In this document: in pieces, positions 1-64,000 of the stretch
How the letters are laid out: each line of letters opens with the position of its first letter
Position numbering within the stretch: position 1 is the stretch's first letter
DNA from: Nymphon striatum
Taxonomy: Eukaryota
Length of the DNA stretch: 64,000 nt
Direction: 5' to 3'
Assembly: GCA_016618385.1 (NCBI GenBank)
Contig: JABFOP010000225.1
Location: forward strand, 79,735-143,734
Translations under genes and position numbers: made by a program
The notes under the pieces: generated by a model
The model's database searches: none
What the model was told of the DNA's origin: nothing
Seen by the model: only the letters and a program-made list of their open reading frames with translations

Positions 1-488
1 GACACGAATCCGGTCCTTCTGCACATGATCAGGTGATAACTGGAGCCCGAAGCTTCTTTTGTGATCTTTACGGAAAGCCAGGGTATTTATCCCTGGATAA
101 GCTACGCGCCCACTTGTTTGCATCTAGCAAACTAGATCTGCGCTTCCTTCCTCCAACAGAAGATGCGTTTCACTTCCATGTTCTCAGGAGCCTTTGTCAG
201 ATCAGCTTATACAAGCAATCTTCACTCAGCAATCCAGTGCTTCTTCCACCTGAAGAGTATGGCAGAATTGTGGATGGTGACAGGTTAATTCCTGTCATGA
301 AGAGCAAGCCATCAAAGCCTTCCGCTGCGAAGTTGAAGTACCGTAAATGCAAGAAGAAACCGAACTGCCTGAGGAACTGCCCTTGTGCGAAAGCTGCAGT
401 ACCATGCATAATTGCATGTGCCTGCAATGGCGACAGAGAAAAATGTGGACGGCTTCTGACTGATCATTATGATGATGATGATGATTAA
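1..488 (+). CDS. C-terminal part of a repeat-borne protein. It is open to the window edge and ends at TAA 486-488. It carries a CXC-like Cys-rich motif (CKKKPNCLRNCPCAKAAVPCIIACACNG) and a poly-Asp tail encoded by (GAT)n.
   Basis: The frame has no stop back to position 3. The cysteine spacing resembles tesmin/TSO1-type CXC modules. A diverged second copy of the same nucleotide sequence lies at 46790-47183. I cannot assign a family from sequence alone. Confidence 0.5.
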   Translation, partial: HESGPSAHDQVITGARSFFCDLYGKPGYLSLDKLRAHLFASSKLDLRFLPPTEDAFHFHVLRSLCQISLYKQSSLSNPVLLPPEEYGRIVDGDRLIPVMKSKPSKPSAAKLKYRKCKKKPNCLRNCPCAKAAVPCIIACACNGDREKCGRLLTDHYDDDDD

Positions 489-540
489 ATAGTGCTAATG
501 ACACTTTTGTACCGCACAATTAAATATGAAATATATGTAT

Positions 541-1240
541 TAAATTCCCGATTTTAGTAATTTTTTTAAAATTTATGTAAATCTAAAGTGACATTCATGC
601 CAGTAATTTAAGTTCAGTCGGGGCAATTACTTTCCTAAAAACATTAGAGGGATGCAAAGAACATATTTTGGGTGTGAAAATGTAATATATCAACCACAAA
701 GTATAGAAAAATGTTAATTATTTGATAAAGGCGTTACATTTTCAGCTTAACCCACTTTCCGTGACCTTTTGACCTCTGGTGACCTCATGGATGGTCCAAT
801 TGCATTGAATCTTGTTTCATATAAGAGCCAAGCTTATAACAAAAAGAATGAGTGGTAATTTGTTGCATTCACCTCTTTATTATGGGATATATAGTCAAAT
901 GTCGGATTTTTGTGATTTTTTTTAATTTATGCAAATTTAAAGTGACATTCATGCCAGTAATTTAAGTTCAATCGGGGCATTACCTTCCCAAAAACATTAG
1001 AGGGATGCAAAGAACATATTCTGGGTGTGAAAATCTGGATATATTAAGCTTAAAGTAGGGAAAATGTGAAATGTTTGATAAAGGCGTTAAATTTTCAGCT
1101 TGACCCACTTTCCGTAAACTTTTGACCTCTGGTGACCTCATGGATGGTCCAATCAAATTGAATCTTGTTTCATATAAAAGCCAAGTTTATAACAAAAAGA
1201 ATGAGTGGTCATTTGTTGCATTCACCCCATAATAAATGCA
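541..1240 (+). repeat. Tandem duplication of a ~354-bp unit, two copies, just downstream of the CXC ORF. Each copy contains the motif CTTTTGACCTCTGGTGACCT.
   Basis: GTAAATCTAAAGTGACATTCATGCC at 578 recurs as GCAAATTTAAAGTGACATTCATGCC at 932 (354 bp later). TTTTGACCTCTGGTGACCTCATGGATGGTCCAAT is present in both units. This looks like subterminal repeats of the same element as the ORF. Confidence 0.7.
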
Positions 1241-1618
1241 TGAAAATCTCATTTCAGTTTCCCCTACCCCTAATTATTTGGCTCATTTAGGTGACGTCGT
1301 ATCTTCAAACTTCCACCCACAGAAATTATTCGCAAGAGCGTTTGATGAGCAGACCTCTGAAACCTTATGAGGAATGAATATACCTACCTAAAAACACATA
1401 GAAACAAAGTATAGCAAGAAGTGTGACCTCCTTTAAACATTTAGGGCTCTGGGTCCCCTACTAACTGTATATGAGGTTATTTTCACCATTTAATCTTACT
1501 GTTTAAAGTTATACATGATTGAAGACAACTTGTGGTCAGTTAAAATGTAGTTGTCTAACAGGTCTCTATTGTGATTCTTTCCTAGTAGTGTAGTCGTACA
1601 ATCCAAATATGCACCCAA

Positions 1619-2160
1619 ACCTAGAAAAAAATAGGGAAAAGCTGAAACTTGGCAAAATGATAGGGGAACCTATTTAGAATGACCAAAAAAAATGCCCCAT
1701 GATTGCCCCGTGTGGAAACCCCGCTTTGGGCCATTGATTCAAAATGGTGGTTGTTGCCATTGGCCGAAAAGTCGAAAGTTTCATAATCACCTCGAAAAAA
1801 ATAAGGAAAAGCTGATACTTGGCAAAATGATAGGGGAACCTATTTAGAATGACCAAAAAAAATTCCCCATGATTGCCCCTGGTGGAAACCCCATTTTGGG
1901 CCATCGATTCAAAATGGTGGATGTTGCCATTGGCCGAAAAGTCGAAAGTTTCATAATCACCTAGAAAAAAATAAGTAAAAGCTGATACTTGGCAGAATGA
2001 TAGGGGAACCTATTTAGAATGACCAAAAAACAATTCCCCATGATTGCCCCGCGTGGAAACCCCATTTTGGGCCATCGATTCAAAATGGTGGATGTTGCCA
2101 TTGGCCGAAAAGTCGAAAGTTTCATAATCACCTAGAAAAAAATAAGGAAAAGCCGAGCCT
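1619..2160. repeat. Tandem repeat of a ~171-bp unit, about 3.2 copies.
   Basis: CCT(A/C)GAAAAAAATA(A/G)GGAAAAGCTGA recurs at 1619, 1791, 1961 and 2131, with about 90% identity between units. Confidence 0.8.
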
Positions 2161-2421
2161 GGTGTACATAATTGTGTACATGAAATCTAGTATTTTTACA
2201 CAAATCAGTGCCCATATATTTTTCCCTAATTACTGTTGTCTTAAGATAATGTGTATTATAGAAAATAACCTAACAATATGTAACTAATTATGGTTCTAAA
2301 ATAAAGCAATTTTAGTAAACTGAAACTGTGTTATTTTAAAAATGTTTCTCATATTTTACTATTTTTGAGTACTTACTACCTTTGACTGTACAGTTATGCA
2401 CATCCTGTAAATTCCTAATGC

Positions 2422-2910
2422 GGTACTTTGGAACTAAAAATCCAGATGGCGCAATGTAGCAGTTCGGGTCATTTTGCTAAATCCCGATGAACTTCAAGTC
2501 TTCAACTGTGTTTGTTGTGTCGTTCGATTTTCGCAGGTTATAAGCATATTTTTCAAAATCAAAATCAATTTTTTCAAAATGCCGAAGAACAAATACGAAG
2601 GAAAGAGTTTAAATGATTTAACGATCACATGTGTCCGAGAGACCTGATAAATTGGTAGGTTGCCACTTCTCTCTTAATTAATTAATTGCCACCTTCCACA
2701 ATTGAAATCGTGCATGGGTTGACCACGGAAATAAATGGACAGACCTCTTCTTGCACATAGGACGCGACATTCGGTTGGCATGATGTGTAATTGACAAATA
2801 CACCCATAAACTTAGTAACGATAGCACAACACAGTGTTAAATTATCAGAGGCTGACCTGATCCACGTCGCAGCGCCATCTGTACACTCATTATTTAACAA
2901 GGTATCCCAT
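2422..2910. repeat. Left copy of a ~490-bp inverted repeat; its partner is at 14342-14838.
   Basis: The reverse complement of 14342-14838 aligns along the whole length at about 93% identity. Outer and inner boundaries are sharp. The mirrored short ORFs (2682-2900 minus, 14322-14579 plus) are a consequence of the duplication. Confidence 0.85.
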
Positions 2911-3689
2911 TAATTACTAAATTGGGGGGGGGGGTAAATGTTTTATGTTGCTATTAGAGAGGTCCTAGTAAAGTGTTTTAATTGACTTTTATTTTTTTAT
3001 GCCAATAGAATTAATTCAGACCTGCAGGAAAACGTCATCATAAAGTTGATGACTTTTTTTAATTTCAAGAAGAAAAATCCGTAGGCCTCTCTATTTAGTA
3101 TTATACTATAAGCACTAAATTTTAAGTAAATGAAACTTACAACATTTGTCATATGATTTAACACTTTATCATGGCAATTCTTGCTCACATTAGCAAGAAT
3201 AATATTTCGCAAATTTCTAAGCATTGCCATGTAGGGCAGTTTTCCATGATCTGGAAAAGACAATAAGCAAAAAAAAAAAGACAAAAAATTAAAGATTTGA
3301 AATCAACAGTTTTTTTCAATCTATTTAAATTTCTTGAATAATTTTTAAATACCAATAAGTTCTTCCCACACATGACTTTTATTACCACGCATTGATAAGG
3401 AAGTTTCCCAAGTTTCAGGGGTTGGCAATTTCATCCGCTTTCCAGCTAAATCTCTACTCCACACACCAGGCAAGCGACTTTGTCTGTAATCGTTTTCATT
3501 TTCAGGATATCTGGAACGAAATTTCAAGTAATACATTGTAATTAATTATAAGTGGCTAAGTGAAATTCAGAATCATTTTTGTTTTTTTAAGGAAAACGTC
3601 AGAAAGTATTTCATTTTAATAAATATTTTACTGAAATTTTGCATACATGTGTACATGCATACATATTATTTTTTCAAAAAGTCAATATC

Positions 3690-4215
3690 TTTATCAGGTA
3701 TCAATTTTTGCTGGTTTATCAGCATAAACTAGTGACTTCAAGTAGCCCCACATGAAAAAATTGAGAGGTGTCAAATCGCACGCCCTTGATGTCAATTGAT
3801 AGGTCCATTTCTCGAAATAACGTTATTGCCAAATTTTGATTTCAATAAGTCGATGGTTGCGATCGCCGTATGGAACGTAGCGCCATCCTGTTGCAACAAC
3901 ATCTCGTCCGGATCAATGGCATCCATATTTTCAAACAGAAAATCATTGATCATGATCAGGTAACAATGTCCATTGACCGTAACGAGAGCTCCGGCCTCAT
4001 TTTTGAAGAAATGAGGTCCGATTATGCCACCAGCATATAAACCGCACCAAGGGTGCATTTTTGTAAATGTAATAGAGTCTGTAGGGTTTCTTCTGGATTG
4101 GTCTCACTCCATATGCGGAAATTTTGCATATTAAAACCCGTTAAGCCAAAAATGAGCCATATTGCTGTACACAATTTTGCGATTAAACGACGGGTCAGTC
4201 AAGCATAAGTCTATC
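3690..4215 (-). pseudogene. Mariner-like (Tc1/mariner superfamily) transposase fragment, C-terminal two-thirds, with a frameshift and a stop.
   Basis: Minus-strand translation gives ...NMQNFRIWSETNPEETLQ...WCGLYAGGIIGPHFF...VTVNG..Y...LLQQDGATFHTA...ISRNGPINW... and, after a frameshift, LNFFMWGYLKSLVYADKPAKIDT. These are the classic mariner motifs (FQQDGA.AHTA; DFFLWGYLK). The copy is 5'-truncated near 4215. Confidence 0.8.
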
Positions 4216-5375
4216 CATGATGATTTGGCAGACGATAATGATCATAAATGTCAAAAAATTTGCCAGATGATACTTTATTATTTTCAAATGTTGATAGATA
4301 TTGATCTTTTGGGTTTTAAAAAAAATGTTGATTAAAAATTAATTTTTTGTGTTATTTTTACAATTTCAAGTTCTATCGGGCTTAAAAAAACACCCTTTAT
4401 AAATTTACAGTAAAACCTCCACTCACGGTCACCTCCGGTAAACGGTCACTTTTATCCCCCGAGCGATTTTCTTATATATTTCACCTCTGATAACCGGTCA
4501 CCTCTCAACTCTGGTCACCAAATTGACTGTTTTGGGATAAGATTCCCTCCTTTAAACAGTCAAATTCCACCAAAATTCGGCAAAATATTTACCAAGAAAA
4601 TATGTAACACTCAAACCAGACTCCAGTGTGTATATAAACCCCCATGAGATTTTATGTCTGTGTACTCATTTCATTTATGTAATTCAACTTGTACATATCC
4701 GGATAAAACTTTCTACATGTAATTCAGGTTTCCTGATTCATAGCTACGTTACAATTGTTCTTTTTATCTGTGAATTTTCTACTTACAAAAAATGTAACAG
4801 CCTAACTTACTTTTTCCCCAAGATGCACATGACATAATATACAGGATCAGAAATATGCAAAAGTCGTATCAGTTGCTTTAAAGTAAATCTTGTATTGTCT
4901 TGCATTTGATGATCATCCTCATCATCTTCACAGTATACAATCTGAAATATGTTTCCAAAGATCTCTTTTTACTTAAAATTGGCTCATAACACATTATTTA
5001 TATTTCATAAAATAAGATAGATAATTTACAAGCTCAATGTGCATTCATACGATTATATCTGCAAACAATTAATCTCATAAAATGTGATGATAATTGTCTT
5101 GATATTGGATAAGGCCTAACAATTTTTTTCTTTATTTTTTCACTATTTTGAAGAATGGTACAAAGTAGAGAGTTGGATTAATTAATTTATTAAATTGCTT
5201 TGAACCCTGAAACACAGGAGACTTTGACAACTTTGTTTGTGCGTGTTTCCTTTCTTTAGTGCTACAGAACTTAAATTAACCATATTAAAAATTGATTTTG
5301 ATGAAAATATCTTAGCTATTCAATAAGTTTTTTTCAGTAGTGAAGCACAGATGGCTTTGCTGTAAGGTAGGTTTG

Positions 5376-5482
5376 GGGTTCTTTCCTCGGCTGATTCTTA
5401 TCTGTCGATAATCTCATCTTCCTCCAACCCTTCTAAAAGTCTAAATAGGTAGATGGAGAACGACTCCAAATAAGCCTTAAAG
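5376..5482 (-). repeat. Copy of a ~110-130-bp dispersed module ('module B'). Other copies: 25755-25905(+), 26540-26690(+), 31540-31680(-), 52690-52830(+), 62455-62590(-).
   Basis: The shared core is ...CGACCACCGATAC..TTAAGGCT.ATT..GAGTCGTCCTCCATCTTCCTATTTAGA..TTTAGAAGGG.TGGAG... Two copies (25.9 and 26.7 kb) are fused directly to a tRNA-like SINE head. Confidence 0.6.
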
Positions 5483-5851
5483 GTATCGATGGGTAGTTAA
5501 ACTAAACATAACATCAACAACAACAACAACACCGGTATGACTACAAGACACACGACCACACATGGCCACAATATACCACACATGACCAATTTACAGAGAG
5601 TATACAGGGGACATGGGGCCTGCGGGGGTGGGGGTGGGGGAGAGACCAGAGGAATGCTGCCAGCAAGTTTCGTCAATGTACCTTGTAAATATTTGCCACA
5701 AACTGATTATTTAACCAAAACTCCGGTCGTCCGACTAACATAAATAATAGTCATAATAACCTAATGGTAATGTATTTCTCTGGTAAATAACTTTGATTAA
5801 TATTAAATGGATGTCTTAGATTTGATTTATTGATGCCTATATTTATATTAG

Positions 5852-6325
5852 AGAGCGTGGTAGCTGAGTAGTTGAGATCTCTATTCTGGGCTTGAATGAC
5901 CCAGCTTCGAATCTCATTCAAACCCCACCACTTTTTCACCTTTTACGTTGTGTAATCTCGTGCTCTCCTCTCTGATACTAGATGCAGGCTGGTTTTAGAG
6001 AGAAATACTCCATCCCTAGGATAGGACGTTAAATAGAGGTCTCGTGTAATTAGAGAGCCATACCTTCTGCATGTTAAAGAACTCACTTCACTATTCGAAC
6101 AAGAGCAAGGTGGAAGGTCTCGGTGAAGTGGTACACTTGCATTACATTAAGATTATTTCCTCGCCAACACACAATTGGGCCAGAGTGGCAAGTGTAAGGC
6201 CCTACTATCCCGTACTTGAAGTCCTCTAAATTAAAAACATCTGATGATAGAGGACTGGAGATCTAGAAGGGAGGCCTTTGCTCAGCAGTGGGCCTTATTA
6301 AGGTTGATTATGATGATATTTATAT
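5852..6325 (+). mobile_element. tRNA-derived SINE with an RTE-like 3' tail ('SINE-A'), roughly full length.
   Basis: The head carries an A-box-like TAGCTGAGTAG and a B-box GCTTCGAATCTCA. The body is shared with copies at 13440-13640, 29985-30272(-) and 33395-33672(-). The last ~70 bp (GGACTGGAGATCTAGAAGGGAGGCCTTTGCTCAGCAGTGGGCC) match the 3' end of the RTE-like LINE tail at 21720-21780. The copy ends in GATTATGATGAT. Confidence 0.7.
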
Positions 6326-6902
6326 AATATTTACATTTACTATTTGACTATGAAAAGTTCTGTCATAATTGTATTATTGCACATTTGTGCATTTATATAT
6401 ATACATGTTTTGATTTTGATATTGTAAACGAAAAGTTTTGAGCAATACATAGAGAATATGAAATGAGTTTCATAAATCTAATGTTAAATGGGAATGAGTT
6501 TCGTATTCTTTTTATCACATAACAGCCAGCTAACTTTTGAAAACAGATTAAATTTGCATTTCAACATTTCATAAATCTCATATAAAATAGGAACACATTA
6601 ATATCTTCTATATATAGACTGTTCAATAAAACAAGTTGTTATGAAAAGAAATAAAGTTTCAAATGTATACCATATCATCTTCATTCTCTGCATTTGATAC
6701 TTCATCACGAGTTTTAGAAGGGTTATTTTTAATTTCAGGCTTCTTCTTACCTCGATTATACTTTGCTATTGGGAGAAAAAATATTAACTAATTAATAAAA
6801 AATATGAAGTATATGAACATTTAAAAATATTGTGAAAATCAATAGTACATTTTTACAATAGTAAAACTTCATCATTTTGTCTGTAACCTCAATTTAATAC
6901 AT

Positions 6903-7251
6903 TGGCAGAGCTGCCAACCTGTGTAAGGTCAAACCCAAAACACGTCATCATGATCCAGAGATGGAGCGCTAAACGATAACATTTTTTTTTTAAATGGGAG
7001 AGTTCTAGGACTCTCTTGGTACAATTCTAGACTTAGAATCAGTTAAAATTCTTCAACTGTGACAACAAATGTGCATATACACTATACTTAGAGTGGACGA
7101 CACAAATACTTGGGTCTTCAGTGATTTTTTTCCATAAAACTCCACAAATGGCCAGCAATCAGAATTTTGTATTAGTATTTCGGAACCGCAGAACCAGTAG
7201 CAAAATCTGGAATTGTTCCGCACAAATCGGGACAGTTGGCAGCTCTGCATG
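6903..7251. mobile_element. Small MITE-like element with ~14-bp terminal inverted repeats GCAGAGCTGCCAAC.
   Basis: GGCAGAGCTGCCAACCTG at 6903 and CAGTTGGCAGCTCTGC at 7236 are inverted. The interior is AT-rich and non-coding. I could not identify a target-site duplication. Confidence 0.35.
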
Positions 7252-7941
7252 ACACTTTGATTGCAATTTTTATTATTATCGGTAAGTACATAGAGGGATA
7301 ATTTATCTGGTACTCTTGCTAATGGCAAAATGAATTCTTGCAAAAACTAAAAAGCACTTAATACCAAATATTTGACAGAAAGTAGAGAAAATCCATTAAT
7401 TCAAATTCAAATGATGAAGGATTTAGTACATCCATCATCTTAGTAAAGGTTAACTGAAGAAGTGTAGAGGCTACTTGTCTAGAAATAACGCAACACTGAT
7501 AGCCAACTTTTTTTTACAACACTATTACTTCATAGCTGACTTTTTTTTCTTTATATGGCACTAGTATGATTTACCAGACTTTTTTTGAACAGCACTGAAT
7601 ATCAAATCCAATTTCAAATGTATCACAGAGAATATTTATATATCTTGACAGATTTCTCACTTTCCAATACTCCTCAATTGGTGTAAGAAGCAAGAGCACA
7701 GGTACATAGAATCAAAAGTGCGAAGTTGCAAAATATAAACAATAAATCAACTCTTGTGAACATGTTTCATCATCTGTTTTCAGGATCCAACATGTCTGTA
7801 CTAAAGAGCTAAATTCAAAAATATTCAGTTTCAAAAATATCGTAATTTCACTTATATTCACCGAGATAAAATCTCGCAAATTTGTTTAAATATTATTATT
7901 CGTGGAGACTTATTATTGTTATTAGTTTAACTGGTAAATTG

Positions 7942-8223
7942 TTATGAATCATAAAAAATATATATTTTACCAAGTTGATATTCATCAAATTCAGAAAACT
8001 TTGAAATCATGGCAAATCTAAGTACAGTGGGAATGGAATGACGATTTATACTGTTATCATCAAAATACTGATATATTTCTGCAACATCAATCCAGTCTGT
8101 TGGAAGATTTATGGCCTTGTTAAAGTATTTCTTCAAATGACATCGGCATCTTTTGTCATAAGATGCATATGCCAACAGAAAGTTGGCAGTTGCTCTGATA
8201 TACAAATCCTTGCGAGTATACAA
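7942..8223 (-). CDS. Candidate exon of a host gene, minus strand, product unknown.
   Basis: A 93-aa ORF in non-repeat sequence, with plausible upstream exons at 8340-8460 and 8527-9048 in the same orientation. I recognise no domain. Confidence 0.3.
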   Translation of the reverse strand: MYTRKDLYIRATANFLLAYASYDKRCRCHLKKYFNKAINLPTDWIDVAEIYQYFDDNSINRHSIPTVLRFAMISKFSEFDEYQLGKIYIFYDS

Positions 8224-8526
8224 AGCAAGCTGTAAAAAAAAAGATGAAGCAAATTAATCTCTAGTCAAAATTAATGATGTGCCCAAATTAAGTAGAATAA
8301 GTTAGAATTTCTGAGAGATATTACTTTTAAAATGAACTCTGGGTCATATTCAGCCACAGCTATGGATTGTTTCATTATCATTTCCCTCATTGAGTCTTTC
8401 TTGTCTTTGAAATTTGGAGAGTGAAGTAATGAGGTACTAACCATGTTGATCAGTTTAAGCTATGTTGGAAATATAATAAATTAATGTATGCCATCTATGA
8501 CGATATTAATCTATTGAACAGATAAA

Positions 8527-9048
8527 TCAAACCTTTGATGACTCTATATCCATAGAAATATTGGTAATTTTGTATGCACTTTTTTCATCAACTGGTGCCG
8601 CAAATTTAAATTCTCTTTTATTACTCTCTCTAAGTAAAACTTCGTTGTAATTCCATTTATTAAAAGAATAAACTGGAAACTCTGCATGAGATTCATCCTC
8701 TTTCGAAGATGTCTCAGATAATGATATGCAAGAAATATTTTTGTCAATACCACTTTCTGATATAAGAGGACGTTTTGAAGGTTCGCTTGACTTAGAAAGA
8801 CACGTTTTTGACAATGACGATGCATGTCTTTTTTTTAGCAGTTCACCTGAATAAAGATTTGAACTCAGAGTCAATTGCTGATTTACAAGTGAATGAGATG
8901 TGTTTGGTCCAATTGACAAAAGATTGTTCTGAAGAGATCTTTGCAATCCTACTCCTCTGAGGGACCTGTTACTCAAATTATTACAAGATGAGCTAGATAA
9001 CAACTTGTTTTCGAGTCTATGTGAATTATTTTCCATTGTTCGTGACAA
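8527..9048 (-). CDS. Candidate Ser-rich exon of the same minus-strand host gene, product unknown.
   Basis: A 173-aa ORF, Ser/Leu/Asn-rich, with no match elsewhere in the window. It could be a low-complexity region of a real protein. Weak. Confidence 0.3.
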   Translation of the reverse strand: MSRTMENNSHRLENKLLSSSSCNNLSNRSLRGVGLQRSLQNNLLSIGPNTSHSLVNQQLTLSSNLYSGELLKKRHASSLSKTCLSKSSEPSKRPLISESGIDKNISCISLSETSSKEDESHAEFPVYSFNKWNYNEVLLRESNKREFKFAAPVDEKSAYKITNISMDIESSKV

Positions 9049-9699
9049 TATCTACAGCTGAAAAATAAATTATGACAGATACATTACAAAAACAGTTACA
9101 ACTGTAACATGAAAAAAAGAAAAACATGAAGAGTGCAATCATAATATACTTTTATGAAATACTACTTCAAAAACATTTTTTTAAACATATGCCAATCAGT
9201 CTTTTGAAATCATAAGAAATAATACTTACTGGTTACATTTATATTGATAGAGATTTAATAATAATAGGAACAGCAGGTAGGGAAGAAAGCTGCTTGACCT
9301 CTCCATTGGCAATACAATTATATTAAAGCTTCAGGAGCAAGTGATGAAAGTAGGCGGTTCACATTAAAATGTTGTGTAGAAGAATGCTTTGACACACACT
9401 CTATGCTTTTTAGAAAATAGAATTGAACATAAATTTCTTAGTGCTGCAGACCTGTCTCGTGACTTAGTTCATTTGATTCCATTTGGTTTTAAGTAATTAT
9501 GTTGAGGTTATTAATCAATTTGCTTACACATCATAAATTACTTTCTCTCAAGTCACTTATCATTGAGATCTTCACATGGTGTCTCGATATAAAACTTCAT
9601 TGGTTTTGAATACTCATGCATGAAAGAACTGTTTCAAAAAATCACATGTATTATTAAAAACATATTTCTATATATGTGATTTTCTGGGCTTAAATGCTT

Positions 9700-9960
9700 G
9701 ATGGGTATGCAGTTCAGAGATCCGAGAGACTCTCCAGGTCAAGCAGCTACTTTTCCAAATCGAAAAATCACAGCTCCGCTATCACGGACATGTGATGCAC
9801 TTGTTTTCGGACAGAATTGCAAGACAGGTTTTATTGGCCCTCCCAACGGGCCAGAGAGGCCAATATTGAGAAATGGACAGCTTAGTATCTCCATAGATTC
9901 TGCCCAGGCTTGTGCGACACAAAGAGGTTACATTTCTTCGTTGCTGCTGATGACGCACAA
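9700..9960 (+). mobile_element. Degenerate 3' fragment of a LINE ORF2 tail (L2/CR1/RTE-like).
   Basis: Translation gives ...QLRYHGHVMHLFSDRIARQVLLALPTGQRGQ..., the typical LINE C-terminal block (W.GHV.RM.D.R.P...L.....G.R..GRP), followed by frameshifts. Confidence 0.55.
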
Positions 9961-12234
9961 AACTCTATAGACGTACGCGCCTGAAAGGGGCCAATCAATC
10001 AATGTCTATCGAGAAGTAACCAAAATTAAAAAATTGAATTTATATTTGCACTGTATTTTCAGTATAATACCACAATCCTATAATTTAAATCCTGTTTCAC
10101 AATTTTGTTTAGTAACTAGTGGCTCAAGCAGCTCAAGATTTATATTTTTAAGGTTTTTATGAAATAATCGAGGCGACACAGAATTTTGTAAACATACGTA
10201 CGTACTTCTACAGACCAGTGCACTACTTTACTGATGGTCAGAAAAGCAAAACACAGTTATTATAATTTATTAAACTTAACTTGATAGTTAATAAAGTGAA
10301 AATAATTGCAAAGATCTGAAGAAGAAAATAAATTACCATAATAACACCTAACACGAGAAGAAGAAGTTGAATAATATAGAAGAAATATAATGCATTCTCA
10401 TTGCAAGGGTATTGCACAACTAATCAACAGATTTTCGTCACACAATGCAATCAACTGTCAGAATCGATCTCCACCCACCAGATTACTTGTGCCATATTGA
10501 TACTTGTCGGACCCAGTCGGACCACCTTCGCATAGTCAGCAATATATTTCTAAAACTTCTTATGACTGAAGAAAATATGAGTGATTAATAATAATTATAC
10601 TTAAAAATATGAGTGCTTAGTAAAGCCCTGCATTAATGGCTTGCCATAGATAATATCTATCAATTCGCCAGATGATGTCTATATTGCTTGTTTAATTATT
10701 GTATGGTGTTGAACAAGTGCAGTGACTACTTTTTTCTTCTTCTTTTTTTTATTATTCAATATTATAAACAATATACATTTTTATTAACATTACCTCTTTC
10801 AGTTTTTTCGGTATAATAAAGAGATTATAACCTGTTTATTGGGAACTATTGTAAGTTATAGCCTTCAGGTCTGCGCTACGGTCCTCAAGCTATATGCCCT
10901 GACCCCATGCTATAAAATCACCATAGTACCCTTTTAAACATCACATAATCTGTAAACAGAATTCTTTATAAACTGTTATTTGGTTTTCCTATAGGGTTTC
11001 CATATAAGGATCCTAGCATTTTACATAGGGTTTTGTATCGCCCTTATAGGTTTTGCTATATCATTATATAGGCGTACTTATAGATACATTTTCCTGATAG
11101 ATTTCTCTTATCTTTACCGAAATAGATCCTATGAATAGTCTTGGAAAACACTTTTTGAAAAGATGTAATGGCCAGCTAGAATAAGGTTTAAAAACAGTGC
11201 ATTCATGATTCATACGTTTCGGCTCACGGAGCCATCATCAGTGAAAGTTAGGTAAAAATATATAACTGAAATTGAATACAAAGCAAAAAAAAAAAAAAAC
11301 GGATTAGACCAAAATAGATAATAACGAAGTGAACAAATACCCCCCCCCACCCCCACACTCAAGTACATTTAGGGGCCGCATGCACGTTCCGATTTTCTCG
11401 GGGAAGGTGGGGTATTTCCAAGGCAAAACTCGGGTGAAAATTCCCCAGAAATCAAAAATAGAGGGTCAATTTTAAGATCAAACCCAGAAAAATTTTTAAA
11501 AGGGGGGGGGGGGTTATTTCAAAGATGCAAGCCCGAGTTAGTTATAGTTCCTACATTGTTGCCAAGTTTTTGTTCCCAATTTCACCTATCCTTTTTTTGT
11601 TAAAAATTGAAACTTTAACACATCCTTATATGAGGAGGGTAAGGGGCCAAGGCCAAATGTCAGGTATCAGTTCAAAAGAATGTTAAATGTCGGAATTACT
11701 AAAAATTAGTAGTTGTTATCACCAAGTGTAAATAAACCGACAAAACGCAAATAATGTCACCAAATGGCATAAATCGCATATAAAATCAAAATTAGAATGA
11801 ATTACCATGCGCCACCCATTAGGCAGAAAATTTAACCGAATTAGGCTCATAATTGAGCTTTGGTACAGGTATGTCTTGCGCACATATTCTTGGGTCTTTT
11901 AAATTTTTGATATTTTTAATACCCTAGAAAAGGAGTTAAAATATTTGAATCCCTTAAAGAGGGGGTACCTGAATCCCTGAACCCCTAGAGAGGGGGTGGA
12001 AAATTGTGATAAAAGCCCGTGATAGAGGGTAAAAGAATTGGCAAATGCCTTAGATAGGGGTGCTTTGAAATATTGGGTACAAGCTGTGGCCCCCTCTTGT
12101 TTGCTGGGACTGGGGGGTCGGGACAGATAAGAAATGAAACAAAAAAAAATATATATAATTAAAGTTGGAAAGATAGCATGTGAAGGAAAAGAATAGTTTA
12201 CAGGAGTTATCACAGTAGTTAATTATATATTGTA

Positions 12235-12683
12235 GGTTTCTCCTTGAGGATGTGGAGAGTTTCAAGAATACGGAGGTCAAAAAGTTCTTGGCAGAATCTA
12301 TTATTTGAAAGTTATAAATATTGACGAGGGAAGAAGGTTTTAACGAGATGTTCCCTGATATAAGAATGAGGGGGGCATTGAAGAGGGAGACCAGTGCGGA
12401 CACTATGACCAAATTTCGTTGTCCACAGTCTTGAGGATCGGAGTACGTTGGGTTAACCTCACGTACTTTTCTTGCTAGAATCTCTGAATACCTTGGTCAT
12501 ATATATATAGTGTCTGCACTGGTCTCCCTCTTCAATGCCCCTCTCATTCTTACATCAAGGAACATCTCGTTAAATGTAAACCTTCTTCCCCCGTCAATAT
12601 TAATAACTTTCAAATAATAGATTTAGCCAATAACTTTTTTGACCCCCGTATTCTTGAAACTCTTCATATCCTAAGGAGAAACC
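12235..12683. mobile_element. Foldback/MITE with ~165-bp arms, nested in the 11.1-13.1-kb element.
   Basis: GGTTTCTCCTTGAGGATGTGGAGAGTTTCAAGAATACGGAGG... at 12235 is the reverse complement of ...CCCGTATTCTTGAAACTCTTCATATCCTAAGGAGAAACC ending at 12683. Confidence 0.75.
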
Positions 12684-12760
12684 TTCCATTAACCACGCTG
12701 ATAGCTCTTATAAATTATTCTTTTCCTTCACATGATATTTTTTTCTACTTCGATTATATT

Positions 12761-12868
12761 TATATTTTTGTATTTTTTGTATTTTTTGTATTTTTTGTAT
12801 TTTTTGTATTTTTTGTATTTTTTGTATTTTTTGTATTTTTTGTATTTTTTGTATTTTTGGTTTTTGTT
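12761..12868. repeat. Microsatellite (TATTTTTTG)n, about 12 units.
   Basis: Direct read. It produces the artefactual FLYFLYFLY ORF at 12732-12998. Confidence 0.95.
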
Positions 12869-13439
12869 TTTTTTTGTTTCGTCTCTTATTTGTTCACTTC
12901 GTTATTATCTGTTTTGGTGTAATCCGTTTAATTTGCTTTTTATTCAATTTCAGTTATATATTTTCACTGATGATGGCTCCGTGAGCCGAAACGTATGAAT
13001 CATGAATAAACTGTTTTTAAACGTTATTCTGGCCATTAGATATTTTCAAAAAGATCCCGATAGGTTTTAGTTATATGTTACCCTATATAGATCATATCGC
13101 TGGCTGAGAGCAAAAACATCGTAACTGATTTCCAAGAATTCACACAAACAATTCAGTTACGACGTGTTCACTCTAAATAAAAGAATACTCTGGCACATAC
13201 GATCTTTTTGCCCTCTTCTAGTGTCACTCCCAAGATCGTAAATCACATCGACCATGCAAAACTTGAATCCATGTTCATTGCCAAACAAGATTATGTCATA
13301 CACGTACTTATAATTGACAAAAATGGCACATACGATGTTTTTGCTCTCAGACAGCGATATGTTGTGTATGTTCGTGATTTCTTCTCTGAAAACAGATGCA
13401 TACTTGTTTTAAAGGAAAATACTTCGTCCCTCGGATTAA

Positions 13440-13640
13440 TGGAGTTAAAGAGTTGAATTAATAGAGGTCCCGTTTAGAATAGAGTCACGCCCTCTGCATG
13501 TTAAAGAACACACTTCACCGTTTGAACAACAGTAGGGTGGAAGGTTCCGATATGGTAGAGCACATGCGAGGTACGGTAATTCTTAATTGCAGTGTGAGAA
13601 ATAGAACTCGTCTACCATATAGCTTGAAGTTCTAATGGCG
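13440..13640 (+). mobile_element. SINE-A body fragment, no head.
   Basis: Aligns to 6040-6240 (ATAGAGGTC.CG..TAGA.TAGAG...CTTCTGCATGTTAAAGAAC.CACTTCAC...GGTGGAAGGT). Confidence 0.6.
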
Positions 13641-13679
13641 AAGAAGCGCTTTCAGTCAAATTGACACTGCCTCTACTGA

Positions 13680-14260
13680 ATTTAGGGCATATCATATCAT
13701 TGGTGTTCAAACAGGTCCTGGGCATGTAACAATGATACACCAATAAAATGTACGATTAATAGAAACACATATTTCGGAATTTTATGAAAATATGAGCACA
13801 CTCAGCTGCAAGTTAATTTGATTTCTTTCCTTAATTAAGGAACCGAGGTTCTGCCTTCTGCGTCCAATGACAGAAACAATATTGAGTTTGATATTGCTGC
13901 AATAGCCGTGACAGAACTCTGCACAAAATAGTCTATAGAACTCTGGTCCTAAAACTCGTTATAAACCCTATAGAAATCCTATAGAACTGTTCTATAGAAC
14001 TTTTCTATATGATCTCTATATGATTTCTACAGGATTTCTATGCTGTTTGCAAGGAAGGGCCATAATAGAGGATACAGAAAATCGAGGCATCCTTTAAAGT
14101 TACATATTTACTAGAGTTATGGCAGTATTGTGGAAAATTCTACATTACAGTAAAACTGATAAAAAAAAATGTTATCATTGAATTATTTATTTATTTGCAT
14201 AAAACAGACTCCGGAAATTAAATAGGGACACATGAGTGGACACGCTTCAACATCTTAATT
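13680..14260. repeat. Diverged segmental duplicate of 16400-16830.
   Basis: Blocks such as GGTGTTCAAACAGGTCCTG...ATTTTATGAAAA.ATGAG.ACACTCA.CTGCAAGTT.AT and ...CAGTATTGT...ATCATTGAATTATTTATTTG match collinearly at about 75-80%. Confidence 0.55.
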
Positions 14261-14341
14261 AATTAATTCTTACATCAGGAGCATATGTAATTTACTGTGT
14301 AGTAAGTTACAACTAACAAATATGATATACAAGCAAACGCA

Positions 14342-14838
14342 TTGGGGTACCTTGTTAAATGATGAGTGTACAGATGGCGCTGCGACGCAAAGCAGGTCAG
14401 CCTCTGATAATTTAACACTGTGTTGTGCTAGCGTTACTGAGTTTATGGGTGTTTTTGTCAATTATACATCATGCCAACCGAATGTCGCGTGCCTATGTGC
14501 AAGAACAGGTCTGTCCATTTATGTCCGTGGTCAACCCATGCACGATTTCAATCGTGGAAGGTGGCAATTAATTAATTAAGAGAGAGAAGTGGCAACCTAC
14601 CAATTTATCAGGTCTCTCGGACACATGTGATATTTAAATCATTTAAAATCTTTCCTTCGTATTTGTTCTTTGGCATTTTGAAAAAATTGATTTTGATTTT
14701 GAAAAAAATGCTTATAACCTGCGTAAAATCGAACGAAACAACAAACACGTACAGTTGAAGACTTGAAGTTCACCGGGATTTTGCAAAATGACCTGAGTTG
14801 CTACATTGCGTCATCTGGATTTTTAGTTCCAAAGTACC
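14342..14838. repeat. Right copy of the ~490-bp inverted repeat; its partner is at 2422-2910.
   Basis: See the left copy. Confidence 0.85.
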
Positions 14839-15450
14839 CCATTGTTTCTGTTCCTATATATGTAATGAAATAAATGTTAGAAATATTTACTGTTGAATCC
14901 CCACCAATTTGTAGCATTAGGGTTTTCACTTTCTCGCAAAACAAACAAAAAATCGAATCAAACATACGAAACTAAACTAAAATCAAAAAGGCAGATAAAC
15001 AGAAATAAAAGCTGAGTAAAAGAATTAACTTTTTGATGACTAGAACACTATATTTCCAGTTAGGTATATATACGAACAGTCATCGTTCGATTGTCCTTTC
15101 AGTCTTTTCTAGCACATACAATGATTTTACACGGCGGGTGTTGACAATTTAGCCAACTACTTTAGGAAATTCCAGCAATTTCAGTTGAATCTCAGAAATA
15201 GATTGGGTTTGTGATAGGAATAAAAGTATAGACACTTCAAGTTTCTTACAGTTATTGATTGACTCTTTCCTTTAAAATATGTCATTATAACTTTAAAATG
15301 TATTGACTGTAACATTAAATTGCGAACTTATTGTCTCGTATATCCGCTCAATGATGCCATTTTTAACCTATTTTCGTCATCAATTGAAAAGAAAAAGTTT
15401 TAGCGTTGCAAACAACAACGATTTTAAATCTGTGATAGGATATAATAGTT

Positions 15451-16023
15451 GTGAGTGTCAGCAGACATTATAGAATTCCAAGAAAAAAGAAAAAAGAAAT
15501 TAAAAGACGGATAGAAATATCCAGGAGAGCCTTCAACAACATGAAAGGCATTTTTGTGTCGAGGAAAATAAACATAAAACTGAAGTTAAGACTAGTAAAA
15601 TGTTACATATGGTCTATTTTACTATATGGCGTGGAGACATGGACAATAAGCAAAAAAATGGAGGAACGGCTAGAAGCATATGAAATGTGGATATATCGAA
15701 GAATTGGGAAGGTGTCATGGACTGAAAGAAAGACAAACGAATATGTTTTAAGAATGTTGGGCATCAAAAAGCAACTACTAAATATTGTGAAAGAACGGAA
15801 ATTAAAGTATTATGGACACATAAAGAGACACCAAACTGTTCAGAGAATTACACTGGAAGGAAAAGTCGAAGGAAAAAGATCACGTGGAAAACAGAGATTA
15901 AAGTGGGAAGACAACATCAAGGGGTGGACTAAACGCAGTATGGAAGAATGTGGCAGACTGGCAAAAGATAGAGTGGGCTGGAGAGTAATTGTAGCCAACC
16001 TTCGAAACGAAGACGGCACTTAA
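15451..16023 (+). mobile_element. LINE ORF2 C-terminal region (reverse-transcriptase thumb and tail), 5'-truncated copy.
   Basis: ...LLYGVETWTISKKMEERLEAYEMWIYRRIGKVSWTERKTNEYVLRMLG...KYYGHIKRH...GKRSRGKQRLKWEDNI... This is the standard LINE RT C-terminus (E.W......RL.AFEMW.YRR...ISW.D..TNE.VL...). Confidence 0.8.
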
Positions 16024-17149
16024 AGAAGAAAGAAGAAGAAACCCTATACATTCAGAGACTATTGCATGGGCTAGTTTATTGATTGAGTTAAAATCTAATA
16101 CATCATACGAAGAATTGCGACTTTTACACAATCATAATATATTATTTATAATCAGAATTAGTGGTTGTTGATAAAAAAATATGCCACAAAAGAAATATTA
16201 AGCATATTTTAAGAATTTAAAAGAACTCGGTATATATAACGGATATGTATTGAGTTCCAATTTGATATGCTTTTTACTACATAACTGCATGACAAAGAAC
16301 TTTTAAAAACACAACAAATGTCCATGTCAGCATTGCGACAACCGTATCATAGCCGTAATGTAATACGTTTACGGCATTTATAGGAATAACAATATTTTGG
16401 GGCTGGTGTTCAAACAGGTCCTGCAGGGCATATGACAGAATACTAAACAAAAGATATTATTGATGGGAACACATATAAATAGATTTTATGAAAACATGAG
16501 GACACTCACCTGCAAGTTGATATCTTTCCTTCATTAAAGAGTTGAAGTGAAGCCATGCATATGTGTTCAAACAATCAAACAATCAAACAATGTTAGAAAC
16601 AATACTGATTTGATATTTTTGAAATAACTGTGACAAAGGAGACATAACAAAGGATACTATTAAACAATTGGAACTGCCTTTTAAAGTTTCATAATTGCTA
16701 AATTCAAGGCAGTATTGTTACAATGCTATAATAGTCAACTAGAAACAATTTTATCATTGAATTATTTATTTGCTCGAAACAGACGAATTGATAGTGAGGA
16801 TCTTCACATCAAGACATGGGATTTGAATTTCTTAGATGAATAAAGTATTTCAATTCAATTCAATTCAATTACTTTACTTACTGGGTAATAAGTTACAAGT
16901 GTAGTGGTCCGCTATGTATCCTAACTAACATCATAAATATTAATCTTAAATCATTTTCGTTTAAATCTAAAAGCCTTTTTCATATATCAAAATATAAAAT
17001 TAAATTAAATCCTTCCATCTTAAAGTAAATAAATTCCTTTAAGCGACGACTGACATATCGGATGTCAATTTAACCGTGAGAACCATAAAATTCTTGCTTC
17101 ACACCAAAATCTCCCAAGCGTCATAATGAGTTTTTCCATCAAAATTTAC

Positions 17150-17205
17150 TTTAACCAATCAGAGCTCATCACCATTTTCCCCGCTCCTGTGGGGATATAA
17201 AAAGA
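17150..17205 (+). promoter_or_regulatory. CCAAT box (AACCAATCAGAG, about 17153) followed ~35 bp later by a TATA-like GGGGATATAAAAAG (about 17191-17204).
   Basis: Motif spacing matches a classical Pol II core promoter. No convincing ORF lies downstream, though one could be spliced. Confidence 0.25.
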
Positions 17206-17966
17206 AGAAATTCTGAGATGAGAAAGTTAGTCACTCCTTGGAGCTGTAACCAGGATTTACTCTATAAATTTCAACACACATAAACCAATCAATTTTCAGC
17301 CTGAAATAGATATGTGATAAATATATATTTATCATTTGTTCTGATGGACCATATCTTCATGTCTTGGTAATTAACTTCATATCAATAAATATTATCTGAA
17401 TTTCAAATCAACAACCAGTATATTTCATTGTCCATTTCTATCATCATATTCATTGCCGAGTGAAATATCCAGCCTCTGATCATCCAACCTCCAATCTTCG
17501 AGCAACCAACATCTTCTATGCGATATTAAATTTTACCTTCTGCATTTCAAACTTTAAACATTAACTTTTTATTATTATTGTTCCTGCTAATCCCACAGAG
17601 ACCAATACAAGTGGTGAGACTATTTCATCAGTTCTTCAGTTTTCACTATCATTCACTCATCTTCAAAAAGGCAGGACAATATACAAATAACAAAAATAAC
17701 ATAAAATCAACCAAAATTGTTTTAGTCCCTATGCAACGATATAAATGTAAGAAGTTTTAGCAGGACAGAAGATTTCCTATCCCTGTTTTCTGTAAAATCA
17801 CTATCTTATCATGAATGATCGTGTTCAGAAAGATTCTAAGTACAAAGTTCACATGGACATATACATTATAAATAAATATCCTCAGACCTTCTTCTTCTTT
17901 AAGTATCACATCTGATGCAGACATTGGTGATCATTGTTCGCCATTCAACTCTTTTTTCAGATATTC

Positions 17967-18227
17967 TCAAAATATCAACATTGCTTTTTCTTTCTTAGTC
18001 ATCCAACAATTCAAGCTCTCAAGATAGATCAACCTTTTTCTACCAGGACCTCGTTTGCCATTAATTTTTCCAGTAAGTGCAAGATGTTCAAGGCTTTTAT
18101 GTCGGTTCAAATGTCCAAAAAATTGCATTTGTCTTTTTCTGATTGTTTCTATTAATGATATTTCAGTTCCATCATTTTCTAATACAGGATTCCTTAGTTT
18201 TCTTTTCTTTTCTTTTTTTCCTTCCAC
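17967..18227 (-). mobile_element. LINE ORF2 tail fragment.
   Basis: ...LIETIRKRQMQFFGHLNRHKSLEHLALTGKINGKRGPGRKRL... (the GH..R / GKR.RGR block). Confidence 0.6.
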
Positions 18228-19231
18228 GAGATCTTAACATTCTTCTTAAAAACCACATCTCCGTAGCCTCTAATTTTTTCTTTAAAACTTCGTTAATAGT
18301 CCAATATTCGCAACCATATAAGAGCGTTGACCACACATAAGCCCTTTAAAACTCTATTTTTTATTGTCATTGAGATATTTCTGTTAGTAAGAATTGGTTT
18401 CATTTTATTAAAACTATCTTTGGCTATAGCAATTCCTCAGACCTACAATGTACTAAACAGCACAGCAGCTATATAACATGCCATATTATTATTCCATTAT
18501 TTGTACTGATTGCGCATACCTTTGTGAAAAATTTCTAAAATCATGCAGCAGAAATGACTGACGAACCGTTAAGAATGTGTGATGAATAATTTATAAAATT
18601 GTATAGGATATATAAATTGTGTAAGATAGCTTCAATATAAACGTAGCATGACGTTATGACGTTTTAGCAAGAGTTAGAACAACTCAATATGCTATTTAGA
18701 TAATAATGAAATCAGTGAACCAATAATGGAAAATGTATAAGTGTCTGGTACCATGTAGACTGTTCATTGTTTTAGCAAGGAAGACAACTGTGGTAAAAGG
18801 AAAGAAGAATGAGAAGGAAGTGATACATGAACAATTCTTAACAGATATAGAAATTGGAGTAGATATCAAAGGAACATATATGTTAATGGAGGTTAAGATC
18901 ACACCCGAAAGTGGAAACAGAAGCATAATAATTTTAGTGAAATTAAACGGGCACTGGAAGATATAATGTAGAGTATGATATTGATGAGACCGGAAATTAA
19001 CCACAGTGTAGTATGTACATGTAGAGAGAAAAGAGGTATGTAGTGTCTTATCAATAAGACACTACATACCTTACATATCTTATCAATAAGCGCTCTACCA
19101 TTTTGCAAATGAAGGAATAATAACATTTCACATATTAACTCCTCATTTTTAAGAAAGACAGACTCCGTCACTTAACAATGATCATAATTTCATAGAATGA
19201 TAAAAAAAGTTTAACACACTTTAGTCTCTAA

Positions 19232-19593
19232 GGCCAAAAAAAAAAAAAAGGCTGTGTTTCCGGTAACGGTCTTGACAGACGGGTCGGTAGGTCGATTTTT
19301 ATTATTTTTTTTATTTTCTAGAAATTATATAACCCACCAATTGTACCATTTACTTCATTTGAAGGGCTATCTACATTTGATTCAAAGAAATACAAGTGTT
19401 TAAATCATTTAATTTAGACAAACATCATAGAGAATTTTAGGAGGAATTTTAGGAGGTAGTTTTGTGATGTTTTTTCTTTACCATTTCATGCATTTTACTA
19501 TGTTTTTCCCGAATCATCATACAAACATTTCAGTCGGCGGTAAAATTACACGGTCAGTCGGGTTACCGGAAACACAACATTTTTTTTTTGGCC
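19232..19593. mobile_element. PIF/Harbinger-type (Tourist-like) MITE, copy 1. TIR GGCCAAAAAAAAAA..GCTGTGTTTCCGGTAAC, flanked by TAA.
   Basis: GGCCAAAAAAAAAAAAAAGGCTGTGTTTCCGGTAACGGTC at 19232 is inverted to GGTTACCGGAAACACAACATTTTTTTTTTGGCC ending at 19593. TAA lies on both flanks. Confidence 0.75.
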
Positions 19594-20109
19594 TAACCCA
19601 AACGTACGGTTGTACAAGAAGAACATATTGACCGTTTTCAACTGCAAACAGTGAAGTAGTTTATGCAGACCAAATATAATGTAAAAGATAGAAAATTTAC
19701 TATCCTTGGGCAACATTCTGTACACTTTTATTTCTTTCGGTTTTACTCATTAGTGGGTAATGAGTGATTACTGTTAAAATTATTCCAAGAATTATTTTGA
19801 ATATTTGAATTTTTGAATTTTTGAATTTTTGAATTTTAGAATAATAAGAATAATAAAAATAATAGTGAATTGCACAGTAAATTTATATAGTATTATACAA
19901 TGTTATAATATATTCAGAATAGCAACTCGTCTGCATTACCTAGATGCCATCTGGTATAGATGGCAGATAAGTTGATTTTGAAAGGATACATCTATAAGAA
20001 TTGGAGAAACTGTTGTGTTTAAAAGTGACCTTTATAGCGTTGACAAGTAGCTTCCCTCTCTCTTCTCCTGAAGTCATACATAAGTATTAACTTTCTTGTA
20101 GTATATAGT

Positions 20110-20545
20110 ATATTCTTGTAGCCTCTGTGCAGAGTAATGGATAGCTCACCGATGTTGCAATTAGGAGGTGCGGGTTCGACTCCCGTCAGAGGTAAGAGTT
20201 ACTTTTTCTAACTCTTTATAGACGTCCTTATACTTGCTTCTTATCTGTTGTCTTCTTTCTCTTGGTTAGACTTTCTAAACACAACAGAAGCATCATTTTC
20301 GAAATCTCTTTGGTGGAATGACTTCGCTTTCACTCATGACTAGTACAGATAATGGTTTGAAATAATCTGATGAAGAAGCTGGTTCAGATGAGAAAATACT
20401 TCGTCCCTCGGAAAGGACTTTAAAAGAGGTACCGTGTAAAGGTGAGTCATACTCTTTGCACCTTAAAAGGAACCCAATTCACTAATTGAAGAAGTGTAGG
20501 GCTGGAGGTCCTGGTGTGTGGTACACCTGCATTATAGTCGTATAT
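20110..20545 (+). mobile_element. SINE-like copy with a tRNA-like head (B-box GGTTCGACTCC) and a SINE-A-related body.
   Basis: GCAGAGTAATGGATAGCTC...GGGTTCGACTCCCGTCAGAGG, then a body matching 13380-13640. It abuts the Tc1 TIR at 20553. Confidence 0.5.
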
Positions 20546-20552
20546 AACGTAT

Positions 20553-20625
20553 TACAGTGGTGGCCAAAAGTATTGCATCACTTGCACACTCCGAATTTTA
20601 TGAGGGATAATAACACATTTTAGTC
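20553..20625 (+). mobile_element. Tc1-like terminal inverted repeat (5' end): TACAGTGGTGGCCAAAAGTATTGCATCAC...
   Basis: A canonical Tc1-family terminus. A related direct copy sits at 23135 (TACACTACTGGCCAAAATTAATGAGCCAC). Confidence 0.65.
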
Positions 20626-21330
20626 GTATACCTTCCACTTCAAGCAGAGAGGTAGCTTGCTGCGCCAAACATTGTTCAGGAGACCAAAAGCTTGCCAACC
20701 TAGGGGGACCTGGGGAAACACGTCGCCTCACTTCAGGCTCCCAGTCTCTGTGTATTGAGATAAGCTGTCCTAAGTAAGTATAGTTATCAACTTGGTACAA
20801 TACCACATTTCCTGTCATAATGGGTTGGATTTCTACATTTCTGTTAAACATGACCTTAGTCTTACTCAAATTAATTTCTAAACCTACTTTATTACTGGCA
20901 GTTCTCAGTTCCTCAACCATCAGTTGAAGCTCCTGAGGGGACTCAGAGAACAGGACTACATCGTCGGAAAACCTGAGGTTGGTCAGGCTAACCCCATTTA
21001 TGGGGATTCATTTAGAAGTCCAGTTTAGGCATCTAAATACATTCTCCAAGCAAGCTGTAAATAGTTTTGGAGATATAGAATCTTCCCTATCTCACTCCTT
21101 TCTCTAATCTAATCTTTTTTGTATTGGTATGAAGCTATTTATATTAGAAGTTCCTAAGTCCAAAAATTTGGTCCAGCATTCTTATGTATGCTGGGGAAAT
21201 ATGTTGGGCATTTAAGGCATTTAGTACAGCCTGATGCTCTACTGAGTCAAACGCCTTCTTGTAATCAATAAACGCTAGGCACAGGGGTAGATTATATTCA
21301 TGATATTTTTTAATCACTTGATTAATCACT
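20626..21330 (-). mobile_element. LINE reverse-transcriptase domain fragment, truncated at both ends.
   Basis: Minus-strand ORFs give ...LAFIDYKKAFDSVEH... and ...VGLEINLSKTKVMFNRN...VDNYTYLGQ..., which are RT motifs. The reading frame is cut by the Tc1 TIR at 20553. Confidence 0.75.
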
Positions 21331-21399
21331 TGATCACTGTATGGATGTGATGTATGGATGACTGTATGGATGTGATCCTACCTGTACTAACGTATGGGT

Positions 21400-21818
21400 C
21401 AGAGACCTGAGCAATTACAGATAACTTGTTGAGAAAATTGGTGAGTGCCCAACACAGTATGGAAAGAAAGATACTAGGTGTCAGCTGGATGGATAGAAAG
21501 ACTAATAGTTGGGTGAGGATACACACAGGGTGTAAAGATTGACCCAGACAGTAAAGAGTAGCAAGTGGAACTGGGCCGGAGACTTGACCCGTAGAACAGA
21601 CGATAGATGGACCACTAAATCCACAACTTGGATAACAGATAGGGAAGGAAGAAAACGGGGAAAACCGAAGAGAAGGTGGGTGGATGATATAGCTAAGTTT
21701 GACAGGGGTTGGGTTGAAAGAGCTGCCGATAGAGAGGACTGGAGATCTAGACGGAGACCTTTGCTCAGCAGTGGGCCAGTATGGGCGGATGATGATGATG
21801 ATGATGATGATGAATAAC
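21400..21818 (+). mobile_element. 3' end of an RTE-like LINE ORF2 plus a (GATGAT)n tail at 21786-21813.
   Basis: ...SMERKILGVSWMDRKTNSWVR...WNWAGDLTRRTDDRWTTKSTTWITDREGRKRGKPKRRWVDDIAKFDRGWVERAADREDWRSRR... This is the hallmark RTE C-terminus. The same tail (in both orientations) is found at 55617-55880(-), 59380-59662(+) and 6240-6320(+). Confidence 0.8.
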
Positions 21819-22134
21819 ACATTTTGCGTATTCTATATTAAGTTGTTGTGTCATATTACATATAATTTTTTAAGGAATTTTGACTTCTATCTATTGCTGG
21901 TTTATTTGTGTTTATATGTTGAGTGGTCAAAAAGTTACAGCTAAATAACTAAACCAAAACAAACACAATTTAAAACATGTTGCTAATCAATCAACTCAAT
22001 CCTTTAATTAACGAATTAGTGACCTCCATTAATTACCATCAGCACAGCGCATTCATCAGGTATACTCTATATAAGGTCAAGAACATTTCATTTGACATTT
22101 TTAGACTGTTCTGTCATCCTACAGGTCGGTAGAT

Positions 22135-23098
22135 ATGAGACCTCAAACAAATGTGAGTAAAGAAAACCGCATTCGGGTGATTGTGCTGGCAGAAGAGGGA
22201 TATTCTGGTAGAGAAATGGCAGAAATAGTAGGTTGTAATCAATCCACAGTTTTCAGGATACTTTTAAAATATAAAAAAACTGGATCAACAAATGATTTGC
22301 CAAGATCAGGCACACCACGAAAGATATCAGCCCGTCAAGATCGAATTTAGTCTTAATTATCGCTTCTTGACATCACTAGATCTGCTTTCTCAATGGACAG
22401 AAAAGGGATCATTGAACGATTTGGGTGTGTCAACACAAACTAGTTCGACAAAGGCTTAATGATCTTGGCCTAAATGGGCGGAGAACAAGAAATAAGCCAC
22501 TATTAACAAATTCTCAGAGAATTCGACGAATAGCCTGGGCCAAAGAACATCGATCTTGGAGCGCTGAACAATGGGAAAAGGTGATTTATAGTCATGAATA
22601 ATTTCATCCTAATTGCTTAAGTGTGACAGTAAAGCATCCATTGAAAGCGATGGTCTGGGGATGCATGTCTGCAGCTGGCGTCGGCGCCTTCAAATTGTGC
22701 AAGGACTGATGAATGCAGCAAAATATATCGAAACTTTGCATACTAGAATGCGTCTCTCAGCAAAAGAAATGTTTCCAGGTGAAGATTTTGTCTTTCAAGA
22801 TGATAATGCGCCATGTCACCGAGAAAAAGTTGTCAAGGATTGGTTTGCAGCACACAACCTCAAGCGTTTAGATTGGCCTGCCCAGTCCCCGGACTTAAAC
22901 CTAATTGAGAATGAATGGCATAAAATTGGGTACGAGATCTCAAAAAAGAAACCCACCACAAAAAAAGATCTAATTGAAGCCCTTGTCGCATCATGTCATC
23001 GAATAATCTCTTCGGATCTCTTGAAAAAGTTGGTTTTATCAATGCCGGAGCGCTGTTCAGCCGTCATTAAATCTAAAGGATGGCCAACCAGATACTAA
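22135..23098 (+). pseudogene. Tc1-like transposase gene, frameshifted and slightly internally deleted.
   Basis: N-terminal helix-turn-helix (RIRVIVLAEEGYSGREMAEIVGCNQSTVFRIL...SGTPRKISARQDR). The middle is readable across frames (LNGRRTRNKPLLTNSQRIRRIAWAKEH..WS.EQWEKVI.S..). C-terminal DDE region (FQDDNAPCHREKVVKDWF....LDWPAQSPDLNLIENEW......SMPERCSAVIKSKGWPTRY). Confidence 0.85.
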
Positions 23099-23134
23099 TT
23101 ACATTTTTGACATTGTATATGCTATTTCTTAATA

Positions 23135-23600
23135 TACACTACTGGCCAAAATTAATGAGCCACCTTATGAAAAACACGCATAAATCAATTACTCTTGATT
23201 ATTTGTTAGAGGTCATTCAGAAATTACGTAACGCCGGAGGAGGCGGGGTGTCTGCTCTAGTATTACAGTGTGTTACTAGGGGGTGGAGGGTGTCTGACCA
23301 TGTGTTACATAACACCCTGCCCTTTTTAGAGTGCTTTGGCCTGAAAAAATTGGGGGTCATACTTTTGTTACGTAATTTTTAAGGGGTATGGTTAAGCTCC
23401 GTACACAGTGTTACGGAGGGTGAGGGTGTCAATTTTGGTGAAAAAAAAAAGAGTTACGTAATTTCTGAATGGCCCCTCATATAACATTCAGGAAGAATGG
23501 AAGAAGATTCTCCCATTAGAATATTTAAATAAACTTAAAGAGAGCATGCCAAAGCGTGTAAGCGCCCCATCAAAGCTAACGGGGGCTCAACACAATATTA
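23135..23600 (+). mobile_element. Second, internally deleted Tc1-like copy: 5' TIR plus transposase C-terminal coding remnant.
   Basis: TIR-like TACACTACTGGCCAAAATTAATGAGCCACC at 23135. EEWKKIPLEYLNKLKESMPKRVSA is encoded at 23490-23590. Also an internal 24-bp inverted repeat (GAGGTCATTCAGAAATTACGTAAC / GTTACGTAATTTCTGAATGGCCCCTC). Confidence 0.55.
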
Positions 23601-23949
23601 ATATTACAAACAATTATTTCTTTCCTGGAAATGTGTTTTTCTTTTCAAATGTTTTCAATATGAGTTGTGTTCAATTTAATCTTTCCTTAAGTTGTGGTTT
23701 GAGGAGCACATATGATGGGCCATTCAGAAATTACTTAACTCTTTTTCCGCCCAAATTGACACCCCCACCCCCGTAACACTTAACATGGTCTCTGATCTCT
23801 CTCTGATTTTCAGAAGTAAAATAATAATTCTCGCAGAAATAGTTCGATGATCCAACGGATATTTTAACTTTAAAAGCTCAGCTCAAGTCCGACAAGGTCA
23901 TTTGGTCAATTGAATTTCCTCTACCCCTCACTTTCTTGCTTTTTACAAT

Positions 23950-24130
23950 TGACACTTCGTGTTAAAAAAACGTCCCTACAGGATTCGTGCAATCCAAACC
24001 ACCTTGCTAACGTCACTTTTCTGGTGGCTAACACCCCCACAGACATGATCTAGGGGTCAACAATTTTATAATAGGGGTGTCACTTCAAAATCACTTTTTT
24101 TCACATTTCCAGGCCTCGGATCCCAGACTA
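23950..24130. repeat. Dispersed repeat, two copies (the other at 47565-47720).
   Basis: Shared: TTAAAAAAACGTCCCTACAG.ATTCG..AATCCAAA...CACCCCCACAGACATGAT.TAGGG.TCAAC..TT.ATAATAGGGGTGTCACTTCAAAATCA. Confidence 0.6.
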
Positions 24131-25339
24131 AAAGTAAATCTGTGTACTGTTTATTAAGGAAGAACGTCGGGCATTTTAAGAAATAGATGAAAAATATTAG
24201 ACATGGTTGTGTGTGATGAACTGAGAATTTGCAGTAATATGGAAAACTAAAAAAAAAAAAATGTGGCTATATCAATAATACAGTGAGTCCTTTTGATGCA
24301 GCTTCTAATAAATTGGAAACATGCCTCAAAAAGCCGGAACATAATCATGTGATACATGAATAAGAAAAGTTGCAGAGAAAATTTCATAACAGTTTCAGAA
24401 TGATGCAAACTTTACATTTTCTAGCTTCATCATATTATGGATGTGGGCTTATCCCCATGTGGATGGTTTTACATAACTCGAAGACTGTTAAAGTTTCTGT
24501 ATTTATTTAAGAAATTATGTGTTGACCTGTTTGAACATGAATTGTAAAATATTATTGTAGTATATTTTTCAGAATTCCAGAAAGACTAGCAAATTCATTT
24601 AAATTTCTTTTACAAATATTTGAAAAATTCTTACCTATATAATAAATAAATTTATCGTTAGAAAAGAAACAAACTCACTGCTCAGCCCGGAACCCAGTCA
24701 ATAGATTTCAGATCAGCACAATCATCATCATCACATTTTTCAAACACGCTGTTCATGTTTTTCTTTACGGTACTTTTAGAGTCCTTCTCATCCATACTTT
24801 TAATTAATTCATTATCAGAAAATAAAAACCTTCTTTGAACTGATATTTGAAAATATCGTCTGCAAAACGTTACGATACAGAAAGTGACGTCACGTTTTGC
24901 AAACGATATCTGTAAACATTTTGACAATGACAATTAATGAAACTTTTGGATTTCTCATCCACAAATTCTTGGACTCTTGAGAAAAACACTGTAAAGAAAG
25001 ATAACCCAATATTTTACCAATCGCAGATTTATGTTAGAAATTTTCTTTCACTTCAGTAAACAAAAGTAGCTCATGGTGACTACAAGAATACTGAGTGCAC
25101 TCAGTATTCTTGTAGTCACGATCTTGTAATATTGTATTCACGCTTGTTGCGTGATTCAATTTGTTCAATGCCGTGTGAGATTGGGTTTTGCTGGTGTTTA
25201 CTTATTGTTTAGAGATATATTGCCGCACAATAATGAATCAATGAAATCACAGAATAAGAACCAAGTAGATAATATTGTGTTATAAGATATTTCCTTTTTT
25301 TTTTTAAAGCACAATTGTGATGTATTTTAAATTTGTTCC

Positions 25340-26940
25340 AGAACATTAGATGACAACCGAGTGGAGAGAAATGATATTAGAACTGCGTTTCATTCATGTT
25401 TAAAATTGTTCCAGGCTTTGAATAGACTTTTCTAAAATGGAACCTTTTCAAAATTCCAGTCATATAAAGGTAAGGAAACGAACGACCAAGCAGCACACAA
25501 TTATACTCTACTTCAGAGAGGTTACTTCGTTAATTTTAGAACAAACAGTGATTGAATTTTCTAGCCAATATTTGAGCTGAATTGTATGCTACATCTATAT
25601 CTGTAAGTATTTACATTTACATACTTTTAATTCATATTTAATTGTTACTATATAAAACCTATATTTCCAACTTCACCCATTTTACACCTCTCAAATATGT
25701 TCTGTCCAATTTGCCATTTAATATTTGTAAAAAAAAAATTGCCGTGTTTATTCAGTTATTTGTTTGTTTGCTTTGTTGAGTTTAACGACCACCGATACTT
25801 TTAAGGCTCATTCTGAGTCGTCCTCCATCTTCCTATTTAGACCTTTAGAAGGGATGGAGAAAGAAGATAGTATCGATAGGGAAAAATCAGCCGAGAGAAG
25901 TGTATTGGAATAGTTAATATCTCTATTTTGGGCTTGAATGACTCAGGTTCGAATCTCATTCGAACCCCACCACTTTTACAGCAAATCAGTGCACTAAATT
26001 CCCAAGCAGAAGTGAAACACTCGTCTGAGCTCTAAAGTCTTTTATGTCTGTAAATTGTTTGTTATTATTTTATTTTATGTCATGAAAATAGCTTTGATGA
26101 AACCATCTTATTTCGTTGATGTTCAACTATCAATGGTAACATTCTTAAGAGGATCATTTGTCCGAGTGGAGAGAAATAATATTAAAACTGCGTTTCGTTC
26201 ATGTTTAAAATTGTTCCAAGCTTTGAATAGACTTTTCTAAAATGGAACCTTTTCAAAATTCCAGCCATATAAAGGCAACAAGGAAACGACCAATCAGCAC
26301 ACAGATATACTCTATTTCAGAGAGGTTACTTTGTTAATTTTAAAACAAACAGTAATTGAATCAGTGAATTGAATCTTCTAGCCAATATTTGAGTGAATTG
26401 TATTCTACATCTATATCTGTAAGTATTTACATTTACATACTTTTAATTCATATTTGATTGTTACTATATAAAACCTTTTTCCAACTTCACCCATTTTACA
26501 CCTCTCAAATTGTTCTGCCAATTTGCCATTTTTATTTGTTTGTTAGCTTTGTTGAGTTTAACGACCACCGATACATTTAAGGCTCATTCTGAGTCGTCCT
26601 CCATCTTCCTATTTAGACCTTTAGAAGGGATGGAGAACGAAGATAGTATCGATAGAGAAAAATCAGCCGAGAGAGGTGTATTGGAACAGTTAATATCTCT
26701 ATTTTGGGCTTGACTGACTTAGGTTCGAATCTCATTCGAACCCCACCACTTTTACAGCAAATCGGTGCATTAAATTCTCAAGCGGAAGTGAAACACTCGT
26801 CTGAGCTCTAACGTCTTTTATGTCTGTAAATTGTTTATTTTTTTTAATTTTATGTCATGAAAATAGCTTTGATAAAACCATCTTATTTCGTTGATACGAT
26901 CAATGGTAACGTTCTTAAGAGGATCCATTACACGTATAAT
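25340..26940 (+). repeat. Tandem duplication of a ~800-bp unit (25340-26150 and 26150-26940). Each unit carries module B fused to a tRNA-like SINE head.
   Basis: The two units are collinear at about 90% identity (for example, GAGTGGAGAGAAAT.ATATTA.AACTGCGTTTC.TTCATGTTTAAAATTGTTCCA.GCTTTGAATAGACTTTTCTAAAATGGAACC in both). Confidence 0.8.
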
Positions 26941-27373
26941 CAAATACTGAAAATCTATCTCAGAAGTTTGATTTTTTCATTCAGGCCTTTCTTTCCGCAC
27001 TTAGAATTACGCCATTAATTGTAATTGCAACGCAGCTTGATACTGTCTGAATAAATATTTGACGGTAGACATGGATCTGACTTACGATAAAACTTTTATG
27101 TGATTGGGAATTAGTTTCTTAGAGCTTTAGTTGAGATATTTTTTATACTTTTCAAATTGAAAGATCTATATATATTTTTTTTGACCTTATTGCACTAAAC
27201 TCACATGGGTTTTATGGCAAGCTGGAGGCCGTGTCCATCCGACTGAATGCAGTGCTTCTCTGTTAGAACTACAAGCCATAGTGAACGAGTCCTATTTCTC
27301 ACACCGCAGTCAAGAATAGGCGTTCCACGCAGGTGTTACACTTCACCGGGATCACCCTACTCTTTATTCGAAT

Positions 27374-29890
27374 TAGTCCAGTCGATGAGGGCTCAAACTT
27401 GGAACAAATTTGTTTAAAGATGAATTTGGTCTTAAATGAAGCCCACATATATGGAGAATGTTGCTATAAAATTCCACCCTCGTCTTCTTTGGGGAAAAAA
27501 AATACAGGCCTGCCTCTAAACCCGTCAATAACCCATCTTACCACAAGGGTATTGGGGTAGGGCAAATATAAATTCGAATTTGTCAGTAACCAGTAGACAA
27601 GTTTTGACAAATTTATGACCCAACAAAATGTTTGTATTGATGAGTGCTACAGTTTAAATGAGGTCACATGCATTTATGTTAATTAAGTTGGCCTCCAGAG
27701 GTCAAAAGGTCACAAAATTACACATTTGCCCAAAATTAATTTTGGGATACCGGACCAAAATACTCTATAAAACCCAAATTTATCAAATTCTTTTCACCTA
27801 AATTGATTTATGCATTAGCCAAGGCAATACAAAAGTGATTTTAAGCGTCAAATGAGAGATGTTTCATGTAATTACGTAATGATCACAAATGGAAATTGCT
27901 CAAATTTTAAAAAGCATGGATCAGTTCACTTGTGTGGTACATAGAATTTCTCGATCACCAATGGACCATTTTCTACAAAGGACCCATCAAAATGTTTGTC
28001 TTCATCTGTGTTACAGTTTAAATGAGGTCACATGCAATTATGTTAATTAAGTAGGTCACCAGAGGTCAAAGGTCATTACATTTGACATTTTTCCAAAATT
28101 TAGATACCAAACGTATAAAACCAAAAGGCATTAGATTATTTTCACCTAACTGGATTTATGTATTAGCCAAAGCAATAAAAAAGTGATTTTAAGCGTCAAA
28201 TGAGAGATGTTTCATGTAATTACGTAATGATCACAAACTTCTTTTCCTGTAATTTTAAAAAACATGGATCAGTCCACCTGTGGGGTAAGGTATAAATATA
28301 GAATAAATTATAATTTCTCGATGACCAATGGCCCATTTTCCAAAAATATCTCATCATAATGTTTATCTTGATCAGTGCTACAGTTTAAATGGGGTCCTAT
28401 GCAATTATGGTAATTAAGTAGGTCACCAGAAGTTAAAAGGTGACACTGTCAGTCACAAGCACCTATTTTCTGAATGAAAGCAAGATGGCTGTTAGATGAC
28501 GGTTACTCAAAGCAAGTGATGTTATTGACGAGATTATGGCCGATGATGACAGCAGGGACAACTGGGACGGGGACGCCAACGACACGTTCCCTAACAAGGA
28601 GAAAGATGGCACAGAGACAGGTCACCTCAACTCAGCATGCCATGGGATTGGGAGAGAACCACCAGATTTCAACCCAGGATGGTGGAGAATTTAGTCCAGA
28701 TCCCAAATAATCCACAGCCAATTCACTTCTTCTCATTGTACTTAACAGATCACATTCTCCACCACTGTACTGCTGAGACAAACAGATATGCTGACCAGTA
28801 CCTTACTGTCAATCATGCCACAATGAAATGTAGATCCTGCAGACACCAATGGAGAAACGTGAGGAATAACCAAATGAAAAACAATTTCTGGTCATTTTAA
28901 TCTTTCAAGGGATAGTCTACAAACCCAGAATCAGTAAGTATAGGGTAAATCACCAACTATTCGCAACACCCAATTTTTGGGATGTTTTTATACTGAGACA
29001 GGCCTGTCGCACCCATTTTTTGGGGTGAGGCCTGTCTTTTTAATTCTCTATCTTCCTGTGAAAGGGACATCTCTGGGACACCAGTTTATTGGTTTATTTC
29101 CCGTATATGCTATGGATACTAACACAATATGCGAACAGGACAGTAATTTTGGGCGAGGCCTAAGATTGATGACCTTTTGACCTCTGGTGACCTAATTAAT
29201 TTATAAATGTTCATAATGTTGTTTTAGACGAAATGTTAAAGTTTGTGATCTTTTGACCTCTGGTGACCTACTTAATTATTAACATAATTGAGTATGACCT
29301 CATTTAAACTGTAACGCTAATGAAGATAAATATTTTGATGGGTCATTTGTAGAAAATGATCCATTGGTGATTCAGAAATTCTATTTTACATTTACCCTGC
29401 CCCACAAGTGGACTGATTCATGCCTTTTAAAATTAGAGCAAATTCCATTTCTAATAATTACGTAATTACATTCAACATCTCTCACTTGACGATAAACTCA
29501 CTTTTTTATTGACTTAGCTAATAGATAAATCCATTTAGGTGAAAAGAATCTGATGCATTTGGGTTTTATAGAGTATTTTGGTCCGGTATCCAAATGTTGT
29601 GCAAATGTATACTTTTGTGACCTTTTGACCTCTGGTGACCTACTTAATTAATATAATTGTATGTGAGCTCATCTAAACTGTAGCACTCATCAATACATTT
29701 GCCCTTCCCCAATACTCTTATGGTCCGATGGGTTATTGACGGGTTTAAAGTAATTTTTTTCCCTAAGAGGACGAAGGTGGAATTGTATACCAACATTCTC
29801 AATATATGTGGGCTTCATTTAAGACCGAATTCAGCTTTACACAAATTTGTTCCAGGTTAGACCTAATTTCAGCCTTCATCGACTGGACTA
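27374..29890. mobile_element. ~2.5-kb non-autonomous DNA transposon with ~1.1-kb inverted arms built from ~330-bp subrepeats. Termini are TAGTCCAGTCGATGA...TCATCGACTGGACTA. It sits inside a SINE-A copy and has an apparent 3-bp (AAT) flanking duplication.
   Basis: 27374-28450 is the reverse complement of 29170-29890. Each arm holds 2-3 copies of a unit containing TTTTGACCTCTGGTGACCT. The SINE sequence ...CACCCTACTCTTTATTCGAAT | element | AGTGAAGTGTGTTCTTTAACG is continuous across the insertion. Confidence 0.7.
28528..28900 (+). pseudogene. Remnant of the N-terminal region of a piggyBac-type transposase, frameshifted, inside the long-TIR element.
   Basis: MADDDSRDNWDGD...NKEKDG..., then in a shifted frame ...PNNPQPIHFFSLYLTDHILHHCTAETNRYADQYL. 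This fits the conserved piggyBac/PGBD N-terminal block (FF.LF.TDE....IV.ETN.YA.Q). No DDE core follows. Confidence 0.6.
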
Positions 29891-29984
29891 AATAGTGAAG
29901 TGTGTTCTTTAACGTACAGAGGGTGTGACTCTCTTCTACACGAGACTTCTATTAACTATATGTAATTGTTATGTAATGCAAGTG

Positions 29985-30272
29985 TACCATTTCACCAGGA
30001 ATTGTCACCCTACTCTTGTCCGAATAGTGAAGTCGGGAAGTGGGTTCTTTAACGTGCAGCGGGTATGGCTCTCAATTACACGGGACCTCCATTTAACTTC
30101 CTATCCGAGGGACGGAGTGCTTTCTCTCTAAAACCAGCCTGCATCTATTATCAGAGAGGAGAGCACGAGAATACACAACGTAACGGATGAAAAAGTGGTG
30201 GGGTTCGAATGGGATTCGAACCTGGGTCATTCAAGCCCAGAATAGAGATATTAACCACTCAGCCACCGCGCT
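29985..30272 (-). mobile_element. SINE-A copy. The tRNA-like head is at 30195-30272 with A-box TGGCTGAGTGG and B-box GGTTCGAATCC on the minus strand.
   Basis: The reverse complement reads GCGGTGGCTGAGTGGTTAATATCTCTATTCTGGGCTTGAATGACCCAGGTTCGAATCCCATTCGAACCCCACCAC. The body matches 5930-6100. Confidence 0.7.
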
Positions 30273-30284
30273 GTCTATATGTTA

Positions 30285-31421
30285 CAGTGAATGTGTATAA
30301 TGTCTGATTCACTCAGGGAATGTGTATATTGTCTGAAAGTTTCAGGGAATATACATATTCCCTGAAATTTGGACCATTTTGTTATACAGATTCCCTGAAT
30401 CGAATTTTCAATGATTGAACATGATGTTTTTATAGACTTCTTTTCGGTATTCACATCGTCGATGGAGTATAGTTCGTAAGTGCATAAATCAAATTGATTC
30501 CTGGTATATTTTCCACTCAGCATGCCACATTTAACTGCAATCGTATAATTGTCATTTTCGTCATGTCCATAATCATGCCCATGATATTCCTTGGATCTCC
30601 ACGACCCCTATCCACCATTGGTATCGGAACTGTGACATTGTTACCAACGTTTCCGCGGTTCATAATACGACGACTTCGTTTTACCATACGTTCAGCTTGT
30701 AAAAGCTGAACTAACCTAAGGCCAAAAAAAAAAATGTTGTGTTTCCGGTAACCCGACCGACCGTGTAATTTTACCGCCGACTGAAATGTTTTTATGATGA
30801 TTCGGGAAAAACATAGCAAAATGCATGAAATGGTAAAGAAAAAACGTCACAAAATTGGATATTGGTGGGTTATATAATTTCTAGTGAATAAAAAAAAAAA
30901 AAAAAAAAAAAAAAAACCGACCTACCGACCCTGCCGTATGTCAAGACCGTTACCGGAAACACAGCCTTTTTTTTTTTTGGCCTAACCTAATTTCTATAAT
31001 ATAACATTTTTCGATCAGCCTAGATCCAAACAGGTTAGGTAAGGTTTCCTCAACTAAACTAAATAATAGTCTCAATAACCTAACACTTTTAATTTATGTT
31101 TTTTTCTGTTAAGTTTCTGATTTTCTGTTTTTTTCTGTTAAGTCAGGTGAGGTGAGGTGAGGTCAGGTTTTTGATAATTTTTTTTATATTTTGTTTTTTT
31201 TTAAATTTTTTCCAACAAGTTTTTCATTGTCTGTGTCATTGAAAATACGATTCAGGGAATCTGTATAACAAAATGGTCCAAATTTCAGAGAATATGTATA
31301 TTCCCTGAAACTTTCAGGGAATATACACATTCCCTGAGTGAATCAGACATTATACACATTCCCTGAAATTTTCAGGAAATATACATATTCCCTGGTTATA
31401 CACATTCACTGTAACATATAT
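30285..31421. mobile_element. Tc1/mariner-type non-autonomous element (~1.1 kb) with ~130-bp TIRs starting CAGTGAATGTGTATAA and TA flanking duplication.
   Basis: 30285-30410 is the reverse complement of 31290-31421. TA sits immediately outside both termini (GTTA|CAGTG...CACTG|TAAC). The PIF-type MITE copy 2 is nested inside. Confidence 0.75.
30720..30982. mobile_element. PIF/Harbinger-type MITE, copy 2, nested inside the Tc1/mariner-type element. An internal poly-A is present.
   Basis: Same TIRs as 19232-19593 (GGCCAAAAAAAAAAATGTTGTGTTTCCGGTAAC ... GTTACCGGAAACACAGCCTTTTTTTTTTTTGGCC). Flanked by TAA. Confidence 0.75.
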
Positions 31422-33394
31422 ATATATTGAGACTATTTGTGTTCATTAGTAGTTACAGCTAAAGACGAGAGGGTTTCTCCTCTAGTTGAGAAATCAGTGC
31501 ATTTATTAGCTCTGGTTTGATGTGAGGTAGGTTGGAGTTCTTCCCTCAGTTGATTCTTTCCTATCGATAATATTTTCTTTCTCCAACCCTTCTAAAAATC
31601 TAAATAGGAAGATGGAGGACGACTTCAAATGAGAATTAAAATGTATCGGAGGGTCGTTAAACCCAAGAAAATAAATTTAATTTCTTCATCATATTTTATT
31701 TTTATTTTATTTCCAAGTATTACCTACGGGAATAAGTCCAATTTACAGGGTCCGTAATCATCTATATGACATAATATGGGCGTTTTTACGGTTTAATAAT
31801 AGTGAACGTGTGTAATATAAATTCAATTTTATATTTCACGTGTGTATTAAAAATAAAATTGAAAGAACAAAATTAATCCTATGCAGAGAGTATAATATAA
31901 ATTCCTTTCTCTCTCTCTAGAGAGAAAGCTGATAAGAAAAGGAATAAAATATTCCTCCGCGCACAGTAAAAGAACAGCCATTTTGTTTCTTGATAATGCT
32001 AGCTAAATATTATGCATTGATATTAGGAGTACGAATTTATGATTAGCATGCTGAAATACAATGTTCGCTAGTTTTATAAATCTCATATCAAATAGGAATT
32101 CATTTTGTTATAACATTTTGGATGAATATTAAATCGAAAATCTGAATGAGTTAAAACGAAAGAATTATCACGGTTATGGCCTATGCTATGGGCTACGATC
32201 TATGCTATGTGCTAGATTTGAATGCTATTATGCACTAAAAATACTTTGTTTATTAATTGATTACTTTTTTGGCGTTTACATTTTAATTGAATTTCTTATA
32301 CACCGACACACACTTATTTATATGCCACGTTTTACTGGCTAATATAAACACTCTTATTAGTTATAATATTTATTATAATATAAGAAGTATTTAATTCACC
32401 TTGATTTGTTGATCAGTTTTGAAAATGCTTAAAGCAGACGAAAACATGCATCAATGGTTCTAAACCAATGGGGAAGCGAGGGGAATGACAAAGAATTTTA
32501 CACACACGAATGAATGAATGCATGGTCAAGCTTTTTACTATGAATTTAGAAATTTGTTAAATTGTTTGTTTAATTATTTGTTAAATATTATATGTTTCAG
32601 GCATAATTGTTATTGATATTACCAATTTCAAAATATATGTCATATTAACATATTTTCTTGTAAAACTGTTAAGTATCTCTTAATTAATGGAACTATTTTT
32701 ACGCGGATTATTGTAATCTATACTATACAACATACATGTGACAAATACAGCCTGTAGATCAAAAATACCGATAATTTCCCCCTTCTACCGATATACCGCT
32801 CCGGTAGACAAATCTACAGGTGTAGGAATTCTCCAGTATACATTTTTCACAAAGCCATAAAACCTGACATTAGACTGCTGTGTGTATCGTAAATGTGTCA
32901 TGCTGAGGCTAGCTTGCCCCTATGTTGAGTGTTAACCAATCAGATTCAAGTTTATATTATTGGATTTTCCACGGTCCAATCAGAATTACGCTAACAAGTA
33001 TGCATCATTTTGACTTATGTGTATAAAACTACTATAATAATGTTCGAAACATTGCGGTAGAAAAATCTACCTGCCAAAAGTCCAATCTACCTGCCAAAAT
33101 TCTTAAATCTACCTGACAAGCTACAGAAAGCTGTCACATGTATGATACAACAATGCTTCAAATTGAGTCATTTGGTCCTATATAAAAATTTTTAAATGGA
33201 AATTGAATCCATAAGTTGTTTTTTAATTAATTTAAATGTTTTTAAGATATTGTGTGATATGTAATTGTAAAGGATATGTAATTCGTTCCAATTTGATATG
33301 AGATTTGTGAAACTCGCCACCATTGTTTTAATTTTGCTCGCCAAGGCTCGCATCACAAATCTCATATCAAATTGGAACTCATTACATATCCTCT

Positions 33395-33672
33395 ATTTAT
33401 GTAATGTAAATGAACCACTTCACCGAGAATTATCACCCTACTCTTGTTTGAATAGTGAAGTGGGTTCTTTAAAATGCAGAAGGTATGGTTCTCCTCTACA
33501 CGGGACCTCCATTTAACGTCCTATCCGAAGGACAGAGTATTTTCTCTTTAAAACCAGCCTGCAACCAGTATCAGTGAGGAGAGTACGAGAATACACAACG
33601 TAAAAGGTGAAAAAGTGGTGGGGTTCGCAATCTAGCCCAAAATAAAGATCTTCACCACTCAGCCACCGCGCT
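33395..33672 (-). mobile_element. SINE-A copy with tRNA-like head.
   Basis: Head GAAAAAGTGGTGGGGTTCGCAATCTAGCCC...CACCACTCAGCCACCGCGCTC, body matching 29985-30190. Confidence 0.65.
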
Positions 33673-33957
33673 CTCTCATGTTCGATATTAATCCATTTTG
33701 ATCTGACCTCCTGCTTCCTCAACATCTGCTGTGGAAGCTGACGGTGTGCCAGCCGGACACTGTAGTTTGCTCACGGAAGTTATGAATTTCTTGAGGGCAG
33801 CTCCTTTACCGATACCATATAGGCGGGATGTAGTGTCACACCCATGATCACATTGTAGTGAACTTTTAGTTTTTGTATTTTCAAAGTTGAAAAGGTAGTT
33901 CAGTGTTATTGCACCAAATCTGTACTGCAAATAATAATGTGTAGCGAACATAAATCT

Positions 33958-34252
33958 ACAAGAATACGCAACAAAATTCATTCTAAATAAAACGGCCATG
34001 TAGGGATGCTATTGAATGTTAACTTACTACTCCTACATCATGTGCTAACTAACAAACATGTATACATTACTGCCTCTTTGCCTCTGTATACACAAAGTGT
34101 TTGTTGAAATGAAACACAGTGTACTGTGAGGTGGTTCTGGAGGCAGTATAATGTAGGGGTTGCTAGTGCATGATGTAGGAGTAATAAGTTATCATTCAAT
34201 AGCATCCAGACATGGCCTTTTTATTTAGAATAAATTTGTTTGTGTATTCTTG
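33958..34252. repeat. Foldback with ~95-bp inverted arms and a ~95-bp loop.
   Basis: CAAGAATACGCAACAAAATTCATTCTAAATAAAACGGCCATGTAGGGATGCTATTGAATG... is inverted to ...CATTCAATAGCATCCAGACATGGCCTTTTTATTTAGAATAAATTTGTTTGTGTATTCTTG. Confidence 0.7.
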
Positions 34253-34369
34253 TTTTCATACTTTTTTGTAGGTATAATAATAGTGTTGAATAATAATCAT
34301 CAATGTGAGGATGAAAGTTATTAGTAAGTAAAGAAGAAACCGTTAAAAAAGAGAATGAAAATAGTTATC

Positions 34370-34445
34370 CCGCCGACTGGAATCGAACCCTTAACCCGTA
34401 CCTCCAAACTAAAATCAAGCCGCTCTACCATTACGCTATGGAGAT
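34370..34445 (-). other. tRNA-like sequence (A-box TAGCGTAATGGTAGAGC, T-arm GGGTTCGATTCC), probably a SINE head or tRNA pseudogene.
   Basis: The boxes are present but the anticodon and acceptor stems do not fold cleanly. Confidence 0.3.
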
Positions 34446-36309
34446 TAACGGTATTTATTAGCTAAGTTAAAGCTTATATGCTATACTTCATATCAGCTAA
34501 TTAATTATTTAATAGTAGAAGATAAGGTTCTGGATAGCGCTCTAGATGATAGCATCAAAATATATGTCTTTGTTACAACCACTAAGTCTGTACGCTTGTC
34601 TTATGATTATCTTAAACACATAAGAAAAGTCAATTTTGAAAGTTCCGTTTTTTTTTTTAATATTTGCGGGTGTTGTAGAATGATCTGCTGCTGTCTTTTT
34701 TATTCTCTAAAGGTACTTTACCCATGGGTACTTAAGTTTACCCATCGGTTTTTAAGGTCCCATCACGCCTAACACATGGTAATAAAACATACCCTGAGAC
34801 AAGAATGCAAATGGAAATAATAACACTAATAATAATTTCCCAATCAGGAATGAATTATTTTTTTGACCACTGAATTTCGTTCAAATTTTGTTCAAAAGAA
34901 AGTGAAGGACATAGAATTTGAAGTGAACACGAATTGTTTAACAGACATCATTAGCATCTATTTTTAGCAAAGTGTGAAAGCAACCTTTCCCATTATGTTT
35001 TTCGCTAATGCGTATTGGTTCCAGTACATTGGCGTCAGAGCTTATCTCGTGTCGTCCGGCATGCACAAAATTGGCCATTTTATTAATCTTCCAGCTAAAT
35101 GCAAAATTCTGGCATTACACTCGAACGATCATCGACCACACATTCTGTAATAGCTCATAACATACATAGCCAGTACATAATTAACATGATCATTATTATA
35201 TCTTTAGTGAAGGTAGTTGTTATCATAAATTGTAGTACTTAAAGGCAGCTTTCTTGTCCTGGTCGTCGTTTATTGGAAGCACAAACATCTCAGAGAATGA
35301 AAAATGATATTGCCAGCTTTTGAGAAGAGTATTACAATTTCTTGAATAAGAAATTATTACGGACTGTTAATCTTTGCATACGCTATTTACTTCTGCCTTA
35401 TTTAGTCCTTACACTCATCTCATATTTATGCTTCTTATTAATGGGATTTTGAATCCATATCAAATCATTGATTCTTTTCAATACAATTCGATTACCTTGT
35501 ACTTTTCTTAGACTACAAAATGTTTTTTTTTTTTATTATATTTACTGACATTTGAAAAAAAAATAAAAATAGATATATTAAGAACTGCAATTGGAAACTC
35601 TACTTTGGCTGAAAAATAATTTAAATTGCAGAACAATTGTGTTTTATGATTCATATTTCAAAATTGTTGCTTATCCGAATTTCTTAATTTTTGTCGTTCT
35701 TGACTGTATAGTCCAGACAACTGATCCTCAAAAGAGGCTGAACTCGGACAAAATTCATACAGAAACTTATGTTTTCTGAAAGTTCAATGTCTGTAATATT
35801 CATACACAAAAGTTTCCAAAAGTTCTTGCCTGGGAAACCCTACAATGCCAAGATGGCGTCAAGATAGCTGCCATAGCTTCACATGCCAGCTTCACTCCTC
35901 TTGTTTTTGGAACCAATAAAGATATGGGATGAAGATATGGGAATGCCAAAAGTTTGTCTCTGCATTATCTACAAAATTAGCAGAGAAACAAAACGAAGAG
36001 TATTCGGTGATAATTTCATGGCTTCGTGTTCGTTTTATCTATCGCTATTACAAGGGCGACACTCCTCTGCGTCAGAGGTTCGGGAACCCCATTTCGGAAT
36101 CGAGATCATGAAATTTTAGGGAAGATTTTAGACTTAACAACGTTGAAAGCAACATTTACTGATCTTTCGTGTTGGTCAAATTGTATATAAATTGTATATA
36201 AATTGAATTATTGTTTTCACAATCACTGTTTAAATTATGTTCATATATTTAGTTTTTAATTTTTTATTATTTTTACTTTACTTCCATTTTACTGTATGGC
36301 TATGTAAGT

Positions 36310-39300
36310 CGCTTTGTTTTTTCTTATAAATAAATTAGAGTATTACTCTTAGCTATTAATGAATTTCTAGGTTTAGAGGCTCCAACAAACCAACTTCCAA
36401 CATCTAATAGTTTGTATCATAGAAATAGCTTCTAATTTCAATTTTGTGGTGGTTGTCGGTTATAGGTCATATATTCTCAGGTGAGAATGAAAATCAAAGA
36501 ATAAGTATTTTATAGGTCCAATTTCGTACTCTTATTAGCGCATATCGCTTAGATGGCTGTTAGAAGTACATTTATTGATGCTATTATTCTATTTTGTGGC
36601 ATTAGTTAAAAGTCTAGTTTTTTCATAAATCTTCCATCAAATGTTCAGTTATTAATGAATTTCACGGTTTATAGGCTCCAACAAACCAACTCGGAACATC
36701 TAATAGTTTGTATCATAGAAATAGCTTCTAATTTCAATTTTGTGGTGAATGTCGGTTATAGGTCATATATTCTCAGGTGAGAATGAAAATCGAAAATTTA
36801 CTATTTTATAGGTCCAATTCGTACTCTTAAAAGCGCAAATCGCTTAGATGGATGTTAGAATACAGTTATTGATGCTATTATTCTATTTTGTAAAAGTGCT
36901 AGTTTTTTCATAAATCTTGCATCAAATGTTCAGTTATTAATGAATTTCACGGTTTATAGGCTCCAACAAACCAACTCGGAACATCTAATAGTTTGTATCA
37001 TAGAAAAAGCTTCTAATTTCAATTTTGAGGCGGTAGTCGGTTATAGGTCATATATTCTCAGAATGAAAATCGAAAAAAAATAAAAGAATAAAAATAAAGT
37101 AATTTATAGGTCGAATTCGTACTCCAAATCGCGTATATGAATCAATCTTATATGAACGTATATGAACCAATCTTAGATGGCTGTAAGAAGTACAGTTATT
37201 GTTGCTATTAATCCATTTTGTGACATTAGTTAAATGGCGAGTTTTTTTTATAAATTTTGCATCAAATTTTCAGTTATTAATAAATTTCACGGTTTAGAGG
37301 CTCCAACAAACCAACTTCGAACATCTAATAGTTTGTATCATAGAAATAGCTTCTAATTTCAATTTTGTGGCGGTACTCTTATTTACTTATTCACTTAAAT
37401 TTACTTAGAATTCGTACTCTTAATAGCGCATATCGCATAGATGGCTGTTAAAAGTACATTTATTGATGCTATTATTCTATTTTGTGGCATTAGTTAAAAG
37501 GCTAGTTTTTTCGTAAATCTTCCATCAAGTTCAGTTATTAATGAATTTCTAGGTTTAGAGGCTCCAACAAACCAACTTCGAACTTCTAATAGTTTGTATC
37601 ATAGAAATAGCTTTTAATTTCAATTTTGTGGCGGTAGTCGGTTATAGGTCATGTATTCTCAGGTGAGAATGAAAATCGAAAATAAACTATTTTATAGGTC
37701 CAATTCGTACTCTTAATAGCGCGTATCGCATAGATGGCTGTTAGAATACAGTTATTGATGCTATTATTCTATTTTGTAAAAGTGCTAGTTTTTTCATAAA
37801 TCTTGCATCAAATGTTCAGTTATTAATGAATTTCTAGGTTTAGAGGCTCCAACAAACCAACTTCGAACTTCTAATAGTTTGTATCATAGAAATAGCTTTT
37901 AATTTCAATTTTGTGGCGGTAGTCGGTTATAGGTCATGTATTCTCAGGTGAGAATGAAAATCGAAAATAAACTATTTTATAGGTCCAATTCGTTCTCTTA
38001 AAAGCGCAAATCGCTTAGATGGCTGTTAGAATACAGTTATTGATGCTATTATTCTATTTTGTGGCATTAGTTAAAAGGCTAGTTTTTTCGTAAATCTTCC
38101 ATCAAATGTTCAGTTATTAATGAATTTCTAGGTTTAGAGGCTCCAACAAACCAACTTCGAACTTCTAATAGTTTGTATCATAGAAATAGCTTTTAATTTC
38201 AATTTTGTGGCGGTAGTCGGTTATAGGTCATGTATTCTCAGGTGAGAATGAAAATCGAAAATAAACTATTTTATAGGTCCAATTCGTACTCTTAATAGCG
38301 CGTATCGCATAGATGGCTGTTAGAATACAGTTATTGATGCTATTATTCTATTTTGTAAAAGTGCTAGTTTTTTCATAAATCTTGCATCATATGTTCAGTT
38401 ATTAATGAATTTCTAGGTTTAGAGGCTCCAACAAACCAACTTCGAACTTCTAATAGTTTGTATCATAGAAATAGCTTTTAATTTCAATTTTGTGGCGGTA
38501 GTCGGTTATAGGTCATGTATTCTCAGGTGAGAATGAAAATCGAAAATAAACTATTTTATAGGTCCAATTCGTTCTCTTAAAAGCGCAAATCGCTTAGATG
38601 GCTGTTAGAATACAGTTATTGATGCTATTATTCTATTTTGTAAAAGTGCTAGTTTTTTCATAAATCTTGCATCAAATGTTCAGTTATTAATGAATTTCTA
38701 GGTTTAGAGGCTCCAACAAACCAACTTCGAACATCTAATAGTTTGTATCATAGAAATAGCTTTTAATTTCAATTTTGTGGCGGTAGTCGGTTATAGGTCA
38801 TGTATTCTCAAGTGAGAATGAAAATCGAAAATAAACTATTTTATAGGTCCAATTTCGTACTCTTAATAGCGCGTATCGCATAGATGGCTGTTAGAAGTAC
38901 ATTTATTGATGCTATTATTCTATTTTGTGGCATTAGTTAAAAGTCTAGTTTTTTCATAAATCTTCCATCAAATGTTCAGTTATTAATGAATTTCACGGTT
39001 TATAGGCTCCAACAAACCAACTCGGAACATCTAATAGTTTGTATCATAGAAATAGCTTCTAATTTCAATTTTGTGGTGAATGTCGGTTATAGGTCATATA
39101 TTCTCAGGTGAGAATGAAAATCAAAAATTTACTATTTTATAGGTCCAATTCGTTCTCTTAAAAGCGCAAATCGCTTAGATGGATGTTAGAATACAGTTAT
39201 TGATGCTATTATTCTATTTTGTAAAAGTGCTAGTTTTTTCATAAATCTTGCATCAAATGTTCAGTTATTAATGAATTTCACGGTTTATAGGCTCCAACAA

Positions 39301-42300
39301 ACCAACTCGGAACATCTAATAGTTTGTATCATAGAAAAAGCTTCTAATTTCAATTTTGAGGCGGTAGTCGGTTATAGGTCATATATTCTCAGAATGAAAA
39401 TCGAAAAAAAATAAAAGAATAAAAATAAAGTATTTTATAGGTCGAATTCGTACTCCAAATCGCGTATATGAATCAATCTTATATGAACGTATATGAACCA
39501 ATCTTAGATGGCTGTAAGAAGTACAGTTATTGTTGCTATTAATCCATTTTGTGACATTAGTTAAATGGCGAGTTTTTTTTATAAATTTTGCATCAAATTT
39601 TCAGTTATTAATAAATTTCACGGTTTAGAGGCTCCAACAAACCAACTTCGAACATCTAATAGTTTGTATCATAGAAATAGCTTCTAATTTCAATTTTGTG
39701 GCGGTACTTTTATTTACTTATTCACTTAAATTTACTTAGAATTCGTACTCTTAATAGCGCATATCGCATAGATGGCTGTTAAAAGTACATTTATTGATGC
39801 TATTATTCTATTTTGTGGCATTAGTTAAAAGGCTAGTTTTTTCGTAAATCTTCCATCAAATGTTCAGTTATTAATGAATTTCTAGGTTTAGAGGCTCCAA
39901 CAAACCAACTTCGAACTTCTAATAGTTTGTATCATAGAAATAGCTTTTAATTTCAATTTTGTGGCGGTAGTCGGTTATAGGTCATGTATTCTCAGGTGAG
40001 AATGAAAATCGAAAATAAACTATTTTATAGGTCCAATTCGTACTCTTAATAGCGCGTATCGCATAGATGGCTGTTAGAATACAGTTATTGATGCTATTAT
40101 TCTATTTTGTAAAAGTGCTAGTTTTTTCATAAATCTTGCATCAAATGTTCAGTTATTAATGAATTTCTAGGTTTAGAGGCTCCAACAAACCAACTTCGAA
40201 CTTCTAATAGTTTGTATCATAGAAATAGCTTTTAATTTCAATTTTGTGGCGGTAGTCGGTTATAGGTCATGTATTCTCAGGTGAGAATGAAAATCGAAAA
40301 TAAACTATTTTATAGGTCCAATTCGTTCTCTTAAAAGCGCAAATCGCTTAGATGGCTGTTAGAATACAGTTATTGATGCTATTATTCTATTTTGTGGCAT
40401 TAGTTAAAAGGCTAGTTTTTTCGTAAATCTTCCATCAAATGTTCAGTTATTAATGAATTTCTAGGTTTAGAGGCTCCAACAAACCAACTTCGAACTTCTA
40501 ATAGTTTGTATCATAGAAATAGCTTTTAATTTCAATTTTGTGGCGGTAGTCGGTTATAGGTCATGTATTCTCAGGTGAGAATGAAAATCGAAAATAAACT
40601 ATTTTATAGGTCCAATTCGTACTCTTAATAGCGCGTATCGCATAGATGGCTGTTAGAATACAGTTATTGATGCTATTATTCTATTTTGTAAAAGTGCTAG
40701 TTTTTTCATAAATCTTGCATCAAATGTTCAGTTATTAATGAATTTCTAGGTTTAGAGGCTCCAACAAACCAACTTCGAACTTCTAATAGTTTGTATCATA
40801 GAAATAGCTTTTAATTTCAATTTTGTGGCGGTAGTCGGTTATAGGTCATGTATTCTCAGGTGAGAATGAAAATCGAAAATAAACTATTTTATAGGTCCAA
40901 TTCGTTCTCTTAAAAGCGCAAATCGCTTAGATGGCTGTTAGAATACAGTTATTGATGCTATTATTCTATTTTGTGGCATTAGTTAAAAGGCTAGTTTTTT
41001 CGTAAATCTTCCATCAAATGTTCAGTTATTAATGAATTTCTAGGTTTAGAGGCTCCAACAAACCAACTTCGAACTTCTAATAGTTTGTATCATAGAAATA
41101 GCTTTTAATTTCAATTTTGTGGCGGTAGTCGGTTATAGGTCATGTATTCTCAGGTGAGAATGAAAATCGAAAATAAACTATTTTATAGGTCCAATTCGTT
41201 CTCTTAAAAGCGCAAATCGCTTAGATGGCTGTTAGAATACAGTTATTGATGCTATTATTCTATTTTGTGGCATTAGTTAAAAGGCTAGTTTTTTCGTAAA
41301 TCTTCCATCAAATGTTCAGTTATTAATGAATTTCTAGGTTTAGAGGCTCCAACAAACCAACTTCGAACTTCTAATAGTTTGTATCATAGAAATAGCTTTT
41401 AATTTCAATTTTGTGGCGGTAGTCGGTTATAGGTCATGTATTCTCAGGTGAGAATGAAAATCGAAAATAAACTATTTTATAGGTCCAATTCGTTCTCTTA
41501 AAAGCGCAAATCGCTTAGATGGCTGTTAGAATACAGTTATTGATGCTATTATTCTATTTTGTGGCATTAGTTAAAAGGCTAGTTTTTTCGTAAATCTTGC
41601 ATCAAATGTTCAGTTATTAATGAATTTCTAGGTTTAGAGGCTCCAACAAACCAACTTCGAACTTCTAATAGTTTGTATCATAGAAATAGCTTTTAATTTC
41701 AATTTTGTGGCGGTAGTCGGTTATAGGTCATGTATTCTCAGGTGAGAATGAAAATCGAAAATAAACTATTTTATAGGTCCAATTCGTTCTCTTAAAAGCG
41801 CAAATCGCTTAGATGGCTGTTAGAATACAGTTATTGATGCTATTATTCTATTTTGTGGCATTAGTTAAAAGGCTAGTTTTTTCGTAAATCTTCCATCAAA
41901 TGTTCAGTTATTAATGAATTTCTAGGTTTAGAGGCTCCAACAAACCAACTTCGAACTTCTAATAGTTTGTATCATAGAAATAGCTTTTAATTTCAATTTT
42001 GTGGCGGTAGTCGGTTATAGGTCATGTATTCTCAGGTGAGAATGAAAATCGAAAATAAACTATTTTATAGGTCCAATTCGTACTCTTAATAGCGCGTATC
42101 GCATAGATGGCTGTTAGAATACAGTTATTGATGCTATTATTCTATTTTGTAAAAGTGCTAGTTTTTTCATAAATCTTGCATCAAATGTTCAGTTATTAAT
42201 GAATTTCTAGGTTTAGAGGCTCCAACAAACCAACTTCGAACTTCTAATAGTTTGTATCATAGAAATAGCTTTTAATTTCAATTTTGTGGCGGTAGTCGGT

Positions 42301-45300
42301 TATAGGTCATGTATTCTCAGGTGAGAATGAAAATCGAAAATAAACTATTTTATAGGTCCAATTCGTTCTCTTAAAAGCGCAAATCGCTTAGATGGCTGTT
42401 AGAATACAGTTATTGATGCTATTATTCTATTTTGTGGCATTAGTTAAAAGGCTAGTTTTTTCGTAAATCTTCCATCAAATGTTCAGTTATTAATGAATTT
42501 CTAGGTTTAGAGGCTCCAACAAACCAACTTCGAACTTCTAATAGTTTGTATCATAGAAATAGCTTTTAATTTCAATTTTGTGGCGGTAGTCGGTTATAGG
42601 TCATGTATTCTCAGGTGAGAATGAAAATCGAAAATAAACTATTTTATAGGTCCAATTCGTACTCTTAATAGCGCGTATCGCATAGATGGCTGTTAGAATA
42701 CAGTTATTGATGCTATTATTCTATTTTGTAAAAGTGCTAGTTTTTTTCATAAATCTTGCATCATATGTTCAGTTATTAATGAATTTCTAGGTTTAGAGGC
42801 TCCAACAAACCAACTTCGAACTTCTAATAGTTTGTATCATAGAAATAGCTTTTAATTTCAATTTTGTGGCGGTAGTCGGTTATAGGTCATGTATTCTCAG
42901 GTGAGAATGAAAATCGAAAATAAACTATTTTATAGGTCCAATTCGTTCTCTTAAAAGCGCAAATCGCTTAGATGGCTGTTAGAATACAGTTATTGATGCT
43001 ATTATTCTATTTTGTAAAAGTGCTAGTTTTTTCATAAATCTTGCATCAAATGTTCAGTTATTAATGAATTTCTAGGTTTAGAGGCTCCAACAAACCAACT
43101 TCGAACATCTAATAGTTTGTATCATAGAAATAGCTTTTAATTTCAATTTTGTGGCGGTAGTCGGTTATAGGTCATGTATTCTCAAGTGAGAATGAAAATC
43201 GAAAATAAACTATTTTATAGGTCCAATTTCGTACTCTTAATAGCGCGTATCGCATAGATGGCTGTTAGAAGTACATTTATTGATGCTATTATTCTATTTT
43301 GTGGCATTAGTTAAAAGTCTAGTTTTTTCATAAATCTTCCATCAAATGTTCAGTTATTAATGAATTTCACGGTTTATAGGCTCCAACAAACCAACTCGGA
43401 ACATCTAATAGTTTGTATCATAGAAATAGCTTCTAATTTCAATTTTGTGGTGAATGTCGGTTATAGGTCATATATTCTCAGGTGAGAATGAAAATCAAAA
43501 ATTTACTATTTTATAGGTCCAATTCGTTCTCTTAAAAGCGCAAATCGCTTAGATGGATGTTAGAATACAGTTATTGATGCTATTATTCTATTTTGTAAAA
43601 GTGCTAGTTTTTTCATAAATCTTGCATCAAATGTTCAGTTATTAATGAATTTCACGGTTTATAGGCTCCAACAAACCAACTCGGAACATCTAATAGTTTG
43701 TATCATAGAAAAAGCTTCTAATTTCAATTTTGAGGCGGTAGTCGGTTATAGGTCATATATTCTCAGAATGAAAATCGAAAAAAAATAAAAGAATAAAAAT
43801 AAAGTATTTTATAGGTCGAATTCGTACTCCAAATCGCGTATATGAATCAATCTTATATGAACGTATATGAACCAATCTTAGATGGCTGTAAGAAGTACAG
43901 TTATTGTTGCTATTAATCCATTTTGTGACATTAGTTAAATGGCGAGTTTTTTTTATAAATTTTGCATCAAATTTTCAGTTATTAATAAATTTCACGGTTT
44001 AGAGGCTCCAACAAACCAACTTCGAACATCTAATAGTTTGTATCATAGAAATAGCTTCTAATTTCAATTTTGTGGCGGTACTTTTATTTACTTATTCACT
44101 TAAATTTACTTAGAATTCGTACTCTTAATAGCGCATATCGCATAGATGGCTGTTAAAAGTACATTTATTGATGCTATTATTCTATTTTGTGGCATTAGTT
44201 AAAAGGCTAGTTTTTTCGTAAATCTTCCATCAAATGTTCAGTTATTAATGAATTTCTAGGTTTAGAGGCTCCAACAAACCAACTTCGAACTTCTAATAGT
44301 TTGTATCATAGAAATAGCTTTTAATTTCAATTTTGTGGCGGTAGTCGGTTATAGGTCATGTATTCTCAGGTGAGAATGAAAATCGAAAATAAACTATTTT
44401 ATAGGTCCAATTCGTACTCTTAATAGCGCGTATCGCATAGATGGCTGTTAGAATACAGTTATTGATGCTATTATTCTATTTTGTAAAAGTGCTAGTTTTT
44501 TCATAAATCTTGCATCAAATGTTCAGTTATTAATGAATTTCTAGGTTTAGAGGCTCCAACAAACCAACTTCGAACTTCTAATAGTTTGTATCATAGAAAT
44601 AGCTTTTAATTTCAATTTTGTGGCGGTAGTCGGTTATAGGTCATGTATTCTCAGGTGAGAATGAAAATCGAAAATAAACTATTTTATAGGTCCAATTCGT
44701 TCTCTTAAAAGCGCAAATCGCTTAGATGGCTGTTAGAATACAGTTAATGATGCTATTATTCTATTTTGTAAAAGTGCTAGTTTTTTCATAAATCTTGCAT
44801 CAAATGTTCAGTTAATGAATTTCTAGGTTTAGAGGCTCCAACAAACCAACTTCGAACATCTAATAGTTTGTATCATAGAAATAGCTTTTAATTTCAATTT
44901 TGTGGCGGTAGTCGGTTATAGGTCATGTATTCTCAAGTGAGAATGAAAATCGAAAATAAACTATTTTATAGGTCCAATTTCGTACTCTTAATAGCGCGTA
45001 TCGCATAGATGGCTGTTAGAAGTACATTTATTGATGCTATTATTCTATTTTGTGGCATTAGTTAAAAGTCTAGATTTTTCATAAATCTTCCATCAAATGT
45101 TCAGTTATTAATGAATTTCACGGTTTATAGGCTCCAACAAACCAACTCGGAACATCTAATAGTTTGTATCATAGAAATAGCTTCTAATTTCAATTTTGAG
45201 GCGGTAGTCGGTTATAGGTCATATATTCTCAGAATGAAAATCGAAAAAAAATAAAAGAATGAAAATAAAGTATTTTATAGGTCGAATTCGTACTCCAAAT

Positions 45301-46480
45301 CGCGTATATGAATCAATCTTATATGAACGTATATGAACCAATCTTAGATGGCTGTAAGAAGTACAGTTATTGTTGCTATTAATCCATTTTGTGACATTAG
45401 TTAAATGGCGAGTTTTTTTTATAAATTTTGCACCAAATTTTTAGTTATTAATAAATTTCACGGTTTAGAGGCTCCAACAAACCAACTTCGAACATCTAAT
45501 AGTTTGTATCATAGAAATAGCTTCTAATTTCAATTTTGTGGCGGTAATCTTATTTACTTATTCACTTAAATTTACTTAGAATTCGTACTCTTAATAGCGC
45601 ATATCGCATAGATGGCTGTTAAAAGTACATTTATTGATGCTATTATTCTATTTTGTGGCATTAGTTAAAAGGCTAGTTTTTTCGTAAATATTCCATCAAA
45701 TGTTCAGTTATTAATGAATTTTTAGGTTTAGAGGCTCCAACAAACCAACTTCGAACATCTAATGGTTTGTAATATAGAAATAGCTTCTAATTTCAATTTT
45801 GTGGTGGTAGTCGGTTATAGGTCATGTATTCTCAGATGAGAATGAAAATCGAAAAATAAGTATTTTATAGGTCCAATTCGTACTCTTAATAGCGCATTTC
45901 GCTTAGATGCCTGTTAGAAGTACATTTATTGATGCTATTATTCTATTTTGTGGCATTAGTTAAGAGGCTAGTTTTTCCATAAATTTTGCATCAAATTTTC
46001 AGTTATTAATGAATTTCACGGTTTATAGGCTCCAACAAACCAACTCGGAACATCTAATAGTTTGTATCATAGAAATAGCTTCTAATTTCAATTTTGAGGC
46101 GGTAGTCGGTTATAGGTCATATATTCTCAGGTGAGAATGAAAATCGAAAATTAAGTATTTTATAGGTCCAATTTCGTAATCTTATTAGCGCATATCGCTT
46201 AGATGGCTGAAAGAAGTACTGATGGCTGATTGATGTTATTTTGTGGCATTAGCATTAAAGGGCTAGTTTTTCCATAAATATTTCATCAAATGTTCAGTTA
46301 TTAATTAATTTCACGATTTAGAGGCTCCAAGGCTCCAACAAACCAACTTCGAACATCTAATAGTTTGTATCATAGAAATAGCTTCTAATTTCAATTTATT
46401 GGCGGTAGCCGGTTATAGGTCATATATTCTCAGGTGAGAATGAAAATCAAAAATTAAATATTTTATAGGTCCAATTCGTA
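36310..46480. repeat. Satellite DNA array, ~10.2 kb, about 35 monomers of 261-340 bp (mode ~285-300), with higher-order repeat structure.
   Basis: The monomer landmark GTTATTAATGAATTTC(T/C)A(G/C)GTTTA(G/T)AGGCTCCAACAAACCAACT recurs at 36352, 36652, 36937, 37277, 37538, 37822, 38117, 38402, 38683 ... There are two main alternating variants (GTGGCATTAGTTAAAAGGCTAGTTTTTTCGTAAATCTTCC versus GTAAAAGTGCTAGTTTTTTCATAAATCTTGC). A ~900-bp three-monomer block marked by the insertion AAAAAAAATAAAAGAATAAAAATAAAG recurs at 37076, 39408, 43782 and 45246. Confidence 0.95.
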
Positions 46481-46789
46481 CTGATGACCTCCATGACCAT
46501 GGATTGGGTGGTGTTTTCATTGACTGGGGCTAAAGAGACACTCTCTTATCACAGGTGTCCTCGAATTGTTACTTGAACGTAATATTTGCACCTCTATCTA
46601 CAGTTTTATACTGTTTGACCTATATGACCTACAGCTTGTCAAGTGACCGCTTGTTTCAGGTGATTAACATTGAAAATAAATCGTAGATGGCAGGCGTCTG
46701 CCCATCGCAGGATCTGTACAAGACAGGTTTTCCTGTGTTCAGTGCATATGGGCATTTTGTAAATATAATATAATATAATATAGCAAGGT

Positions 46790-47540
46790 ATTCATCCTTG
46801 AATAAGCTACGCGTCCACTTGTTTGCATCTATCTTGTTTGTATCTCCAACAGAAGATGAGTTTCACTTCCACGTTCTCAGGAACCTTTGTCAGATCAGCT
46901 TCACTCAAATCTAGTGCAAATCTAGTGCTTCTTCCACCTGAAGACTATGGCAGAATTGTGGATAAATAATAGGTTAATTTCTGTCAAGAAGAGCATGCCA
47001 TCAAATCCTTCTACTGCAAAGTTGAAGTACTGCTATTGCAAGAAAAACCGAACTGATTGGGGAATTTCCTTTGTGCGGAAGCTGAAACATGCATTATTGC
47101 ATATGCCAGAGAAAGTCGACATAGGAAAATATAAACGGTTCATTACTGATGATGATGGTGACACTTTTGTACCGTATACTTAAATATTAATTATATGTAG
47201 TTTTTGCTATTATTTTTCAATTTATGCAAATCTAAATTTAATTACTGCTATTCAATCCATTCAGTCCTGTGCCATAACAAATTAGAGGAATGCAAAGATG
47301 CAACATATTTTGGGTTATTTTGGGTTATTCTGGATATATCAGGATATATCTGGATATATCAAGTATGTAAAAATGTGAATTATTTGATAAAGTTGTTAAA
47401 TTTTCAGCTTAACCAACTTTTATATTAAACAAGTTGTTAAGTAACAACTTGTTTCATAAAAAAGTTAAATTTTGTGAGGTAAATTTGTTGCATTTACTCC
47501 TTCCTGTATTATGGGATTTCAATTGAATTTCCCCTACAAT
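46790..47540 (+). mobile_element. Second, degenerate copy of the window-start element: the CXC-ORF 3' part (46790-47183, with stops) plus downstream region ending ...TTCCCCTAC.
   Basis: TTCATCCTTGAATAAGCTACGCGTCCACTTGTTTGCATCT matches 85-125. ...PSTAKLKY.YCKKNRTD... parallels ...PSAAKLKYRKCKKKPN... Both copies end near ...(C)AGTTTCCCCTAC (1268 / 47538). Confidence 0.7.
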
Positions 47541-50438
47541 TTTTTATTTTTTGTCCCCATGTTAAAAAAAACGTCCCTACAGAATTCGCGAAATCCAAAT
47601 TACGTTTTCACTTTTATTTGTGTCTAACAACCCCCACAGACATGATATAGGGATCAAACATTTAATAATAGGGGTGTCACTTCAAAATCAAATTTTGAGG
47701 TCTCGAATCACTGACTTATTAGTAAACCAACAAGTTAACCCTCTAAGCAACATACCATGCACGCTTGATCTTGATAAAGTACTACTTTTTGTAACCATTT
47801 GTGGCGCTCTGATGCAAACGAGATAGTTCAATAAATACAGTTGAGTTATCGCAGTTACAGCGCAGTTACAGCGCAGTTACCTTTGGATCTATGGTAATAT
47901 TCACCCAGAGACATCGGAATCTAAAACTATTTTCTTTATTTGTATTTATACTATTTTCTGGTCATACCTACCAACAAGACCGTAAATACATCACTGAAAT
48001 TATTTGTTAATGAAATTACTTATAGTTATAATTAATTAATTAATTAGTTATAGTGATGAATAAATAATTTTAGAGATGAATTTATGGTCTTGTCCATACG
48101 TCCAGATACATCCAGGTAGGTGTGACCAAAAAATAGTAGAAATACAAATGTATAAAATAGTCTGATGTCTGTCTCCCAGTGCCATTTGTTGTTGGTTTCT
48201 TAAAATTATTAAACATAATTATTTATAATATCTGTCTAGCATGCACAATTAGATCTTTAGATAGTAAATTTATGTTAAAATGAAGTTGTTTATATATAGC
48301 TTAATATCTAAACTATGAGACTGTTATTCTTTACTACCATTTGCTTTTTTTTAGGAAGTTAATCCATTTGAAACGAAATCAGCTTAGCATACACATTTTC
48401 ACCCATTTTCATTATATCTGCATTTTTAAGAAGAATTAAAAGTGCAAATTACTGTGTTAATTACATTAGACCTACATGATTAAGATTTTCCAGCCAATAA
48501 GGTTAAGCAGAAAACATTTATAATAAAATAATTTTAATTTGAAAGTTTATTTTATAGCCAGGAACAAGTCCATTCAATTATTCTTTAATCTCATTTCATC
48601 CACAATATACCCAGAAAATAATTTCTTTTTTGAAGAAAGTTTAAGTGTGAACATGAGTAGAATTTACTTCTTCCAAGCATTATCATTCCACTAGTACTTT
48701 AAAAATACTGTGACAGAAAACACTTTGCTTCACTTCACGGTAACTTTTTAACTTGATAAAACCAAAAAGTGAGAGTAATTTTAAGAACAAATTTCATCAA
48801 AAGTGAACATATAACTCTCAGTGATCTCCAGCAGTTCCTTGGGGATGGCATGTTTTTACTTGACAATGAGGTATATGATGTAACAGAATAATCATATAAA
48901 TGTAAAGAGAGTGTCTCTAAAATTACTTTAAAAACTCTTTTACTGAAACCTTTACCTTGTAACTGCCTTTTACAATGGTACAACTTTTCCGTTCAATAAT
49001 ACTTGGAATATAATTTAGACACTCTTGGTTGGTTTGAATTCAAATATATACACTCTTTTGTTTGATAATTCGATTGTACAGCAAGTACAGATGTATTCAT
49101 ATGTGATAGGATCTGTTTATACTAGCTGTTTGTACCTTTGGAAGCTGGAGAACAATCTACAATAAATGACGGTGTGCACACCTCAGGAAACTATTTAATT
49201 TATCCCCACTAGCCACTATATATAGCATTAGTTATATATTGTCAACATATATCAAGTATAAGCTAAATTCAAACCAACCGAAAGTGTCAAATTATATTCC
49301 CAGTATTATTCAATGGACGCAAAGTATGACCACTTCACCAAAACCAATACAGCAAAAATAGGGAACACGAAGAATCCTTGAAGAAATCATGGATTTGCAG
49401 CTAAACCAATTATGGGGTAGCATGGATATTAAAGTACAACTACCAATATAGCAAATGTGTCCCAAAATATTAACAAAATCAGAAAAAGAATCGGCTTCCT
49501 TTCACCCAGACAAAAATTTGCCTACATGATAAAAAAAAAATCCAATTGATCAAACTTGTGAAGAACAGTCAAAGAAAACTTTAAAGTTCTGCAGTTGACA
49601 GTTGACAGTTGACAGTTGGATATATATTGTCCAGAATACATCCAGAATACAACCATACATCGATCAATATTTCGAATCTGCTAAATTTATGTTTTTAGAT
49701 TCAGTGACATCAACCATTTTTTGCTGATCAAAAGCTGATGGCAACTAAAATCTAAAATCCATTTAATTCTAAATTTTAAAACCAATTCATGTTAGTGTTC
49801 GATATAAGCATTAAGAATTTAAGCATGCTATGATTAAAGTCTCGTTTTACAGCTTGTGCTGAAAGCCAGATAATTCGCTTAAAATGTTTGCTTTTCATAT
49901 TTAGATAATTGAATGGAACCATAGAACAAAATGTGAAAGTTAAATTGAAAATTAGATATGACAAGCAAATGGAAAGTTAAATAGCCTCTATTTCAAGAGC
50001 CATATCCTTTTTATTTCGATCCCTTAATTGAACAGTTCTCAGTTACTCAGCTATAATTCGAAAGACAGCATCGTCTCAAATATATATATATATATATACA
50101 CGAGTTGAAAATTCATTTAGAATTCGAAGTACAAATTATTAGAATTTCTTTTAGAACTCCCTTTTTGAATTTGTTGGTGAAATCTTGGTGAAATCTTTAA
50201 CAAAACAATAGTAACAGAAATTACAATTCGTAAAACGGAAAAACTGTTGAAAAACTGCAAAATATAATAGAAACTGGTCAGCTCAGGAAACCTGCTCCGC
50301 ATAAATGATGAACTGCGAAGATAATTTTACTAAATGAAACCGAAGACTGACGACCCAAAGGCCGATCTGGATTAATATGGAGACAACAAATAGAAGATAT
50401 CATGAATAAAATAAATATATCTTTAAGGGGCCTGTTAC

Positions 50439-51611
50439 AACCATTTTTGTGATATTTCCACTTTTGTGATATATTTCGCCCATTTTTGTGAGATTTCTTG
50501 AGGTCACGACATTTGTGATTAACTTTTTTACCATTAGATATAACAAAAGTCTGCAACTATCACAAAAGTGGGCAAATTGTGTTTTAAAACTCAACCAAAA
50601 ATCTTTAAATTATCGCAACCTGCGGCTTTCACCGTTTTGAGCGGAGAGGAGCTCCTGCCGACCGTAATCTGTTCTTTCAATCGCTACGTTGATTTGAGGC
50701 ACGGCAACTTCACAACATGGACCTCTGCCACAGAGACCTCTACACAATCGGTCGGCAAGGCTGGTCATGGGGGTACTGTAAAATCGGTCAGGAGCCGTTG
50801 CAACTTTCCTGGTGGCAGCACTCTCAATGTAACGGATTTTCATATTAAAATGTAGGTGCTGCTACCTGGAATGCAGCGACAACGGCCCCTGACAGATTTT
50901 ACAGAATATTGTCGGGATCGGACTAGCTTCAGACTTCATCTTTGAAGACTGTGTCGGCGGTCCGTGATATGATAGGGAATGACTCGATTTTTTCTCTCTG
51001 AATCATGGTGGTACGAATCCAATTGAATCGAATCTCAATGCTTCGCAGGGCCCTACCTGGGCCTACTTAGTGCAATCGAAACTAGAAGCCATAGGATTTA
51101 TGTTGAATACCATTTGTCCTTTGTCAGCGGTAACTCCTGAAACAGGCTGCTGAAAAAGATAGATGATTTTTGATCGAACGGCATTTATGCCAAGTAGCTA
51201 ATGTAGCTACTTGCTAAGTAGCTACTTGCTAAAGTAGCTTTTCTTCATCTAAGAAAACTCTGTAATCAAGATAGCCTATTAAAGGCATCTTTACTCACAA
51301 AAAACTTTGAACTACAGTTCCTAATGTTCACTCTTCCATTATTATGCAATAAGGGAAATGGACCCGATTCGATCAAGTATATGAAAAATTTAATCACAAA
51401 AGTGGTCGATATTAAATCACAAATGTCGTGACCTCAAGAAATATCACAAAAATGTGCGAAATATATCACAAAACTCGTGACCTGATCAAATCACAAATCG
51501 CGTCGATTTTGTACAAAAATGGGCGAATATCACAAAAGTGGTTAAAACATCACAAAACTGGTAACCTAATCACAAAAGTGGAAATATCACAAAAATGGTT
51601 GTAACAGGGCC
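50439..51611. mobile_element. ~1.17-kb non-autonomous TIR element. TIR is GGCCTGTTACAACCATTTTTGTGATATTTCCACTTTTGTGAT... with multiple subterminal ATCACAAA(A/G) repeats.
   Basis: 50439-50580 is the reverse complement of 51470-51611. The interior carries a relatively GC-rich ~500-bp segment (50600-51120) with no convincing ORF. Confidence 0.7.
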
Positions 51612-52960
51612 ACAAGACACTTTCCTAGGATCGACTAAAATTTGAAAGAACCTCGATCATCCAGTAGAAGAGGATCGAATTAAGTAACAACTGAAAAGAT
51701 TATACTTCATGAGATTGGATTGGGTTTTTTGGGGTAATAATTTGTTTTGATTAATACTTAAATTATAACTTTTTTATTGTCACTAATGTTTTGAGCTGAA
51801 GTGTGTACACTGTGTAAATCTTCAGTACTTTAGGCGCCTCCAAGTTTTCAAAATCAAATTAATTTCTAATTTTGTATAGTTAATGGTGTATGAAATTTTA
51901 TTCAGTGGAATAAAGTGAAGAACTTATCCTCTATTTGTAAAACCAGAACTGCGATCTTTAGAATGGTGACGAATTTATCAAGTTTTCTAGTCTCATTATT
52001 ATAATACCATTACTTAATTAGAAACATTTATCATAAGTGTCAGCAAATGATAAATTGCAGTTCTGAAGAAAATATAGAGAAAGTTGATTACATTCGGAAG
52101 TAGTAGAACTGAAATGATAATGCTTACATATTACTCAAATCGTTCAATCGTTCAAAACTCTGCTTAATTAAACATCATGCTTAATTTATCTTCTATAGCT
52201 CGTTAACAATCTGTTCAACACCAGCTTTATCATAAATTTTATTATAACATAAATAAGATCAATAAAAATTTCATTCTCTTTATTAAAAATTTGTTTACTA
52301 TTTTTCTTTTGTGAATGCTTCAAAATGTACAGCTTAATCATTAGACTTCTTCAATATGATATTATAAATGTATTTATTTACCTCGTCCCAAAGTAACATT
52401 TAAAGAGAAAAATTATTACAATGTCATGTAGAAATTCAGCAAAAATATATAAAAAAATAAAATTTAACAATGTAACAATGAACGTAAAATTATAGTACTT
52501 ATGAAAAATTTATAAAGAGTAATTTTCTGAATGTTTTACAAAACAACCAAATAATTTTAAGTCTAAATAAGAGGATGAAGATGAAGAAGAAACACATAAA
52601 AGGAGTTCATTAACAACAACTTTTAAATCGTTTGGTCCTCTATAAAAATATCTTGAAATTAATTATATAAAATATAATTTGCTTCTTTGTTGGGCTGGGT
52701 TAAACGACCCACCGATACCTTAATAAAGCTTATTTGGAGTCGTACTTCATCTTCTTATTTGGAATATTAAAAGAGTTGGAAAAAGTAAATATTATCGATA
52801 GGAGAAGATGAAGGGGATGAACCTTCAACTCATTTTGAAAAATCTCTGAAATGATAGAACAGGGCGAGTTAACCCTGAAAGATCCTGCAATTTTTTCACT
52901 CATCCGACCATTTTCTATTGTTTTAATTGATAAAACATTAATTTGAATCAGCGCAGCCAT

Positions 52961-53280
52961 TTGTGACGTAACACCTGTTATTAGTGACGTAGCTTCTGTT
53001 GTTAGTGACGTCACATCAGCCAACGGTAGTAAGATAGTAATGTATTAGATACATGTTGCATCTGAAAATAATTCTTGATCACACCGAGTCTACTCTAAAT
53101 GACATAAACATTTACACGTAAAACCAGTTTCTCCTCCTCGGCTCGAATCGATACGGTGAATAACTCGCATTATTATTAAAAGTGTCCTGTCACTGATAAA
53201 TCTATATAAGCTTGGTGAACTACTGGGCAGATGTTTCATCACGACTGAGCCACCGAGACGTCACAGGCGTCACGTGACTG
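52961..53280 (+). promoter_or_regulatory. Cluster of CRE/ATF-like TGACGT motifs with a TATA box. Three 21-bp tandem units (GTGACGTAACACCTGTTATTA / GTGACGTAGCTTCTGTTGTTA / GTGACGTCACATCAGCC) include the palindromic TGACGTCA (53006-53013). A TATA box CTATATAAGC is at 53202-53211. Downstream are GACGTCAC, GCGTCACGTGAC and the E-box CACGTG (53257-53278).
   Basis: Motifs read directly from the sequence. There is no supporting gene model downstream in this window. Confidence 0.35.
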
Positions 53281-55616
53281 TCCAAAATGGCAGCTCCAAT
53301 ATAAGTTATTTTAAAATACGTTTAAAAATACTAAATGAACTACAAAACAATTTAAAAATTCAGGAATCGTTGTTTGATATATGTGCTATGGATTGGAACA
53401 ATTGTTTTTCACACCCAATAATGGCATATCCCTTTAAAGGGCAACTAAAACATCCAAAACATGTTTAATAATTTAGGAATATTTTAACGAAAGAAAGCAA
53501 CACAAACTGTTACTGTCAGAACCACACAGGTCAGGTGTTTTTAAAGGTAAAAAAGGTAAATGAATAACCCAGGTATCCACGGTGCGTCATTTTCGTTTTA
53601 CAAAATTGTTTAGGTGGGCAAATAAAACTATCTTGGCTTCCGCTAATATATTGATAATATACTTATCGGAAGTTATGTTTGTCATAGTAATATTTCGAAG
53701 TATGCATTTGAGTTATAGATGTTTTAGTGACTCTTTAAAGAGAAGTTGTGCCAATTAATGCACCACTCCTTTAAGTTGAGGCTTTATCTTCTAAGCTAAA
53801 GTTGAGTATCAGCAATGCTAGTCAGCCGTTGTCAGGTATGATCAACAAAATGAATTTAATAAATATCATACCAGAAATTTAAATCATATTGAAAATATAT
53901 CATTACATATTTAGAAAAAAATACTAAATTTTCTGTTATTGTTGATAAATATGGAGATCTAATTGCTTAACCCTGAAGAGCCATAAGTCTCTCATGTGAA
54001 TTAAAAAAACGAAAAAAATCTTTCATCTGATTATTCAAACATAATTAAATGTTTGAAATTTGTGTGAAGCTAAACTGTAAGACCGGTGGATTTACTCTTG
54101 TGAATCCAAGTGATGCTGCCGTCTATCATAGTCAATAAAGCAATCTTTAGACAGAGTAATATTACTTGCAAGTTGGAAACAATTAGTATATTTATGTAAA
54201 TATGTCCAGAATTTCAAGAGTTAGCTAAATTTTAACAGGGAAATCGAAAAACTCCGAATGGAAACATTTATTGTAAAAGAAGTGAACATTTTCTACAAAT
54301 GACCAATTTTAATCAAAAGTGACATTATTATTCAAATTAACTTAGTTTAGTTAATTTTAATAAAATATTAATTGCACACAAGTGTTTATTTTTATCAAGG
54401 CATACATTAACTTTTGCTAAAAAAAAAAAAAAAACGTTCCTCAAAACCTCAAGACTGACAAAGAATCCAAAAATCGGAAATTTATTAACACAAAAGAAAT
54501 TTAACAACAAACTAACAAAATTTAAAATACGTCAGTCTTGAAGGCCACATGCTCCTACCAGCGCATGCAACGATGACGTGCAACCACTTTTTGACCACAA
54601 TTACGGACAGTTCCTCAGTGCAAATTGCCTGTTGCCCAAGCAATAAACCCCAAGGGCCAGCCACCATTTGTATACAATCCTACGGTGCAAATTGCCTGTT
54701 GCCCAAACAATGGTTTCATTCTAAAATTCTCCGCCTCGTCTCTTCAACCTCCGCGTCCTCGCTTGAGGGCATTAACTTTTGCTACAGCCACTTCACTCCA
54801 CTCAGTTAAGGATGTGTGATGAATCAGTAAAATACAACTGGTAAACAAAACGGCAAAGTGAAGAGGTCAATGAAGAGTCTATACTACACTTACAAACATA
54901 TTCTATTTAAAATATTGTTGAGTTCATACATATCTTTTGTTTTAAATCATCTCGTCACAATGATCTTAAACTCCAAACCAGTCTACTGCTAAGCAAATGC
55001 GTTCCTTCAGTTCTTTCAAATTTATCTATTAATGTCCCCCTTCACCATTATGTTAAACTTGAAATTTAACAAGATTCAAGTCAATTAAGAATGTTTGAAA
55101 TGCGTGTTAAATAGCCCACTTCACTATTCGAAGAGGGCAGCACAGGGATATTTTCGTTATGCGTTTATATTTTAGCTGTTTATATTTTCTGAGAAACTGG
55201 AAGTTAATAAATTATTCTCCGTGATCCGCAAACCAAACATTTTGCGTGACTCGCGAAGAATGCGAAATCAATAACTGATATTTGAGATTTCGCCACTTAT
55301 TTGACGCGATTTTGAGTTACAAGTTTTGGAGCCTTTGAATTTATTTTACATCAGCTTCCTTTTAAAGCTTTGATCCAAGTGAAGACTTTCTAAGGTTTTA
55401 TCAAGTTAAGTTCAAATGGCAACAAATCCGATTGGTTAACCGAATGTCTGTTAATCCAAATGTGTTAACAAGATATTTTGACTTTCTTCGATCCAAAATT
55501 GCATTTGAAATTTTGGCAGGAAAGGTATCCAGTGGTTCTATGACCTAGAAGTTAAACTGTTAAATTTCTCTTATTTAATAGGACTATTTTTGCGCAGATT
55601 ATTGCAATCTATAGTA

Positions 55617-55880
55617 TATAAGAAGCACTATTCATCATCATCATCAGCCTGTACCGGCCCACTGCTGAGCAAAGGCCTCCCGTCTAGATCTCCAGTCCTC
55701 TCTATCGGCAGCTCTTTCCACCAAATCCCTGTCAAACTTAGCTATATCATCTACCCACCTTCTCTTCGGTTTTCCCCGTTTTCTTCCTCCTCTATCTGTT
55801 ATCCAAATTGTGGATTTAGTGGTCCATCTATCGTCTGTTCTACGGGTCAAGTGTCCGGTCCAGTTTCACTTGCTACTCTT
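55617..55880 (-). mobile_element. RTE-like LINE 3' tail copy (minus strand), followed by (CTTTAGAA)n at 55876-55906.
   Basis: Minus-strand translation gives ...TRRTDDRWTTKSTIWITDRGGRKRGKPKRRWVDDIAKFDRDLVERAADREDWRSRR... It ends in (TCA)n, which is GATGA on the other strand. Confidence 0.8.
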
Positions 55881-56349
55881 TAGAACTTTAGAACTTTAGA
55901 ACTTTAGAAGAGAAGCACTATTAGCGCAAGCTAAATTAAAGTCAAATTCTATTTTTTACATTTTAACAAAGATGTTGGCGTCACGGGATGTTGCAGTCTC
56001 TTCTTAATTATTAGGTATTCGGAGATTTCCTAGAAAAACTTATTAAAGTCTCTAGAAAGGAAATAATTCAAATGCACAAAGTTAAAGAGATACTCCACTC
56101 ATCGGGTGTAACAAAAAAAAAAATCAATCCATAGTACATAAATATCAAACATACATGTAATGACGCACGCAAATGTAATAAACGTACGTAGATGGCGGTG
56201 CCCGTTAAAATTAATTGTTTATTAATTAAAACAATAAAAAACGATGTAGGTTGAGTGACCAATATCAGGATATGCTTAACTCGTCCTCTTCAATCATTTC
56301 AGCAATTTTTCAAAATGTGTGTCCATGAGTGGAGTGAATATCCTTTTAA

Positions 56350-56891
56350 CCCTATTAGGGGCAAGAGGGGGGGGGACGGATTCTGACCCCCATCGGTTTT
56401 CTCTAAATATCGATTGAATGGAAAGAGCTTTTTACCTGAAATTTTTGTCACTTTACCTAAAACTTCACATGGAACATGAAAATAAATTTATTTTTGGAAA
56501 AATATATATTTAATTACCCCAAATTTGACCTTTATGCACCCAAAGCGACCAAAAACTGGAAAAAAATATTTGTATAAAAACCGGAATTTACGTTAATCTC
56601 TTATGTAAATCTCTTATATAAATCTCTTAGAAAATCAAATCAGAATTTAAAAATCTTTAGTATAACTCTTTAGAATGCAATTTGAAAAAAGCGATTTCTA
56701 TAAATGTTTTGATGAAGTCAGCAAAAAATAGTCGCCATTTTGAAAATTTGTTCCGCCCATTTTGTTTATTAGGTGTCCGAGCATAAGTGTGCCAAATTTC
56801 AGACCGAAAGCTCTTTTATATCAAAAGTTATAAAGGGGGCGAAATCTCCCTCTGCCCCTACACGCGACCAAAATACCCTGCCCCAATAGGA
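56350..56891. mobile_element. piggyBac-type MITE (~540 bp). TIRs CCCTATTAGGGGCAAGAGGG / CCCTGCCCCAATAGG, flanked by TTAA on both sides.
   Basis: TTAA at 56346-56349 is immediately followed by CCCTATTAGGGG. ...CCCCAATAGGA is followed by TTAA at 56892-56895. The interior is AT-rich and non-coding. Confidence 0.6.
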
Positions 56892-57143
56892 TTAAATAAC
56901 TTGGTATGCAATGAGTTTTGCAGTTAAGATGAAAAATTATATGAATTATTCAAGAATAAAAATTAGGAAAACAAATTCTTAAATTCTGAAACTGAAAAAG
57001 ACTTATTGTATATGCTTAAAGATTTAATAAAGGGAAGAAATCAACGTTTTCCTTAGAAGCCATTATCACGCATTTACTTTCCATAATATTAACTTATTCA
57101 TTTCCTTTTTTACCACTTAGTATGACTTGTTCTACCTACTTAT

Positions 57144-57331
57144 CAGTTATATAAGCATATATGAGAGAGATTAAGCTATAAGGAGATTGTCGGAATTATT
57201 ATCGAAGATCAAAAATATTATAAACAATAGTTGCTTACCAGCTACTATTGTTTATAATATTTTTGATCTTCGATAATAATTCCGACAATCTCCTTATAGC
57301 TTAATCTCTCTCATATCTGCTTATATAACTG
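57144..57331. repeat. Near-perfect palindrome. Two ~94-bp arms around a centre near 57237, with one mismatch in the arms.
   Basis: CAGTTATATAAGCATATATGAGAGAGATTAAGCTATAAGGAGATTGTCGGAATTATTATCGAAGATCAAAAATATTATAAACAATAGTTGCT is followed by its reverse complement (AGCTACTATTG...CTTATATAACTG). Confidence 0.95.
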
Positions 57332-57470
57332 TTGATATATTTTGGATATTTATATCTTATTTTTATTGATTCTGTCAGAGATTTTGAGATAATCACTGGT
57401 AAAGAAAAAAAGATAAATATGAAGCTTCTTCAGACTGAGATCAAGACTGAGTTTCCTGTTTCAACTTTAT

Positions 57471-58867
57471 TAAGTGCTTCGTGCTGCTAAAGCATAAAAC
57501 AAAATTTTTGCTGGGATTACACGCCTTTACATTGGGGAGGAAAGTTCTCAGGAATATTGAACTTTATTCAACTCACAAGCACTAAGTGATTCCCCTCTTT
57601 CATACGTTACTTTTATTGCAATGATTGTGGTACACTTATTATGCAACTCCTACCTTCAGCTGTCAACATTTTTTCCATTTTATTACGTTCCAGGGAAGAG
57701 ATCCGGTGGCATGTCCCTCCGGAAAAGCTTAGAAAATTTAAAGCTCTGTAGTGTATTCTGGAAGTTTTTAAGATTTATTCTTGGAGATTTATAAAACACT
57801 ACTCATTTGCCTTGCTATTCAATGTATAATCGACGTTTATTATTTGTTTTTAAATTTTATTCATATTAATCCACAATTTTCACAATTTTTTATAATTTAT
57901 TTATTCAAGTATATTTATACAAACAATTCTTAATAATTTTAATTGTTTTTATCAATTATATAATAAATACACTTGATCCCACAGAGCAGCGCCGAGGATA
58001 AAAAATTGATCAAATTGAGCAGTTTTATTTAATTAATTAAAATACAAAACAACGGAGGAATTGTTAATCTGTTTTTATCTTGATGACCTCAACTTAGTTA
58101 TTATGCATTGTGTAGAAGTTGACGCATCTACGCGACCCAGAAGAGATTGAATTTGGGGAAACTGAGCATTCGAACTGGGCAGGAATCCTGGCGGAAATTT
58201 ATTGAACTAAATTTAGGAAATTTAAATATAGATGACGCCTTTCCTCGAACTGGCAAGGTAGGAAATTATGCAGGGATTGGACACATTAATGGAAACACTT
58301 AGTGAATTATAGAGATTCTTTATTAATATGGTATGGAACCACCTTCAGCTTGAATAACAGATCGAATTCGTTTTGACTTTGAATTATATAAACGTTGAAT
58401 TGTGTTTAATGGAAAATTCTTGAACCATTGTTTATGCAAAACCTCTTGAATTTCCTTCCGAGATGCTGGAGGAGGATATCCGTTTCGTACTATGTTTTCT
58501 AAAACAGGCCATATGATGTTAAAACGATGTTAAGGTCTGGTGACTGTTGTGGTCAGGGAACTTGTTTAAATTCACTTTCATGTTCTTAAAACCTGTCTGA
58601 AGCACACCCAAAGATGCCTCTAATCCCGACTGACTGTCTAATGTCAATAATAAAGTATAGATAAATATAGAGCAATGGTAAATCAAGGGAACGCCCAAGA
58701 TCAGTTAGTACAGTTATAATTGGATCATCATCTTTCAAGAGCAATAAATGTTGTACCCACTTACGTTTCAATATTCCTGAGAACTTTCCTCCCCAATCTG
58801 CCCCTGTAAAGGCATGTAATCCCAGAAAAGATTTTGTTTTATGCTTTAGCAGCACGAAGCACTTAAT
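57471..58867. mobile_element. ~1.4-kb unit bounded by ~100-bp inverted repeats (57471-57575 / 58765-58867). It contains a Tc1/mariner-like transposase C-terminal remnant (minus strand, about 58250-58560) and the ORF 58586-58855.
   Basis: The reverse complement of 58765-58867 aligns with 57471-57575. Minus-strand translation gives ...FPDHNSHQTLTSF..ACFRKHSTKRISSSSISEGNSRGF..TMVQEFSIKHNSTFI, which loosely fits the Tc1/mariner WP..SPDL... / ...A.I.A.GG tail. The inverted repeat itself encodes the peptide LHAFTGADWGGKFSGI. Confidence 0.45.
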
Positions 58868-59292
58868 AGCATCTCATACAGTCGATATTACGTTGATTCT
58901 TTTCTTTTCCTGATACTATATACAACTTCAATGAACACAGCGAATCATAGATTTCAGGCAACAAAGGGCTATTACAGTGTCGGCCTCTTTGTGGTCATGT
59001 TCTATCATATGTGACCCACCACAGCAAAATGAGTCGTGATTCGCAAAATTGAGATTTGGAGTTATAAATACCAATAGAAAGATAAGAATGTCAGCTTTCA
59101 TTAAATCCAAACAGCTTTTCAATCCATCAACCGGTTACCGAATTATGACATTTTAAAGATGCCAGGGTATCGGAGATAAAAATAAAAAATATTCTGAGAT
59201 AATTGATCTTAAACATCATCATAATTGTAAGTTGTGAAACGTGTGTGAATTCAGCGAGAACTGTCGTCTGCCATCAATGAACAACATAGTAA

Positions 59293-59662
59293 TCGGCTAT
59301 AGCTCAGTTCGGAAATGTGCGAATTACGACTCATTTTGCTGTGGCGGGTCACATATTGTCACTCAACAATCTTGGTTTGTTTGATGAAACAAATGTCCCT
59401 GCCACACATACTATTTTTTTACAATCTGGAAACTTGACCTGTAGAACAGACGGTAGACAGACCACTGAAACCACAATTTGGATACCAGATAGGGGAGGAA
59501 GAAAAAGGGGGAAAATCGAAGAGAAGGTGGGTGGATGATATAGCTACGTTTGGCAGTAATTGGGAGGAGAGAGCTGCTGATAGATAGGACTAGATATCTA
59601 GAAGGGAGTCCTTTGCTCAGCAGTGGGCCTAGTTGAAGTTGTGGTGATGATGATGATGAACT
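59293..59662 (+). mobile_element. SINE with tRNA-like head (TAGCTCAGTTCGG) and RTE-like tail ending (GATGA)n. A partial inverted copy lies at 58978-59060.
   Basis: The tail encodes ...RTDGRQTTETTIWIPDRGGRKRGK..., matching the RTE 3' end at 21560-21700. Confidence 0.65.
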
Positions 59663-60225
59663 AGAGTTATATTTTATATGTTTCAATCTTATACCTTAAC
59701 TGTTCCGAAATTTATTTGTAATTTATCTCTATTCTATTTTAATACTCGATATTTAATAATGAACGTGTAATATTATATTATAATAAAGTGTATGTATAGT
59801 TTTAAGACTTTTTAAGACTTAAATACTTTAATATGTTAGGACCATTTTAATCCCTCTTTCTCCTCTTTCTCTCTCACTCTCACCGTAAATAAAGTTTGTA
59901 AGATTTTAACTTTTATATTACCCTGATTAATCCATACTGTAGTTCCAATAAGTTTACAAAATAAGTTGATCTTAATAATTTTTTTATTCAAATTCACAAA
60001 ATATTGCTTTCTATTTAGAATATCTTTGAAATTTCAAATACGGTAACATATTTAGAAATAAATATCTTTATGTTTTATTTTGAACGTTGATAACTCGCCA
60101 AAGAAGATGCAGGCTTGATTGTGTATTTTTAAGTTTAAAGATTTTTATTATTTAATGGCAAACTTAGCTATTTGATGAACCGAATTTTTGAACACTTTCT
60201 CTAAACATGGTTTCAGAATTCATAT

Positions 60226-60986
60226 CAGGGCTCGAATTTAACACTCGCACACTCGCAAATTGCGAGTGGTTTTTCAAAAATGCGAGAAGATTTTGCAAGC
60301 ACTCGCAAATTTTTGCGAGTAGAAAAAATTGAACCTCATTCTAAAACGGGATCAAAGTTGAAATAGAACAACGCCGAACTCGTGTGTGAAATTTAAGTAA
60401 CGGGTCTCGTCGTCCAATAAACACTCACTGTCCCGTTATTTTCACCTATTTCCGAGTCGCCATATGTAAATAATGACGTAAGACGAATGCCGACTCGGAC
60501 TAGTCTACGATCGTAAGGGATCGTAACTACGGTAATCTATACGCGAAAATTTGGCTATGTGCCTGTCCGATTAGATTGATGCCTGATACTTTTACTCGGT
60601 TAAAATTCAGATCTGTATTAGTTGCACTTTTATGCCTTGCTTGATAATGATAATGCACTTCAAAATGTCAGACTTATATTAGAAAGGTGTGTGGCGGTTG
60701 AAGGTATAATTAGTGCGATACGATCTCGTACGATTTCGTTTTATTTGATTTTTGTTAACCACTGATGATGGCCTAGATGGCCGAAACGTTTGTTATATTT
60801 TTATTTTTTAAAAATAAATGGCTTTAAAAACCATATCCTTGGCTTTATTAATATTCATAAACCATCAATTTTAAGCTCATTTTTGTTGCGGGTTATTTTT
60901 GCAAGTTAGTTTTCAATTTTGCGAGTTGAGATATAAGGCACTCGCAATTTTTTGCGAGTAGGAAAATAAATTAAATTTGAGCCCTG
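60226..60986. mobile_element. ~760-bp non-autonomous TIR element. TIR CAGGGCTC(G/A)AATTTAA... with internal palindromic ACTCGCAAA(T)TTTTGCGAGT subrepeats. Candidate 5-bp flanking duplication CATAT.
   Basis: CAGGGCTCGAATTTAACACTCGCACACTCGCAAATTGCGAGTGG at 60226 is inverted to ...CACTCGCAATTTTTTGCGAGTAGG...TTAAATTTGAGCCCTG ending at 60986. CATAT precedes and follows. Confidence 0.6.
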
Positions 60987-61496
60987 CATATATGAATTTA
61001 TCACATAATAGGGGCGTTTACACGATTTAATAATAGTCCTAGTGTGTAATATGAGCCCATAGTGTGTAATATGACTTTGCATAGGAATAACCTTGTTTGT
61101 CCAATCGATTTCATATTACACAGTAGTAGTGTGTAATCTATAGCCATGTGGCTCTATAGCCTATGTTATGGGATAGATTTGAAAGCCAAATATTAAAAAG
61201 CCACTTTAAATACTTTTTTAGCGTTTACATTTTAATTGACTTTCTTTTACACCACACACAATTATTTATATGGTGGGCGCATTTTACGGGTTATTATCAA
61301 AATTCACATTGTTTATAATATTTAGGAGACTAAATAGAACCTATCCGTAAGTTAACAGACATTAGCAGACGACAATACTAACGACAATACTAACTAACAA
61401 TACTAACTAATATGTCAATGTAATTGGTTCATCCAATGAAAAGTCCTTTGGCTTTATGAATGTTCAAATCAGCTGTTTTATTTATGAATGAATTTA

Positions 61497-61866
61497 GGCC
61501 AAAAAAAAAAATGTTGTGTTTCCGGTAACCCGACCGACCGTGTAATTTTACCGCCGACTGAAATTTTTTTATGATGATTCGGGAAAAACATAGTAAAATG
61601 CATGAAATGGTAAAGAAAAAACGTCACAAAACTACCTCCTAAAATGCTTTAAATAATAATCTTCTCTTTTCTCTTTTCTCTATGATGTTTGTCTAAATTA
61701 AAAGATTTAAACACTTGTATTTCTTTGAATCAAATGTAGATAGCCCTTCAAATGAAGTAAATGGTATAATTGGTGGGGGGGGATCCTAGTTAATAATAAA
61801 AAAAAAAAATAAAAAAATCGACCTGTCAAGACCGTTACCGGAAACACAGCAATTTTTTTTTTTGCC
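61497..61866. mobile_element. PIF/Harbinger-type MITE, copy 3, flanked by TTA.
   Basis: GGCCAAAAAAAAAAATGTTGTGTTTCCGGTAACCCGACCGACCG ... GACCGTTACCGGAAACACAGCAATTTTTTTTTTTGCC. TTA on both flanks. Confidence 0.75.
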
Positions 61867-64000
61867 TTATCAAAACGCCATCTATTAAGTTAAATGTTAG
61901 TCTGTTGGTGAATGGCGTCTCTTGTTTACATATATCTCAAAAGATCACACAGTTTTGTTACGATGAATGTAGAAATATACATTTTTTAAATATTCTATGT
62001 TTCAGGCTTCATTGTTATTGATATTACCAATTTCAAAATATATGCCATATTCACATATTTTCTTGTAGAACTGTTAAATATATGAAAATTAATGAGACTA
62101 TTTTTGCGCAGATTATTGTAATCTATATTATATAAACCTTATACTATAAAAGAGTTATTTGGTCAAATGGTAATGTTGAAATGCAAATTGAATCTATAAG
62201 TTGTTTTGAAATTATTTTAAATGTTTTTAAAAGGTAATGTGATAAAGAGGATATATATTTTGGGAATTTGAGTTTGTTTTTTAATTACTTACTTTGTATC
62301 GTGCCAACATAATGGTAATTCATTATTTGAACTATTGTTTTAACATTAGTTCTTGCAACATCTATCTTAGCTTTACAGCTTAGACGATAGGGTTTCACAT
62401 CTGTTCGAGGAATCGGTATATTAATTAGCACTGAAATATTGTAATGTAAGATGGGGGTTCTTCCACCAGCTGAATCTTTCCGATTGATAATTTCTTCTTC
62501 TTCTTCCAAACTTTCTAAAATTCTAAATATGAAGATTGAGGAAAACTTCGAATTAACCTTTAAGGTATCATTGGGACGATAAACTCAGTAAAGCAAACAA
62601 ACAAATCCTGGGATACCGAGGTATTAATATCTGTATTAAGTTGGTATAGACCAATTTGCAGAACTTCTTCTCAAACTAAAATAGAAATGAAGATCGATAG
62701 TTCATTTTTATTCATTCATTTGACCTTTGGAAGAAGAAAAACAAACTGCAGAATACCAACAAATGTCGAACTATTTAAAAAAAAAAAATCTATACATCAC
62801 AAAGAAAGCAGTCGGGGTTTTCTGCGTTTTTGATGTCAATCCATACATTTTCATTAATTCATCAGACCGTATAGACATTAAAATGACGAATTTAATTCTT
62901 ACAATGTAATACACTATTTTAGTATCACATATATTTTCTCTTTTTGCTGAATGATACTATTTTTCTTGTTGAACTATGAGTAATTTTTATTGTCTATGCA
63001 ATAGCAATAACCACATGTACAGTTTTGAAAGCTTCACAAAGAGACCCATTTCCACGTATGATCATTTTCATGTGACAAAAATTTCTGGAATACAATTCTA
63101 CGAACATATTACATTTTAGACTATTGCTGAATGTCCAATGATCATCATTTTTTCAGAAGGTAACATTCTTTCTGTTTCAGTATTTTCAATCCAAATGAAG
63201 TTCCAATGAATTATTTTTTTTTTTTATCTTTTTTAGATCGAATATTTATAGCAGTCAGCTGCTTTAATGTTAGGCATTATATTTCACATACATGTTTCCG
63301 AAAGACCTAAAGGCGTAACAATCCATTGTATGGCTGGATATATTTGTTGGTAATGGTAAAATATTATGGGTTTTTAATGTCGGTACAAGAATATAAATAC
63401 CATTCAAATAACTTGGTCTGGCATATCTCAGGTCTGTTTCAGAATTATTAGTCAGCTGCATCTCATCCCATCTAAGACTAAAATGAATAGTTTCATTTTT
63501 ACTGTTGGAGTTTTGTGCATCTTTGGTAGGGAGTTCAGTCAGCCAGCGTAATGGCATCACATCGGTGGCGAATCTCTCATATATACCTATTTTTTAGGCG
63601 CCAAGTTATCCCATAAAAAAAAAGTTTTTAGCATTTATATTTTGATTAGATATAAAGAAGAGGTGTATATTTTAAATAAAATATGTTTAGTTAAGCTACG
63701 ATGTGTTTGGGTTGCTTAATTTTGTATCTGAACTGAGCGAATGTTCCGCGCGTGATCGCTGCACGGCACCATAAATAGGCAACATTTTACGGAGATACCC
63801 TATTTCGTGTGTTAATTCGCAGGTCTTTCGAACCACAAAACCTATCGTGTGATACATAGAATTCTTCAGAATTCCCAGCAGAATGACGTAGAAGTTGCCT
63901 GTTTTTCGTATCTGTCTTCTGCGGGAAAATACAAGTATTACAACATGTTTTGTTACTTGGGAGGCCGAGGTGAGTAGATTTTCTATGTCCGAATTTATTT

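What the first reader, a model, noticed from the sequence alone, without database searches (positions are those of the whole stretch)
1..1270. Repeat-borne ORF ending in a CXC-like cysteine cluster, followed by 354-bp subterminal tandem repeats, present at both ends of the window
The ORF reaching the left window edge ends ...PSKPSAAKLKYRKCKKKPNCLRNCPCAKAAVPCIIACACNGDREKCGR and a (GAT)n-encoded poly-Asp tail. It is immediately followed by two 354-bp tandem units. A degenerate copy (46790-47540) has the same layout and the same 3' boundary (...TTTCCCCTAC). The 354-bp units share the TTTTGACCTCTGGTGACCT motif with the subrepeats of the 27.4-29.9-kb element. My hypothesis is that the Cys-rich module is a DNA-binding domain of an element-encoded protein, possibly a transposase C-terminus, that recognises these subterminal repeats. 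I could not place the family from memory. KDZ-type or CXC-bearing transposases are one possibility.
Basis: partly seen in the sequence, partly recalled or inferred. Interest (0 to 1): 0.55.

Follow-up and report, generated by a model that had tools for sequence, protein, structure and literature searches.

The report
3' end of an AcademX transposon
The ORF tail with the cysteine cluster and the repeats after it are the 3' end of an ordinary Academ-type (AcademX) DNA transposon, a described family whose single large protein is reported to end in this cysteine-rich zinc finger.

Summary
The sequence facts hold: an ORF tail (3-485, stop 486-488) ending in a Cys cluster and poly-Asp, two 354-bp tandem units, a degenerate second copy, and a shared 19-nt motif. 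Two claims fail. The second copy is not at the window's end. '...TTTCCCCTAC' is a conserved internal block, not the element boundary. The real 3' termini lie about 190 bp further on, at 1463 and about 47718, and a third terminal fragment ends at 24130.

The element belongs to the AcademX lineage of the Academ superfamily (Kojima 2020): one roughly 1600-aa protein holding a DDE transposase, an XPG/FEN-like nuclease and a C-terminal 'Cys8' zinc finger. Its termini are 5'-TAGTC...GACTA-3'. Near-identical proteins are Nymphon striatum (sea spider) gene models. The 354-bp units are a lineage-specific tandem duplication of the inner part of a long terminal inverted repeat (TIR).

Two small additions came out of the check. 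The Cys module keeps nine invariant Cys with tesmin/LIN54-like spacing, though similarity stays below significance. A TIR block, GTGACCTTTTGACCTC, is conserved across lineages and is a candidate protein-binding site. Whether the Cys module binds it is untested. KDZ is not supported. Verdict: a new member of a known kind, of low interest.

The parts
3..485 (+). Last 161 codons of the AcademX polyprotein ORF, cut by the window edge. It covers the post-H3TH helical part of the nuclease domain, a linker, the Cys module and the poly-Asp tail. The stop codon is at 486-488.
   Evidence: Translation. It is 95.7% identical to residues 456-616 of Nymphon striatum KAG1708468.1 (P0013) and 46-48% identical to the C-termini of full-length or near-full-length relatives (P0167 1614 aa, P0168 1626 aa, P0025 975 aa).
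342..446 (+). Cys-rich module RKCKKKPNCLRNCPCAKAAVPCIIACACNGDREKC. This is the 'putative Cys8 zinc finger' of AcademX. In this copy the first of nine family-invariant Cys is mutated to Arg.
   Evidence: Nine Cys are invariant in 33 diverse family members (A5). Intact N. striatum copies read CKCKKKPNC.... Pfam TCR matches are sub-threshold, and the only PDB profile hit is LIN54 at E=0.39.
533..886 (+). Subterminal unit 1 (354 bp). It is a tandem duplicate of the inner part of the long TIR and carries Box 1, GTGACCTTTTGACCTC, at 761-776.
   Evidence: TRF and blastn. It is homologous to the inner TIR of L001, L002, L005 and L008.
887..1272 (+). Subterminal unit 2, running into the unduplicated TIR. 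It carries a Box 1 variant, GTAAACTTTTGACCTC, at 1114-1129 and Box 2, TTTCCCCTACCCCTA, at 1258-1272.
1273..1463 (+). Outer part of the 3' TIR up to the true terminus ...GGGCTCTGGGTCCCCTACTA. The flank that follows is ACT.
   Evidence: It is collinear with copy B, fragment C and both TIRs of L001 and L002 (alignment A8; coordinates).
46774..47718 (+). Copy B, a 5'-truncated and decayed copy. It has a coding remnant at 46774-47107, one unit that has lost Box 1, Box 2 at 47528-47537, and an outer TIR ending ...CACTGACTTA.
23906..24130 (+). Fragment C, an isolated 3' terminal TIR fragment ending in the canonical ...GGATCCCAGACTA.
   Evidence: Blastn to copy B (76%) and to the L001 TIR (79%). Sequence.
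27374..29890 (.). Probable non-autonomous AcademX-type relative. Its termini are TAGTCCAGTCG...CGACTGGACTA, flanked by AAT at 27371-27373 and 29891-29893. Its inverted arms are built of roughly 365-bp subrepeats carrying Box 1 and Box 2. The centre holds a piggyBac-like remnant.
   Evidence: The termini match the published Academ-6_ADi termini (TAGTCCAGTC...GACTGGACTA, TSD TTA) in Kojima 2020 Suppl. Fig. S2.

Best explanation
Window 1-1463 is the 3' portion of an autonomous, now slightly decayed, AcademX DNA transposon, probably in Nymphon striatum or a close relative.

The full element is about 6.4 kb in relatives. It encodes one roughly 1600-aa protein, in this order: N-terminal CxxC-type modules, an RNase-H-fold DDE transposase, a FEN/XPG-like 5' nuclease, a helical region with the LPPTEDAF motif, a Cys9 (CXC-like) zinc module, and an acidic tail. 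The ends are long terminal inverted repeats of 360-540 bp in relatives, finishing 5'-TAGTC...GACTA-3'.

In this lineage a 354-bp piece of the inner TIR has been tandemly duplicated. This doubled a conserved block, Box 1 (GTGACCTTTTGACCTC[nnn]TGAC).

Inferred mechanism: the DDE domain cuts and joins at the TAGTC/GACTA ends, and published relatives make 3-bp target duplications. Box 1 and Box 2, placed in inverted orientation in both TIRs, are the likely protein-binding sites that assemble the ends. The fused FEN/XPG-like nuclease processes a flap or gap intermediate. Which protein module reads Box 1 is not known.
For: Family description:
[quoted passage not shown] Transposase:
- Published Academ-1_AMi and Academ-1_AP transposase domains hit L001 7314-8421 by tblastn (E about 1e-17 to 3e-18), upstream of the homologue of the window ORF in the same frameshifted reading frame.
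- The family consensus keeps DNxD, (T)xDQA(I)Y, RMGGFH and WTDMALEQ. These correspond to motifs in the published alignment.

Nuclease:
- The AF2 model of relative P0025 has mean pLDDT 87.7.
- Its top 18 Foldseek PDB hits are all FEN/XPG-superfamily 5' nucleases, including EXO1 (E 4.6e-4), Xrn1, Rat1, T5 FEN and Rad2/XPG.
- Asp/Glu positions in the IDAM, DRYD, HEEAD, DTD and GCD motifs are invariant (A6).

Cys module:
- Nine Cys are invariant.

Termini:
- L001, L008 and L009 read TAGTCTGGGAGCC...GGCTCCCAGACTA.
- Window fragment C ends ...CCCAGACTA.
- Published Academ-4_ADi reads TAGTCTGGGAGC...CTCCAGACTA.

Repeats are part of the TIR:
- Alignments A4 and A8 and blastn show this.

Box 1 conservation:
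- In a three-lineage alignment of the terminal ~570 bp, 28% of columns are identical overall. Box 1 scores 14 of 16 and holds the longest identical run, CTTTTGACCTC.
- Box 1 is exact at both ends, in inverted orientation, in L001, L008 and L009 (L010/L011 show the same but are fold-back assembly artefacts). It is exact at the 3' end and off by one base at the 5' end in L002. It also occurs downstream of the ORF in L005, L012 and L015.

Scale and host:
- The family is large, with 4230 representative proteins at E<=1e-3.
- The closest proteins are N. striatum gene models.
Against: - The window holds no transposase or nuclease catalytic residues. The architecture is inferred from relatives that are 46-96% identical over the shared C-terminus.
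- No 3-bp TSD is visible around L001, L008 or L009. It cannot be tested for window copies A, B and C because their 5' ends are absent.
- Copy A's terminus reads CTACTA rather than GACTA.
- HMMER profiles of the nuclease region find no XPG Pfam or PDB match, so only fold comparison supports that domain.
- L013 and L014 (67% aa identity) lack Box 1 downstream.
- Box 1 conservation could partly reflect shared ancestry rather than selection.
Confidence: 0.9

Rival explanations
1. One reading: the C-terminal Cys module is the sequence-specific DNA-binding domain that recognises the subterminal repeats (Box 1) and so targets the transposase to its own ends.
For: - The module has nine invariant Cys with tesmin/LIN54-like spacing.
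- The only PDB profile hit is the LIN54 DNA-binding CXC domain.
- 20 of 33 members give sub-threshold Pfam TCR matches.
- CXC domains of LIN54 and MSL2 bind DNA (PMC4974476, PMC4248295).
- Box 1 is conserved in both TIRs.
Against: - All similarity scores are below significance (E 0.39; best Pfam E 0.0071 against a gathering score of 23.5 bits).
- The module is single rather than tandem, and it lacks the Tyr before the fourth Cys that gives LIN54 its specificity (PMC4974476).
- N-terminal CxxC...C/HxxC modules exist in the full-length protein, which is the usual location of TIR-binding domains (general knowledge).
- No binding data exist.
Confidence: 0.25
2. KDZ-type (Kyakuja/Dileera/Zisupton) or another CXC-bearing transposase family.
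For: Only the presence of a CXC-like Cys cluster.
Against: - No KDZ or other transposase Pfam model hits the L001 ORF pieces, P0025, P0014, P0031 or P0019.
- None is precomputed for 54 relatives.
- The transposase domain matches published Academ sequences.
- The Cys module is C-terminal, after a FEN-like nuclease. From my recollection (not checked here), KDZ CxC modules are N-terminal.
Confidence: 0.02
3. The 354-bp repeats are an unrelated satellite or MITE that happens to lie next to the ORF, and the ORF is a host or domesticated gene.
For: - The motif also occurs in another element at 27.4-29.9 kb.
- The N. striatum annotation lists these ORFs inside host gene models.
Against: - The same order, ORF then unit then Box 2 then TAGTC-type terminus, recurs in copy B and in L001, L002, L005, L008 and L009 from other samples.
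- The units are homologous to TIRs present in inverted orientation at both ends of 6.4-kb elements.
- Multiple decayed copies exist.
- The host gene models are chimeras: RPAP2, CASC3 and RRP36 domains sit N-terminal to Academ fragments.
Confidence: 0.03

Closest known systems
[quoted passage not shown]
   Same: - One long ORF with a DDE transposase (DNxD, DQA, GGFH and ALEQ motifs), an XPG/FEN-like nuclease and a C-terminal Cys-rich zinc finger.
- 5'-TAGTC...GACTA-3' termini, with pyrimidine at the 5' end and purine at the 3' end.
- Long TIRs, as reported for some Academ families.
- A 3-bp AAT duplication around the non-autonomous relative in the window.
   Different: - The host is new: near-identical proteins are Nymphon striatum gene models.
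- A 354-bp piece of the inner TIR is tandemly duplicated.
- A 3-bp TSD could not be shown for the autonomous copies.
- The window copy has lost the first Cys of the zinc module.
Tesmin/TSO1/LIN54 CXC domain (Pfam PF03638; LIN54-DNA structure 5FD3, PMC4974476) and the MSL2 CXC Zn3Cys9 domain (PMC3447885)
   Same: - The Cys spacing CxC-x(3-5)-C-x3-CxC-x6-C-x3-CxC aligns in register with LIN54's [28 protein letters not shown].
- Nine Cys are present, as in the MSL2 Zn3Cys9 cluster.
- The module is basic and rich in Lys.
   Different: - It is a single module, not a tandem pair.
- There is one residue fewer between Cys3 and Cys4, so the DNA-reading Tyr of LIN54 is absent.
- Similarity is sub-threshold, and no structural match was found.
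FEN1/EXO1/XPG(Rad2)/T5 FEN 5' nuclease superfamily
   Same: The fold of the domain just upstream of the window fragment in relatives matches this superfamily (Foldseek probability 1.00 for EXO1, Rad2 and T5 FEN). It has an H3TH-like LSGCDxxSxxxxxGK motif and invariant acidic residues.
   Different: Sequence similarity is undetectable by HMMER. The domain is fused to a transposase. The window contains only its C-terminal helices.

Membership tests
AcademX (Academ superfamily) | Academ-type DDE transposase domain (DNxD ... DQA ... G/A/E/QxxH ... E), homologous to published Academ transposases | tested here: met
   Met in relatives, not in the window itself. Published Academ-1_AMi and Academ-1_AP domains hit L001 7314-8421 by tblastn at E about 1e-17 to 3e-18. 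No hit in the window, because the window starts downstream of this domain.
AcademX (Academ superfamily) | XPG-type nuclease domain fused C-terminal to the transposase | tested here: met
   Met by fold only, and in a relative. The AF2 model of P0025 has pLDDT above 95 in the domain. Its top Foldseek hits are EXO1, Xrn1, Rat1, T5 FEN and Rad2/XPG. HMMER profile searches were negative. The near-identical N. striatum proteins carry the same motifs.
AcademX (Academ superfamily) | C-terminal putative Cys8 zinc finger | tested here: met
   Present at window 342-446. Nine Cys positions are invariant in 33 members. The window copy has 8 of 9, with Cys1 changed to Arg.
AcademX (Academ superfamily) | Termini with a 5' pyrimidine and a 3' purine. 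Published animal AcademX termini read TAGTC...GACTA. | tested here: met
   The 3' ends read ...CCCAGACTA (fragment C at 24130; L001, L002, L008, L009)...CCCCTACTA (copy A at 1463) and ...CTGACTTA (copy B). The 5' ends of L001, L008 and L009 read TAGTCTGG. Published termini were seen.
AcademX (Academ superfamily) | 3-bp target-site duplication | tested here: inconclusive
   AAT/AAT flanks the 27374-29890 relative. Flanks of L001, L008 and L009 do not match; these may be decayed or chimeric contigs. Window copies A, B and C lack 5' ends.
AcademX (Academ superfamily) | Single long ORF without introns | tested here: met
   P0167 is a 1614-aa uninterrupted ORF on a 6473-bp contig (L082 746-5590). 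This is a relative, not the window copy.
Tesmin/TSO1-like CXC domain (Pfam PF03638) | Significant match to the family profile | tested here: inconclusive
Tesmin/TSO1-like CXC domain (Pfam PF03638) | Conserved DNA-reading Tyr before the fourth Cys (LIN54 Y536/Y610), and a tandem pair of CXC modules | tested here: not met
   The family has C-x3-C (for example CLRNC) where LIN54 has C-x4-C with the Tyr (CLKNYC). There is only one module per protein. The role of the Tyr is described in PMC4974476.
KDZ (Kyakuja/Dileera/Zisupton) transposases | KDZ transposase domain and CxC modules detectable by Pfam | tested here: not met
   No such Pfam family hits the L001 ORF pieces or P0025, P0014, P0031 and P0019. 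None is precomputed for 54 relatives.

The most novel reading that the evidence does not exclude
The 'Cys8 zinc finger' that closes every AcademX polyprotein is a true single CXC (Zn3Cys9) DNA-binding domain related to those of tesmin/LIN54 and MSL2. It reads the conserved TIR block GTGACCTTTTGACCTC..TGAC and so docks the adjacent FEN/XPG-like nuclease at the transposon ends. This would be a transposase architecture in which end recognition and flap processing are carried by a C-terminal nuclease-CXC unit.
Probability: 0.15. Interest if true: 0.5.

Novelty: new member of a known kind. Interest (0 to 1): 0.22.

Why it matters
The main value is for annotation. The finding places a repeat family of a sea-spider-like genome in AcademX. 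It fixes the true element terminus. It also shows that several N. striatum gene models (RPAP2, CASC3, RRP36) are chimeras with transposon fragments.

Academ is one of the least studied eukaryotic DNA transposon superfamilies, and no mechanism has been shown experimentally. Two observations give concrete reagents for a first biochemical test of how Academ ends are recognised: the conserved TIR boxes and the CXC-like reading of the 'Cys8' finger. Neither observation is surprising enough to change how the family is understood.

Tried and rejected
- Pfam scans found nothing above threshold. I scanned the 161-aa window fragment, six ORF pieces of L001/L002, and P0025, P0014, P0031 and P0019. The only hits were host domains in chimeric gene models.
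- HMMER profile of the nuclease region against PDB and Pfam found no XPG or FEN match. Only the fold search succeeded.
- Profiles of the Cys module against PDB gave no significant hit: a squash inhibitor at E 0.16 with the small profile and LIN54 at E 0.39 with the 33-member profile.
- I looked for 5' ends of this family in the window. None was found other than the 27.4-kb element.
- I looked for 3-bp TSDs around L001, L008 and L009. None was found. L010 and L011 have reverse-complementary flanks, which marks them as fold-back assembly artefacts.
- L082 has no TIRs and is probably a transcript.
- A literature search for any link between Academ and CXC/tesmin found none. One query was wasted on prefix matches to 'academic' and 'CXCR'.
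- I considered the 27.4-29.9 kb element as a piggyBac derivative because of an internal piggyBac-like remnant (E 0.013). I rejected this for the element as a whole because its termini, TSD and TIR boxes are AcademX-like.

Full report
**1. Observation**

The window is AT-rich (about 33% G+C) and repeat-rich, like an invertebrate genome.

- Frame 3 of the + strand is open from position 3 to 485 with a TAA stop at 486-488. It ends ...KLKYRKCKKKPNCLRNCPCAKAAVPCIIACACNGDREKCGRLLTDHYDDDDD.
- TRF reports a 353-bp period, 1.9 copies and 89% matches at 550-1226. Blastn aligns 533-873 with 887-1226 at 88%.
- A decayed second copy aligns at 46784-47420 (71%). Its coding remnants lie at 46774-47107.
- The motif TTTTGACCTCTGGTGACCT occurs 8 times with up to 3 mismatches, against 0.02 expected. 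Two are in the units and six are in the inverted arms of the 27.4-29.9 kb element.

So the raw observation is real. Two details are wrong. The second copy is not at the window's end, and '...TTTCCCCTAC' is not the 3' boundary (section 3).

**2. What the ORF is**

The 161-aa fragment has no Pfam hit and only ten close homologues in the indexed search. An exhaustive profile search found 4230 representative proteins at E<=1e-3.

The best matches, 92-96% identical to the window, are NCBI gene models of the sea spider Nymphon striatum. Several are chimeras in which RPAP2, CASC3 or RRP36 domains are fused to fragments of this ORF.

Contigs carrying homologues show that the fragment is the end of a long ORF.
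- In L001 a frameshifted ORF of about 5 kb sits between 363-bp or longer inverted repeats.
- Intact relatives are about 1600 aa. For example, P0167 is 1614 aa as one uninterrupted ORF.

Kojima (2020, PMC7165386) describes exactly this architecture for the AcademX lineage of the Academ superfamily. [quoted passage not shown] I tested each feature.
- **Transposase.** The published Academ-1_AMi and Academ-1_AP transposase domains (Data S3 of that paper) hit L001 7314-8421 by tblastn at E about 1e-17 to 3e-18. This lies upstream of the homologue of the window ORF. The consensus of 53 relatives keeps DNxD, xDQAIY, RMGGFH and WTDMALEQ.
- **Nuclease.** HMMER sees nothing. An AlphaFold2 model of relative P0025 (mean pLDDT 87.7, above 95 in this domain) gives EXO1, Xrn1, Rat1, T5 FEN, Rad2/XPG, ExoIX and mycobacterial FenA as its top 18 Foldseek PDB hits. 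Acidic residues in the IDAM, DRYD, HEEAD, DTD and GCD motifs are invariant.
- **Cys module.** Nine Cys are invariant in 33 diverse members, with the pattern CxC-x(2-5)-C-x3-CxC-x(5-6)-C-x3-CxC-x(2-6)-C. Intact N. striatum copies read CKCKKKPNC. The window copy reads RKCKKKPNC, so its first Cys is lost.

No KDZ or other transposase Pfam family matches any member.

**3. The repeats and the true terminus**

The 354-bp unit is homologous to the inner part of the long TIRs of related elements (L001, L002, L005, L008). L008 and L001 have no tandem duplication there. The two units in the window are therefore a lineage-specific tandem duplication inside the TIR.

The block TTTCCCCTACCCCTA (1258-1272) aligns with an internal TIR block of L001, L002, L005 and L008 and of the 27.4-kb element. 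Homology then continues about 190 bp to these ends:
- ...GGGCTCTGGGTCCCCTACTA at 1463 in copy A
- ...CACTGACTTA at about 47718 in copy B
- ...GGATCCCAGACTA at 24130 in a third, isolated terminal fragment
- ...GGCTCCCAGACTA in L001, L002, L008 and L009

The 5' ends of L001, L008 and L009 read TAGTCTGGGAGCC.

Published Acropora AcademX termini are the same type. Academ-4_ADi reads TAGTCTGGGAGC...CTCCAGACTA with TSD ATT. Academ-6_ADi reads TAGTCCAGTC...GACTGGACTA with TSD TTA (Suppl. Fig. S2).

The 27374-29890 element has termini TAGTCCAGTCG...CGACTGGACTA and is flanked by AAT on both sides. Its arms carry both conserved TIR blocks. It is best read as a non-autonomous AcademX-type relative that holds a piggyBac-like remnant in its centre.

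TSDs could not be confirmed for L001, L008 or L009. They cannot be examined for the window's three 3' ends.

**4. Conserved TIR boxes**

I aligned the terminal ~570 bp of three lineages (window, L001, L008). Only 28% of columns are identical in all three. The block (C/T)GTGACCTTTTGACCTC...TGAC scores 14 of 16 and contains the longest identical run, CTTTTGACCTC.

- In L001, L008 and L009 it is exact at both ends, in inverted orientation. L010 and L011 show the same, but those contigs are fold-back assembly artefacts. In L002 it is exact at the 3' end and differs by one base at the 5' end.
- It also lies downstream of the ORF in L005, L012 and L015.
- It is absent from more distant families, and from L013 and L014.

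This pattern fits a cis-acting protein-binding site. Shared ancestry may contribute to it.

**5. Is the Cys module a CXC domain, and does it bind the repeats?**

Evidence for a CXC relationship:
- The family profile's only PDB match is the LIN54 CXC domain (5fd3). The alignment is in register over eight Cys, but E = 0.39.
- 20 of 33 members match Pfam TCR below threshold, best E 0.0071.

Evidence against, or neutral:
- The module is single.
- It lacks the Tyr that LIN54 inserts into the minor groove (PMC4974476).
- The full-length protein has N-terminal CxxC...C/HxxC modules, which are an alternative TIR-binding domain.

I put it at about 0.25. No paper in the searchable library links Academ to CXC or tesmin.

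**6. Verdict**

This is the 3' end of an AcademX transposon, a known kind, in a host where the closest matches are N. striatum gene models.

The minor new points are the tandem duplication within the TIR, the conserved Box 1 and Box 2, and the CXC-like spacing of the 'Cys8' finger. Interest is low.

Noticed in passing
window 36306-46482: A 10-kb satellite array of about 35 units with alternating 285- and 294-bp spacing. Recurring 601-603-bp steps suggest a higher-order pattern. It ends about 300 bp before the truncated Academ copy B.
   Followed up: no
window 1619-2153: A 170-bp tandem repeat, 3.1 copies at 95% identity, begins about 155 bp after the true Academ 3' terminus. It is outside the element.
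   Followed up: no
window 2417-2909 and 14343-14843: Inverted repeats of about 490 bp (90-97% identity, in four collinear pieces) bracket about 11.4 kb. This may be another large TIR element.
   Followed up: no
window 27374-29890: The centre of the non-autonomous Academ-like element (ORF 28637-28900) resembles the start of a piggyBac transposase domain (Pfam DDE_Tnp_1_7, E 0.013, sub-threshold). It may be a captured or nested fragment.
   Followed up: partly
window 19440-19586, 30728-30862, 61505-61633: A dispersed repeat whose translation is 82-93% identical to the C-terminal extension (residues 643-691) of N. striatum gene model KAG1714726.1. That model therefore reads through the Academ stop into another repeat.
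   Followed up: no
N. striatum proteins P0013, P0014, P0019 (KAG1708468.1, KAG1680227.1, KAG1679025.1): Gene models named RRP36, RPAP2 and CASC3 are chimeras. P0014 and P0019 carry host Pfam domains (RPAP2_Rtr1, Btz) N-terminal to AcademX fragments. P0013 (RRP36) has the Academ fragment followed by a Lys-rich C-terminal tail and was not Pfam-scanned. This is an annotation artefact worth flagging.
   Followed up: partly
window 767-785, 1120-1138, 29175-29193 and others: Box 1 reads TGACCTctggTGACCT. Formally this is a direct repeat, with a 4-nt spacer, of the AGGTCA nuclear-receptor half-site on the opposite strand. It is probably coincidental, but it means copies of this transposon scatter DR4-like sites.
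   Followed up: no
L010 and L011 (JGI metagenome contigs): The 5' and 3' flanks are exact reverse complements of each other, and the 3' TIR equals the 5' TIR. This looks like a fold-back assembly artefact, so these contigs cannot be used for TSDs.
   Followed up: partly
window ~23500-23620: By eye, a Tc1/mariner-like transposase C-terminus (...LKESMPKRVSAPSKLTGAQHNIN) ends just upstream of Academ terminal fragment C. The 20-24 kb region also has higher G+C (0.39-0.40). Neither point was tested.
   Followed up: no

Follow-up and report, generated by a model that had tools for sequence, protein, structure and literature searches.

Structure of the element and its insertion site

The window (the whole stretch of DNA analysed, 64 kb) contains a 2,517-bp element at 27374-29890 that is nested in a SINE. 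Two long terminal inverted repeats (TIRs), or arms, enclose a core that carries a fragment of a piggyBac transposase gene. The features of the element and of its insertion site are as follows.

27325..27373, minus strand: 3' side of the interrupted host SINE-like repeat (aligned to the copies at 29975-30270, 33250-33750 and 5800-6260)
27371..27373, no strand: left copy of the target-site duplication, AAT (empty-site comparison with three paralogous SINEs)
27374..28445, plus strand: left arm (long TIR), 1,072 bp, with a ~200-bp terminal unique part and about three tandem subrepeats (repeat finding, arm alignment)
27374..27397, plus strand: putative terminal recognition sequence TAGTCCAGTCGATGAGGGCTCAAA, a pair unique in the window, mirrored at 29867-29890
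27554..27567, minus strand: conserved subterminal island ATTTGCCCTACCCC, which aligns with ATTTCCCCTACCCC-type islands; right-arm copy at 29697-29710
27689..27712, minus strand: 24-nt box, outermost left, three mismatches, 315 nt from the end (motif search, as for all boxes)
28053..28076, minus strand: 24-nt box, second left, TTT in place of TTTT
28420..28443, minus strand: 24-nt box, innermost left, degenerate, at the inner edge of the arm
28446..29169, no strand: core, 724 bp, outside the inverted repeat (repeat finding, arm alignment)
28536..29005 (end approximate), plus strand: piggyBac (PGBD4-like) transposase N-terminal pseudogene fragment (translations, Pfam, phmmer, alignment)
29170..29890, plus strand: right arm (long TIR), 721 bp, with about two subrepeats and an extra box (repeat finding, arm alignment)
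29170..29193, plus strand: 24-nt box, innermost right, exact
29246..29269, plus strand: 24-nt box, second right, one mismatch
29618..29641, plus strand: 24-nt box, outermost right, exact, 249 nt from the end
29891..29893, no strand: right copy of the target-site duplication, AAT (empty-site comparison)
29894..29953, minus strand: host SINE-like repeat, continuation of the interrupted, 5'-truncated copy (direct repeats, SINE alignment)

The element terminates in TAGTCCAGTC.../...GACTGGACTA, and its junctions read GAAT/TAGTCC on the left and GGACTA/AATAG on the right. The pattern TAGTCCAGTCGATGA(G/A)GGCT is found at both ends; these are the only two matches in 64 kb, where 0 are expected. The host SINE lies on the minus strand and continues unbroken from one side of the insertion to the other, and a single, perfect 3-bp duplication (AAT) sits at the outer ends. 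Elsewhere in the window, three SINE copies without an interruption (6085-, 30008+, 33436+) read ...TTGTYYGAATAGTGAAGT, and deleting the element together with one AAT gives back this same sequence. At the insertion point the three empty paralogues read GAATAGTG, where the filled site reads GAAT/element/AATAGTG. An initial annotation of this DNA had described a long-TIR, non-autonomous element inserted into a SINE that continues across it, with an apparent AAT duplication, and had proposed to confirm the empty site by aligning other SINE copies. This description holds: the arms and termini are present, nothing functional is encoded, and the empty site is confirmed by all three copies.

Other details of that annotation required correction. 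Its perfectly mirrored arms of ~1.1 kb turned out to be unequal in length (1,072 versus 721 bp) and 88.9% identical (569/640; K2P 0.12), and their alignment of about 700 bp contains numerous indels. The right arm lacks 66 bp found in the left arm at 27567-27632. The subrepeats, previously put at ~330 bp, have a measured period of 348-372 bp (348-367 bp in the left arm). Each left-arm subrepeat holds the 24-nt box TGACCTTTTGACCTCTGGTGACCT. The motif TTTTGACCTCTGGTGACCT that had been assigned to the subrepeats does occur three times per arm, but the left-arm copies have one to three mismatches. The 0.7 kb given for the core agrees with the 724 bp measured. This core is unrelated to AcademX by comparison, and its segments 28446-28535 and ~29006-29169 showed no match to anything found.

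The piggyBac fragment in the core

In the central part of the core, about 155 codons show homology to the N-terminal region of piggyBac/PGBD4-like transposases, including the motifs WxWE...FTG, ETNRYA and GIVYKPR. Judged from frame translations and alignment to relatives, the fragment has an apparent start codon, and its reading frame shifts twice, near 28636 and 28880. A full phmmer scan with this fragment returned 375 matches at E<=1e-3, with a best match of E=1e-23 at 54% identity. DDE_Tnp_1_7 was present in nine of the ten phmmer matches checked against Pfam. The frameshifted N-terminal piece of a piggyBac transposase recognised earlier is therefore real. In the profile test suggested along with it, Pfam DDE_Tnp_1_7 stayed just below threshold: the score was 22 bits, the cut-off is 22.4, and the match covers positions 2-73 of the 349 in the profile. 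A word-indexed homology search with the stitched fragment gave no match, although the full HMMER scan did find relatives. The same type of search with a seven-sequence alignment yielded only fragments (identity <=42%), with PGBD4-like proteins named among the matches, and with the three closest sequences seven proteins (identity <=38%). The closest gene model bearing the fragment, P0027, has no contig on record.

Unlike piggyBac and PGBD4-like transposases, the fragment has neither the C-terminal zinc finger nor the catalytic DDE core, and it spans no more than the first ~20% of the transposase domain. Despite genuine homology of the fragment, we found in the element neither a DDE_Tnp_1_7 catalytic domain nor evidence of descent from an element having one. 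Two relatives from the clade of the fragment have ends of their own. A locus whose protein is 54% identical to the fragment (L001) carries TTAA+CCCTTTCGCTGCGG at both ends, the CCC...GGG arrangement of canonical piggyBac. A short contig from the fragment's clade (L002) carries TTAA+CCCTTTCG, visible at the left end only. The element differs from these in having an AAT instead of a TTAA duplication and TAG...CTA instead of CCC...GGG ends, and the initial annotation was right that the canonical signature is missing. It had also considered that TTAA might lie further out. We found neither TTAACCC nor GGGTTAA within 26000-31500, hence no canonical piggyBac ends in or near the element.

AcademX-type ends and their relatives

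As reference systems for the ends we used Academ-6_ADi and Academ-7_ADi from Acropora digitifera and Academ-4_BF from Branchiostoma floridae (Kojima 2020, PMC7165386). According to this source, animal AcademX elements make 3-bp duplications, have a 5' pyrimidine and a 3' purine, and possess TIRs longer than 100 bp in some families. The ends published for animal AcademX have the form TAGTC(C/T)(A/G)G...C(T/C)(G/A)GACTA. Its Supplementary Figure S2 provided the termini of Academ-4, -5, -6, -7, -8, -9 and -N4_ADi for comparison. Among these are TAGTCCAGTCATTTT for Academ-6_ADi (duplication TTA), TAGTCCAGGCAAT for Academ-7_ADi (AAA, TAT, TTA), TAGTCTGGCAGC for Academ-5_ADi (AAT) and TAGTCCGGGAGC for Academ-4_ADi.

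The termini TAGTCCAGTCGATGA.../...TCATCGACTGGACTA and the 3-bp duplication of the window element match these published coral AcademX transposons; for the exact family of the element, the comparison covers a single copy. The element begins TAGTCCAG and ends CTGGACTA, and the first 10 nt of its left terminus are identical to the Academ-6_ADi terminus TAGTCCAGTC. Its duplication is AT-rich, its first base is a pyrimidine and its last a purine. Long TIRs are also known in the superfamily, but the arms in the window are unusually long (0.7-1.1 kb) and consist of ~365-bp tandem subrepeats. The copy further differs from the AcademX references in being non-autonomous and in carrying a foreign piggyBac gene fragment. 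The 20-nt terminus had no match in the JGI metagenomes scanned. A TAGTCCAG sequence at 35709 looks like a chance 8-mer on inspection.

A search for exact matches to the 24-nt box identified more than 120 metagenome contigs, all of them thus selected for the box. An Academ-like protein is encoded on 14 of 120 box-bearing contigs, and two of the contigs (L061 and L072) hold complete elements with the same end architecture. L072 has the termini TAGTCTGGGAGCC.../...GGCTCCCAGACTA and TIRs of ~500 bp, in which the box is placed 325/335 nt from the two ends. The TIRs of L061 are 100% identical and measure at least 1,377 bp; they carry the box in the same inverted orientation, and the large ORF of L061 is uninterrupted over 1,514 aa. 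Against the transposase domain of Academ-4_BF, as taken from the alignment of PMC7165386, the large ORF of L061 shows 53% identity over 425 aa (E=9e-156) and that of L072 26% identity (E=9e-40). The window element itself has no Academ transposase; the domain is found in these two relatives that share its ends. At each of four independent sites, a short relative with TAGT(C/G)CAG ends is flanked by a perfect 3-bp duplication (GTT, GTT, TAT and CAT). At the ends of the long copies L072 and L088 we saw no matching 3-bp duplications, which may be due to chimeric assembly.

As in AcademX, a single large protein is encoded by the relatives sharing the arms; it combines an Academ transposase domain with an 8-Cys cluster at the C-terminus. 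The eight cysteines are conserved in L061, L072 and an ORF at 3-488 of the window (CKKKPNCLRNCPCAKAAVPCIIACACNGDREKC), a pattern suggestive of a putative Cys8 zinc finger. The conserved motifs D...D...ER...HEEADTR...DTD...SGCD look PIN/XPG-like. An XPG-type nuclease domain in the large protein sets AcademX apart from AcademH. In the proteins of the relatives, Pfam and PDB profile searches gave no match to an XPG-nuclease domain, hhalign gave none to an approximate human FEN1 sequence, and no helicase ORF was seen.

The ORF at 3-488 belongs to another AcademX copy in the window.

1..1463, plus strand: 3' end of an autonomous-type AcademX copy with the right terminus ...CTCTGGGTCCCCTACTA (ORF, repeats, alignment)

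This ORF encodes a C-terminus that contains the Cys8 cluster and is 67% identical to the C-terminus of the L072 protein (E=5e-68). The copy also has two 353-bp subrepeats with the same box (762-785 and 1115-1138). We rejected homology between these 353-bp repeats (550-1226) and the 365-bp subrepeats of the arms: the alignment is confined to the ~30-nt box region, and once the box is masked the score does not exceed that of shuffles. The window contains a third AcademX right end, a fragment at ~23880-24130, in which the box is missing from its expected position.

From box to terminus, both arms align with L072, L035, L105, L048 and the copy at 1-1463. The aligned segments share discrete islands and a terminal ACTA, and ATTTCCCCTACCCC-type islands were located in all five. 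With L072 and the 1-1463 copy, the arms have in common the 24-nt box, TGAGTGGTCAT, ATTTCCCCTACCCC and the terminal ACTA. The spacers between the islands are not alignable between the arms and either L072 or the 1-1463 copy. The cis-acting ends of the element are thus homologous, on both sides, to those of autonomous members. A literature search for the box and terminus sequences found no paper. The available text of PMC7165386 makes no mention of the box or the other islands, nor does the box occur in its supplementary files, the AcademH consensus sequences included.

Classification and proposed origin

We conclude that the locus very probably represents a fossil, non-autonomous, long-TIR element of the AcademX lineage, within the Academ superfamily of cut-and-paste DNA transposons, that inserted into a SINE, was presumably mobilised in trans and carries the piggyBac piece as a passenger. 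It is of an already known kind, an AcademX non-autonomous element and not a piggyBac element with odd ends.

The initial annotation had offered a divergent piggyBac relative with unusual ends as one of two options. Such an element would have arisen by internal deletion, with the 5' part of its transposase gene left in place, in a lineage that evolved long TIRs, TAG termini and duplications of 3 bp instead of TTAA. An apparent ATG and an acidic N-terminus 90 bp inside the left arm, in sense orientation, speak for this option, as such a layout is the expected remnant of a simple internal deletion of an autonomous element. However, the clade relatives are canonical (L001 at both ends, L002 at the left end), only ~20% of the domain is present, and the surrounding sequence contains no canonical piggyBac ends. 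The termini, the duplication and the islands match AcademX, whose autonomous copies encode Academ proteins, and in the copy at 1-1463 the same box follows an Academ-type ORF. The divergent-piggyBac reading is already largely refuted and we consider it highly improbable; the other option, a different element holding a piggyBac piece, agrees with termini, duplication length and subterminal islands alike. The AAT duplication would also fit the 5'-ANT-3' duplications of the Pangu group, so that the locus could be read as a non-autonomous element of the PHIS superfamily. Pangu elements have TIRs of 11-40 bp that usually begin AG or GG, and their autonomous members encode a PIF/Harbinger-like transposase (Han et al. 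2015, PMC4482050). In contrast, the TIRs in the window measure 0.7-1.1 kb and begin TAG, the relatives sharing the arms encode Academ and not PHIS proteins, and among the GTT, TAT and CAT duplications of related short elements GTT breaks the ANT rule. Given the Academ ORFs in relatives and the published AcademX termini, we dropped this assignment, to which we give hardly any weight.

The unequal lengths of the arms, their identity of 89% and a core unrelated to AcademX would be in keeping with a composite of two AcademX-derived MITE copies placed head-to-head around an older piggyBac remnant. Yet the SINE is continuous over the 2,517 bp with one perfect 3-bp duplication at the outer ends, and each arm has an outer terminus only. 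Moreover, the empty SINE sites contain no part of the core, the piggyBac remnant included, so that the core arrived together with the arms. We regard a composite origin as very unlikely.

As an AcademX element, the 2,517 bp would have entered the SINE copy as one unit through a 3-nt staggered cut at the target, and fill-in of this cut would have left the AAT duplication. Since the element encodes nothing functional, it was presumably moved in trans by an AcademX protein of about 1,500 aa. Besides a transposase domain, this protein would have a Cys8 zinc finger and a nuclease-like region; the copy that ends at 1463 is of such a type. It may recognise the TAGTCCAG termini and the subterminal islands (24-nt box, TGAGTGGTCAT and ATTTCCCCTACCCC). 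The greater length of the arms and the tripling of the box could have resulted from tandem duplication of a ~365-bp unit that contains the box. The piggyBac piece may have been copied in as filler during gap repair after excision, or a piggyBac element may have inserted into the core and then lost both its ends. With its arms 11% diverged and its cargo frameshifted, the element is by now a fossil.

Gene fragments are carried by other non-autonomous DNA transposons, such as Pack-MULEs and the filler DNA of Ac/Ds and hAT deletion derivatives. The window element resembles these in enclosing unrelated captured coding DNA between intact ends and in being non-autonomous; it differs in that its cargo comes from another transposon instead of a host gene, and in its superfamily, Academ. 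As this case shows, a brief but recognisable protein motif within a transposon may suggest the wrong superfamily, which is set by ends and duplication and not by cargo. For masking, the region should be labelled as a SINE in which a non-autonomous Academ (AcademX) element is nested. A new piggyBac lineage with non-TTAA integration, which would be a notable claim, should not be reported from it.

What is mildly novel here are the conserved subterminal islands, above all the 24-nt box common to very divergent AcademX families. Academ is among the least characterised superfamilies of eukaryotic DNA transposons, and the end architecture (a TAGTC terminus, a tandemly amplified box unit and three subterminal islands) offers candidate binding sites. 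We surmise, tentatively and as less than an even chance, that the box, the two smaller islands and the TAGTC terminus form a conserved cis-recognition module of an AcademX subgroup; if so, this would be the first cis-element to be defined in the Academ superfamily. The box is 24/24 identical between elements whose transposases are only 24% identical, and its position is roughly 250-335 nt inside each end. Such conservation is unusual for a transposase-binding site, because these sites normally co-evolve with the protein. Alternatively, the box could be bound by a host factor or by some conserved domain in the Academ protein. On the other strand it reads AGGTCA-ccag-AGGTCA-aa-AGGTCA, three half-sites that we take to resemble nuclear-receptor response elements.

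Structure and insertion site

The element consists of two long inverted arms on either side of a short core:

Parts of the element
27374-28445, left arm, 1,072 bp
28446-29169, core between the innermost boxes, 724 bp
29170-29890, right arm, 721 bp

Of these 2,517 bp (27374-29890), the outer 24 nt, TAGTCCAGTCGATGAGGGCTCAAA, recur inverted at the opposite end with two mismatches. With up to three mismatches allowed, the 19-nt terminus has only these two matches in the window, against 0 expected. Both arms contain tandem subrepeats with a period of 348-372 bp, and each subrepeat contains a 24-nt box, TGACCTTTTGACCTCTGGTGACCT. Either arm has three boxes, those of the left arm on the minus strand and those of the right arm on the plus strand. 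The initial annotation had correctly sized the core (0.7 kb) and noticed a motif in the subrepeats, which extends to this box. It also described perfectly mirrored arms of ~1.1 kb each with ~330-bp subrepeats, but of this only the length of the left arm holds. A gapped alignment of the arms gives 569 identical positions out of 640 (88.9%, K2P 0.12), in 15 blocks with indels between them. The arms differ in length because they contain different numbers of subrepeats and because a 66-bp stretch of the left arm (27567-27632) is missing from the right. The element has no coding capacity of its own. Both the 11% divergence of the arms and the frameshifts in the core mark this copy as old and inactive.

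Both flanks are parts of a SINE-like repeat of ~280 bp with a tRNA head, of which the window contains no fewer than three other copies (6085 minus, 30008 plus, 33436 plus). Each of these has an unbroken ...CTCTTGTYYGAATAGTGAAGT..., and removal of the element with one AAT joins the flanks to exactly this sequence. The element therefore came in as a single unit, in one step, and generated a 3-bp AAT duplication; the continuous SINE and the AAT duplication seen initially are thus borne out by three empty sites. The single clean duplication and the empty SINE sites, which lack the core, contradict a head-to-head composite of two MITEs. The boundaries by themselves would formally also allow shorter duplications with asymmetric ends; judged by comparison to relatives, the ends are TAG...CTA with a 3-bp duplication.

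Rfam calls a tRNA at 20121-20194 (+, 39.8 bits), whereas ARAGORN finds none in the whole window; the call probably marks the head of a SINE or a tRNA pseudogene. Just past the SINE cluster, a 29-bp near-palindromic unit (TTTCAGGGAATGTGTATA...TCTGAAA) forms two arrays in opposite orientations ~1 kb apart (30281-30350 and 31283-31394).

The piggyBac fragment

The core encodes a protein fragment that starts in frame 3 (MADDDSRDNWDGDANDTF...), continues in frame 2 (PWDWERTTRFQP...FFSLYLTDHILHHCTAETNRYADQYL...) and ends in frame 1 (EKQFLVILIFQGIVYKPRISKY...LFATPNFWD). Frame translations and alignment with relatives place the frameshifts near 28636 and 28880. Homology extends over ~28536-29005, about 155 codons, and includes neither the catalytic core nor the C-terminal zinc finger. 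The profile search proposed in the initial annotation was borderline: Pfam DDE_Tnp_1_7 scored 22.0 bits, below the cut-off of 22.4, over profile positions 2-73 of 349. The alignment with the solved piggyBat transposase is collinear but weak. Decisive was phmmer, run exhaustively against 1.84 billion representatives, which returned 375 proteins with E<=1e-3 and 12 with E<=1e-10 (best 1e-23, 54% identity). DDE_Tnp_1_7 is present in nine of ten matches checked against Pfam, with E=1e-71 to 1e-100 in the full-length proteins, two of which also contain zf-Tnp_2 or BTB. Relatives with a name are annotated as "piggyBac transposable element-derived protein 4-like" and come from molluscs, Hydra, spiders and rotifers. 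By homology, then, the fragment is a genuine if partial piggyBac relative, and the frameshifted N-terminal piece reported initially stands.

The tenth match checked, P0027, is without a Pfam family. This 703-aa gene model from another genome holds an in-frame piece 59% identical to our fragment, which includes a DSRDNGDAND... N-terminus and ends at ETNRYADR. It resembles a host gene model into which a similar piggyBac fragment has been incorporated, and suggests that such fragments are exonised or mis-annotated in other genomes.

Assignment to AcademX

Two readings had been offered initially: a divergent piggyBac with unusual ends, or a different element with a piggyBac fragment. The best representative among the fragment's relatives, P0001, lies at locus L001 of the NCBI chromosome-scale assembly GCA_910592395.2 and forms one full transposase together with the neighbouring gene model. 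This element is flanked by TTAA on both sides, and its ends CCCTTTCGCTGCGG...CCGCAGCGAAAGGG form a perfect 18-nt inverted pair. A second full-length relative (P0010, locus L002) has a left end of TTAA followed by CCCTTTCG. With such ends on both sides of L001 and on the left of L002, the source clade uses canonical piggyBac termini. Neither TTAACCC nor GGGTTAA occurs between window positions 26000 and 31500, in agreement with the initial remark that the ends are not of this type. We therefore reject the divergent piggyBac, also because the ends, the 3-bp duplication and the box-bearing relatives are those of AcademX; the second reading is the one that survives.

These relatives were selected by exact box match in JGI metagenome contigs, of which more than 120 matched; the 20-nt terminus had no match in the same collection. 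In several contigs the box recurs every 365-371 bp, as it does in the window, and 14 of 120 also encode an Academ-like protein. In L061 and L072 the box is inverted around large ORFs, the same configuration as in the element. In L061 a single 1,514-aa ORF lies between 100% identical TIRs of 1,377 bp or more. The ORFs of L072 are 1,093 and 488 aa long; its TIRs are ~500 bp, and its termini (TAGTCTGGGAGCC.../...GGCTCCCAGACTA) are of the same kind as those of the element. Pfam gives a weak DUF6589 match for their proteins and nothing else, and searches for an XPG-nuclease domain with Pfam, PDB profiles and hhalign against FEN1 gave no confirmation. Compared with the Academ-4_BF transposase domain from the supplementary alignment of Kojima 2020 (PMC7165386), L061 is 53% identical over 425 aa (E=9e-156) and L072 26% identical (E=9e-40). 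On this similarity to the literature, we name the large proteins Academ proteins. In L061 (1-8008) both 1,377-bp TIRs run to the contig ends, so that the true termini lie beyond; it is a seemingly intact AcademX, and a candidate active copy or assembly artefact.

According to PMC7165386, AcademX elements make 3-bp duplications in animals and have a pyrimidine at the 5' end and a purine at the 3' end; in some cases their TIRs are >100 bp. Coral families in its Supplementary Fig. S2 include Academ-6_ADi (TAGTCCAGTCATTTT.../...AATGACTGGACTA, duplication TTA), Academ-7_ADi (TAGTCCAGGCAAT..., AAA, TAT and TTA), Academ-5_ADi (TAGTCTGGCAGC..., AAT) and Academ-4_ADi (TAGTCCGGGAGC...). The element, TAGTCCAGTCGATGA.../...TCATCGACTGGACTA with AAT, fits these published ends exactly. 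AAT also fits the ANT duplications of Pangu/PHIS elements (PMC4482050), but it is the sole feature that does. At four independent sites, short metagenome relatives with TAGT(C/G)CAG ends are flanked by perfect 3-bp duplications:

Duplications of short relatives
L014, GTT
L035, GTT
L048, TAT
L105, CAT

L072 (497/6874) and L088 (1180/7559) are two copies of one AcademX family with 99.9% identical ORFs and different flanks. Unlike the short relatives, they lack a matching 3-bp duplication (ATA/ACC and TAA/ATA, respectively), perhaps because the metagenome assembly joined different copies of a multicopy repeat into chimeras.

Sequence comparison thus shows the ends to be homologous to AcademX ends, and the element is a SINE-nested, non-autonomous AcademX with piggyBac-derived cargo, a member of a known superfamily of which one copy of this exact family was seen. 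It may have been mobilised in trans by an AcademX transposase binding the termini and subterminal islands, and its arms could have grown by tandem duplication of a ~365-bp box-bearing unit. The piggyBac piece would have been gained as filler during double-strand-gap repair or, alternatively, by nested insertion of a piggyBac that then lost both ends; a single copy is compatible with either route.

The subterminal box and other Academ traces

Alignment of the box-to-terminus segments from both arms, L072, L035, L105, L048 and the copy at window 1-1463 reveals conserved islands between unalignable spacers:

Conserved islands
Island 1, the 24-nt box
Island 2, TGAGTGGTCAT, about 65 nt outward of the box, lost from the element's right arm
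Island 3, ATTTCCCCTACCCC, about 130 nt outward of the box
Island 4, terminal ...C(Y)(R)GACTA

Distances from box to end are 315 and 249 nt in the element and about 310-335 nt in L072, L035, L105 and L048. Since L061 and L072 share the exact box despite proteins only 24% identical, its conservation, among loci selected by exact box match, is best explained by selection on cis-acting sites. The opposite strand reads AGGTCA-ccag-AGGTCA-aa-AGGTCA (window 29170-29193 and other copies; L003-L122), which we take to be three direct repeats of a nuclear-receptor half-site with spacings of 4 and 2; AAAGGTCA within it presumably resembles an NBRE. This conserved subterminal box is the sole feature that merits further attention.

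At 1-1463, the window opens within an AcademX copy of autonomous type, of which it contains the 3' end. Its ORF (3-488) is 67% identical to the C-terminus of the L072 protein (E=5e-68), with a Cys-rich tail of eight conserved cysteines (Cys8 cluster). Directly 3' follow exact boxes at 762-785 and 1115-1138, each within one of two 353-bp tandem units that do not align to the arm subrepeats outside the box. Islands occupy 1202-1212 and 1257-1270, and the copy ends at 1463 with the right terminus ...CTCTGGGTCCCCTACTA. A 170-bp tandem repeat (1619-2153, 3.1 copies, 95% matches) lies immediately 3' of this copy.

An AcademX right-end fragment at ~23880-24130, ...GGGGTGTCACTTCAAAATCAC...GGATCCCAGACTA followed by aaa, has clear homology to L072's right end. 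Since no box occurs at the expected ~330 nt upstream, it has been truncated or has decayed. A Tc1/mariner-type transposase fragment is found at 22613-23098 (+; Pfam DDE_3, E=2.4e-12). A third Academ-like C-terminal coding fragment (46687-47048, +; tblastn, 43% identical to the L072 ORF) directly follows a ~10-kb satellite array (36354-46482) of 34.6 copies of a 285-bp unit.

Follow-up and report, generated by a model that had tools for sequence, protein, structure and literature searches.

A bounded 10-kb satellite array with an eight-monomer higher-order unit in Nymphon striatum

The array and its surroundings

The DNA analysed was a gap-free 64-kb stretch of Nymphon striatum (the window), in which a satellite array occupies positions 36351..46482 on the + strand (10.1 kb), with non-satellite sequence at either end. 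It was characterised by TRF, an anchor scan, MAFFT alignment, an identity matrix with clustering, and its consensus and GC content. TRF placed the repeat at 36354-46482 (period 285, 34.6 copies, 81% matches, score 11781), and a scan anchored on AGTTATTAATGAATTTC identified 35 monomer starts between 36351 and 46296, all on the + strand. The array thus comprises 34 full monomers and one truncated monomer in an uninterrupted head-to-tail run, which bears out the count of about 35 made in a first-pass annotation of the same DNA. Monomers were 261-340 bp long, mostly 285, 294 or 296 bp, with a final monomer of 187 bp, and the array consensus was 294 bp, began AGTTATTAATGAATTTCTAGGTTTAGAGGCTCCAACAAACC and had a GC content of 31.6%. 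The CpG observed/expected ratio was 1.12 in the array, cf. 0.70 in the remainder of the window.

The boundaries differed slightly from those first proposed. Recognisable repeat begins at ~36351 rather than 36310, as the 300 bp upstream resembled the monomer no better than shuffled sequence did; a derivation of the monomer from the left flank was rejected, since the collinear local alignment (score 58) was matched or beaten by 161 of 300 dinucleotide shuffles. The abrupt end was confirmed, at 46482 rather than 46480, and the nearest recognisable transposon-like fragment begins ~300 bp further on. This fragment (46784..47420, + strand), separated from the array by the 300 bp at 46483-46783, is a decayed copy, with frameshifts, of the interspersed element at 79-758 (71% nucleotide identity), whose open reading frame (ORF) at 33-488 had only unnamed metagenome homologues. 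On the left, outside the repeat, a short frameshifted ORF remnant (35877..36116, + strand; ...SWLRVRF / LSIAITRATLLCVRGSGTPFRN) had no Pfam match and may be a transposon tail. Between this remnant and the array lies an AT-rich spacer, which carries an 11-bp microrepeat (2.5 copies) at 36178-36205.

The array does not resume in the 17.5 kb to its right or the 36 kb to its left, and neither a BLASTN self-comparison of the window nor an nhmmer search with a monomer profile (--max, nothing below E = 1) revealed further monomer copies, diverged or solo, in the other 54 kb. Exons of a TROVE-domain host gene are located at 3.0-8.3 kb of the window, ~28 kb from the array, and the TROVE locus in the run SRR24188320 was 81% identical in nucleotide sequence. 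At 15658-15975, a LINE reverse-transcriptase tail matched protein models of Nymphon striatum at 99-100% identity, and what P0011, P0016 and P0017 of this species have in common with the window is limited to a LINE-derived segment. Repeats were reported to make up just 7.14% of the N. striatum draft, which was described as an outlier (PMC12220506); the window itself is visibly repeat-dense.

Monomer types and the eight-monomer unit

Monomers were aligned with MAFFT, and the identity matrix and clustering resolved them into types A to K, with identities of 98.8-100% within types and 81-98% between types. Read from left to right, with commas between segments, the array has the type string A B C D, E F E G H B C D, E F E F F F F, E F E G H B C D, E G H C D, I J K. 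Adjacent monomers were 82-98% identical (differing by 2-18%), whereas long multi-monomer segments were 99.2-100% identical, so that unit-to-unit identity was far above that between neighbours, and mean monomer identity was highest at lags of 8 and 15. The types recurred in a fixed order that was not random: when the type string was shuffled 100,000 times, three BCD runs were never reached, and four CD runs were reached only 3 times. The array is therefore a genuine higher-order repeat with one unit of eight monomers and 2333 bp, E F E G H B C D. Regular reiteration of this unit many times over was not seen; there are two intact copies, separated by an E/F run and flanked by two partial or deleted copies.

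The first-pass annotation had proposed a nested, multi-level architecture, in which a dimer of two alternating monomers formed the core and a three-monomer block recurred in the flanks. Its higher-order component withstood the test of uniform divergence, because the identity matrix was strongly blocked, but the arrangement proved simpler than the nested one: the unit is a single block of eight monomers and not a combination of triplets in the flanks with a dimeric core. The supposed block of ~900 bp is real and corresponds to B-C-D (~888 bp; C, 340 bp; D, 261-263 bp), although only three of its four proposed occurrences are complete: the last is a C-D pair without B, in which H directly precedes the C monomer at 45103. 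The four C monomers start at 36932, 39263, 43637 and 45103 (spacings of 2331, 4374 and 1466 bp), and each contains one of the A-rich markers reported at 37076, 39408, 43782 and 45246. What had been described as a 45-bp A-rich insertion in this type is in fact two separate insertions, one of 13 bp that is A-rich and one of 31 bp that contains a 25-bp tandem duplication. Likewise, E and F alternate for part of the core to which a ~580-bp dimer had been assigned (~39.9-43.3 kb), but a strict dimer is not present, since this core reads E F E F F F F E F E G and runs on into the start of the second intact unit.

The segments of the array, all on the + strand, were delimited by the identity matrix together with alignment, segment comparison or self-matches. 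At the left edge (36351..37532), a partial unit A B C D opens with a monomer related to H (95% identity) but older, and the segment that starts with its B monomer (m2-5) matches m10-13 at 99.66%. The first intact unit (37533..39865, 2333 bp) is followed by a local expansion of seven monomers of 285 or 294 bp (39866..41905), consisting of two tandem E-F dimers and an FFFF run, in which there were exact self-matches of 830 bp at an offset of 579 bp and of 587 bp at an offset of 294 bp; E and F are the youngest monomer types. The second intact unit (41906..44239) precedes a unit from which whole monomers have been deleted (44240..45705; E G H C D, without F, E and B), the C-D pair of which was 98.84% identical to the other C-D pairs. 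The right edge (45706..46482) is formed by monomers I, J and K, which were 81-93% identical to all other types and, with A, are the most diverged in the array; K is cut at approximately consensus position 179, where the array stops.

Exact self-comparison revealed a 2844-bp duplication, with copies at 37529..40372 and 41902..44746 (both + strand; offset 4373/4374). These copies, and thus the two intact units that they contain, differ solely by one indel of 1 bp, located within a run of T. Tables of informative sites showed that two monomer types are recombinant, G combining the 5' part of F with the 3' part of E, and H combining an E-like 5' part with an A-like 3' part. Private variants were also present, one common to m7 and m22 and others unique to each of m18, m29, m30 and m4. 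Within the monomer, only one internal repeat was detected (29 bp at a lag of 148 bp, a score reached by 5 of 300 shuffles), which hints at most weakly at an ancient origin from a half-monomer of ~147 bp.

Neither strand of the array carried an ORF of at least 50 aa, and E and F monomers had none of at least 25 aa; short ORFs of 40-47 aa recurred in types B, C and D. Ten of these array ORFs were looked up in a collection of 15 billion proteins with no exact match, and a phmmer search with a 47-aa ORF found no homologue among 1.84 billion representative proteins. Rfam returned nothing at the gathering threshold in the array, a looser Rfam scan (E ≤ 1) of 1.8 kb that included types H, B, C, D, E and F was likewise empty, and ARAGORN found no tRNA in the array; an RNA-family or tRNA/SINE origin was rejected. 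A structured single strand and intrinsic curvature were similarly rejected, as DNA folding was no better than that of shuffles (z = -0.47) and AA/TT periodicity at 9.5-11.5 bp was not above that of shuffles. The locus therefore holds a long, uninterrupted array in one orientation that is non-coding and contains no known RNA gene, as is characteristic of satellite DNA. Searches with the satellite sequence returned no matches in prokaryote-genome and viral scans and, in metagenome scans, none at first and then 11 chance matches of 18-30 bp. Four monomer strings had no match in a full-text literature search, and none of the searchable satellites was similar in sequence to the monomer.

Origin of the array and alternative explanations

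We favour, with a probability of roughly 0.78 and on the basis of this one locus, the interpretation that this is a bounded array of ~10 kb belonging to a non-coding ~290-bp satellite family of Nymphon striatum, of which about eight monomer types have been co-amplified and homogenised as a 2.33-kb unit that changes by unequal exchange or gene conversion. Monomers would have diverged into about eight types and subsequently been amplified and homogenised jointly as the unit E F E G H B C D. Misaligned repeats would then undergo in-register unequal exchange and/or gene conversion, processes that could account for the 2.8-kb duplication (a very recent event), the hybrid monomers G and H, the deletion of F, E and B as entire monomers from the last unit and the local E/F run. 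They may also have left older, diverged monomers at both edges, as expected where homogenisation is more efficient at the centres of arrays than at their ends (PMC5615363). While the anatomy and identity structure of the array, its recombinant monomers and the lack of signals for proteins or RNA families were read directly from the DNA, we infer this exchange mechanism, and the array probably has no sequence-specific cellular function beyond that of repetitive, heterochromatin-prone DNA at this locus.

That the array is a centromeric or pericentromeric satellite, with the window reaching the margin of a centromere-associated repeat or a minor island of it, appears unlikely. True higher-order organisation, the AT-rich monomer, the abundance of interspersed-repeat and transposon fragments in both flanks and the diverged edge monomers, which are like the monomeric flanks of centromeric arrays, are all consistent with it. 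However, higher-order structure arises as a by-product of unequal exchange and is not known to be specific to centromeres. Furthermore, centromeric satellites are expected to form arrays of hundreds of kb to Mb that dominate gene-free regions, whereas here just 10.1 kb ends on both sides in non-satellite DNA and does not resume in a window that is free of gaps and includes the TROVE-domain exons. A CENP-B-like box (TTCGNNNNANNCGGG) had no match in the window, although this motif is not expected universally, and short satellite arrays have been found dispersed in euchromatin too (PMC5615363). It is possible that the short length reflects collapse of a longer array during assembly, and we regard a centromere at this locus as weakly disfavoured.

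It is similarly improbable that the array is real while its fine architecture, namely the perfection of the 2.8-kb duplication and the count of E and F monomers, is partly an artefact of assembly or polishing. The N. striatum draft was assembled with long reads from 40 pooled individuals, with a scaffold N50 of 702 kb (PMC12220506), and a consensus that collapses copies can yield two 2844-bp stretches that match at 100% apart from one homopolymer indel; polishing could thus have inflated the identity of the two copies. Against this, the read N50 of 19.4 kb (PMC12220506) exceeds the length of the array, so that single reads could span it. Specific copies have also kept their private variants, which makes blanket homogenisation unlikely since it would have erased such changes, and the same higher-order arrangement is backed by the older, non-identical copies on the left (99.66%) and right (98.84%).

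An origin from a transposon is more doubtful still, whether as the internal tandem repeat of a Helitron/Helentron, foldback or MITE-like element or as an outgrowth of the 3' end of a neighbouring element. Bivalve Helitron/Helentron elements carry tandem repeats, and the Nymphon array resembles their satellites in lying beside transposon-derived sequence, with transposon-like fragments 250-300 bp or less from both ends. [quoted passage not shown] Unlike the bivalve satellites, however, the array had no detectable element termini, terminal inverted repeats, recurrent flanks or dispersed copies in the window. Terminal repeats, whether inverted or direct, were not shared by the 1-kb flanks, between which the best match was 12 bp and far from the junctions, no target-site duplications were present around the array, and the BLASTN self-comparison yielded no inverted self-matches involving the flanks. 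The two flanking fragments are different and unrelated, the left flank matched the monomer no better than shuffles did, and solo or short monomer copies were absent from 54 kb of repeat-rich flanking DNA. Finally, a tandem array of functional genes, encoding either small RNAs or repetitive proteins, is effectively refuted: the lengths of 285 and 294 bp are multiples of 3 and short ORFs recur in B, C and D, but the commonest types (E and F) have no ORF of at least 25 aa, the reading frame is broken by monomers of 296, 340 and 261-263 bp, the protein and Rfam searches were empty, and predicted secondary structure was not in excess.

Relation to known satellites and significance

The satellite array of Nymphon striatum resembles known systems in its organisation. 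As in primate alpha-satellite, diverged monomers are co-amplified as a unit, with units at least 99% identical and monomers within a unit differing by up to ~18%, and a homogeneous centre is accompanied by diverged edges and by variant units that have gained or lost whole monomers. In contrast to alpha-satellite, to which it has no sequence relationship, the Nymphon array has a monomer of ~290 bp rather than 171 bp, lacks a CENP-B box, and extends over 10 kb and ~3.5 units rather than megabases and hundreds to thousands of units. Short arthropod arrays in interstitial or euchromatic positions, such as those of Drosophila 1.688 and Tribolium TCAST-like satellites (PMC5615363), are similar in having a complex monomer, a bounded array amid transposon fragments, a gene within tens of kb and variants that are homogenised locally; they differ in lineage, that of the Nymphon satellite being Pycnogonida, and none of the satellites that could be searched was similar to it in sequence.

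A broader possibility is that the ~290-bp repeat is the centromere-specifying satellite of N. striatum or, in its extreme version, that scattered arrays of ~10 kb would serve as repeat-based holocentromere units, as in Rhynchospora. We consider this quite unlikely, and the resemblance to the Tyba holocentromere arrays of Rhynchospora (cited within PMC5615363) is purely formal, with one array in 64 kb here.

Higher-order satellites are textbook products of unequal exchange, and the biology seen here is therefore not new. No published satellite DNA or cytogenetics was found for any sea spider in the searchable literature, and the value of the present description is chiefly descriptive: the consensus and monomer-type map provide a ready FISH/CenH3 probe, as well as a marker with which repeat collapse in the N. 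striatum assembly can be checked. If the family were centromeric, it would help to close a gap in chelicerate centromere biology.

Extent and higher-order organisation of the array

Tandem Repeats Finder, run on the window (0 N and 0 soft-masked bases), reported one dominant array at 36354–46482 (period 285, 34.6 copies, 81% matches, score 11781) that no other tandem repeat in the window approached. Monomer starts were located with the invariant 17-mer AGTTATTAATGAATTTC (≤3 mismatches, both strands of the window) and were confined to 36351–46296, exclusively on the + strand; an extra start at 44810, carrying a 3-bp deletion, was added to the scan set. This gave 34 complete monomers and one cut to 187 bp, in length classes of 285, 294, 296, 340 and 261–263 bp. 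GC content was 31% across the array, and the two strands were mildly asymmetric in composition (GC skew from about +0.06 to about +0.10, AT skew from about −0.08 to about −0.10). A first-pass annotation had placed its start at 36310; recognisable repeat began at ~36351, and the 300 bp upstream were no closer to a monomer than shuffled sequence. The end moved from 46480 to 46482, at approximately consensus position 179 of the monomer, where no microhomology with the expected monomer continuation was found.

All-vs-all identities were derived from an alignment of all monomers and types were cut at 1.5% distance, which divided the 34 full monomers into ten types, with the last, truncated monomer labelled K. 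From left to right (m1–m35) the order was A B C D E F E G H B C D E F E F F F F E F E G H B C D E G H C D I J (K). The identity matrix was strongly blocked (98.8–100% within types, 81–98% between types), with C and D as outliers at 81–89% to all other types, and mean identity peaked at lags of 8 (0.936) and 15 monomers (0.947) compared to ~0.91 elsewhere. The array could be divided into a partial unit, A B C D (36351–37532), an intact 2333-bp unit, E F E G H B C D (37533–39865), a local expansion, E F E F F F F (39866–41905), a second intact unit (41906–44239), a unit without F, E and B, namely E G H C D (44240–45705), and the diverged edge monomers I J K (45706–46482). Segment comparisons confirmed homogeneity at the unit level: m2–8 and m10–16 were 99.66% identical, the H-B-C-D-E segments m9–13 and m24–28 were 100% identical, and the right-hand C-D pair (m31–32) was 98.84% identical to the remaining C-D pairs. 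A scan for the longest exact repeat revealed a 2844-bp duplicate (37529–40372 and 41902–44746) differing by a single T-run base, and three B-C-D runs were reached in 0 of 100,000 permutations of the type string. Uniform divergence is thus contradicted by the blocked matrix, the near-identical segments and the non-random order, and the higher-order reading of the first-pass annotation was right: the monomers are grouped eight at a time into a 2.33-kb higher-order unit, some variants of which differ by indels of whole monomers.

Several details of the earlier description required correction, although the observation itself was confirmed. The proposed three-monomer block of ~900 bp exists as an 888-bp B-C-D run, and the A-rich markers taken to show four copies of it (37076, 39408, 43782 and 45246) all lay inside C monomers, but the fourth copy had no B. 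Type C, described as carrying an A-rich insertion, did exceed the 296-bp types (A and H) by 44 bp, but the extra sequence came in two pieces, 13 A-rich bp and 31 bp holding a 25-bp tandem duplication that Tandem Repeats Finder also reported four times. The deletion variant was recovered by alignment as type D, with a 29–32 bp deletion and a rewritten stretch of ~20 bp. The alternating ~580-bp dimer core did not hold, as there was no strict E-F dimer, only two tandem E-F dimers and then four F.

Mosaic monomers and properties of the repeat

Comparison of informative sites identified several mosaic types. Type G had the F state over its first two-thirds and the E state, including an 11-bp deletion, in its last third; type H was E-like in its 5′ part and A-like in its 3′ part; and in type B the 5′ part was also that of C and J, and the 3′ part that of E. 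Whole monomers had been gained or lost (E G vs. E F E G, H C vs. H B C, and the FFFF run), and more diverged monomers occupied both array edges. Such hybrids, gains and losses, together with the near-perfect 2.8-kb duplicate and the diverged edges, are what misaligned repeats would be expected to leave behind when they exchange unequally but in register and convert one another, and we infer from this pattern that both processes may have shaped the array. In the accepted model of satellite homogenisation, adjacent monomers are co-amplified into higher-order units and array centres are homogenised better than ends (PMC5615363).

Within every monomer, a 29-bp sequence was directly repeated 148 bp further on, half a monomer away (e.g. 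40228–40256, GCTTTTAATTTCAATTTTGTGGCGGTAGT, and 40376–40404, GCTATTATTCTATTTTGTGGCATTAGT). Its score was reached in 5 of 300 shuffles, and the repeat is a weak hint that an old ~147-bp half-unit gave rise to the ~290-bp monomer. The CpG observed/expected ratio was 1.12 in the array (36351–46482) vs. a depleted 0.70 in the rest of the window, and 8 of 32 transition-only variable columns were at CpG sites; non-depleted CpG could mean that the array is young or unmethylated.

A protein-coding array was rejected, as there was no ORF of ≥50 aa on either strand of the array, nor any of ≥25 aa in E/F monomers, and the 40–47-aa ORFs that recurred in types B, C and D had no match in a 15-billion-protein collection (the 47-aa ORF likewise had no homologue among 1.84 billion representative proteins). 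An array of known RNA genes was also rejected, since Rfam gave no match in the array at the gathering threshold or at E≤1 and ARAGORN found no tRNA there. Single-strand folding was unremarkable (z = −0.47), and A/T tracts in the array showed no helical phasing.

Surrounding repeats and genes

The window was dense in interspersed repeats. The right flank of the array (46784–47420) was a frameshifted copy of an element at 79–758 (71% identical), the left flank (35877–36116) held the short remains of a broken ORF, for which Pfam gave no match, and no terminal repeats were common to both flanks. This unclassified element had several degenerate copies (1–1226 and 46784–47420), of which that at the window start was followed by a 353-bp tandem repeat of 1.9 copies (550–1226). 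Homologues of its ORF (...LPPTEDAFHFHVLRSLCQ...) were exclusively unnamed metagenome sequences (49–82% identity), mostly from ENA assembly ERZ25072293. By motif resemblance, our impression is that the minus-strand ORFs at 33691–34008 (...GCDTTSRLYGIGKG...) and 58589–58873 (...GLHAFTGADWGGKFSG...) belong to the same family. A second tandem array at 1619–2153 (170-bp unit, 3.1 copies, 95% matches) was unrelated to the main satellite. Inverted self-matches at 12137–12775 (639 bp, 78.5%), abutting a (TTTTTGTAT)x12.8 microsatellite at 12765–12877, and at 57144–57331 (188 bp, 95.7%) are possibly foldback or MITE-like elements. Transposon remnants included LINE reverse-transcriptase pieces at 20555–21377 (−), a tail at 15439–16020 (+) and a fragment at 17970–18233 (−), as well as a Tc1/mariner-type transposase remnant (DDE_3, 22613–23095, +, E = 2.4e-12); one other ORF matched transposase-type HTH families, including HTH_SB. 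Adjoining the LINE fragments, a tRNA-like sequence at 20121–20194 (+; Rfam RF00005, 39.8 bits, E = 6.5e-5), not called by ARAGORN, is possibly a tRNA pseudogene or SINE head.

The reverse-transcriptase tail at 15658–15975 was 99–100% identical over 97–106 aa to three NCBI Nymphon striatum protein models (next-best ≤54%), with which the window shared just this LINE-derived segment. The DNA thus almost certainly belongs to N. striatum, but to other loci than those of the three models. Because it matched the N-termini of the models named Endophilin-B1 and GQR58_028094, both look like host gene/transposon chimeras. For the published genome, long reads from 40 pooled individuals were assembled into a 732-Mb draft (N50 702 kb), in which repeats are reported at just 7.14% (PMC12220506).

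TROVE domains at 7945–8253 (−; Pfam E = 5.5e-25, profile positions 61–154) and 3000–3302 (−; E = 4.6e-8, positions 298–337) are predicted to be two exons of one host gene, Ro60 or TEP1-like. The first exon had no matching N. striatum protein model; its single database homologue was a Logan contig from run SRR24188320 (88% aa, 81% nt), presumably from a related pycnogonid.

Chromosomal context and novelty

Higher-order organisation had been regarded as typical of centromeric or pericentromeric satellites. Long arrays do collapse in draft assemblies, so a short array could stand for a longer one, but this array was short and bounded, did not resume within the window, and lay ~28 kb from the TROVE gene, i.e. 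with a gene inside 30 kb. Moreover, short satellite arrays are also dispersed in euchromatin (PMC5615363), and higher-order structure arises from unequal exchange wherever exchange occurs. There was no CENP-B-like box. A centromeric location is thus unsupported; given that long arrays can collapse, and that no cytogenetic or satellite descriptions for sea spiders were found in the literature searched, we consider it improbable rather than refuted.

Monomer strings had no match in the full-text literature, and scans for the array sequence gave no true match in metagenome DNA (0 hits in one scan, 11 chance matches of 18–30 bp in another) and none in prokaryote genomes or viruses; protein-level look-ups of array ORFs were also without a match. 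The array is a well-known kind of sequence, and a new instance of it from a poorly studied lineage.
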